Source: Balanoglossus misakiensis (Eukaryota; Animalia; Hemichordata). Taken from it: 64,000 bases of DNA. The notes beneath the pieces are model-generated. The model did not search any database. It was not told where the DNA came from and saw only the letters and a program-made list of their open reading frames with translations. This document shows, one piece after another, positions 1-64,000 of this stretch. Location of the stretch: assembly GCA_040954595.2 (NCBI GenBank), contig CM082584.2, forward strand, positions 13,199,337-13,263,336. Reading direction: 5' to 3'. A program made the position numbers and the translations under genes. Within the stretch, counting starts at the first letter, position 1, and every line of letters begins with the position of its first letter.

Positions 1-15036
<15,036 letters not shown>

Positions 15037-16462
15037 TCGTCTTAAGCTCTCTTACACCATCGGTCGATGTCCCCGATCAAAACTGTGGCAAACAAGTTAA
15101 AAGTCTTTCTGCTTCGAATTCCGTGTACTTGGTTAGTGTCTGTCAGATATACACCATTACGAGCTGAACTGGTCGAGTGAATGACTTCTCTGTCGAGTCT
15201 TTTCTGTGCCCTGCCCATTCAAATACTCCTTATTCTTGTGCAAATGCGCGGTTAACAAAAGACTCTGTTTTGGTTTGCCTTTGCGCAGTAGGCCTACTTG
15301 CTATTCTATTCAACACTGGTTGGAGTAGAGGTAGTTTCGTGGCCACTTTTGTTTTTTCTTCGCGGGGGGGCAATCCGATATATACGTGAAGACTTTGATT
15401 TTCGAGGTGCATGGAACATGCAGTCAACAGTAAAGCAAACCGCAATGATGACGTGCTTTTCAAGAGTTCACAGTAGCCATATTATACAGTAGTTCGCAGG
15501 TGTATGAAATATGCCATTCATAATAAAACAATTATCACAATTAGATTGATCATCATTATCTAACCGCATACCCCAGTTTTCTATTGTTTGAAAATATGAT
15601 ACATGTCCAAGCAGATCGGTCACAATCGTTCTCCTCTATCAAGGAATGCGATCATATGCCTGGTAGGCACTTTAATTAGCGTACTTGGACTTTACGATCA
15701 ATGGTTTATGAAAAGGAACAAACTGTTTGGACAATGCCAGCTTGGTAAATAACACTAACAAGTTATTAAGCTAACATAAAAACAAATGATCAGCTGTTTT
15801 TTAGTGTGTCGTTGGTGGCGTGATAGACATCTCCAGCACTGACAATCAACGGTATCCTGGTGACGAGTTCCTGTTCAACATGCACAGCAGACCTCTTGAA
15901 TTATGCCTTGTGATAAGTATTTTATTACTTCACAAAATTCTCGACAATATGCCGGGTGTAGAAAATTACTACAGCCACAATTCATTGCATTTGAAGAGCG
16001 CGGAACTTAACCATCCTTGAAAGAAAGAAATGGCATGTTTGTTCTGGATCCTGGGGTCGATAAATAACATCAGTGAAAATATCCAATTTATGTCTTGTCA
16101 CAAAGATGTAAAGCTGCCCTATTTAGGATGCTATATGCGTGAACTGAAAGTATCTAATTCAGAGTATAATTTATGTAAATAGTATGCTTGAATATTTTCA
16201 TGGGACTAATAACATAGATGGTGGTGATTAAATGTAATGAGGAGAACCATGGGATACCAATCACTTGGTAACATTTCTTGTGTGTATAAAAGTGTGTTCA
16301 AATTGCAAAAGTTCTAAGCCTTCCCTGATTGCACAGTTCATTTTTCAGCAGCTGCCATTATTGTTGATTCCAAAGTTCCAGGACAAACATGTAACACCTC
16401 ATTTGGATTGTGTTTGGTGGTAGGCTGGTTCTTCAGCTCTTCAGTGCATCAATTCAACGGGA

Positions 16463-19400
16463 TTACACTTTATTGAATGCCACCACATCCATACTTTGAA
16501 TCTGTAAAGAACAAGAGACATGCAGCAGAATAAAAATCTGATTAAACAGAACTGCTACAAAAATATTGAATCACTTTCAAACACTGTAAATTTTATACCT
16601 TGTCCATTCCACTTACCAAATCCTCAAATTTTTCAATTTCTTCTTCGAGGAAGTCAGTGCCAATCTTGTCGTCCTCCACAACACAGCTGATTTGCAGTTT
16701 CTTGATGCCGTACACAACAGGAATCAATTTTGCTGTGATTTAAAGAAAAGAAAATACAATCACAGAATTACAGTTATCTTTTTATTATTCTCATGGACAT
16801 TTGTAACCACAAATACAATTGGCTACTCAGCTGGTGTTTGATCGATTTGGGCTTCATCTAGCCAATACAATTAATGCTAATACTTACAAGCTCCCCATAA
16901 AAGACCGTCAGCTTCAATTGATCTCACTTTGGATTCAAGGTCTCCCATGTCTAGAGAAGAATTTGATGGAATAAATTAGTTTGGATGGAATCATCACAAT
17001 TATGCAAGCATATGCCAGATGAGGAGGGTGTATCTCAGTAAAACAGAATAACAAAACCCCAAAACTATGCCAAAATAGCTGAATAAAAATCCTACCAGTT
17101 TCATCGTCAAGCTGAAAAGAGAGATGAAAAAAATATTTGGATTAATTTTGTGTACTTTGGATAGTTTTATTCAAACTTAAATTTTTACACTGAAGACACT
17201 CACTGATGAACTTTTGTGCAAAAATTGAAACAAAATCACAGTGCATAATTGACACTTACTGGTTTAACGTCCAAAATGATGTTAGACTTTGCCACAGGAC
17301 CTGGGCCCTCTGTTAAATTAAGAACAAGAAACAAATTTAAACATTGATACTGTTAGTTTTGTACTATACGTAACAATAACCCCATCATTTGTGAAACGAC
17401 ACGAGTTTCACACTCACTTTTGGCCTTTTTCTCTGCATACTCCTTCAGTCTTTGTTCTTTCAGTTTTGCTGCAGCTTCTTCTTCCTGTTTTTGTTGTTGT
17501 TGAGAAAAACAAAGAAAGACTTGTAAGCAATAAACGATAGACAAATGTACTCGAAAAGTATCCCATAGCAGGAAATAGAAACTTGTTTCCTGCTGCAATG
17601 AGTGTGGCAAAGAGACTCCCGAAACCACGGACAACAAACTTGCCTCTGCATCAGAGCCAAACAGATCAATATCATCATCGTCATCATCACTATCTTCATC
17701 ATCATCTTCTTCCACTTTCTTGGACTGAAAAAGACAAACAAAACAAAAATCATCACTTATGCCAAAACACAGCCATGAAGCAGTTTTGAATGTCCAAAGC
17801 AGACATTCACAATTAAAATATTGATGAGAATGATGCTACCCAAAACTTACTGGTGCGGCTGATGGTGCTTGTGCTGCAGCAGCAGATGCAGTTGTTCCAC
17901 TTTTCTCCAAAGCTGCCACTTTCTGCTGCAGTTTGGAAACAGCTGACTGTAAATCTTGAGTAACTGTAAAAAACAAAAAGTCTCAATCTGGTTATATGTC
18001 CAACACACACACACTAACAAACATACATATATACATGCATACATGTACAATACAAGTATATAATTCTCCAACCTTGTCTCAAGTCTTGGTTTTCCTTCTC
18101 CACAGCAGACAGTCTGGATTTCAGTTCACCAACTAGATTATTTTCAACGGCCAGACCTACAGCCAGTCCTGTACCCTAAAGAAAAGAAAACAAAGCACAA
18201 ACATTGGAATTACTACCTTGTCTCATACTTTCACACAGTGTTTTGCTGTTACACCAATCAATGGGGCAAAGACAGTGTTCGTTTGCATAATCATAAACCT
18301 TAGAAGAAATGCATGATTCTGGTCACACTGGTTTGACATCACACTGCAATGAAAGTCACATAACATCACAAGGCCCATCACGGTCAGAATGTTTTTTAGC
18401 CATGCATGCATGCAGGGACTATACGAACCATTACCATAGAAATAGCAAAGAAGTATATACAGTACTTGACAGTCATAGGTTAATCAAGTCAGTTTGTTTG
18501 GAAAACAGGAACAGTGGATGTGCACATACCATTTTTGAATGTGATGTTACATGTAATATTAGAAAGATACCAAATTCATCCAGTCTTTCCTTCATGATCA
18601 GAGATAATGATTATAAAAGAAGCAAAGTTTGGAGGCATGTCATATGTTGTTATTACAACTTTTACCGATGAAAGACAATGTACTGTAATACTACTCCACT
18701 GAGGATATCCCAATGTTGTACACAGACACCAACAACAGTATTCAGGGTAGAATAAGACCAACCATGCACACATGTACAAACTTAAACTGTACACCACCGA
18801 CACAAAACAAGACAACATGGTACATCTACAGGACACAGACAGCCTCTAGGGAGAAGAATACAAAATTTTATTTTGCCTGTTGAAAATTATTGCTTCAGTT
18901 TTATAGCCAAATTATGATAAATTTAAAGTAAAACTTTGTGTGTGAATGATAAAGTTCAGAAGTCAGAAAGATGGTGTACTCACACCAGATGTGCTTAGTG
19001 TGTTTTGGATATTCTTACGGACTCTGGCAATTTCCGAGACGAGGCTACTTGGTGAGCCCTAGAAGGCAATCCATAAGAAACAAAAAAATATACAGTTGAT
19101 AGAAGACACAGAAATCACATACAGTGAAATTTAACCCTTTCACCTACAAATCATTGGTCCAGGCCTAGTGCTTTTAAATGGTCAGGTAGGACCCATACAC
19201 TGTAAAATGGGGGTGAAAAGGTTAAAAGACCAGTGTGAATAATGAAGTGTTAGTTGGTTGGTACACACACAGTCGTGAGAGACAGGTCATCATGAAGAGA
19301 ACCGTTACCAAAGCAAGAATCTAAGGTCAGAGGTCAACCAGCCTCCTACCAACTAAGGGGAGCCCAGCCCACTTTACTGCTGGCATGACATTGCAACCAC

Positions 19401-21575
19401 TGGATGCAGGGAGTGTGTTATATGGACTACAGCAATTGTGTGCATGTGGTGTGTTTGCACAGACATCTAACCATAATTGCAACAGATTCCTAGACTGATA
19501 GAGAAGAGAATTTAAGCACACACACACGACACATACACACACGCACAAGACATGAATTCCTATCATCATACAGCAATATTTTCATTCTTTGCATTCTTAC
19601 AGACAAACCCAGGCATTAATATTTCTAACCAGAGTATCATTTAATGAACTTCTTTACAGTAAAACGATATCTTTGATAATCTAAACAAATCTATATAAAC
19701 TATATAAAATGGAATATAACGAATCTGTGTAAAATATATTTTAATATATAACTTCCACATACATAAACAATACATGTACAACACCAACATTGCTTTTTTA
19801 GTGTATCTAGAGCACACTACATGAAAAGACACTGAAAACAATGTTGCACAAATATGGCAAGTACTGATAAATTGGCAAATAAACATTAAAGACATCTTAA
19901 TGCTCATTCAATCAAGACTTCTGATTGTGGACAACACTGACAGTTTTGATGACATGTAAACAAAAATAATTTCAGAAATACATACATGTAAATGGCTCTA
20001 GTACATTGAAAAGAATAACTGAACTTGTAAGGTAAATTGGTAAGGCATTTTTTTTAAAATGCTAAAGTTTATACTTTAAAACAACTTCCATGTGGAAACA
20101 GAAAAAAAAAGACTCAACCCGTTTTGTTGACAAGTTCTATGAAAGTAGTTACTTCATACTGTCGCTGAGAGTATTACAAGATACCTTAAAGAGTTCATGA
20201 GATTCTGTAACTGAGTTTCTTGACAAATCTTCCTTTGATTTTTACTTTGTAGGAAAAGTAAACATTTTGACAAAAGAATTTCTTTTTATTCTCCACAGCT
20301 TTTGGGGGATCCAAATACGGCAGTGTCCCACTTCCTTTGGTAAAAACAATAAAATGTACATTTCCTGAGATACACAACATTTTACCCGTTTCTGGTAAAC
20401 AACACAACAAAAATATAACATGCTCAATAAAACGTTGTGCAATGTTTTCAGAAACAGTGGCAGTGGGTAAGTCTTTTGTGTATTCATCTGATGTTTTCAT
20501 GTTTTCCTGACAGATGCTCTGTCTCATTGTGCTTTGGTGGTTTTCTGGTATCCTCTCCTCTTGGCCTCTGTAGAGGACGCTGCAAGATAACCATATCAAC
20601 ACAAAATACCCATGTTAACAAAATTATAGTCTACAGATAAAAAAAAATTCTCTTGTATTGAAGGAGTCCAGTGCTGTTGTATTAATCGGATTAATAGAAA
20701 ATTCAGTAAAACTTTGATCAAGTAAGATGGCTGCCAAAATCTATCTCACAAACTGGGATATCTTACCTGTCTCATAGGATACACCTCTACATCACAGACA
20801 CGACACTGCTGGCTGGCGTTCGCAAAGCTTTGGGCACTCATCCAGCGATGATTACAGTGTGAACATCTAAAGCTACCAAAACAGCGTTTTTTCCCTTGAT
20901 ATGGCGTCAGGCCTTTCCCTTTATTTTTCTGCATTGTGCAAATGTAATGGGATAAGACAATGACTTGTATTTTGTGAAGATACCACTTCCCTTTACATGC
21001 CTTTTAAAGATAGTTCCCCTGATGTTGTATCTTGCATGTGTTGAGCTGTCATGCATGGCGAAGTCTGTGCCAGTGCACGGTTGCAACACCAACATCAAGA
21101 CGACACAACTGTTTAATATGCAACTGCATATTAAACAGGATTGCTTCATTTCGTGGTACATAGCTGTGAAATACAGCTATGCTACAGGTATTCTTGATAC
21201 AGAGAAATTTTCCTTTATGGGCCAGTACAGGGTGTGTAGCTTGTAGGGCAGGTACAGCCATGATATACACTGTCACACCTCTGAAGCAGGCCTCTATAGT
21301 CTACAGAGGTACATGGAATAATTTTCCTTCATATATACAGTATTTGATGGAATCACAGTGATATGACACACAACAATGCATACACTCTCTCCATTTTCAC
21401 ACAATTTCTCTCCACATATCATCATGGCAATGGAAACTCACAGAGATACAAGTAAACAAACCTCAACAACTAGTCCAGCGTGCTGACTCGCCAACTTCTC
21501 TTGGTAAACTCTCTCCGCATCCTCAACCCGATGTTTATCAAACCAGATGGATTCAAGCAACAATGGATGTCCCAT
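16463..21575 (-). CDS. EEF1D: Elongation factor 1-delta (eEF1B-delta), 278 aa
   Basis: Coding exons 21462-21575 ([26 protein letters not shown]), 18984-19058 ([13 protein letters not shown]), 18073-18175 and 17851-17963 (leucine zipper), 17644-17724 (acidic DDIDLFGSD), 17418-17484, 17260-17309 ([11 protein letters not shown]), 17096-17111, 16888-16950, 16617-16732 ([30 protein letters not shown]) and 16463-16501 ([11 protein letters not shown]). Total 837 nt with consistent phases. Confidence 0.95.
19131..19225. mobile_element. Tiny piggyBac-type non-autonomous element (MITE relic) in an EEF1D intron
   Basis: TTAA-ccctttcacc ... ggtgaaaagg-TTAA: TTAA duplication plus 10-bp CCC-starting TIRs with 1 mismatch. 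Confidence 0.6.
20484..20928 (-). CDS. ZCCHC24-like 3CxxC zinc-finger exons nested in EEF1D intron 2
   Basis: Exon 20767-20928 (phase 0/0): [54 protein letters not shown]. Exon 20484-20579: [31 protein letters not shown]. Closely resembles the ZCCHC24 C-terminus ([30 protein letters not shown]...VYPHKQRPL). Confidence 0.8.
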
Positions 21576-22071
21576 GGCTGTAGAGCAAATGTTTTAGAAT
21601 GTGAAGATTACTCATTTCAGAACATGGACATCCAAGGCAAATTAATGTTCGTCCGACTTTGCTTTCAAGTGTCATCCTGTGTACTTTAGCCAAGAATTCC
21701 GATGTCGATGTCCCATATGGACTTCAATGGTACATACTACATCTAGTTGAGGTTGGTGGGCGAACATGAAATACTGCTCAGAGATTTGGATTGGAATATT
21801 TACTGTAAAGCTCTCACACTGGGTATACCCACTGTCCCAGTAACAACATCGAAATCGTTTCGACTATGTTTCTACACAAGCAAGTGTACGTGAGGCATGT
21901 CAATTTCGTCGTGTGTACCATGTGCAATGGATATTGCAGTTTCGTCTCCATTTCTTTCTGTTTACTTGCAAAAATTTCCACACAGAAATATTCTCCACGT
22001 TGTGTCTACTACTTTATTGTAACAACACACTCTTAATTGTGTCTGAAAAGAGCCAGTGTAGTACAATTTAC

Positions 22072-22133
22072 CTGTTTTGTGAAGGACCGACTTTGGCAGA
22101 CAAGTGTACAGCTGTAATGGCTGACGAAAAAGG
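22072..22133 (-). promoter_or_regulatory. EEF1D: EEF1D non-coding first exon starting with a 5'TOP/TCT oligopyrimidine tract
   Basis: The minus strand reads tCCTTTTTCgtcagcc...aaaacag|gtaaat. TOP starts are typical of translation-factor genes. The next acceptor (ctctacag) lies 2 nt before the ATG at 21575. Confidence 0.7.
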
Positions 22134-23851
22134 ACACATGCGGGTCGACAGCCTCGTTTTCAGTTTTATTAGGTAATATCTCCGAGCCCAGAATCTAACA
22201 GAACTTTATTATATTCACTTTAAAATAGGAAAAATGTTATACAATCCTAACGGAGAAGAAAATACCCTGGTATTTCTGCATTTTAGGAAGGCAATTCAAA
22301 TGCATATAAATGTTGACCTGACTTGACCCTTGACTCGGGTCACGACCTTATATGCACCGTTATTTGACTGCCATCACCACACGAACCCTTGAATTTTTAA
22401 CCCTTTTTGTTCTGTTTTTCTTTCAAGATTTGTTTTACTTCAATCTACTACCGTTTAATATAATGTGCATAGCAATCGTTGTTCGTATCGAATGTGTTAA
22501 AAATAAATATTTAGCGTTGAAAACAATCAATATCAAACACAAGACATCTTGATGGTTAATGTGTTGAAATATTTATTGGTAAATACTGACAGTAACAGTG
22601 AATTTGTTAACATGTCCAGCATACAGGTGTATTTGTACGCATCTCAAGCAACCCTCCCAAAAGTTACATATTTTTATCTTACTGTAAATCTGATGTAAAA
22701 AAAAACATGAAATGATACAGAATTGGCTAAACTTCACTGAAAATGTTTGCTGTTTTACTGTAGCAGACAGTTACTAGACTCCACTGCATGTTCTAGGAAG
22801 TATGAAATGTGATTAAAAAAAGAATTGCTGAAAACTACAAATCTCAGCCAATTACTGACAGATGTGAAGGGTCATCAAATTGCTGTTTCACATAGTCTGG
22901 AATCAAGACGTTATATGAGGACTCTCATTCCTCTAGTGGAGAAACATCTTTATTGTAAACCAGGATTGCAATTGTAAGAAAATTTGCAGGAAAGGGAATG
23001 AAAATGCACTTCGGACTGAAATACTCAGTGAGAAATACATGGACTTTGTATCATGGCCTGCAACACTACGTTTGAACAAAGCTTGGAGAATGCATTCACA
23101 CACATACACACAAAGTTAATAAATCTCTCTCTTTGTATGAAGAATTGCTTGTCAACTCAGCTAGAGTAATTAGCAGAAATTTTGCACAGAATGTGGTTCA
23201 GATAAGATCAATTTAATCATAAGAAAATTTTCACACAATCATACATTACTGCACATATGAACTTCAAAATGATGTCTCAGAATTTGTTCTGTACTTCTTA
23301 GAGTTAAAATCACTCGAACTGAAACAAACAACAAAAATTGATAACTGTATGTGAAAAACTAATTTGTCTTTCAAAATCTGAGAGTTCTGCTGAGACTATA
23401 CATGTTTACATGTATATGTTTATCTACATTGTAGAAATAATCCCCATCTTGTTTGTCTTTCATAGATATGTCTATCTAGAGTTTTCTAGATATGTTCACC
23501 TGGGTATACATCAATGCAGATATATTCTATGCCCTTCGATATATACATATCCATCCAGATATATTCACTCTAAACATCCACGTAGATAAACACACATCCC
23601 AATACTCATTCATCTTGAGAAACCATGTCATGTCAATACAGGAATGGAGACTGATGAATATTCGGACCAAGAAGCAAGTATTCAACTGTCTTGAAAGCCA
23701 TCAATTTGCTATTTGAAATGTCTTAAACCTACAATGATCTTGAATCATTTATTTGTTCATTTGCAAGAGTTACATGTGAATTGAATAATTATTATAAGTA
23801 AATGAGAAACTAATGCCCCTCTCTTCATTTCAGTGGAATACACAGAGACTA

Positions 23852-26800
23852 TTATTGCAGTTCTGCCAGAACTTTTTGTAGTTTAGTTGCATGATCTTTG
23901 AGTTTTGGAAGTGACTCCGAAGACGTGGTGTCCAGTGCTTTCGTCATCTCTTCCCGGATTTCCGTGGACAGTACAGCAGTCTGGCCTTTGTCTGCAAGAA
24001 ATGTGGAACAACATTCTGTTGAGATGTGAACTACAGATCAGAGATTATAGCTAGGCAAGTTTACATGAAATTCAAGATGACTCTTTCAGTGCTGTGCTAT
24101 TGCCTCGATGGCCAGTCAATATACGTATACTATTTACCTTTCAGTTTAATTGTTATCTTCTCTAAGACATGGACCACATCAAGTTTTAAAGCACCATATT
24201 TAGTGTAGCCTGCAATAAACAAAATAATTGTAGTCAGACTTCAGTTTTCATACACACCTCCATGTGATTCCTGTTACCCGTTGAACCCTGACCCCCTGGT
24301 GACCTATGACATAGACTGAAATATTCTGCTCTTCATTCAAAGCATGATGAAAACACACTTACCTAAACATTTGCAGAGTGGAGGAATAGCTTGGTGAAAT
24401 AAGTTACTTAAAATGTTAACTTCAGCCTCAGCGAGACTCGTTTCCGTGTCCAACAAACATAACCTGTGAAATACAGCCAACCGGATAGAAGAAATTGGTA
24501 AAATTATGTCTCATCTTGCAGGGTACTGCCAAATCACAGAGAAAAAGCTCCCAAACATAGACTAATGTCCCTAGAAAGAATACTTTTGGATACATCTATT
24601 AAAGGTGAGAATGAAAAATAATTTTGAATGTTGCAAGTTCTATCTGTTTATATACTAACCTGTCTACAAAGATTTCCATGGAGTTGATAATTTTACTTTG
24701 TATATTTATTGTATTCACTTTGAGACCATCGCTCAGCAACTTGCAAAATTCTTCTTGATAGGTGTCTGGAAAAGAATATAACACACACATGGTATGAGCA
24801 AACACAGTATGTGGTAGTATAATGACTTCTTGTGACACTCAGCACAACACAGACATAACAATCATATGACTTACTTTGTGTTTCTTTGCTGCTTGGCCAG
24901 GATTTACCCAGACACTCAAATGCACAAGATTTCAAATTCAACAAATTTTCTCTGTCTTTTCTTGTCAGGTCTTCTTCCTCTTCATCTTCCTTTTCACTCT
25001 CTTTTTTCTTCTTTATAAAGAAATGTCAAAAAGGAAGTATACAACTTAATGAAACAGGCTCTGGTTTGGCACATGCTCATAAGACGAATGTATCCCTTTA
25101 AATTTTACACGAACAAATGACAATGCTGTCTGGAGTGGATTTTCAACACCCAAGCACATATCACCCACCTTTGTCACAAGAGGAAACAGAATTTCACTGA
25201 TTTCTGTAAATTTATCCACTTCCTGTGCTTCTACAATGGCAGCCAAACAGTGGAGGGCAGCCGTCTTGTACTCCACTTTTTCCTTCTTACACTCCTTGAG
25301 GAGGGACGTAAACACCTCGTTCATGGTTGGTTGGTCTTGTGCATTTTCTGGGGGGCTTTGGAGAGATTCCCTATGGTTAAAATAAAGCATGGCATAATAT
25401 AATTACTACCAATGATTTCAAAATTGCATGTGATAGCATCTGTAAGATACATGCAGATAATTATAAATAATCATACAACTAACATATTACTCACTTGCAT
25501 GAAACACATATAGACTGGACCGCCTTCAGCAAAGATTCCTGCAGGGGAGAGAAATTATCAGAAGTTAGCTCAAACTGATGAAGATGGTCTGGCTACTGTC
25601 GATCAACTTCACTCCGGCTGCACACAACTCCAACTGATGACATCACTACACCGGAAAATATAAAGCTTGGAGAAGAGTCCACATTATGCTATACGCAGAA
25701 TCAGATGTACAGATAAAAGGGAAGGCAAAATATTCTTACTTTTCCTTCCCAAGTTCTTCCACTAAGTCCCTTCAAGAGAGCTCCAAGTAATCTCCCAAGA
25801 TGAGGAGGTTTCAGGGTGGATCCTAATTTTGTAGCTATTGTACTCATAGCGGACGCAGCCTGAGCTTTCATGTGCCACGACTGGGACTCCAACATCTGTT
25901 CTGTAATCTCTACAATCTCTGCCAGGTACAACCTTATACCGCCCTCAGTGCCAGGAGTGGAGTCTAACCAGACTTCCTCCCATACTGTCTGTCGATCAGT
26001 GTCAACTGAAATATGAACATATAGGTATTGCAGACATTGTCATTTAAACCTTCCCCAAGTCAAACAAAACAACTGAAACACTAGGGGTAAACCAAAATAC
26101 AATGTTAAAGTAAACAGGGGTTAATAAGCCTCACCTTGTTCTGGTTTCTTCTCATGCATTGCTAAGAATGCTAATGGTAGCGCTGTTGCACCGTGTCTCT
26201 TGAGGATATCAGGGGCCTGTCTGGCCATGGCTTGCAGAGTCAAACCGCAGGCCACTCGTATGTTCTCATCTTCCTTCTCTAGATACCATGTCTTCAGTTT
26301 GGCCACCAGTTTCTCTGTGCTGCTGTCCCTGGCCACTTTCACCATGTGACCCAGAGCTGTTGCATAGGATTTACGCACTGCTGGGCTTCTGTCGCTAAGT
26401 CCATTCAGCAATGCGCTCATTAGTTTGCCTGAAAATCAACATGAAAGGACTCAGTCCCATCTTTTAACACACTACTTTACTATCAGTGCTTAGAGCAACA
26501 ACTGTAATATGGTTTGAGGAAAGAATATAACATTACATGTACCTGCAAATGGTTGTAAATCCTGGGAACATTGATGAGTTAGCATGATGATGAAATTGGA
26601 ACAACCAGCCTTTGTACCCACACCAATTCCACTCCGAATAAGCTCTGTAAGTCTTGGCACAAGTTCAGGAAGCACTGTATTGTCTACATATTGCACACAC
26701 TGTAACAGAACAATAACCATACATCAGCATGCTGTAGTTGAGGATGGAAGACATTGGCTAACTCAAAGTACAGTACCTGTAACATGCTATAAATTCACAG

Positions 26801-29800
26801 ACTGTGGTCTGTTTTGTTTTCTAGTTTAATAAGAAAATCTTTGACAGAAGCTGATGGAATTTGATCATGTACTCACGAAATTAACAGTATCCATCATTGG
26901 AGATGATTTACTGGCAGCTATTCTTGCATTGTCCAGCTGAAAGTCAACAAAAAAACATGTCAACTATGGAAGCGAGTCATGAAAGAGTGGGATAGCAACC
27001 TTTATGTCATTTCAACCTTGCAGTATAAGGTTATCGAAGATATTCTTACCTTTTCTTGAGTTTCTTGGCTTTTACTGACATGTAAGGCCAGATAATTCAT
27101 AACTTGAGGTTCTAAACCACTCAGTGATTCTAAGAGAGCTATTACTAACTGGGTCATGTGGGGTTGTAACAGTTTGCCAGCATTTTTGCTGATCTTCACC
27201 AAAGTCTGCAGGCTGAGAAGAGAAGTGTAAAAATTTGTCAACATGCATTGCTAATTGTGTTTTGTAAAATGCAAGGTAGACTACAGACAGCACAAACAGA
27301 TAGTTACCATATTGCTCGTATTTCCTCCACTTTGCTGGGCAGATACTTGAGCAAGATCGGCAGAACAAGACCTATAGCTTGTTCACCCACTGTGCCTTGG
27401 TTCAAATCACACAGCTTGATTGCAGCTCTTGTCAATGTCTTCAGAGCACTGTCTGCTGCTAGTCTCACAGATTCCTGTCAAATACAGACAAGGTTTGTGA
27501 AAACGGGTATGCTCATGTGCATACGAACAAAAATCCGCACTGCGATATGAACATTCCACAATCCTCGATAGTACAAACTTCGAGATGTGTTTATTTTCAC
27601 CAAGGTCGCAGTCACTGACCATAGTACTGTGAATGAAGTTTATCAGTTTTTTTATCAATCAATGAAGAGCATGACATGACTGATGCTCGCTGTGTTTACT
27701 CTGATTAGCAATCAGACAACATTAAAGGATGCCGATGTTTGTATTACCTGGAATGAACCCACCTGTAGACAGAATGATACACATACAAGTAACTGTGCAC
27801 TATACCACACCATTACAATGTGAGGGGTTTTAATCTCCATCAATACACAGTTTAATTATTCACCAGTACACGCAATTCTCACCTTAATATCGTCTCTGAC
27901 CCTGAAACACGTTTCTAAAAGTTCCGGCAGATGCTCCACCACGGGGTCCAAGTCTCTGCCTCGCAGTAAATCACTCAGGGCAAGGCAGCTGTAGACAGAG
28001 AAACCAGAATAAGCCTTGTGTCAATTTACACAGATTGGAAATTTACACAGATCAGCCACATTAAGTGACCATTCATGGGGTCTATGGAAACCCTTGAATT
28101 ACAAGTACTGTTAGTCCTCCTTAGGTGCATTGCTACGCTATGTGGCAGTTGCTGTGTGGAGTGAGTTTGGTAAATCCAGATAATCCACAGTGCAGTCAAT
28201 CAAAAAATCCTGCAATGTCTTCCTGTTTGGTATCGTCACAGGTACACATAAGAACATTGATTCCTCTCTTCAAAATGATTTTTAAAAATTCACCAAGACA
28301 TACCTAGATTCTCGTGTTCTCCACATATTACTGGTCAGATTTGCCAACAGATCTTGAAGAATCTCCTTCAGATACATATCAACCTGAAAAATGCCATCAA
28401 ACGTGTGTCAGGTCTACAGAATTCGTGGACAAACTCAGTAATCACCAACAATATTAATTCCACTCACAGTTTTCTTGTTGTCAGAGACCACAGCATTCCA
28501 TATGCTTGTCATAGACTGCCGTATTTGAGGATTGGGATCGTACTGGTAGCGGTACAGTTTTGGTACAATCTTGGGCAGATAGGGGGCTAACTGCTCTCCC
28601 GCCTGTGCCATGATAGTGCTGAAACCAAATGCTGCTCCCTGGGAGACCATAAAAAGATTAAGATTTCACAATGAGGTTTCACAAGATCTTGACATTCAGA
28701 TAAACATGGTATTTATTTGGAAGTGTGACACGGAACTTGTGGTGATAACTTTTTTGTGGGAAACTGAATATTTGCCGTGTTCATGTCAGAGAAACACATA
28801 CACAAAGATAAGTTATCGATGTCAGCCATTTACAAGATAACAGGAAATAAGTCAAAATGATTTTCAAATCAATTCAAAGTTCATTTTCATGAGGATAACA
28901 GTGGTAAATTTATTCAATCTTGTAGGTTTTAGTACAGTCACAAATATTTGATTTTCTGTTTATTGTAGAAGGATATTCATGGTTTGAGACGATCAGAAAG
29001 CCCATCAAAAAGGTGTATAACATGACAGAATTGAACTCTTATCATGTTATTGTCCATCGACACCTCCTGTAACAGGTAAACACGCAATTATCACCAATTA
29101 TCATCAGCATCAGTCAGACAGGTTTGCAGTAGGGCAGTGACTGCTGGCAGAGTGTTATCAAGAGGAACTAAGTTGAGCGTTACAATGTTTGCATTCAAAC
29201 TTCTGCAGACTCTGCTGGCTTTACACTGCATACAAGCAGCTAGCCTGGGAGAGCTATCTTCACCGGTGCTACATGACCGTAACCCCTGCCTGGTCAGTAG
29301 TGAATGCCTCCAGTCTAACACATGTGCTTACACATACATCATCTCCGGTCAGGACACAGACTGTCGACATCCGGAGACAGTTCTCGATGTTGACGTCAAC
29401 ATCGAGAAGCAAGAAAGAGCCATTGATGTCCTCAAGTTCATGATCGGGACCCAAGAGGAGAAGATGGACCGGGCTGCAGCACAACAATCTAGAAAGTGCC
29501 GACAACTGACACGTCATATTGAAATGCTCCAGGCAAAGATACCACACCTCGAGACAAGACTCTCAGAGATCACCCAAGAAATGCAGAATCACAAGAGGCA
29601 AGACGAGCTGGAAAGTACACAAGGTAAAACAAAATCTACACGTTCACATGGACTGAGAGTAACACACATTAACTCATTGAAAAACATCACTTAGATATCA
29701 CATAATTACAACAGAGATTTCTCTTTTGAGCTGAAGAAGTTTAACATTTTGATATCAGTTCTGACATGTCCTAGACACCCGTGAATTAAGGGGAAAAAAC

Positions 29801-32800
29801 AAGCCAAAGTACAGTAATTGCCGTTAAATGACGAGTCGGCTACTTTGAAATCACCCCTCCTCACGGAATAATTGACTGCAAAAGATTTTTTATCGCAGTT
29901 ATCAAGATAAGACCACCAGTATTGTTTGTTTGCATTGGCTATTCATATATGTGCTGTGAGATCCAATCAATGGAGAGATCCATTGATCACCTAACCTTTC
30001 ACCCGAGTCACTGACCTTCGACCTTTCCCACGGGCCAGTCTCTCAACACATGTACCAGAGGTAGTTCCTTAATTCAAGTTGCGGACATCTGGAACTCATA
30101 CTATTCCTTCCCTCACCACAAGACACTTTTCAAAACTATCAACGTATAACTTGCTTCATCACCCTCTGACCGCATAATTCTACTTGGCATGACTAGGCAG
30201 CATTTCAGAGTAAAGTACCCTAAATGTGAATGGCCCCTAGATAACATTAGATGAACCCGGGCAAAAAGGCAGGTTATAGACCTCATCAATTGACACCTTG
30301 TGTACATAAATTGTGGACATTCCCCACGTGAGAAGTGATAAGGACCATTTTATTGGATGTGATAAGAAACTATTTGGTTACAGGTGAACAATCTAAGCCA
30401 ATGCTCTGATTTTCAGTTAACTACAAATTTTAAACCAAAGAGCATGTACATTGTACAAGTGCAATTATCTAAATAGCAATTTTTTTCTGATCGTTTTATC
30501 CCTGTCTTTGTCCCAGGAACAGATACTTTCTGTCCCACTGGTGCTGTTTCCACTATCAGACCCGGGTGCTTCCATCACTTCCAGAACATCTCCACAGTCA
30601 TTGGGAGAAGAGTCAAGTCATTCCGCATCAACGACACCTTGTATCTGGCTGTGCCTAACATCCATAAGACCATCCTGTACAGGTGGCAGTCAGGCAAGTT
30701 TCAACACTACCAGGACCTCCACACTCAAAACGTCAGGGGTGCTGAGTACTTCTCAATAGATGGGCAACACTACCTTGCTCTAGCCAAATTCAGGGAGGGG
30801 AGAGATCAGTATCAGACGAGCTCCCCTATCTACAAATGGGATGGTCTGAGGTTTCAGGTCTACCAGCTGATTCCCACTACTGGAGCTTTTGACTGGATGT
30901 ATTTTAAAGTCCAGGCCACTACTGGTCTTCAACATTTTCTGGTGATGGTAAACAGCGCTCCAAACCATGGGTCCAGTAAGATTGCAAACATTATTTCCCT
31001 GTGGGATAAGGAACACTTTCTCCCCATCCAAAGCATTCTAACAGGAAAGACGAAGCATGCCTCATCGTTCACCATCGACAGCCAGACATACATCACCTTT
31101 GCAATATTTGAGGACAACAATTCACATGAAGTGAACTCACAAATATACAAAGTTCACTCTGCTACGTCTGGTCCAAGCATTGGATATCACGAAACACTGC
31201 CAATAGCCGGTGGATCCTATGCGATGGTTCCCTTCACTCACAACGGGCGGACATACCTGATGGACGTCATACGTCAAGACGATGTCAAAACATTCTCTAC
31301 ACTGTCTCCTGTCTACTCTTGGCAGGGGGATAGGTTTGAAGTACTTCAGAGGATTCCGACCGAAGGAGCACGGATGGCCTGCCCGTTTCAGATCATGGGA
31401 GATCTGTTCTTAGCTGTGGCTAATTGGAGAGGTCAGCTCACTTACAGGGTTGACTCTGTCGTCTATAGATTTGTTGACGATCAGTTTGTGGAATATCAGA
31501 GACTTCCGACCACAGCTGCTTCTGACTGCGAAGTGTTCTATAGTGGGAACAGTGTCTATTTGATGTTTTCAAATGCGTCAGATGATCCTGAATCTGTGTC
31601 ATTCATATTTAAGATGGATGGGGCCACTGAGCCTTAGACATAGGTGTGTGTGTGTGTGTGCAACTCTTGTGGCTAGACTCATGGGCCAGGCTGTTAGTTT
31701 TTGTGACTGAACTGGTATTATTTTGCTCAAACTAGCTGGTACCTTATTCCTCATAAAGCTGATCAATCAATCAAACCTCTATCACTCCATAAAGTTAGCA
31801 GATAATGACTGTTTGGTGATCATGGTGTCTATATCTCTCCCCAAAACTTCCGTTATCACTGTCTGGTGATTGTGCTTATCATACAAGCTCAATAAAACGC
31901 TAAGAAAAGATAAACATTGTACCTTTTTGGAGTTCCACATCGCATTGTGGTTGGCAAGATGCATGAATTTGTAGACCAAGTCTGGCTGGTTGAGGTCACT
32001 GGCTAGCGAACACAGCTCCTTGTATGTTGAGAGGCTACCTCTGCAATAGTTCAAAAAGTTGGTCTAGATGTAGTCTTTACATGTATTTAGCTGATTTTTA
32101 TGGTAAATAAAAAGGTTTTCTCTTCTTCAGTCTGTACATGGCCTTGGAAGACCTAGTCTGATATCAGGTCAGTTCAGATCCAACAGTTAGTTAGTTAATG
32201 AACTCACCCTGTTGGTGATTGGCCAAGGGCACCTTCATGGAAAACTTGAGTATCTTCAGTGACAGTCTGCGTGGACCTGAAAAGTGAAGACAGTGATCGG
32301 AAATTCTAGCATTACTTCAACTTGGTCTTGTCCATGTGAATACAGTAGTTTGTTAACATGAAGTTTTAGCACATGGATTTGGGTACCACCTATGGTGAAA
32401 CTCAAAGAGGTACTACAGAGGCATGTGATGAGAAAGATCTAAGAACACTGGGGTAGCTTACTTTCTGCCTGTGGTGAGAGTTTCAACTAAAGCTGAGACC
32501 AGGTTTTGCCGACTTTCACTACTGCTCTGGTCGTACACCAAGCCCAGGCCTTTTGATGCAGCATCTTGAGTGAATTCTGTGACAGACATACAAAGGGAAA
32601 TAAGAAATACATCATCCATGAAAATTGTATCCCACTATGTGCACATCCAGAAAAACAATAACAAAAGCAGTGACAATGTTTGGCCGCTGAGGGCATCAGC
32701 CTATACAAGCAATCCAACAGTAGCATTCATCTTCATTGAAGCATTCACCTTCACTGGATAACTTACCATCATTTTCAGTCAGCATGTTCATGAATGCAAC

Positions 32801-35800
32801 TTGGAGTTGCTGTAACTTGCTCTGGATTGCTGGGTGAGATCCTGACTTCTTGACGAGTGACAACAGCCACAAACAACTTGCCTGGAAAGAAGACATGGAG
32901 GTACTTTCATACATGACAAAATACTTTATGCGAACTATGATATCAGTATTTCAACCTTTGTCTTTCTTGAAAGGTTACATAGCCCTTACTTCCAACGCAC
33001 ATACCTGTCTGACATGTGGAACTTGATCCACACTGTATTTGGTTAGAATGGTTTCTACAAGCCATTCCATATCATCTTGACTTCCTTCACTCTCATCAGC
33101 TGTAAGCTGTTTCTCCTCCTCAGTCCACATATCTCTCCTGGCTGGTGACCTTTGACCCAGTGCAGCACAGTTCAACGCTTCCCCAACAGAGAAATGTAAA
33201 TGCACTTGTCTCTCCTGAAAATCCACACGGAAAGAAAAAAACATGGATGATGATCAGTATCAATGAAGTCCACAGTCTTCCTCTTCAGTGCAACACACAC
33301 ATGCAAACTCCATGTTGGATCAGAATGGCTGGCGAGTGTTAATGGGTATCTCACTCACCTTGGTTGAATCTAGCAATCCTTGAAGAACTCTTCTAGTATT
33401 CGGGAACTCATTGGCACCAACAGGCAGATAGCCCAGTGCCAGACATGCTTTCTCTTTCACCTTGTTAGCTTCTTTACTGGACTGTATCTTAGCAGCCAAC
33501 TTGTCAACAACCAATAACTTTGTACAGTGTTTGGCTGCAGAGCTGTCTTTCTTTGCACTCTTCTGATCAGATCCTTCACTGCTGCTTTTTCCGTCGTCCA
33601 CTTGGCCATCTTCCAGGGGCAGATTTCCATTCCTTCCAATCTCTCCAATGGCCAGACATGCACCACCATTCAGCAGTGCCTGTGAACTGTCCATGGTGGA
33701 AACTGCAAGATGGAAATAGTTCACTTCAGGATAATGATGATTTCATAGCCAATGTCTGACAGATACACATGCATCACACATATAAGAATAACACTCAGCA
33801 GCTAACTCACACCATGCATACAACAAACCTTGCTGTACCAACTCACCAATAGTTTTCACTGCATCAGCAATGGCTTCATTCAGCTGTTCCGAAGCCACAG
33901 TGTCTTCCAAATCTGTCTCCATGTCATGCACTGTTACATCAGACTTCTTCCTGTACAGGTATCTACCAATCAGGTATCCCAACGCTAACAGTGACCCATG
34001 CTGAGTTTCCAACCTCTGGAAAAGACAAGCTCTGTGATTGGTGGATTTCAACATCAACCACTGTTCTCCCATGATTGAGTACGAGACAATATAATACATG
34101 CAATCTAACTTTGCATCGCACATGTAGTTTTCTTATGAAGTTTACCTGGTCACTGATATTCTTGGTCAACTCCTTGACCACCTTCAGGAGTCTGCTGCTG
34201 TCCAGAGTACATGCAACTACAGCAAACAGCTGAGCTGCACTCTCTCTCATCTCTTCACGGCTGGAATGCATCAAAGCCTGTTGAGAAAATGAAACGGTGC
34301 GGTTATTACATGATCAAACAACAGTGTTGTTTGCAGGACAATTCCAATTTCATCAATCTGCAGTCAATGGAGACGCCTGTCAGTCAGATATCAGTCAGGT
34401 ATACAGCAGACGGCAGACAGATGGTGTGATATAGTGACTATGAGAAGAAGCATGAGAGCATACCTTGATCCATTCCAATTTATCCACAAACTGAGCAGCT
34501 AGTTTATTAGCAGCTACAGCTAAGATCTCCAACAGACAGTACATGGCCGTCTGGCTGGTTGAAGCTGATAGCAACTGTCTGGTCATATCCACATAGATCT
34601 GCACAGGTCCTTTGGATGGGTCCTTGCCAGCTCTCAGCAGTTTGTTGACATAAACACTGATGGTCGGTGCTTGTTCAATGCAGGGGTCACTCAGATTAGC
34701 GTCTATAGAGAGCCCAGCTGCATAGGCTAGACACATCCTCATGTATATTAAGACCTTTGAAGGAAATGCACAATGTTAATGGATGTCAGCAGAGACCTAG
34801 AGGCTTGAAGTCTCATGATTTTGTTTAGCATAGTTTTTGACACAGGTCTGCATCGCAACATCTCAGATATGGACTGCATGTAGACGATGTCTTACCTCAT
34901 TAAATATGGTTGGATTGAAAGACAGGTGGGTGGTGCCAATCACATGTCTGGCCTGACTCTTCAATCGCTGGGCTGCCTGGGGAAAACATACAACACACTG
35001 GTTAAGTACCTGTGCTCTGAATCAACAGAGGATCTCTAAATCATTATGGATCTTTTACTTCACAAGTCTCTCACAGATTATCCGTATAGACGGAATGGAA
35101 GGAAACAGAAAAGGGACCAAACTTACCTTTTCCTTGATATAATTAGCTAGTTCAGTGAAATCAGGGAATGGCTTCCATTCTTTGGTGTCGTCTTTATCAT
35201 CTGGTTTTGTTGGAGTTCTCAGAGCCTTTGTGGCTTCACCATGTATATCCTCTTTCCTGTGGAGTCCAAGAATTTGACAAAGTGTCAATGTCTATGTCTG
35301 TCTACAGATGTGGTCAATTGCTACATGCATATGCATTATATCTGCAGATTCATCTCTGTCATATCCAATGGTGTGGTACAATGTCCTGTGCATACGGTAT
35401 TTGCATTTTACGGCAGATCCACCTGTTAAATATAGCCAATGATAAAGTTATCAATGCAACTACTTACAAATCTCCTGATGCCAGTAACAGTGCATATCTG
35501 GATGGGATGTGAGTTGGTGGGAACACAGCAATCGCATACTGTACAGCAATCACCCGGGCCTGAGCTTCATTCTGTGCATGCGGAGAGACATGGTAATCTG
35601 ATGTTATCAGTAAAATAATCATTTGCCTGTGAAACAAAGATGTAGACTTTAATTCACACATAATGATGTACACAGAAAGCACAAATCCACTTACATTTTC
35701 TACATTGCTCATCACCAATGCTTCCATCAGCTTCACATTCGGTCCCTCCACATTCTTCAAAGCAGGTGTCATCATAGACAGTGCTTCTTGTACATGAAGT

Positions 35801-38800
35801 CTGGTTTCCTTGTCTTCAGTCTGTAGGAACATACAAATAACTTTTTAGAGTTGTCACTCGTGATAGAATGCAATAGTGACAGGGTTTTATTGCTGGAAAC
35901 TATTTCATTGAAATGGGTAAGTTTTGCTTCAGTGTTATCCAATGTGTTCTATAAGAGTACAGGTGTGTTTATTGTATCATGTAGTTTCAGAGCAAACCTA
36001 CTTTGCACATTGCTTCAAAAAACAGCTGTATCATGCCAATATCTTTGGTCACCATAATGGGTACTCTCCTGTAGATTGAAAATTACCAAAAAAACTGATT
36101 AATATTTATTAATGATTCACATCACTACATCTAGGAACATTTGAATTTTGGATGATTTGAATGATATACATATAATTTCATTCCAATCTTACCTTGCAAT
36201 TTTGCCAACTGCAACATACCCAAGTCCTTTCAGTTGATTATTCTGTGAGAAGAACACAAGACAATAAAATGTTGTCAAGTTCATTTTCAGCAATATGTGC
36301 ACCACATAAGAACTCATTTTTTGGAAAAATTATCATGACTTACATCTTTTGAGTTTCCAATGAGTTTTAACATTCCTGACATGAGTACAGGCGCCATTGG
36401 TGTTATCTTGGTATCACTACAACACAGACATAGATGATGGACAAACTGCACTGCATTCACTTTCAACTTGTTGTTGGTGTTGTTACCAAATAAACAATCA
36501 AACACAATCTGAAATAGAGGAAATGAGAAAATGAAACATGAATATCTAAAACACACAGTGCTACTTATTCATTTCTTATAACACACCTAAATTTGGCTGA
36601 TGCAAAAGTGCATCTCTCAGTCCTATGATTCAAGAATTATGAATGAAGAATACCTGAATGGAAGATGGAAATTGTTCGCAAGCTTCTCTTGATTTCAAGA
36701 GGAATGGGAACAATTTCATTCGGATTCTGGTGCTGGCTGGTGTGCGTCTGTCTTCGGGTTTGACCTGTGGTTTCTGGACAATGGACAAACAAGTCGTCAT
36801 TGAAACCTGAGGCATCATTTACTCTCATAATAAGTCACAAAATTTATCTGATATTTATTGTAGAAAACACTACCAGTACATATACTGCATCCAAGTATCA
36901 AAACAGCAAATATTTACCTGTCCTTTGACGACCACAGTACCCTGAAATATACTGTACATCTTCTTGACAATGATGGGATCATTCCAATCAATACCACTGT
37001 CAAAGAAAAATATGATAGATTGTATATCACATGACATTCAAGAAACGATATCAAAGTTTGAAATTTTGAAGTATATATCCTGACTACCTTTGCATTCTCT
37101 TCAATTCCAGATCAGCAGCAGTGGCCACACTGTGTCTCGTATCAGAACATCCAACAATCAAATGGCATACAACATCTTGTTCTGTCAGGATGTCTGCACC
37201 CAGGAAATTCAGGATTCCAACTTTGTTCTGCAAGCAGAGAGCAAAGAAGAATGTAGTGTTTGGTATGAGTGGCATTTGACACTTTCAGGCCTCATCTCCT
37301 AATACGAGAGTCCAGGGAGTCTGGACTTTAAAGGGAATAAACTGACAATAAGAAAGCATTACCTTCTCAATTTGTTCCGGGTCAGGAATATTCTCCCCCA
37401 ACACTCTCTTCATTGCATTCTGACTCAGACCGGCTGTGGGACTGGCTGCTGCAGCTGCCACTGAGCTGGCTGGTGCTGAACTTGGTCGACTTCTTCCAGA
37501 CGTCCCCGGGGCTCCTGGTGCACTTGGGGGTTCCGGTGGACCAGGGGCTGCTGCTGTACCTGGCCTTTCTTGGGTAGTTCCTCTGTTTGCATGGATGAAT
37601 TTTGAATAGAAATTATTTCTGTTTAAACACTGCTGTTTTGTGAACAGGATACGATCTTCACGCACAGATGTTGACTGTATTTTGAAACCATTCCAGTTTC
37701 AACAAAGGTTTATAATCTCAGAATACTCACCCATAAGTGTAAGGTAGGAATAAATAATCCAACATGAAATCTAAGAGCAGTTTCACAGTCTTTGGTCTCT
37801 CACTCAATCCAAACATCACTTTTCTTTTATCAGCATCGGGGGGATATTTGTACACACTCAAGGCTGGTATCAGAAGTTGCATCAAACTGTTGAGAAAGAA
37901 ATTGTTGTAATAATTACTCTCATCAAACCAATATATTATCATATTGAAGTATCCAATGGCAAACAGAGAGATTTGCTGACTAGTGTCTGCAACAAAGGAG
38001 TATAGTCTCACCTGTCCTGTTGTGCAGCTGGTTTTCCTTCAATGCACTGAATCAAGGTTGGTGCAAGGTCTGCCTGTTTCTCCGGGGCCATTCTGGGATA
38101 GCCCATTTTGATGTACAGAATTGTAAAATTCTGGAAAAAGTCAAAATACAATGGTCTGAGTTGGCACACAATGAAGGCATCAAGCTGGACAAAAGCAAAT
38201 AACTGCATACAACTCTTTCAAACAGTGGATTATACTGATCACAATGTTGGACTTACCGTTACAAAGGTTACAGCAGCAGGGTCCTGTAAATGATGAAAAT
38301 AAAAGTATTGGCTATAGATAATATAGATAAATGGCAATTACTGGTAAGTACACACCACACTATGACTGAGAAGAGAAGGCCAATGAGTCCCTTACCTGAT
38401 ACTGAAGCAGCAGTGGTTCCACTGGAAGCTGTATCTTGGGTCGACTTTTAATTCTTTTGTTAATATGTACCAGAAGTTCCATGACCTGGCAAATTAAAAT
38501 CGAGAAGTAAGTACTTCATGTACATGTACCTGAAGAGTCATTCATGCATATGAAGAGGACTCTCCCCTCGCAATCACAATTAATTGCATTATATGCTCAC
38601 CTTCTTACGAACTCCCTCTTGCTGACTTGACAGCTTGAGGAGAACGGGAGCCAAGAACTTGGAGACAACATTTTGTAGTTGTTCGTCGGTTTCTGCTGAT
38701 CCAACACGCAGGAATACCCTCTCCAGCAACTCTGCAATAAGAACCAAAGTTGAGTTGCATGTCAACCACATACCATTGCTCTTTGGATAAACTGGATGTA

Positions 38801-40079
38801 GCCTGGACAACCAGGGACAAGCTCACAGGTTAGATCAGGTTGCAGTTTTTTTATTGCATCCACAGAATCATGTGTAACACCACAGATGGAAGTCAAGCTA
38901 TTTATGCTGCTGACAGTACGGGCACCGGTTATACTCTCAAACATGCAAGTAATTATTTCTAGCAGTGTTTTGCTAAGTTTGGGGAATCCTGATAAACGTC
39001 ATTTGGAAACTCAGGCAATGCTTTTGTTAGTCATTAATGTTATTGAATTGATGAATGAACTCTGGTAAAAGCTTTGGGTACTGCTTTATTACATTCAGTT
39101 TTATGTCAATAACTTTGCAAGAATACCAGCTTACTATTCCACAGTGTATCTGCATATGATAAAACCTTTACTGCCCTAATGTATAATTGGTACTCCCTGT
39201 TGTACGACAGAAGGGTACTTTCAAAATTGGTCCCTTCTGTCCCGCAACCTTTGACGGCAAAATATACATGTATACATTAGGGCAATAAAGATCAAAATGT
39301 GACTATACTGATGACATTTACTTTCAGGGTTTGATCGCGGAGTTGACTGCATTGCAGAGAAGTATGGCTTGGCAGTTATGGTTATAGGAAAGATAGTAGT
39401 GTGCTTGAGTTGATCTCCATGACTTTTCAGAAGCTGCCACTTGGATTCACAGCTGATGTTTCTGTCACAGAGATGTTGCAGAACAGTATAATCAGTACTT
39501 AAATAATCGAGACATTTTTTCAGTTCAGTATTCCCCAAGAACAAGATCGCATCTAATGGAGGATAGTCTTTTCCCTATGCTTTACACTGAGTTATATATC
39601 TGCACTGAAACTTACAATGAAACGTGATTACACATACATGATGATTCATTCTCCTAGTCATCTCCTACTTTTATCCAGAATTCGTATTATTGTCGTGTTC
39701 TGTCTGGGGGAAAAAGATCACCCATGGTCTGATTTCTATGGTGCCGTCATGTTTCTGTGGACATAACTATTACTGCTTTCCGAGCAGCCATCTTAGAGGC
39801 ATTCCAACTATGTCGCCTTGTGCAGTGATCGGATCGTCGTGACATGACATGCACAAAAATCAGAGCGGGTCAACAAACACATCAACGTGGTGGCGACCGG
39901 TCTCACATAGACGCTGAAATTCTCGTTTTCTCGTCGTTATTAACATTCTAAACAATTTTGATGATGACGATACTAATGATCGTTTAGTTAACGCAATTTT
40001 CCGTCCAATGCGATTATTTTTACTCGTCCTTCAATAATTTTTAACAAGTTGACTTACCCAGTTCGTCCTGTGCAGCCAT
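23852..40079 (-). CDS. ECPAS: Proteasome adapter and scaffold protein ECM29 (HEAT repeats), roughly 40+ exons
   Basis: Starts MAAQDEL|[36 protein letters not shown]. Hallmark segments: [37 protein letters not shown]|[39 protein letters not shown]. Last exon ends ...[10 protein letters not shown] at 23852. Confidence 0.95.
29185..31637 (+). CDS. Nested antisense gene: secreted coiled-coil + EAR/EPTP-repeat (TSPEAR/LGI-type beta-propeller) protein, 519 aa
   Basis: Exon 29185-29623 has a signal peptide ([18 protein letters not shown]), a Cys motif CAYTYII and a heptad coiled coil, ending in a phase-1 donor. Exon 30517-31637 is in frame and carries about 7 EAR-like repeats ([51 protein letters not shown]). 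It lies entirely in the ECM29 intron at about 28639-31922. Confidence 0.88.
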
Positions 40080-40528
40080 CTTTGAGGCTGAGCAGAATGA
40101 AAGTATTGTAAACTATTTAGTTTATACGTTCGTTAGTGAAATTTACTGCTTTATAAATGATTACACACATCACATTAGGTTAAACTTACAATTTAATAAA
40201 TAATTTTAGACTAAAAAATTGTGACTAGTGGGAAAAGAGTTCACTTTAAAAAAACCTTGTTTTTATCAACTTTATCGAACACACAGATTAAAAAAGTCAA
40301 CTTTGTTATAAGTAGCTCTTTATGTTTAGTCGAGATTTCAACTATTAAATTAAGAATTGTGTGATTAAGTTACGTTTAAAATCCAAGATTTTATTAAAAT
40401 GCATATTTTACAAAAAAGTAAGCAAATTCACAAAGTAAATTGTAATTTTGTTGCTTATTTTTAAAAGATATTTGAGAAACCGATGCTGTAAACGTTGCAA
40501 CCATAGTGGTGGCTCAGCTGGTGTAAAA

Positions 40529-40537
40529 GTCATGTGA
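40529..40537 (+). promoter_or_regulatory. M-box/CLEAR-like element (GTCATGTGA) upstream of mucolipin
   Basis: GTCATGTGA lies about 130 bp before the putative mucolipin ATG, with a second TCATGTG about 20 bp downstream. Mammalian MCOLN1 is an established MiT/TFE target. Confidence 0.4.
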
Positions 40538-40665
40538 TCGATCATGATCATGTGTGGATCTCAGCCAAAGCAAAGTTTTGTTGTGGCCTAGATCCGCTTT
40601 CCTGCTGTCAATGTTTTTAATCTGTTCCATGACTTGGTTACCATGAACCATCGTTTGCTCCAGAG

Positions 40666-43600
40666 ATGAATGTTAGAACACTACAGAGTCGACCCCGATC
40701 TAAAACATGGGGAAGCACTGATGCTCAGAGCGAAGGTACAGTTGTTGACGACGTACCCCCATCGCCATCATCGCCTTTATGTAAACTTCCCGGTAATTCA
40801 CTAGCTTCTTGGCTTGCTGCTTGTGCATGATTCCCCCAAATAGGTCCATGCTAACATGTATCATTACCACCGTTGCACCATGTTTTGCTTAGCTCTGTAG
40901 TTAGACCACTGTTGTTGTTTTCCGGTCGTGTTTACTATGTTTACGCAACATACATCACAGTTCATTTCAGCTTCGGACGTATTGTTCTATGTTCATATAT
41001 ATCGACAATGGCCGGATGTGAGTGAACACAATGAATGTAAATGTACTTATGGAATCAAAGGGGGATATGAAAGATAGACTAGTGCGTTTTTCACTTGTCA
41101 AGTTTATTTTGTGTGGAGAAAGATACCATATTGCCACTGTTGGGATCATGTTTGAAAGTGGCATGGATGGGAAAACGCCTCCGTTGCGCAGACAGCTCGT
41201 GCATCATGGCCTGACCGGCTTGGATGACGTACTTGGCATGGTCAATTGTTTACCTGTCACGTGGTTTCCATATAGTGTCCTTGTTTTCATTGCAAGGTTG
41301 CTTTCTCTTGGGGAATAGTAGGATTTGAGGTCGTGGGGTGGACATACAGATCGCAGAATACAAGAGAATACTTCTGATCTGAATTTCCACCAGGGGGAGT
41401 TCACCAGGGAAAGTTAGACCACTCTTGATGGAGAAGCTAGAACAAGAAGTTAACTGCAGGCAGTTGGAGACAGTATAACAGATCTCATGGTTAACTGGAG
41501 CACCACAACCATGTCCCTGGAAAGCGTGATGACACATTTTGTCGCTTTTGATGAAGGTTAACTGATTTTAAATTTTAAATCCGTAGCAAATCATTCTTGA
41601 AAGGCAAAGGGAAAGCTAAATCTGTTTGACAGAACACCCAGTACACTTATAGTATTACCGGTAGTGTAGCTTTCCCATTTGACCATGGAGGTAGTCCTCC
41701 TTCCTATTACCCCATTCATCAAGTAGAAGGGAAGAAGGGTTTACCCTTCCAGCATAGGGTTGCTTATTATTTTCCTGAGACTTGTCAACAAACTCTTAAT
41801 TGTTTCTCGTTTCATTTCCATTTTATTGAGTTTTTGAGGACAATGTATGACTTCACTGAAGTCCAGACAGTGATTCAAAATGGTTTCCCAAGGTCAGCTA
41901 CAAAAGACTTGACTATAAAGTTCAAATCTGAACAATAAACATATTGCCCATCTTGGTTATTATTACCATGTGTGAAATACATGTGTAATTTTAATGTAAA
42001 TTTTTCCAAGCATCTCCTACTGTTGTGTAAATCACTTGTGTCACCCTTTCTTGGCTTTCTGAAAATGGCGGGATCACTATTAGATTGTTGGCTAAGACAC
42101 AGTCATTCACACCTTTGAAAAATTCCAGCATGGTTATTGTGTTGTTGCAAGCATCTGTTTACTGTCTTTTGTATGTATTTGTGTTTGGTACCACCATATG
42201 CATAGGAGTCCCCTTCTTGTTTCTGTAGTGTACAGTACACCACAGTCCCTGACTGAGTACAACATGGGCACACGACCACATGCTACTCTGTCTTCCATAT
42301 GCAAGGAGCAGCAGCAAAATGCGTCTACCAAAGGTTATCATCGTCCATTTGCAGATATCACCACTCACAAGAATGTTTTGATCATGATAACTTAAGGAAA
42401 TGTCTACTTGAGTTTATTCTAATGAACATAACATTGATTGAGAACCTTCTGCATTGTTTGTATTCCACAGAGTTTGAAGATGAAGACTTGGACCCACCAC
42501 AAAGTTATGGCAGTTTCAGTCGCCGGACGACAAGAAGGGAAGATTCTTTGCTGTCGGGATCTTCCATTAACTCACAGACCTCAGTGGAGGACAGGGTCAG
42601 GAGGAAACTCAAGTTTTTCTTCATGAATCCTTGTGACAAATACAGAGCGAAGGGAAGGAAGCCATGGAAATTGATGTTACAGCTTTTTAAGATTGGACTT
42701 GTCACCCTGCAGGTAAGAGGTTGTGGTGGTGGTGGTGTTTCAGTAGAGGGCACATTCCATTTCAGAACTGACTGTACATGTACATATCTACTCCCGTATG
42801 TCAGTGAACAATATGGCCGCATACTGTATTGACACAATTCTTCAGAAAGGCTGGCAAAATCCACTAACACTGTCCGAGGTATCTCTTTCTTCTATTCCAG
42901 CTGGTTCTGTTTGGGTACCACCAATTCTCTGTGATCAACTTCCAACAGCAGAACACGGAATCCTTTGAACATTTATTCCTTAAAAACTGGGATTCCAGTC
43001 TGGATAGCAACACCTACCCCAAGAGTGCTGGTTCCTTTGCTGTCTATGAAATCAGTGATTTCTACAGTCATTTAAATTTTACAATGACTCGGGTGAGTAT
43101 GCCAATTATTTTCATGGTTTTCTCAGACTCTGCCTTGCTCAGCAGGCTTGGAGTTATATTATTTTATTGGAATGGCTGCGGTCAAGTTATAATGTAAGAT
43201 TCTATACATTTACACCATGTATACTTTTACTTCTTACAGTATGTAAACATAGAGGATATAGCCATTGGACATTATCACCACACAGGCAACCTTTCCAGTG
43301 AATACTTACCACCCATGAAAGTATGCATCGTTGAATACAAAGCTCTGAGGTTAGAAGGTCAAAATTATACATTCAACCAAGATGAAAAGACAAGTAAGTA
43401 TGAAGATATAATTTCAGTTATGGATGATCTTTGTGATTTGACCTTGTATCTGTCTGTGTGTGTGTTTCTTGCATGCAGAAGATTACCAATGTAAGCTTAA
43501 TAGGGCTACCAAGTACCAAGCAGGATAATCTATTGTTTATTGATGCAGACAGATCTTTGTAGTATTGGTGCCTTGTTGCAATTTACAGGTCTTCCTTGTC

Positions 43601-46293
43601 AACAGAATTTGGTGTATATGCAAGGTCACATGATCATTCTTTCATGCACACAATAAATTACTGGTCGTTGGTATTTCAGCATGTGTAAACTTCACTGTTC
43701 AGAGGAACATCAGTATGGCAGCCTTGAACGAGACCATTCTGAATTTCTTCCCTGCAAATAATCTCACCATAACATGGAGAAAGTAAGTGTGTTCAAGACA
43801 ACATTTTCATTGCTGTTCTTTTCTCTAGATGTGTTAACTGTTGTGACAGAATGATAAAGCAAGCAAAAACTGTCAAAAAAACCCCAAAGCCATGCATTTA
43901 CTGCAGTCAAGAAACAAGTGACAGTCTAGATCATGAAGATAAAATATGCATACAGCAATTTCTAATACATGTATTATTTAAACCTAATAACCAATCTAAT
44001 AAATTCTCTATCAACTCTTTTACAGATTTGTATCTTTAACGGTGTCATTTGATATGAAAGCATTTCACATAGCCAATCCGCCTGATGTCTATATTTTCCA
44101 GTTCACAGTAAGTACTCTTGAAGGAAGAGGGGCATTGACATTTGATCTTTTGGTGCTGGTAAACAAAAAGATTTTGAACAGAAAAGGGAAGAAAAGTGTT
44201 GAATAGTAATACAAATCTTGTAATCTCATTTTTTCCACAATCTGCCAGATTTCCTACATCAATACAGGTCACACGGGTAAAGTGACAATAGGCCTTGATG
44301 GTACGGCAAGACTTGATGGTGCCAGTGCTGGAAATTATCATTCCAACAAAGGTATGTCCAGGCAGATTCATTTTTAATGTACAAGAATCATGTGATGTGA
44401 TTGGTCAACTTTCCCCATTGGCCTCGCTTTGAGTTCAAATTCATGATGGCTGTGTAAGGGCGCTAGGCTTATGAAAAGGGTCTTTACATTCTCCTTGTAT
44501 TATATTTCACAGGTGAACAGCTGAAATGGGCAGCTTTGATTATCTTTGATGCGGTCATCATTGTGATTTGTCTGATCTCTCTGATCCTCTGTGCTCGGTC
44601 ACTCATCAAGGCACGACTTCTGAAGAAAGTGAGTCTGTATTGTCAATTCCATCCATAAGTACCCAGTTTCTGTTTTTCACTTGGCCATTTTCACTTTAGG
44701 CAAAACTTAACATTCCAAAAGTAAAATCCCAATGTTTATTCCTTTTTTCCTTCCAGATGACGGTGAAATTTTTCAGGAATTATTACAACAAAGAGCTGTC
44801 ATCCCATGATAAACTGAAATTTGTAAATTTCTGGTATGTGACCATCGTTATTAGTGATTTCCTCGTCATATTAGGTTCAATATGGAAAATTCAACTAGAA
44901 AACAAGGTAAGCCTTAATTTACTTTTAATATATTTTTAAACAGACAAATATTTACTATTGAGCATTTCTTTGAAGGGTTTTTATAAAGCCCTTAGTAGTG
45001 ACAACCAATTGACCAACTGACCGATTTTTTTTCTGTACAGATTGCAGACAACTATGATGTGTGTAGTATTCTGCTTGGCACTGGATCTCTTCTGGTGTGG
45101 TTCGGTGTTATTCATTACTTGGGATTCTTTCCCAAATACAATGTAAGTATTCAGGTCCCCACCTCTATTCCCCACCAACGAACTCATATGCAAAGGAACA
45201 TGATCCTTTGATCATGGGTCCACTGCTTTCGTCTGTTGACCCTGACATAATGATGCGAATATGTTTCTGGCAATCATAGTGTCCCCATTTTAATCTAATT
45301 GTTTTCTTTTCAAACAGATTTTAATTGTGACCATGAAAGTTGCTGCACCGAATGTTCTTCGATTCATGGTTTGTGTCATCGTCTTGTTCCTTGGCTATGC
45401 ATTTTGTGGATGGATTGTACTTGGGCCGTATCATCCAAAGGTTAGTCTCTCGTGTTGATTAAACTTTGAACTCCTTAAGACTCCAACAGCTTCTGTTAAT
45501 ATATTGCATCACATATAAACAGTAGAATTTGTATTTTAAAAAACCTCACATTACCGGGATAATCTTCTGGTTTCTTTTGATGTTTCAGTTTCAAGATCTG
45601 AACACAGCGTCTGAATGTATGTTTTCTCTGGTGAATGGTGATGACATGTTTGCCACGTTTGCCGAGATGTCCATGAAGAGTTACACCGTTTGGATTTACA
45701 GTCGTATTTACCTCTACACATTCATCAGCTTGTTCATCTATGTTGTTCTGAGTCTCTTCATCTCTGTGATTATGGATACCTATGAAACTGTCAAGGTCAG
45801 TTGAAAATGAATTTGTAGCTAGTTTCATTGCAATTATTTACCAGATGTGTAAAAAGTATGATCTACTTCTGATGACCACATCATTGGCAGAGAATTCTGT
45901 AAAAAAGTTCAAAAATATTAATTTAATATCTGGCTGTACAAAAAGTGTAACCTTTGACAAAATGGCTGCTTCTTGTTTATTTGAAGGAATACCAAAGGCA
46001 CGGTCGGCATGGTAACAAAGGTGACCTGGACAGGTTTATATCCGAATGTTCCGATGCACCAGAGTCTGGCAATTATCGTCTGGATGATGACAGCAAATGG
46101 TGGTTCTGTTGTTGTCCCACGTAAGTTCTCGTATTTAACTTCTTCATATCATCAACCTGACCACGTCGTGTTCAGCTTTTTTTCTGGTTATAAAAATAAC
46201 TGTCTTTCCTGCGTCTTTTCTTACGAATTTTCCTTTCATTTTTATTTTTGCAGGGGTGCACCATATGGGGAGTATGAACCATTGATTGATTGA
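40666..46293 (+). CDS. MCOLN: Mucolipin (TRPML) lysosomal cation channel
   Basis: Putative exon 1 is 40666-40792. Exon 42471-42712 has [33 protein letters not shown]5 exon 45318-45440 has [13 protein letters not shown]. Pore exon 45589-45795 has [13 protein letters not shown]. Tail reads WWFCCCPT|[12 protein letters not shown] (Cys cluster plus ExxxLI dileucine). Confidence 0.95.
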
Positions 46294-48179
46294 TTGATCC
46301 ATCAAAATTGATTGATTGGTAATCTTAGTGGCACAGTAACGCTCCTCCATGTGTCAGCCCAAAAACCTATCACAAAGTGAATTCACTGGAGTTGGCAATG
46401 TGAAGACATTTTCTGCATGCTTTGTGTGGTATCAGTGTCACGAAATCAGTTCTTTTTTTAAAACTTTTTCAAGAACTTGAACATTCAATGCAAATACAGC
46501 TTCAGTGTATAGAAATTCCAGAAAACTATTTACAATGTAAATTTGAGTGTTTTTTTTACTAGAGATTTTTGTATTTGTGCAATTTGTCATGCACTTTGAC
46601 TGTGTTTGTCAATTTTATGACAGAAATGTAAGAAGTTTCTTATTTGTGCGTCTTAGGCTGAGCAAGTCGTATACATGACCTTTGACCTGTGGCTGCTATG
46701 GCAACTCATGTGTGTTTCCTCTCACTTATTTTTGGTGAATTTTTTCTTGATGTTTTGGGAGCTACTGGAGGAAATATTAACAATTTTGCAAGTCTTTCAT
46801 TTTAATGTCATTGTCTATTTTGGATGTAATTTTGGTAGTCTTGTGATACTATTACATGTATATGTAGTTGTCAAGTCTTTAGATTTTTGTTTTCAAATGT
46901 AGTTTATTTACTTCAGGGAGCTGAGCAAAAAATATGTGTTACCACACTTGTGAAAAATTGTCAAAGTAGAACCTATTTAAACTTGTTTCTGGGTATTTAC
47001 CCCTTTTTAGCTCAGTAGAATTTTAACCAGAACAAGTTTAGACTTTTATTCAGTACCACTGTGAAATTGTATAACTTTAGCAGTATATTGACGCTGTGTC
47101 GAACCACGAAGATGTGTTCAATTGTGTGATCATAGTTTCAAGGCTGAGAAGTCTTCCATCAAATGGAAATGTTACTGAAGCTGCTTGTTTTCATATTTCC
47201 ATTTGACATTGAACCACATGTGACTGAAATATGGTATCCCAGTTGAAATAATGTTTCATCATTTGTTCAATGGAAGAATGTGTTGAGTTGATTTTCACTG
47301 ACAAAGATGTACCTCAGGTAGCAAGAATTTGAGAAGATTTTCAAATTTGGATGCAAAATTTACAGTGGTACTCTTGAATCATGGATTTTATCATAGAAAG
47401 TGACCGTGGTTGCTTTTATTTTGGCTGAGAGGCTGGACAGTGTTGAATAATCTGTGAAGTCAAGGGGTGTTCTAGGGTCAATTGCCCATGAAATGTTTCT
47501 GCAATAAAGATAATTCTAATTTCAGTTTCAGTGAATGCATTGTATCTTACTTCTTGGGGGATTGACATCAAGTAAGGGTTTTTAGAGGTAGTGGATGTAT
47601 GACCTCTCTGACACTAAAGACTGAAAGATATTTCATAAAATGCCCTCAAATATTTGATTTGGACATGTAGTCAGAGGGACACTTGTACTGAAATATAACT
47701 CAACAACTATCAGATTTAATAATGTGATTTAGTATGTCCAGATTGTCGTCAGCACTTGTCTTCGGGTTGTGCGCAGTGCATTGTGGATCCGGTAGATGGA
47801 CCAACGCCAGCATAAAATCTAATTAGCTTATTGTTTGTTTCACCATATAAAATTTCAAAGTCTCCGGTACATGGTACAGATAACCACGGTGGAGTGTGAC
47901 CATGAGATAACCCCAGGTCAGTCACGTGAATAGTTTAAGGGACACGTACTACATTCGCAGAAACTATTTACAGAACACTCATACATTTTCCTTGTGGACT
48001 AAAAGATATCTCATGTCTCAACCCCAAGACGAAAGGACCAAACCCATGGATATGTGGTTATAAATAATCCTGTGGACTTTGAAACAGATGCTTGCTTGGT
48101 AGACGTACGGTTATCAAATTCTTACGGAACTCTGATTTCGGTGACAGTGGTATCATCGTTGTTATGTTTTGTTGCTGCT

Positions 48180-49878
48180 ATGTTACTATCGGCTGCACGG
48201 TTATCATCTGAAGCAATTGTCTGCCTTATTTTGCTGTCCCATCTCATGAAATCGGGTCAATGTATCTGTAAGTAAACTTCACATGCTATTCAAACAACAT
48301 ATACAAATAGTCGGTCTAGCAGAAATGTTTTCACTATAACAAAGTTTGTCAAACTCTATGAATTTATACTATTCCGAATTTTTCTGATCTGGAAGACGTA
48401 GATTTTTTTTTATTTCTGGTGGTGACAATGTTCACGTGCTATACTTTTATTTTAAATGGTTCTTTTATTTTAAATGGTATGGTATTCGGCCGTTTTCCAG
48501 CAGTAAAAACAGCACCTATTTTTCTCAGGAGTGGGTTAAGATCAACAGGTGGTTAAAACCAAGATTGGGATGACTGCGCAAAGCTGTGATTTAATAATCG
48601 TTGTCGTATGAGTCTCTGAGCTGATGTCAACGAAAAAAGATTAAACAAATACACATATTTATCTTCGAAAGATAACTGTGGTCAGTTATAGGTCGACTAA
48701 TGTTAGTAACATAGGAATGCATGCCCGTCCCAACGCATGTGTAGAGTGACCTATGACCTGGGTCAAGCTCAGGTCAAGCTATCACCTGACATATATGTGA
48801 CACCCTGATGCCAAATAAATGTTTCTCCAAATCCAATATAGATTATATGACAGACTTTTGCAACCAAACAATCTCATCGCACGGTGACAGACTCCAGTCC
48901 CAAGAGGCTGAAACCTATGAGAGTAGCTTAGAATGTGTTGTAACTCTGCAAACCGAAAACGAGAAGGAATACATCTCCATCGATGTAAGTAAATCGTCTA
49001 CGTAATAATATTGTATTGTAAACTCTGAGACCAATCGAAAACAGTTTTATCGATTTACGATTACTAATACTTGGGACATTGAAAAGCTTACCGGTTCAGC
49101 CTGAAGTTTTTTGTGTTCTCTTCATTGTCATTAAATTGACCTCCTATCTTCCCCCTAGTACGAGTGGTATGAACTGGAAAAGGTGGAGACAACCTGTATC
49201 GATTACCTGATGATCTATGACGGCCTCAGTTTACATCCAAACGATATATTGCACTGGATATGTGGGCAGGAAGACGACCCATCAACGTCCACCATGTTTT
49301 CCACCGGAAATATTCTGACGCTGAGATTCTTTACAAATACCTTCATCAATGGAAGAGGATTCTCACTGATATTTACAACAATAAAACGTAAGTTTTATCC
49401 TTTATTATTGATTCAAATGCTATTTCGTTGTGAGATCTGTCTTGCTAGAATACAAATCGATGTGATACCTCATCTATCGTGATTTTCTGTCAAATATAGA
49501 GGGGGATTGCATCGGTGAAGGCGTCTATTATTGTGACAATAACAGATGTATTGATTCATCTGTGGTCTGTGATGGAATCAACAACTGTAGCGACGAGTCG
49601 GACGAGTGGTACTGCGATGAAGATCCGAGTAAGTTGATCTTTAGATGAAAGTCTTAGTGAAGAAATTAGTTCAAGTTTTGTTTTAAGTTTGTTGTGTTCA
49701 CAGACGGTTTTGACAGTGTTAACGTAAATCAGTGTCGTTGAAAGCGTTTTCACGTCAACCTTTATTTCCAGATCTCGTTGGGTTGTACGTGTTTCTTGCG
49801 CTGGCTGGGGTTCTTGCTCTTGCGTTCGTGGCTCTTGGCATATTGCGTGTGACTACCCGGAATCGCCAATCTACATGA
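48180..49878 (+). CDS. CUB + LDL-receptor class A single-pass membrane protein (LDLRAD/NETO-like architecture)
   Basis: Signal exon from 48180; CUB exons 48842-48984 and 49159-49387 (CIDYLMIYDG..ICG..STGNILTLRF..GRGFSLIFT); LDLa exon at about 49500-49628 (YYCDNNRCIDSSVVCDGINNCSDESDE); TM exon at about 49773-49878 with a short tail. Confidence 0.85.
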
Positions 49879-51050
49879 TCCAAGTGGTTCTGAAGAAAGT
49901 AATTGCTACGTCATCGTCTCCAAGAATAAATGCTTTCTCCTGAAGAATTGATTAAGAACACGTCAAGTATGTGATGCTGTCGTAGTTCAATTTAATTAAG
50001 ATCTATTTGAATGTGACATTTGAAATAACTGCACATATGCACATAAATGGCGCAAAGCTCTGGTATAAACAGCTGGTACGAAAATCGAACGTGTACGAAT
50101 AAGAAGGGGAGAGAGAAGGAAAAATACTGGCTAGATATAAAACGGCGATACCAATTGCAACTGTTTATAGATGTCCAGAAGCAAAGCTTCTTTACAAATA
50201 CCTTCATCAATGGAAGAGGATTCTCACTGATATTTACAACAATAAAACGTAAGTTTTATCCTTTATTATTGATTCAAATGCTATTTCGTTGTGAGATCTG
50301 TCTTGCTAGAATACAAATCGATGTGATACCTCATCTATCGTGATTTTCTGTCAAATATAGAGGGGGATTGCATCGGTGAAGGCGTCTATTATTGTGACAA
50401 TAACAGATGTATTGATTCATCTGTGGTCTGTGATGGAATCAACAACTGTAGCGACGAGTCGGACGAGTGGTACTGCGATGAAGATCCGAGTAAGTTGATC
50501 TTTAGATGAAAGTCTTAGTGAAGAAATTAGTTCAAGTTTTGTTTTAAGTTTGTTGTGTTCACAGACGGTTTTGACAGTGTTAACGTAAATCAGTGTCGTT
50601 GAAAGCGTTTTCACGTCAACCTTTATTTCCAGATCTCGTTGGGTTGTACGTGTTTCTTGCGCTGGCTGGGGTTCTTGCTCTTGCGTTCGTGGCTCTTGGC
50701 ATATTGCGTGTGACTACCCGGAATCGCCAATCTACATGATCCAAGTGGTTCTGAAGAAAGTAATTGCTACGTCATCGTCTCCAAGAATAAATGCTTTCTC
50801 CTGAAGAATTGATTAAGAACACGTCAAGTATGTGATGCTGTCGTAGTTCAATTTAATTAAGATCTATTTGAATGTGACATTTGAAATAACTGCACATATG
50901 CACATAAATGGCGCAAAGCTCTGGTATAAACAGCTGGTACGAAAATCGAACGTGTACGAATAAGAAGGGGAGAGAGAAGGAAAAATACTGGCTAGATATA
51001 AAACGGCGATACCAATTGCAACTGTTTATAGATGTCCAGAAGCAAAGCTT
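49327..51050. repeat. Tandem duplication, 2 x 861 bp, identical by eye
   Basis: 49327-50187 is repeated at 50188-51048. ORFs 49556-49753 and 50417-50614 are identical. There is 2-bp TT microhomology at the junction. Confidence 0.95.
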
Positions 51051-51104
51051 GCTCTCTGTAACACGAACATGACTCTAACACAATCCGTCCGCATACTGTA
51101 GGTC

Positions 51105-51248
51105 TTATGCATTGTCGTTGTTCGTTGAGCTCTGGTTGACCAAATCTTTGTAAACTGGTTCCTGGACGATGATGGTTTGCCTGTTTGATAGAAAGACAGA
51201 AATAAGCAATATGGCGTCTTCACTCACAGCATTTGTACACAATTGGCT

Positions 51249-51339
<91 letters not shown>

Positions 51340-53135
51340 ACTATAAATACGACTATAGAGTTACTTACATTTTCCTCCATACTATAGTGTAGAATATGAC
51401 CACCATCCCGATCAGTATCAATAAATTCACCAGTGATAAGGCAAGTACAACTACTACAACTCTTTCGGCAGTTTCTGCAAATAGAAGAGAATTATGATCA
51501 GTCTTCTAGTAAATAACTCAATAATGATTACAGAAGCCGGAAGATCTGCGCTCAAAACTTCCTTTGTACATGATCCCATGGCTTATATAAAAATGGTTCA
51601 CTCATTACCTATTACTTTGGCTTTTTCTACCATGTCGACGTCTGTTTGTACTACAGCGTTTGGGGTTTCATGGTTATAAGACGCTGCGGCCTGGGTCGAC
51701 GTCACATCGGCGATTTTATACTTCTTTTTCTTTGTCCGGTTGTCTGTCAGTTAACAACAAAAATCACCATGACAACCGGTAAACTCACTGCTCAAACATA
51801 GTGAAATACAAAAACACGTCCGGTCAAGGAAATATAATGATTGCATGGCCTATAAGGCAAATCTTGGGATGACGATTGTCACGGTTTCACAATTGAACAC
51901 AGTTTTATAAAAGGGAGACCATGGTTGTACTTTAATTTTGAACTGTACACCACCGTTTACCTTCTGTGTATTGGCATATGTATCCTTTCATAGAATCACA
52001 CAGGTCATCTTTCCAACGGAAGTTGTTGTCCTGTCTGTCGGGAAAACAGAGGTATATCATGAAAATGATAATTGTGTCTAACTGTTCAGTATAAAAAGTG
52101 TATCTTGATGTGATAATTAAAATGGTCTTACGAAAGTTCGGCACAGTGTTGGTTGCCTCCACATCGACGACTCCCCTCACCGTTGTTCGGCTGTCCTTTC
52201 GCCCAGTTGAAGTATCTCAAGAATTCCCCATCTTCGGTGCGCCAGTGTCCTTCCTCCCCGATGTCTTGGGCACTGAACCAAAAGTCGATGTGATTCAGTT
52301 GATGGCGCTCTTTTATGAGGAACACAAGATGAGTCTGCGTAATGTTGTCCGTGATTTTAGCCAACGTTCCCCCTTTTTCGTTGCAGATATCTCGAGCATT
52401 GTACCAAGTCTCACAGCCAGCAAATATGTCATATCGAACCCATTTGTCTCCTGTAAAAACATAACGTAATATCAAAGCTTTACCACAAATATTAATAATG
52501 CATTCCATGATTCCAGGATGGGAAAGGCGTGTCATCTCCTCCTGAAGTACATTTGTAGAAACATTTCAAATACAGAGATCCCAAAGTCGAAAATGGATCG
52601 TAGCGCATACTCGTCTCGGGTACAATAACCTCGCCACTGCATTTGCAAAGGTCAAATAATGGTAAGCAGACACTGATCACTTCGGATTGTAAATGGAGTT
52701 ATAATTAAATCGCGCCATTCCATTAAAAATGTCTGTGCTATTAGAAGATAAAATCAATTGAGTGTAGAAATTGATACAAAAATCCTCTTAAAAGTATTTT
52801 GAACACATTTTAAATAATATAATAGTTTTTTAATCAGGTTGCGTTCAACCCTATAGCAACTGTTCACCATCGAGAGTAATACTAGCCTCTGGTAAAAGAC
52901 GCGAAGAATTTCCAATTATGTGTACAACATCCAGTCTTTCTATTTCGGGTATGTCTTATCCCTTCATACGATGGCTTCCCAGTTATACGTCTTGGTGTAT
53001 ACGGTCAGATACAAGTAGATTTGTTTCTTCTTTTTCCCTTTTTATATACTAGACAGCTAATAAGGTATGTGATTGGGCCTTACCTGTTACTAAGGCGACG
53101 GCGATCAAAAGCAAAAAAGCTGAAAGTTTCGCCAT
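51105..53135 (-). CDS. Type I transmembrane C-type lectin domain protein
   Basis: Signal exon 53084-53135 (MAKLSAFLLLIAVALVT); possible 21-nt exon 52868-52888; CTLD exons 52132-52451 and 51961-52034 (WYNARDIC..FWFSAQD..YFNWAKGQPNN..QHCAEL..WKDDLC..YICQ); stalk 51608-51743; TM exon 51369-51474; tail 51105-51180 with YKDL. Confidence 0.85.
51253..51339. repeat. (GAT)29 microsatellite, intronic in the C-type lectin gene
   Basis: Uninterrupted GAT run between the lectin TM exon and tail exon. Confidence 0.95.
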
Positions 53136-54516
53136 CTCGATGATAGACAGAACGCCTTGTCGTCTACTGCTCACAGAAATAGTATAGTTTGACAAAAACA
53201 ACAAGTGGTACGAAAGCTATGTGTATAGTATTACACTTGGATATATTTTTCAATATCTCCGACCTCGTATTTTAGGAACTGACATTTTATATCTAATTTG
53301 TAAGACTACGGGGAGTCGGTTCAAACTAAATGCCTGCCGTTTGCCGAGTGTTGGTGAAAATATCGAAAGACAAATCTGAGTAAAGACTCATGCTATCAAA
53401 ATCAACATGGCATATCACATTTGAGAGCAATGTATGCTTTCCGATTTATCTGTTGGAATATATCGGCGTTTTACGCATTAACTTATAGGCCCTAATTTAC
53501 GAATTTTCTTTGCAGCATATCCCTTGGATATGCATTGTGTGTAACTTTATGCAACATGCAACGAAGATATGTAGGTATGTGTTGAAATTGGCCGTTTGAT
53601 CCCAGTCGTAAAACCCAGCCTATTTTACGTTATTCAGTAAATACACGAAAGTGTTGAATCCAGGCAGACCTGGAATCCGGATGCTTAAGAGGGGTGTATC
53701 AAGCCCCGAATTTACACTGATAGACGACAGACAAGTGGTATTTTCGGTCGATCGATAGTTCTTACGTCCGTGCTTTGACAAACATGTGAAGGAGACAATT
53801 GTCCGCATGTTTCATGAATAGGTCTAAAAGAGACCAGGCCCGCTGGGCAAACTTTTCTTTTGAATGTTGCACAACTCAGACAACATGCGAGACAATATAA
53901 AACGGCCACAGAATAAAGGGCAAGGTATCTTGTATGCAGAGAGGACACCAAGTGGTAGCGAGACGGAAAGAAAAACTTGAAGGTGGAATAGCCTCATACA
54001 CTTTTTTTTCTCAGACGTGGTCATGATTATTTTGTAAAATCGCTCTTTTCAAGTTTTTTAAAAAGTTAGGCCTATATACTGCTTTTTCAGTCAGGCAACC
54101 GGACAGGTAGGCAGAGAAAGAGATGGATGGATGGAAGGAAGGATAGGCAGATATTTTTAGATAAATGAATCCGGGGAAATAAATCGAAGCGGGTTAATGG
54201 GGTGTGGGAAACGAGACGGGAGAAATTTGACGAGTGTAGGGAGAAGGTAACGGGACTCTATCAATTGTATACCTGTACTGAAATAGAACAGCTTATTAGC
54301 ATATTATCAATGAAAGTGACTCAGTTCGCACGTGTGCCAATCTCTGCTTTGCGGACACGCCCACCAGGTGTATTTATCTTCTGGTGTGTCGTGTATCGAC
54401 ATCATTTCTGCTGGCGACCGGAGCGCACGGTTTCACTTATCGTGCCGACAAATTCCCACCCATTCGTCGGCGAGGCTTCTGTTTTTAAGTGAATGCTACC
54501 CGGTGCAGTTACAAGG

Positions 54517-57500
54517 ATGAAAGTCGCGGTTGGGCTACTGTGTGCAACACTGCTGCTGGTGTTTGTTCTGGACATCGCTGAGGCTCACGTTAGAATAACA
54601 TTTCCACCAGCACGGGAGTACGATTTCGACTTTCTGGACAATATTCGCACCCAAGGCCCATGTGGTATGCGCTCCAGCTCAGGTAGGTTTCTCCTTTCAC
54701 GTGTTCAATTCAGATAACTGTGAAAGGTTCCAATCAACGTTGTTTGCAATATTCAACACCCTCGATTTTTCCACCAGTTCAGGCCACTCCCTTCAATAAT
54801 TTCTAGTGCGCAATGCTTTCATTTTTACCAATATTATTAGGTTTTTATAAAAGAATCTAAACTTTTGCAATATGGATTTTTCTCTCCTTCAGCTGGACCT
54901 CTGACAGTGCTGAAGACAGGCCAATCTCTCAATGTCACTTGGCATTTGGCATATGCTCATCGGGTAGGTAACAGATCATTTAGCTGTGTTCTGACATCCA
55001 ACTGTGGAGACTGTGTCATTGATGATGACTTGTAACACAATCTCTGCACCGGAGTTTCTGTCAGGCAGTCAACTCACTGATAGGTGACTTTGTTTTTTAG
55101 GAAGTTCTTTTCTCCAAAACAACATGTGCCAGCATGTTTGCAGTTTGGCAAATGTTTTTTTTTTTTTTTTTGCCATGTGACTTCCTTATACTTATTGGTT
55201 TCAGTGAAGTCGTGATCACTTAAAACTTAAATACTGGGTGTGTGCTTTGTTTGTTCAGGTCAAAATGTCAGCTTTTGTACAGATGTACATTTCCTGGTTG
55301 ACTCGCAAGTCAGATTCTAAGCTTCATTAGTTTTCTTTCAGGAAAAATGAACTCTATCTGTTGGCCAGAGTATCTTCACCATAAATTGTTTGAGGAAGCT
55401 CTTGCCTACAAAGATTCAGTGTTTTCAAAAACCTATTTTTCTTGATTGACTTTTTTGGGACATTACTTAATAGATAATCATTTAAAGTGAAAGTGTGACA
55501 TGTCAGTGGAAATTGCACCCATTATCAAAGATTTCTTACATTAATTATGAAATAGCATGATAAAAGGAATTATTGGAACCACGTTTATTGGAAAACATGC
55601 TTCTTTGAGGACCATGGCGTTACAAAGCCTATAATCCTGTAATTGCTTGGCAGGAAACAGTTTTAATCCTGACAAATGCTAAGTCATCTTGATGGCGTCT
55701 TATCCCTGAGTCATTAGTCTGTGCACAGATCTGGTATGAGCCATAAACTGAACAGTAAAATGTTTGTTTGGTGTATTGATGGATAGCAATTCCAGATGTG
55801 ATTGAAGTAGTGAGTCAGCACATTTCCTAGGAGTTAGACAAGAAATGGAAATGACCTAAAATACTGTCAATTAAGAGACTGTCTTTTCCCCATAAGATAT
55901 TTTTGTTCACATATAGATGTGTCCAACCCGGCCATTGAATGGATAGACTTGAACCTCTTTGGGGCATTGGAAGGATTTCAAACATGACTTGACGGATTCT
56001 TTTGACTTGCCTGCATGATTACACACGCATTGTTCTGTTGTAAAAAGGCGTCTGTGAATGACCCACAACAGTGAAATGGGGACAGTTCCAGGTGATACCA
56101 CTTGTATGGTTCGCTTAGAAATATACCCATATAAACAAGAATATGTTGTGATTCAGATATGTAAATTAGTGGCAGAGGCTCCCTGTGGATTGTATGCCAT
56201 CAACAATTTATGTTGTGAACTGAATATGCAAGTGTATCACCGTGGCCTCGTTGTTGGGGTTAAAGGTCAATGGCACCCAGGTACTTCAAAACAAATAGGG
56301 TGACTGTACAAGTACAATAATACACCAGCACAAATATGTTTTAAAAATTGGAGAATATGAGAGAAATGATCAAACTATTATTTAATGCAATAAAATAAAA
56401 TCGAAATTCATCAATGGGAGTGTCAAATGTAATGTTAATATAGGTGATATTTTAAGCCCATAATATTAATTGATCAATCAATATGACAATCCCATTAAAC
56501 AGATAACAGCATATGCAAACTGAGATAATTGTATAGTTTTAATTATTACGTGTTTGTGTAATTTGTTAGGGTGGAGTTCTGATCGACATCTTGAATGAAA
56601 ATGAAGAAGTGGTTTACAACTTGACAGATTCTGATATGGATAACTTTGTTCATCAAGATGATACAACGTAAGTAGATGTTCTTTTGGTGTTTGCAGTTTT
56701 AAAAAAAAGTTCTCTGTTTATACATGTAGCTGCTTTTACTTAACTTGCTTGACTCCCTTTAGCATGCTGAAAAATTCAATGTTTCATATTGTAATGAATG
56801 TTAAAAAACCTTTTGCAGATCACAGCAAGTGGAAGTCACTTTACCACCCACTTTTACCTGCGATCAGTGTACGCTACGGTTACTCCGACAAGCAGGAGAG
56901 TGGAGGGCCAACAGACCAGGCGGTTATCTTTTCTGGAGCTGTGCTGACATCCAAATCACAGGTATGTTTTGAAAATGGAGTGTGCATGGCGTCACAACTA
57001 TCTGAAAAGTCCTGGGAATGGATCACTTGTTAATATTTGGGAAGACCAGATTCCGAGCTAACCAATTCAACAGATAATATATATGAAGAGTTTACACAAT
57101 AATATTTTGTGTGTTTTTTTTGCCTTGCAGATGCTGCATGTGATGGAAACCAAACATGCAATGGAGTGGGAACCTGCAACAGTGAAGGCACATGTGATTG
57201 TGAGCTTGGTTACCATGGCGATTACTGTCAGTATGCAGGTAATGAGCATTTCTGCATAGCATGTGCAATTTTCATGTCTGTGAGAAGAGGGATGCATTTT
57301 AGTTTCTACTTTCTATTCTCAGATTGGCATAAGTTATGATGCAGCATTTTCTGATTCTGGAGTGATTATTATACTTAATATGTGAATTTTTACCATTTAT
57401 TTATTTATAGATGGGTGTGTGAGTAATGCTGATTGCTCAGACCACGGACAGTGTCTGGATACCATGGCAACAACTTATCCCAAAAGAGTGTGCTACTGTG

Positions 57501-60500
57501 AGGATGGCTATTTTGGTGATGACTGCTCCAAAGGTAAGTCATGTGACTGATTTTTGAACTATACACACTGGTTTTCTTAGTACCATGACAACTAATCAGT
57601 GATGATGTTTTTAATTTTATGCAGCCAATCCTGCAGGCTTCAGTGCAACAATAACGAAACGCAATTACCGTCACGCTCAGCTTGCTGACGACTTTGATAT
57701 CTATTGGAAGCTAATGACAGTGAGTATAATCTTGACTGAGATATGTTTTCTGTTGAAAGAATACTTTGATATCTGTGCAGTAAAGTATTTAAGGAATAAC
57801 TACTATGAGTGTCTGAAAGGATATAACATCGCCATCTAACAAAGTGCACGGGAAAAATATATTTTCCAGACCAGTTGGTTCACAATGACAAAACCACTCA
57901 AGTCTATCTGCCTGTTGAATATTCTCAATGTCATTTTCTAGGACCAAGATGAAATCGAAATTGCGCTTGAAGTGAGAACCACAACATGGGTGGGCATAGG
58001 CTGGCGACCAATGGGTAGGTAACTATTACAAATGTACCCCATGGACAACAATTTTGTCATCAATCATGGCCAAATAGTTGGAATTATTAAGCTTTAAATT
58101 CTGACTTCAGTTTTAGTACATCATTGATCAAAGTATATATATATTGACTTTTGTATCTGTGACTTGTAATCCAGGTTTATCCAGTTCATGCCAGAACTTT
58201 CCAATCCAATACAATGGATATCCAACAAATGAAAACAACGCAAATGGAAATAATAGGGTAAGTACTTCAGCTGTCAGTTAAACCAACTCATACTGTGCAG
58301 CCAAAAACTTGTTAAACCTGTATGGTAACGCCCTGGAACGAGCGATCTTTCAGTTTACATATACCAGTGATTGATGTGTTTTTGACCAACAGCGTCGTCG
58401 CAGTTTTGTCAGTACAACTGACTTGGTAGACAAATCTGAATGGGAAACCTTGGGCAGATTTCGCAGGGAGCAAGGTGACCCTGAGATGTATGACTGTGAT
58501 TCGGCCGTCTCAGATCCTGCAGCTGGACCAGAACCAAGCGCAGAGACCGAACCAGAACCAAGCGCAGAAACCGAACCAGAACCAACTTCAGAAACCGAAC
58601 CAGAACCAGAACCTAGTACGATGGAGAGATTTTCATACCATTTTGTCTTTTTCTATTAAAAAAAATTTGACCATGGAAACCATGCAATCACGGTTTGCTA
58701 TTTCCCAGAACAAGATGGCATATAATGTATGGTGTTGTCCATAGGTTTTTCCTGTATCATGAATATGACATTTTGATAGATGACAATTAAACCAATCATA
58801 CTCCTATCTGTGAATGCCATGAGTAAATAATTGTTTCCCTTTCTATCAGATGTAGGTCATGCTATGGATTGCACTGACATTGTAATTGGAGGTGTGAAAA
58901 TGGGAACTCTAAGTCGTATTGGCGATTTCTACACCAGGGACAGATCAACACCAAGGCTGGATGAATGGTATTCAACTGATGGCAGTGACAGTCTGGTGGC
59001 AGCAACGGGCAAAGAAGTGGATGGAGTCACAACTATTGTGTTTCGCAGAAAACTAACAGGTTTGTGTGGAAATGCTTTAGCGTCCAGAAAATAAGTCTTG
59101 ACAGGATGGAAATTATTTTTGTGGATGCTTGAAATTCTGGACGATTTTTCAACTCTGCCAGCTCTGATGATGAAAGATAAAAACAAACATTGGCAACTTA
59201 ATTTTTTTGTCACCAAACTTTAGTCCAGGGAACACGATGTACAGCGCCACCATTGTTGCAACTTTCCGTAACTTTTGTTTTCAGCATGCAAATCTTATAC
59301 ATGTATTGGGATTAAAAAAACATGTTCAACAGTTAACTTAAAGGCCAGCTTAGACTCTGAATTTGTGTTAATTTTGTCTCTTGTTCATTTAGCAACTGAA
59401 ATGACTGATCACAGCATCCGTAATTCACTGATGCACATCATCTGGGCCAGAGGTCAGGAACCGGGCAGTTATTGGCACATACCATCATCTGGTATTGAGA
59501 CCTGCATGGCAACTGATTACATGTTCTATAGAAGAGATGAGCTGAAGTACCATGGAACTTCCAACATGCAAAGAGGAGTGCGAACCATGAATTTCTATGG
59601 TGAGTGGACATAGACTTTTGCCAGAGTTTGGCATATATCACACAGTTACAAGTCTATTCCATTCATAGTGTGAAACTATAGTACCTTGGTTAACCAGTTC
59701 TGGGACAGAATTTAAGAAATTAAATGATTTTTTGCCTCACAGAGGATCCAGATGCACCAACAGCTGGGAATTGCCGGGGAGAATGGAGCACTCCTCAAGG
59801 ATGTGCCGGATCTGACTGCACTTACCGTGCCACATGGATGTACAGAGACTCGGATGACACCATGACATTTGAGATAACATCTAGGAATGGTGGGAATGGC
59901 AACTGGGTTGGGATTGGATTTTCAGATGATACAAGCATGGTAGGTCTGCGTGTTGTGTGGAATCAGACATTTTCACTTCTCTGCCTCGCCTTGTTCAAAT
60001 GTAAAGTTTTTATAAAGAACCATGGTAGGAGTAAATGAGTGCTGAGCACAGAAACATGAGAAACTATCAGTTGAATTAGTCACACATGTTGGAATTGTAT
60101 GAAAGTGTTTCTTGTCTTGTTCACAGCCTAACAGTGACATCATCGTAGGGTGGATCATTGACGGCCAATCAGAAATCACGGACAGATGGGCCACTGGAAG
60201 ATCACATCCAGCCGTTGATGCACAGAATCAACTCACCAATACAATGATAACAGAGAACAATGGGGAAACAACCTTGAAATTCACCCGAAAACGAAACACC
60301 AATGATAATCAGGTATTATAAATCACTAATTTTTAAAATAAAATTGAAGCTCCCTTAAGCCAGAAGATACAGACCCGTGGCATGTTGTAATTTTATCATT
60401 GCCATTTCTTGCAGGATATTTCCTTCAGTGATTCAGATTGCAGATACCTCTTCTATCCAATCAGTGGAGGCCCTGTAATGAACCATGACACTATGCAAAT

Positions 60501-60843
60501 TGGTTACCACACAAGCACGCCAGTCATTTCGACACGCAGAATTTGTATCTCAACATGTGATCAAGAACTTGGTATGTATCTCTTCTGATGAAATACTTTG
60601 CAACCAGTTTTTATACTCCTGATGGTAGCATGAAAAACAAGACACTACCAAACAACTTGTATATTGTGCCTGAATAATACTTACAGATGTTTTATAGTGC
60701 TGTACAGTAGGATGATTCCAGTCAGCGTCGTAGACTTAACACATTTAAAATATTTGTTTCTTTCAGCTGCTGCAATGTCCAACATGCCTTCAGTGCTGCT
60801 GATTGTCATGGCAACAGTTTTGGGCTTCTTAACAAAACAGTGA
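54517..60843 (+). CDS. Histidine-brace LPMO-like domain + 2 EGF + 2 DOMON + GPI-like signal, 738 aa, 16 exons
   Basis: Exons 54517-54682, 54893-54963, 56570-56667, 56819-56961, 57131-57238, 57411-57533, 57625-57719, 57942-58014, 58175-58257, 58393-58615, 58850-59059, 59393-59599, 59743-59939, 60127-60312, 60415-60571 and 60767-60843 sum to 2217 nt with consistent phases. DOMON motifs: WVGIG, M..TDIVIG, FRRKL, IIWARG, YH. The C-terminus is hydrophobic (VLLIVMATVLGFL). Confidence 0.88.
58527..58614 (+). repeat. Coding 24-bp tandem repeat encoding a Pro/Glu-rich linker (PEPSAETE)n
   Basis: About 3.5 units of ccagaaccaagcgcagaRaccgaa. Confidence 0.85.
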
Positions 60844-62303
60844 TGGGATGGTCTGTGTATGAACACTAATATCATATGAAAGACCCCCTTGTATTTGTAT
60901 ATTTTGCTATAAACAAGATGTGGATGTAAGTCTGCCTGTCATATATAAAAGATTGCTTAGCTGTATATAAAGAGAACATCTGTCTTAGTTTAAATTAGTA
61001 TTCAAGGTATTTCAAAATTTATTCCAGACTGTTTATCAATAGGAAAGCAGAGAATATACATGTATATACAGAGAGAGATTTTGTGGTATAATTTGTCCAT
61101 CTTTTTGTTATATTTCATAAAAATGAAATTAATTGTATATTTCCCATACAAAAATGTAGAACTGATTTCATCAACTAACTTAATTACACTTGTAGTCCTT
61201 TTTGCCACATTTCCAAATAAACATTATTCCAATATTATCCATTGTGTTTTGTTGTACATGTTACACAACTCTATATGTTAAAGATTCTTTGATGGAGGGT
61301 GGGCGGGGCTGGGGCCAAAGTTGTTGGAAATTAATCAATATGAGACCAAATGTGGCTTAAAAGTGTGTATGGTATGATATGAATATACCAACTCTGATCA
61401 AATTTGGGACAGTGTGCTTGCCGCTTTATTTGCCATATATAAATAGATCAAAATTTAACTACCATGATTCTACTGTCTGTTTTATTGAATTGTCAGAAAG
61501 GTGTGAAAAACTTTTTCGGTTGTCAATGGATTTGCGCCCTCCATAGTAGGACGGATGAAGTACATGTAGTTATATGACAGATTACCTGTCTTCTGTATAT
61601 CGCTTAGATTTCATACCAATGGCCGAGATAACAATGCAGTATAATATAATGTTTAATCATATCGCGGCTACGTGGCAACCCCAGTGTAATACTGATAGCA
61701 AGAGTGGACAGGGGAACGTCGTCATATATTTTTTCAATCCGGGTCTCATCTTAGCCACGTCAATAAAAAGCCCCATGGTTGCAAAATATTTGTTAGTTCA
61801 GATTGCCAAGGCAGATATTCCAGTATTTTCTTCAACGAACATTCCCATCTCTGCGTAGAGTTACAGCCACTTTTCTTGAGAATGTTCGCGCTGTTTCACA
61901 TTTATTTTAGAAGTGTGTGTAGTATAGGGTTGATCCCCCGGAATAAATTGCGGCGTCCGTGGAAAGTGACTACAGCGCGCTCACCATATGTTACGAACAT
62001 ATCCACACATACTGCATGTCCTGATTGACTTGTTCCCAACAGCTGGTGTCTGTGTTGAGCCTAACTGTTTACACCTTCGAAAGAATAGCATAATTAGCGG
62101 CCGCATGTGGGTGTCTCCTACGCAAGGGCGACTCGGTAAGGAAGGGCGCTCGCTCGCAAAAGAGTGAAGGCGACAAGACGAGCGCTTCCGGGTGGAAGAT
62201 ACATGATGCGTCTGGCCGCGTCTTGACTGAAATCGACAACGTACGACGCAGTTGCGTGTTTCTGCTACAAACACAGGTAATTTCTGACAACAGGGCAAAT
62301 ACA

Positions 62304-63368
62304 ATGGAGCTTCTTCCTCTTCAAATCATTTTCATGGCTGCCATTTTCTCCGGCACACTTATATGCGGCTTGATACCGATGAAAATCATTCCCAGGCCGG
62401 GGGACAACAAAAAACCGCTGACCGAACGCTCGCGTCGCATCCTTGCCATATGCAACTGTTTTTCCGGAGGCGTTTTCTTGGGAACATGTTTTCTAGGCGT
62501 CATACCCGCAGCAGAGGAGAAGCTCGAGGCCATGCTGCTGGAAAAAGACATGCAAACTAGCTACCCACTGAACGAGCTCATCGTCATGATTGGGTTTGTC
62601 TTTATTCTCTTCCTTGAGCAAACCGTGTTGACGATCCAGAAAAACGTTTGCGGAGGCAGCGATGGAGACAACCAAACCATAGAATCTTACTTGGAGCTGA
62701 GTGATACTAGCAGTCGGGCTATGCTTATCGCAGATTCCACTGATGAGGAGGAAATTGTCAGTAACTATGGTAACACAGTTGATGGAAAAACTGCAGTTAA
62801 AAAGGGAAACAGGGATGCCAATCTTCATGATCATCATCATCATCATCACCATCATGATCACGGACATGATCATGCCAGTCATGGTGATTTCGGACATAGT
62901 CACATACACCTAGATGGTTCCAACACACTTCGATCTGTGATACTCTTGCTTGCCCTGTCGTTTCACTCTTTTCTGGAAGGGATGGCATTCGGACTGCAAG
63001 ATGATGTTCCCAGGACTATCAACCTCTTCATTGGAATCATTGTCCATGAATGCCTGGCATCATTTGCGTTTGCTGTCAGCCTCGTAGGAGCATCACAGTC
63101 TAAACGTTCAACCATCTTATATGTACTGCTCTTCAGCATAATGATCCCAGTTGGAATGATCATCGGTCTGACTCTACAGACGTCACCCAGCCCAAACGCA
63201 CAATTGGCATCAGCTATCCTTCAGAGTTTTGCTGCAGGAACTTTTATACATGTGACTTTCTTTGAAATTCTTGCTGATGAGTTTGAGGTGGATTCTGACA
63301 GAATTATAAAAGTGCTCTTTTTGACATTGGGTCTTGGTGTGCTTGCTGCGCTACAGCTTATAGACTGA
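62304..63368 (+). CDS. ZIP family (SLC39A1/2/3-like, subfamily II) zinc transporter, intronless CDS
   Basis: CNCFSGGVFLGTCFL, YPLNELIVMIGF, His-rich loop HDHHHHHHHHDHGHDH, TM4 ALSFHSFLEG, TM5 IIVHE (ZIP3-like), LQSFAAGTFIHVTFFEIL. Confidence 0.95.
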   Translation: MELLPLQIIFMAAIFSGTLICGLIPMKIIPRPGDNKKPLTERSRRILAICNCFSGGVFLGTCFLGVIPAAEEKLEAMLLEKDMQTSYPLNELIVMIGFVFILFLEQTVLTIQKNVCGGSDGDNQTIESYLELSDTSSRAMLIADSTDEEEIVSNYGNTVDGKTAVKKGNRDANLHDHHHHHHHHDHGHDHASHGDFGHSHIHLDGSNTLRSVILLLALSFHSFLEGMAFGLQDDVPRTINLFIGIIVHECLASFAFAVSLVGASQSKRSTILYVLLFSIMIPVGMIIGLTLQTSPSPNAQLASAILQSFAAGTFIHVTFFEILADEFEVDSDRIIKVLFLTLGLGVLAALQLID

Positions 63369-64000
63369 TTGTTGAAAAAAAATGGATACAGCAATCAAAT
63401 TTACAATTTGATATGGTACATTTTTATTTACCAAGGTCATCAACTGTAGCTAAGATCAATTTTCACATCTCTGTACATCCGATTTTAATTTGATCGGGGC
63501 TGGCACAATATTTTTATTGGGAATATGGTGCTGCTGCTAGGAGATTGGTGATGACAAAATAATCTGTCTGGTTAGTGTGAGGGTTAACTTATTCAGTCAT
63601 GGTGGATATTTTCCTAAGTGTACACTTATACCAGTAACTGCAAAGTTACTTTAATAACAGCACCCACAAGGCAGAACAGTGTACTTTTGAATATTTTATT
63701 ATTTTATCCTGGTACTTCACTGGCCTAAAATTGGAACATGCCATAAACTTATGAAATGTAATATCACGTTTTGTCTTAAAGCCCACAGGGCATTATTGGT
63801 AACAGTGAAATTGTCTCTCCTCACTGAAGAAGACGAGTACTTTAATGTAAAATTTACCCACTAGATATTCATGTTGACTCTTATTTGTTCTTCATGGACC
63901 ACTATAATATAACTGTGTATCAGCTTTGCAATATGTTTCTTGCTATTATAGACATTTAACAACTGTAGAAACTATGGGGTGTTGTACACCTTTCAATTCT

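Follow-up and report, generated by a model that had tools for sequence, protein, structure and literature searches.

The intron behind the first coding exon of EEF1D in the acorn worm Balanoglossus misakiensis contains two exon-like units, here named Z1 and Z2, that derive from a ZCCHC24-like gene. We tentatively favour, with a probability of roughly 0.4, the reading that these units are spliced to EEF1D and give chimeric products, most likely a protein of 123 aa in which the eEF1Bγ-docking peptide of EEF1D is joined to one zinc ribbon. The data would be fitted nearly as well by an independent small gene or by a copy that is dead. All coordinates are those of the window, the whole stretch of 64,000 nucleotides that was analysed, and EEF1D, the two units and the signals discussed with them are read from its minus strand.

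The minus strand of the window carries an intact EEF1D gene, modelled as a predicted non-coding first exon followed by 11 coding exons (21575->16463) that encode 278 aa. The predicted first exon (22072..22134) ends in the donor CAG|gtaaat, and its start site was placed from the sequence. At its 5' edge lies a TOP/TCT-like pyrimidine tract, TCCTTTTTC (22134-22126). The original prediction had put the locus under TOP control; the tract is indeed present in the sequence, and its use is presumed. Between 22700 and 21801, in windows of 300 nt, the observed/expected ratio (o/e) of CpG was 0.76-0.88, compared with 0.10-0.56 deeper in EEF1D. The first coding exon, E2 (21462..21577), has its ATG at 21575, encodes 38 aa and ends in the phase-0 donor GAG|gtttgt. 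Its peptide is 89% identical to EEF1D of Ptychodera flava and resembles the human eEF1Bδ peptide of PDB 5jpo_E (E 0.0036), which is bound to the N-terminal domain of eEF1Bγ in that structure (PMC9458455). Judged by this similarity, E2 is a homologue of the eEF1Bγ-docking peptide. The next coding exon of EEF1D, E3 (18984..19058), encodes 25 aa in phase 0/0 and is the candidate acceptor for a form that carries Z1 as a cassette. Nine further coding exons (16463..18175), assigned by the gene model and a PF00736 match, encode the leucine zipper, the acidic region and the GEF domain. The eEF1Bγ-binding peptide, the heptad region, the acidic region and the GEF domain are all found in a single intact frame. 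The closest protein found was EEF1D isoform X1 of P. flava, also of 278 aa, with 227 of 279 columns identical (81%).

Some features of the host gene were recorded in passing. In the GEF domain a Leu (17111-17109) stands where P. flava and Antedon have the Trp of the KPWDDETD motif; its codon is the start of a 16-nt micro-exon (17111-17096), and by eye no alternative micro-exon coding for Trp was seen nearby. The intron 17643-17485 is of the GC-AG type, with an A-rich (CAA)n stretch ahead of the acceptor instead of a pyrimidine tract, and the junction across it is consistent with P. flava X1. About 70 nt upstream of E3 there is a TTAA-bounded element of 95 nt (19131-19225) with inverted ends of 14 nt, 13 of which match; we take it to be something like a piggyBac-type MITE. 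Far from EEF1D, at 49327-51050, an 861-nt unit with an apparent CUB-like exon, so labelled from reading the ORF, is duplicated exactly in tandem, and this is either a very recent event or an assembly artefact. No snoRNA or other Rfam family scored above threshold in 16000-23000.

Z1 (20767..20928) begins 533 nt downstream of E2 on the same strand. It measures 162 nt, encodes 54 aa in phase 0/0, lies between the acceptor tgcag| and the donor CAG|gtaaga and contains two CxxC pairs. After a GT-AG intron of 187 nt (20580..20766) follows Z2 (20484..20579), with 31 aa and a stop codon, so that both units lie inside the phase-0 intron behind E2. The coordinates and phases agree with those given in the original prediction, in which the domain had been labelled 3CxxC; that label was too generous, as two CxxC pairs remain in Z1. 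The attribution of the exons to ZCCHC24 was borne out. Z1 matched the PF17180 zinc ribbon with E 6e-13 and 49 bits, the cut-off being 27, and the first 16 codons of Z2 gave the top score among 3715 YAG-anchored translations of the window when compared with ZCCHC24 tails. The zinc ligands of Z1 (C22, C25, C42 and C45) are invariant, and it has neither a stop nor a frameshift.

Z1 has nevertheless diverged strongly from the family consensus, a consensus of 47 core columns that was built from 73 distinct cores, taken from 146 of the best 150 matches. It differs from this consensus in 21 of the 47 columns. The changes fall in 3 of the 22 columns whose conservation is at least 90%, compared with 18 of the 25 others (Fisher p 6e-5), a comparison biased towards Z1 by the use of Z1 itself as the query for retrieving the homologues. 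At strongly conserved columns the changes are R to H, N to Q and W to F. When neutral evolution was simulated from 35 natural canonical exons, an open frame, the four Cys and the change pattern of Z1 occurred together in 0 of 20000 runs. We concluded from the sequence comparison that purifying selection shaped Z1, whether at its present locus or earlier, in an unseen parent paralogue. Conservation peaks within Z1, and the knuckle and tail regions on either side of it are eroded or absent. Six CpG were observed in Z1 (o/e 0.71), a count too small for dating the copy.

An AlphaFold2 model of Z1 alone gave a small β-rich fold with a mean pLDDT of 80. Foldseek with this model placed Shiftless (PDB 9kbo) at rank 1 with E 0.097 and the RNA-binding domain of ZAR1 (PDB 9jko) at rank 7 with E 0.72 and a TM of 0.59. 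With a family member that bears the tail, ZAR1 9jko and Shiftless 9kbo were the top two matches (E 0.017 and 0.027). No match reached E 0.001 with either the Z1 model or the tail-bearing relative, and VIA-align gave Z 3.6 and 2.7 for ZAR1 and Shiftless. The likeness is thus a sub-threshold lead on the fold, not on the function.

A search with Z1 against 1.84 billion representative sequences returned 599 matches at E<=0.001. The best 150 of these 599 contain the same ribbon and are ZCCHC24 or ZCCHC24-like where named or scanned; the CCHC knuckle pattern occurs in 46 of them. Word-index searches with Z1 (29-95 aa and 96-2000 aa) came back blank, and as ordinary ZCCHC24 was missed by them too we gave them no weight. 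Z1 is up to 66% identical to its closest matches over the 47-residue core, it shares the downstream intron with ZCCHC24, and the opening of Z2 resembles that of the final exon of that gene. Canonical ZCCHC24, in contrast, is composed of a PF13696 knuckle, a PF17180 ribbon and a PF23490 tail, and Z1-Z2 has no intact knuckle or tail site. By its sequence the locus thus derives from ZCCHC24, yet it is not a member of the family by the defining domains. A tree of 74 cores over the 47 columns gave Z1 no placement, and its branch had a length of 0.42, the median being 0.032.

The positions of the introns were compared with those of 55 distinct ZCCHC24 loci from 80 contigs. A GT was found at the codon of the Z1 donor in 40 of the 55, and 33 of these 40, which have the downstream intron, also showed, 24 nt ahead of TPYQG, a YAG, which in 10 loci reads as an in-frame TAG and hence must be an acceptor. 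On this comparison the ribbon exon of ZCCHC24 is ancestrally symmetric (0/0) in most of the animal loci examined. The matching phase of E2 and Z1 had been offered as evidence for a chimera; it is weak evidence, because the ZCCHC24 exon is ancestrally 0/0 and 6 of the 10 coding introns of EEF1D are in phase 0. In the proposed comparison of intron positions the Z1 donor sits at the ancestral, conserved codon, and the acceptor lies at -21 nt instead of -24 nt. In two loci, L051 and L055, knuckle and ribbon share one exon and the downstream intron is kept, so that parents without an upstream intron exist.

On these comparisons the Z1-Z2 block was copied, at the DNA level and with its intron included, from a divergent gene of the ZCCHC24 type, whose 3' half it represents. 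A retrocopy was rejected, the intron between Z1 and Z2 (20580..20766) being kept at its ancestral position. Capture by a transposon found no support either: on either side of the block neither a convincing target-site duplication nor transposon ends were seen, the only perfect direct repeat of 13 nt (20625-20637 and 21295-21307) brackets Z1 alone, and many short pairs arise by chance. No second copy of ZCCHC24 was found in the window.

The zinc sites that flank the ribbon in the family have been lost. The statement of the original prediction that there is no separate knuckle exon was confirmed: no CCHC knuckle exon (PF13696) was found, and C-x2-C-x4-H-x4-C is absent from the minus strand of the window. 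To this we add a probable eroded end of the knuckle, HYI..C (20938..20949), in frame with Z1 and situated where the pyrimidine tract of Z1 would be. A tblastn alignment with canonical ZCCHC24 runs beyond the proposed Z1 acceptor to 20949, and in a post hoc test with 1500 null sites, 3 to 5 of them scored as high as the anchored trace. An in-frame stop lies 26 codons ahead of Z1. At the other end, the C-terminal H-CxxC-C site, which 52 of 62 RPL-type tails of the family possess, is missing from Z2, which gave no PF23490 match (Pfam, E<=1). A frameshift hiding the site was rejected, since no frame restores H-CxxC-C. After codon 17 of Z2 homology was undetectable at the protein or the DNA level, with p about 0.3 (0.06-0.14 with the Cys columns masked), and the DNA profile failed to pick up Z2 at all; decay and truncation of the tail are indistinguishable here. 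Judged by these sequences two of the three zinc sites of the family are gone, and RNA binding may have gone with them. An ORF of 139 aa in another frame (20614-20195) was taken as chance, having no Pfam match and no meaningful blastp match among the best 150.

Ribbons with fewer partners are also found in other animals. P0002, P0004, P0005 and P0010 consist of PF17180-type ribbons, two or three in tandem, and lack the C-terminal zinc site; P0002 is a RefSeq protein of Eriocheir sinensis, so that ribbon units without a tail occur naturally. Small relatives that have no knuckle and an ATG shortly before TPYQG are L001, with the same two-exon layout, and the RefSeq proteins P0012 of Pararge and P0129 of Actinia; in all of these the zinc site of the tail, missing from Z2, is still present.

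The predicted products are 123 aa (E2, Z1 and Z2), 332 aa (278 plus 54, with Z1 spliced onto E3) and, for a start at the ATG 20934, 87 aa. The in-frame routes that had been proposed towards a form of about 123 aa and a form with a cassette of 54 aa are thus open, at 123 and 332 aa, which is necessary for the chimera and not sufficient. The donor of Z1 fits the U1 consensus at 8 of 9 positions. The acceptor is less convincing: it lies 21 nt before TPYQG and not 24 nt, it is built of the codons ATG-CAG, and its tract has 9 pyrimidines of 16. At least as many were counted at 55 of 104 decoy YAGs, and of the 11 true acceptors of EEF1D 10 have more, although one has 6. With this codon origin, and with a tract that runs into the trace of the knuckle, the acceptor at 20928 is likely to be new, or else unused. 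ATGCAG accounts for 52 of the 3721 YAG sites of the window. Among 13 YAGs scored in the 533-nt intron, 20928 is the sole one that opens the frame from E2 into Z1, and each of the remaining 12 leaves 1 to 9 upstream ATGs ahead of the ATG at 20934. A perfect hairpin of 14 bp with a 2-nt loop (21109-21138), 180 nt upstream of Z1, spans the candidate acceptors 21123 and 21108.

The ATG at 20932..20934, which had been named as a potential independent start, stands two codons before Z1, is in frame and has an A at -3; it would begin the stand-alone protein of 87 aa. The 533-nt intron contains 16 ATGs ahead of it, the nearest at 20998. The CpG o/e of this intron was 0.19, compared with 0.24 in the other introns of EEF1D; it gave no sign of an own promoter, and a CpG-poor promoter would be compatible with the value. 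A candidate polyadenylation signal for Z2 as a terminal exon, AATAAA at 20285..20290, follows the Z2 stop by 194 nt, with CA and a U-rich stretch behind it. AATAAA has a background of about 1 per kb, so the signal at 20290 is weak by itself. Donor-like sites behind Z2, at 20386 and 20246, match U1 at 6 and 5 of 9 positions.

Chimeric splicing is favoured because only 20928 opens the frame from E2 into Z1, because the other routes bring upstream ATGs and because the intron is CpG-poor. It is favoured also because Z1 diverged under constraint and its donor is strong, because a ribbon can stand without the tail and the Z1 model folds, and because E2 is homologous to a peptide bound to eEF1Bγ and the interval behind it hosts alternative exons in other animals. 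The same reading is weakened because the selection seen in Z1 could all predate the copy, in an unseen parent paralogue, because the acceptor is mediocre and non-ancestral, and because the phase match is to be expected, no zinc finger is found in the RefSeq isoforms of relatives and no EEF1D among the relatives of Z1. Somewhat unlikely, in our judgement, is a dead fragment, by which we mean that a divergent paralogue of the ZCCHC24 type was copied recently, without its 3' end, and that the copy is skipped apart from splicing noise. Truncation would give just what is found in Z2, where homology is undetectable beyond codon 17 and the tail zinc site is missing; the decoy-like acceptor points the same way, as does the absence of a chimeric isoform from the RefSeq listings of two relatives, and fast-evolving paralogues, potential parents, are known in other animals. 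However, Z1 shows no stop or frameshift and has kept its ligands, and no convincing target-site duplication or transposon ends surround the block. As the simulation excludes a canonical exon that was copied long ago and drifted neutrally, the fragment would have to have arrived recently, from a parent that had diverged before.

We regard as unlikely a nested gene on the same strand, knuckle-less and ZCCHC24-like, with its own start site, the ATG at 20934 and a product of 87 aa, in which the apparent acceptor at 20928 would simply be Met-Gln codons. The in-frame ATG with its A at -3, the AATAAA at 20290 and the scarcity of ATGCAG among YAG sites (52/3721) argue for it, as do the small knuckle-less relatives with an ATG near TPYQG (L001, P0012 and P0129) and the knuckle trace directly upstream, which fits a new start following loss of the knuckle. 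Nesting in the same orientation in 5' introns is moreover described as common in mammals (PMC11694760). Against such a gene speak the missing CpG-rich promoter upstream, the 16 intronic ATGs ahead of 20934 and the tail zinc site, which the stand-alone small relatives retain and Z2 has lost. We think it very unlikely that Z1-Z2 is a regulatory exon pair, inclusion of which would mainly lower full-length EEF1D by intronic polyadenylation or nonsense-mediated decay with an incidental peptide. A stop (20484) and an AATAAA (20290) inside the host intron would allow it, and the weak donor-like sites 20386 and 20246 could link Z2 to E3 with a premature stop, but these donors are poor (6/9 and 5/9 U1 positions) and the conservation of Z1 at the protein level would be left unexplained.

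Under the favoured chimeric splicing, the copied block that lies in the intron after E2 would be put to use: splicing from E2 to Z1 at the 20928 acceptor and on to Z2 would form a minor alternative ending of EEF1D. Polyadenylation would presumably take place after 20290, and translation would start at the EEF1D ATG, under the EEF1D promoter and the TOP tract. The product of 123 aa would be expected to dock on eEF1Bγ by its homology to 5JPO, and its lone ribbon might bind RNA, as suggested by the ZCCHC24 family. Human ZCCHC24 binds UGUWHWWA motifs in 3'UTRs and stabilises mRNAs (PMC11624195), RNA binding that the part of that source used here does not map to the ribbon; the lost C-terminal zinc site means that RNA binding was possibly lost too. 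The leucine zipper trimerises human eEF1Bδ (PMC9458455), and without this zipper and the GEF domain the 123-aa product would probably be a monomer with no exchange activity, serving on eEF1Bγ as an adaptor or a competitor. The cassette form of 332 aa, with Z1 spliced onto E3, has an open frame and was ranked below the 123-aa ending because the Z2 acceptor, its open frame and the downstream AATAAA are retained.

Alternative exons are known in the corresponding part of EEF1D in other animals. P. flava has an isoform X2 that omits the 25-aa counterpart of E3 present in X1, and Antedon mediterranea has a similar X1/X2 pair. In mammals the stretch from the EEF1G-binding region to the leucine zipper contains exons 5 and 6, the former of which provides binding to KTN1 and thereby anchorage of the complex at the ER (PMC13231004). 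The short isoforms of mammals and the X1/X2 pairs of P. flava and Antedon thus place alternative exons in the same interval, from EEF1G binding to zipper, as the candidate Z1. Skipping of E3-type exons in P. flava and Antedon parallels the skipping of mammalian exon 5, which suggests, by analogy, that exon skipping at the E3 position is an old deuterostome switch; homology of E3 to mammalian exon 5 we infer from position only. The exons of those short isoforms are native to EEF1D, whereas the source of Z1 is an unrelated gene, and a product of the favoured kind would stop short of the GEF domain. The long isoform of mammals and birds is an N-terminal extension (PMC8576685): eEF1BδL, described for mammals and birds only, adds 367 aa upstream of the short-form start and is a transcription factor (PMC4346937). 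There, as would be the case here, an added exon gives the EEF1D locus a role other than nucleotide exchange, in the binding of nucleic acid; eEF1BδL, in contrast, retains the whole short protein, and the part of PMC4346937 used here mentions no zinc ribbon.

The zinc finger is absent from all 4 RefSeq EEF1D isoforms found (2 of P. flava, 2 of Antedon), a comparison made at the level of the isoforms. No EEF1D match was present among the best 150 relatives of Z1 (blastp, E<1), and no EEF1D sequence was detected in 80 related loci by tblastn with two EEF1D proteins (E<0.1). A search of listings of the open-access literature gave no description of a fusion of EEF1D with ZCCHC24. The insertion of Z1 into EEF1D may be lineage-specific.

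Carried to its full extent the chimeric reading would make the acorn-worm EEF1D a gene with two products, the exchange factor and either an adaptor that has no GEF domain or the cassette form of full length. The second product would carry a ZAR1/Shiftless-like ribbon that was stripped of its neighbouring zinc sites and given a new acceptor from former coding sequence, and, docked on eEF1Bγ, it would bring chosen RNAs to the elongation-factor complex. We consider this extended proposal doubtful. Should Z1-Z2 prove to be a nested gene, or a copy that is dead, the locus would be one of the ordinary outcomes of gene duplication. If the junction between E2 and Z1 is real, a core translation factor has gained a foreign, probably RNA-binding module at the interval that mammals tune by alternative exons. 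In that case eEF1B would have a possible route to mRNA selectivity, the product would be a test of whether a PF17180 ribbon suffices for RNA binding by itself, and the locus would offer a traceable exon capture with a newly made acceptor.

What the first reader, a model, noticed from the sequence alone, without database searches (positions are those of the whole stretch)
54517..60843. Animal cell-surface fusion of a copper histidine-brace (LPMO-like) domain with two heme-type DOMON domains: a candidate self-reducing monooxygenase
Seen in sequence: the signal peptide ends in A-E-A, so the mature chain should start with His (codon 54586, HVRITFPPAR). A second His sits in W-H-LAYA-H-RGG (54958). 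The ~136-aa domain ends with VTLPPTFTCDQCTLRLLRQ...YLFWSCADIQI (Phe at 56931). Two EGF domains, two DOMON domains and a GPI-like tail follow. Both DOMONs keep Met and His at heme-ligand-like positions (Met 58864/His 59551; Met 59937/His 60508). Established knowledge: an N-terminal His, an HxG His and a C-terminal LP..C..C.L...F..CADI strand are signatures of lytic polysaccharide monooxygenases (AA10/AA15-type) and related histidine-brace copper proteins. Fungal LPMOs are reduced by the Met/His heme-b, DOMON-fold cytochrome domain of cellobiose dehydrogenase. Inference: this one polypeptide may carry both the Cu catalytic module and its own electron relay, anchored to the cell surface for oxidative remodelling of glycans or matrix, or for copper handling. 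Homologues may already exist in databases annotated only as DOMON/EGF proteins; I cannot check that here.
Basis: partly seen in the sequence, partly recalled or inferred. Interest (0 to 1): 0.9.

Follow-up and report, generated by a model that had tools for sequence, protein, structure and literature searches.

The report
Copper enzyme with built-in heme wire
This animal gene is predicted to make a cell-surface protein that joins a likely copper-enzyme domain, shaped like the enzymes that oxidatively cut chitin and cellulose, to two likely heme domains that would feed it electrons; its relatives include the little-studied insect gene nahoda and two green-algal proteins that also carry a membrane electron carrier.

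Summary
Observation confirmed. Sixteen GT-AG exons give one 738-aa frame, colinear with a Saccoglossus protein and homologous to insect nahoda. The N-terminal domain has the LPMO fold (best match AA15, Z 11.5). His24, His78 and Phe150 align with AA15 His1, His91 and Tyr184, and signal-peptide cleavage just before the His fits 101 of 106 diverse relatives. Both DOMONs keep Met/His at heme positions. 'Self-reducing' is overstated: this protein holds no electron source. New here: Mesostigma and Bryopsis relatives add a cytochrome b561 with its four histidines, which would complete a wire from ascorbate through hemes to copper. DOMON1 is split by an insert that often carries a furin-type site. It is not a standard AA15: the axial Ala and the Glu two residues before the axial aromatic are both Tyr, and the domain is about 60 residues shorter. 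Copper, heme, activity and substrate are untested; copper uptake and peroxide production are real rivals. One 2019 paper mentions DOMON/EGF sequences in an LPMO tree without a mechanism. The scan noted a one-DOMON relative before on other DNA (e1-7393255).

The parts
54517..60843 (+). Whole gene model, 16 exons, 738 aa; homologue of insect nahoda
54517..54585 (+). Predicted signal peptide (23 aa) ending A-E-A
   Evidence: small residues at -1 and -3 in 101 of 106 diverse relatives
54586..56961 (+). LPMO-like domain, aa 24-159, exons 1-4 (54586-54682, 54893-54963, 56570-56667, 56819-56961)
54586..54588 (+). His24, predicted residue 1 of the mature chain, first brace histidine
   Evidence: first aligned residue on His1 of TdAA15A in the Saccoglossus model; 109 of 109 covering rows
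54952..54960 (+). Tyr76 (in place of AA15 Ala89) and His78 (second brace histidine, aligns with AA15 His91)
   Evidence: His 131 of 141, Tyr 109 of 137
56898..56933 (+). Glu139-Trp140, Tyr148 (in place of AA15 Glu182) and Phe150 (aligns with the axial Tyr184)
57131..57533 (+). Two EGF domains (exons 5 and 6)
   Evidence: Pfam EGF_2 above cut-off in both exons
57625..58197 (+). First part of DOMON1 (exons 7-9), ending in conserved Cys298
   Evidence: Cys in 59 of 59
58207..58615 (+). Low-complexity insert inside DOMON1 with furin-type RRRR (codons 58255-58257 and 58393-58401) and Pro/Glu/Ser repeats
   Evidence: disordered in the model of P0001 (pLDDT under 50)
58850..59599 (+). Second part of DOMON1 with predicted heme ligands Met400 (58864) and His518 (59551)
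   Evidence: 41 of 41 each; 45 of 45 and 36 of 36 where covered in the diverse set
59743..60571 (+). DOMON2 with predicted heme ligands Met599 (59937) and His693 (60508)
   Evidence: 40 of 40 and 38 of 39; fold matches CDH and PDH cytochrome domains, Z 11.8-12.0
60767..60843 (+). GPI-signal-like tail: small residues, polar spacer, hydrophobic end, 2 residues after the hydrophobic stretch; stop codon
   Evidence: pattern read by eye and by hydropathy; no GPI predictor available

Best explanation
The gene is predicted to encode a GPI-anchored cell-surface protein whose N-terminal LPMO-fold domain likely holds one copper in a histidine brace, and whose two DOMON domains likely bind b-type hemes that would pass electrons to that copper so that it would oxidise an extracellular substrate, most likely a glycan. 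Steps: (1) signal peptidase exposes His24 as residue 1 (inferred from the -1/-3 pattern); (2) His24 and His78 bind Cu with Phe150 axial (inferred from alignment to TdAA15A); (3) Met400/His518 and Met599/His693 ligate hemes (inferred from position and conservation); (4) electrons come from outside the chain, most likely ascorbate through a separate cytochrome b561, because two green-algal relatives carry that domain in the same chain (fusion shown, flow inferred); (5) reduced Cu uses O2 or H2O2 on a matrix or surface substrate (least certain); (6) a furin-type cut in the DOMON1 insert would give two chains likely held by Cys298-Cys402 (inferred).
For: Fold: the top 16 of 48,161 chains for the N-domain model are all LPMO or LPMO-like, AA15 first (Z 9.5, rmsd 3.0, 121 aligned); in the full model Z 11.5, rmsd 2.8, 132 aligned, first aligned pair His22 on His1. 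Residues: His78 on His91 and Phe150 on Tyr184 of TdAA15A (roles from PMC5823890). Conservation: His1 109 of 109, His78 131 of 141, Phe150 98 of 107 covering rows; His73 only 93 of 132, which points to His78 as the second ligand. Small residues at -1 and -3 before His in 101 of 106, against 26% small residues further upstream. DOMON2 matches CDH and PDH cytochrome b domains and its Met aligns with the Met of the matching GxSxxxxM motif in the PDH domain (weak, E 0.16). 50 of 57 relatives of 330 aa or more have both halves of DOMON1, with Met 45 of 45 and His 36 of 36 where covered. 14 of 25 translated intronless contigs hold N-domain and both DOMONs in one frame. P0151 (Mesostigma) and P0165 (Bryopsis) end in cytochrome b561 above the Pfam cut-off, each with four His in b561 spacing. 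CYBDOM proteins carry ascorbate electrons across the membrane and reduce Cu(II) (PMC10784544); CDH-type cytochrome domains reduce LPMOs (PMC8981238).
Against: Nothing biochemical is shown. No coordinates were returned, so brace and heme geometry were not measured; the first 20 residues of the N-domain model have pLDDT only 52-58. Both models are of the Saccoglossus relative, not the window protein. AA15's Ala89 and Glu182 positions are Tyr here, and the domain is about 136 aa against 195, so the substrate face differs. X325 and AA16 score within about 2 Z units of AA15; X325 proteins show no polysaccharide activity (PMC7924993). DBH, whose DOMON binds no heme (PMC10691727), is the best fold match of DOMON2 (Z 14.3). 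Only 2 of 46 long relatives scanned carry b561. No carbohydrate-binding module was found in P0001. The family spans algae and animals with different cell surfaces, so the substrate is open. Conservation counts lean upward because the search profile contains these residues.
Confidence: 0.5

Rival explanations
1. Copper capture and reduction for uptake: the brace binds Cu(II) at the surface, the hemes reduce it, and Cu(I) is handed to a Ctr-type importer, as proposed for Bim1 but with the reductase wire attached.
For: Pfam BIM1-like hits on several relatives (P0095 and P0119 pass the cut-off); X325 Z 9.8 in the full model; GPI-like anchor; CYBDOMs reduce cupric ions; Bim1 works with Ctr1 (PMC7924993); two AA15 second-shell positions are changed.
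Against: The axial aromatic of catalytic LPMOs is kept; AA15 and AA10 rank above X325; conserved Glu139, Trp140 and Tyr148 suggest a built second sphere and substrate face.
Confidence: 0.2
2. Surface oxidase: the same wire drives O2 reduction at the copper to make H2O2 locally, for cross-linking or signalling, with no bound polymer substrate.
For: AA16 LPMO-like 7ze9 is tied with AA15 for the N-domain (Z 9.3 against 9.5); LPMOs make H2O2 without substrate (PMC10154629); small domain, no binding module.
Against: No direct test; conserved aromatics near the brace residues fit substrate binding.
Confidence: 0.17
3. The two modules work apart or without redox chemistry: an adhesion or matrix protein in which the LPMO-fold domain only binds a ligand and the DOMONs bind a small molecule or serve another acceptor.
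For: EGF, SEA and long spacers are typical of adhesion proteins; DBH is the closest DOMON fold; no contact between the domains was shown.
Against: All metal-ligand positions are kept together from algae to arthropods, and the b561 fusions place the N-domain at the end of a redox chain.
Confidence: 0.1
4. The fusion is a gene-model artefact: N-domain and DOMON exons belong to separate genes.
For: No RNA of this organism was examined; intron 2 is 1.6 kb long.
Against: One open frame across 16 exons; colinear Saccoglossus protein; 14 intronless contigs with the whole architecture.
Confidence: 0.03

Closest known systems
AA15 lytic polysaccharide monooxygenases (TdAA15A, PDB 5msz)
   Same: Best fold match (Z 9.5-11.5); His1, second His and axial aromatic align; secreted; animal and algal range.
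   Different: Ala89 and Glu182 positions are Tyr; about 60 residues shorter; 16-20% identity; fused to EGF and DOMON, while the passage read names CBM1, CBM14, GH18 and GH19 as AA15 partners; activity untested.
Cellobiose dehydrogenase / PQQ pyranose dehydrogenase cytochrome domain (AA8) plus fungal LPMO
   Same: Met/His heme b in a DOMON-like fold that reduces an LPMO copper.
   Different: There the heme domain sits on a separate dehydrogenase; here it is in the chain of the copper domain, and no dehydrogenase domain is present.
CYBDOM proteins (Arabidopsis HYP1, insect CG8399, FRRS1/SDR2)
   Same: Met/His DOMON domains outside the cell; the two algal relatives have the DOMON-b561 end.
   Different: CYBDOMs as described have no histidine-brace domain; the window protein has no b561.
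X325 / Bim1 LPMO-like copper proteins
   Same: Histidine brace, small LPMO-like fold (Z 7.8-9.8), predicted GPI anchor.
   Different: No heme domains; Pfam BIM1-like is below cut-off for most relatives.
NCBIfam NF043005, SCE4755 family polysaccharide monooxygenase-like protein
   Same: Best profile match of the N-domain (E 5e-11 for P0001); top ESM Atlas neighbours.
   Different: 42.9 bits against a cut-off of 75; bacterial; itself hypothetical, with no paper found.
Insect nahoda
   Same: Same N-domain, EGF pair, split DOMON1 and DOMON2; about 35-45% identity.
   Different: Insect forms add a SEA domain, a transmembrane helix and a cytoplasmic tail in place of the GPI-like end. The two fly papers checked name it only in gene lists or as a cell marker.
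Dopamine beta-hydroxylase
   Same: Precedent for a DOMON fused to a copper monooxygenase; best DOMON fold match (Z 14.3).
   Different: Its DOMON lacks the Met/His pair; its copper domains are of another type (recalled).

Membership tests
nahoda family | Shared architecture and sequence similarity over N-domain, EGF pair and DOMONs | tested here: met
   tree groups the window protein with Saccoglossus (support 0.98)
Histidine-brace / LPMO-fold superfamily | His as residue 1 after the signal peptide | tested here: met
   -1/-3 pattern in 36 of 36 (includes the window) and 101 of 106; a sequence-pattern test, SignalP not available
Histidine-brace / LPMO-fold superfamily | LPMO beta-sandwich fold with a second His at the brace position | tested here: met
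   (fold of the Saccoglossus relative); His78 on His91
Histidine-brace / LPMO-fold superfamily | T-shaped brace geometry with bound copper | not testable with these tools
   no coordinates returned; N-terminus pLDDT 52-58
AA15 LPMO | Axial Tyr/Phe in the last strand | tested here: met
   Phe150 on Tyr184
AA15 LPMO | Ala two residues before the second His (Ala89) | tested here: not met
   Tyr76, in 109 of 137 rows
AA15 LPMO | Glu two residues before the axial aromatic (Glu182; its second-sphere role is recalled) | tested here: not met
   Tyr148, in 89 of 106 rows; Glu139 or Gln136 may stand in
AA10/AA15 (Pfam LPMO_10) | Score above the Pfam cut-off of 23 bits | tested here: inconclusive
   19.8 and 21.0 bits for P0001 and P0019; 27.2 for P0109
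LPMO (any AA family) | Oxidative cleavage of a polysaccharide | not testable with these tools
   needs an assay
SCE4755 family (NF043005) | Score above the cut-off of 75 bits | tested here: not met
   28.5-42.9 bits for 8 of 8 full relatives
X325/Bim1 | Pfam BIM1-like cut-off of 27 bits | tested here: inconclusive
   P0001 no hit, P0041 25.4; P0095 27.7 and P0119 31.6 pass
Heme-binding DOMON | DOMON fold with Met and His at the CDH-type ligand positions | tested here: met
   fold test covers DOMON2 only, DOMON1 rests on Pfam and motif position
Heme-binding DOMON | Bound heme b | not testable with these tools
   needs spectroscopy
CYBDOM | Cytochrome b561 domain in the same chain | tested here: not met
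   window protein ends in one hydrophobic tail and algal b561 parts find no match in the window; met only by P0151 and P0165

The most novel reading that the evidence does not exclude
An undescribed, ancient family of self-wired surface oxygenases: cytosolic ascorbate feeds a cytochrome b561 (fused in some green algae, separate in animals), then a chain of DOMON hemes (one to about eight), then a histidine-brace copper that oxidises extracellular glycans or matrix, with proprotein-convertase cleavage of DOMON1 as a maturation step. It would be an LPMO-type enzyme powered by the cell's own trans-membrane electron flow, and would give insect nahoda a molecular function.
Probability: 0.35. Interest if true: 0.92.

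Novelty: new variant of a known kind. Interest (0 to 1): 0.78.

Why it matters
How LPMO-type copper sites are reduced in animals is open: the AA15 paper could only suggest gut dehydrogenases (PMC5823890). This family puts the copper domain and CDH-type heme domains in one chain, and in two algae adds the trans-membrane b561, so electron delivery to a histidine brace can be tested in a single protein. It also turns a conserved gene with a fly member and no functional paper found here into a concrete target, and points to oxidative chemistry or copper handling at cell surfaces in sponges, molluscs, nematodes, arthropods, echinoderms, hemichordates, tunicates and algae.

Tried and rejected
No RNA holder was listed. 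A word search with exon 4 alone found nothing, a sensitivity limit. phmmer of P0001 against the PDB found only EGF matches. The complex predictor was not available, so docking of the N-domain on the DOMONs was not modelled; a whole-protein Atlas search did not complete. His73 was considered as the second ligand and rejected (93 of 132, and it aligns with the non-ligand His86 of TdAA15A). A universal furin site was considered and cut back: 49 of 59 in the arthropod-heavy set (2.2 expected) but 18 of 34 long inserts in the diverse set (1.0 expected); the three named molluscs lack it. A regex flag for two-DOMON forms was unreliable and is not used. Neighbouring genes (64 of 269 long frames scanned) give no functional clue. 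Literature searches found no functional study; the CG number tried was recalled and gave unrelated hits. Iyer et al. 2007 on DOMON domains is not held and the supplement of PMC6950343 was not seen; either may list this architecture.
Full report
1. Observation. Sixteen exons on the + strand (54517-60843), all introns GT-AG, read through as one frame of 738 residues. Pfam on 14 exon pieces finds EGF in exons 5 and 6, DOMON in exons 8, 11, 13 and 14, and only weak hints for the N-domain (BIM1-like E 0.067, LPMO_10 E 0.074). The model is colinear with the Saccoglossus protein P0001, 69% identical over the N-domain (94 of 136).

2. What the gene is. Exon 11 finds 66 relatives among 166 candidates, led by P0001 and including proteins named nahoda in insects. 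A profile of seven N-domains finds 1,227 of 1.84 billion representatives at E 0.001 or better and 280 at 1e-10; I examined the 150 listed. Names read for 30 proteins and cover a sponge, molluscs, nematodes, arthropods, echinoderms, hemichordates, a tunicate, four green algae and Rhodelphis. No vertebrate appeared among these names, but that was not a census. In a tree of 32 chosen sequences the window protein pairs with Saccoglossus (0.98) inside an echinoderm-hemichordate group (0.98), and the five algal-side sequences form a clade (0.95); the deep nodes are unsupported. Of 79 metagenome loci I translated 25 that looked intronless at the match; 14 hold N-domain and both DOMONs in one frame and 22 hold DOMON1, which argues against a gene-model artefact.

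3. The N-domain. Both structure models are of P0001. The domain model (27 rows, mean pLDDT 77, first 20 residues 52-58) gives LPMO or LPMO-like chains in the top 16 rows of 48,161: AA15 5msz Z 9.5 (rmsd 3.0, 121 aligned), AA16 7ze9 9.3, AA10 8.8, AA9 8.3, X325 7.8. In the full model 5msz scores Z 11.5 (rmsd 2.8, 132 aligned) with residue 22, the His, as first aligned residue against His1. Sequence profiles also reach 5msz (E 7e-4; 2e-4) and place His78 on His91, Phe150 on Tyr184, Tyr76 on Ala89 and Tyr148 on Glu182. His1, His91, Tyr184 and Ala89 are named as active-site residues in PMC5823890 (passages); the role of Glu182 is recalled. In 159 aligned rows from 150 representatives, His1 is kept in 109 of 109 covering rows, His78 in 131 of 141, Phe150 in 98 of 107, Glu139 in 100 of 108, Asp38 in 112 of 113, and His73 in only 93 of 132; these counts lean upward because the profile holds the same residues. 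The signal peptides differ freely, yet 101 of 106 have small residues at -1 and small or aliphatic ones at -3 before the His, against 26% small residues upstream. NCBIfam's best match is the bacterial SCE4755 family, below its cut-off, and the Atlas neighbours agree. So the domain looks like a histidine-brace protein of LPMO fold but fails two AA15 features and is not filed as AA15. Brace geometry itself was not measured.

4. The DOMONs. DOMON2 matches DBH (Z 14.3), the PDH cytochrome b domain (12.0) and the CDH cytochrome domain (11.8). PMC10691727 (passages) states that Met/His marks heme-binding DOMONs and is absent from DBH and sugar-binding DOMONs. In 41 relatives of 550 aa or more, Met400 and His518 are 41 of 41, Met599 40 of 40 and His693 38 of 39 where covered (many rows are close insects). 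In the diverse set, 50 of 57 proteins of 330 aa or more have both halves of DOMON1, with Met 45 of 45 and His 36 of 36 where covered. DOMON1 is interrupted by a low-complexity insert, disordered in the model, flanked by Cys298 (59 of 59) and Cys402 (41 of 41). A furin-type R-X-K/R-R site (pattern recalled) lies in the insert in 49 of 59 proteins against 2.2 expected, but in only 18 of 34 long inserts of the diverse set against 1.0 expected; the named molluscs lack it, and algal inserts carry RRL motifs (7 of 34 against 1.2). Cleavage and the disulfide are inferences.

5. The electron source. The window protein has no dehydrogenase or b561 domain, so 'self-reducing' is too strong. Of 46 long relatives scanned, 35 have DOMON at E 1e-5 and 2 also end in cytochrome b561 above the Pfam cut-off: P0151 (Mesostigma) and P0165 (Bryopsis). 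Each keeps both brace histidines, the axial Phe, DOMON Met/His and four b561-type histidines. They come from different algal lineages and are not sisters in the tree, which makes a shared annotation error unlikely, though both are predicted proteins. CYBDOM proteins carry ascorbate electrons across the plasma membrane and can reduce Cu(II) (PMC10784544, passages), and CDH-type cytochrome domains reduce LPMOs (PMC8981238, passages). The fusion therefore reads as a complete wire, and suggests that the animal proteins draw on a separate b561 or on ascorbate.

6. Mechanism and odds. I put copper plus heme binding with heme-to-copper transfer at about 0.85 (the sum of the first three readings), and split what the reduced copper does: oxidation of an extracellular substrate, most likely a glycan, 0.5; copper capture for uptake 0.2; H2O2 production 0.17. 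A non-redox role gets 0.1 and an artefact 0.03. Caution comes from X325 proteins, which have the brace but no polysaccharide activity (PMC7924993, passages), from the two changed second-shell positions, and from the lack of a binding module.

7. What is in print. Ten searches of the held library found no functional study. Voshol et al. [quoted passage not shown] A preprint lists DOMON among domains of predicted LPMOs (10.1101/2025.06.05.658061, one passage). A review of LPMO modularity showed no hit for 'cytochrome' or 'AA8' (PMC10154629, passages). Of the 11 papers listed for 'nahoda' I opened two: a deficiency gene list (PMC4321029) and a marker of accessory-gland secondary cells (10.1101/2021.06.13.448152). 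PMC12105342 (passages) was not relevant. Iyer et al. 2007 is not held. Subscription journals were not searched. The scan noted a one-DOMON relative in another genome (e1-7393255); that is an unchecked AI note, seen after I had reached the same reading, and no note on the b561 fusion was returned.

8. Verdict. The feature is real and the core reading holds as a well-supported prediction. The parts are each of a known kind; their joining in one chain, and the algal b561 fusion, were not found described beyond one passing remark. New variant of a known kind, interest 0.78.

Noticed in passing
P0151 (Mesostigma), P0165 (Bryopsis): N-domain, EGF pair and DOMONs fused to a C-terminal cytochrome b561 with four histidines; P0226 is a longer isoform of P0151.
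   Followed up: yes
P0118 (Haliotis), P0101, P0087, P0092, P0109: The DOMON array is expanded in some relatives, up to 8 DOMON and 7 SEA Pfam stretches in P0118, behind the N-domain.
   Followed up: partly
P0053, P0061, L020, L021, L022: A short subfamily with one DOMON, a 24-26 residue loop instead of the insert, and no furin site; groups apart in the tree (support 0.99).
   Followed up: partly
P0090, P0161 (Angiostrongylus): These relatives carry three TIL (trypsin-inhibitor-like) domains in addition.
   Followed up: no
ESM Atlas clusters: Stand-alone 156-167 aa clusters, mostly mollusc, arthropod or zoopagomycete, resemble the N-domain; possible unfused small histidine-brace proteins.
   Followed up: no
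insect and crustacean relatives: A conserved cytoplasmic tail motif (FYFMPSQRK...) follows the transmembrane helix; absent from the GPI-like forms.
   Followed up: no
P0151, P0164, P0165, P0192, P0193: Algal DOMON1 inserts carry RRL motifs, recalled as subtilase (site-1 protease) sites, where animals have furin-type sites.
   Followed up: partly
window 24000-39000, - strand: ECM29 proteasome adaptor gene (several Pfam ECM29 exons).
   Followed up: no
window 30477-31637, + strand: A 386-aa frame with four EPTP repeats lies on the opposite strand inside the ECM29 gene, a likely nested gene.
   Followed up: no
window 42868-43494 (+), 49159-49482 (+), 52128-52565 (-), 62094-63368 (+), 6898-10025 (-): Mucolipin exons, a CUB exon, a C-type lectin exon, a single-frame ZIP zinc transporter, and an EGF/fn3/CUB gene; no link to the finding seen.
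   Followed up: no
window 763-1614, + strand: A 283-aa frame with no Pfam match in a strongly skewed stretch.
   Followed up: no
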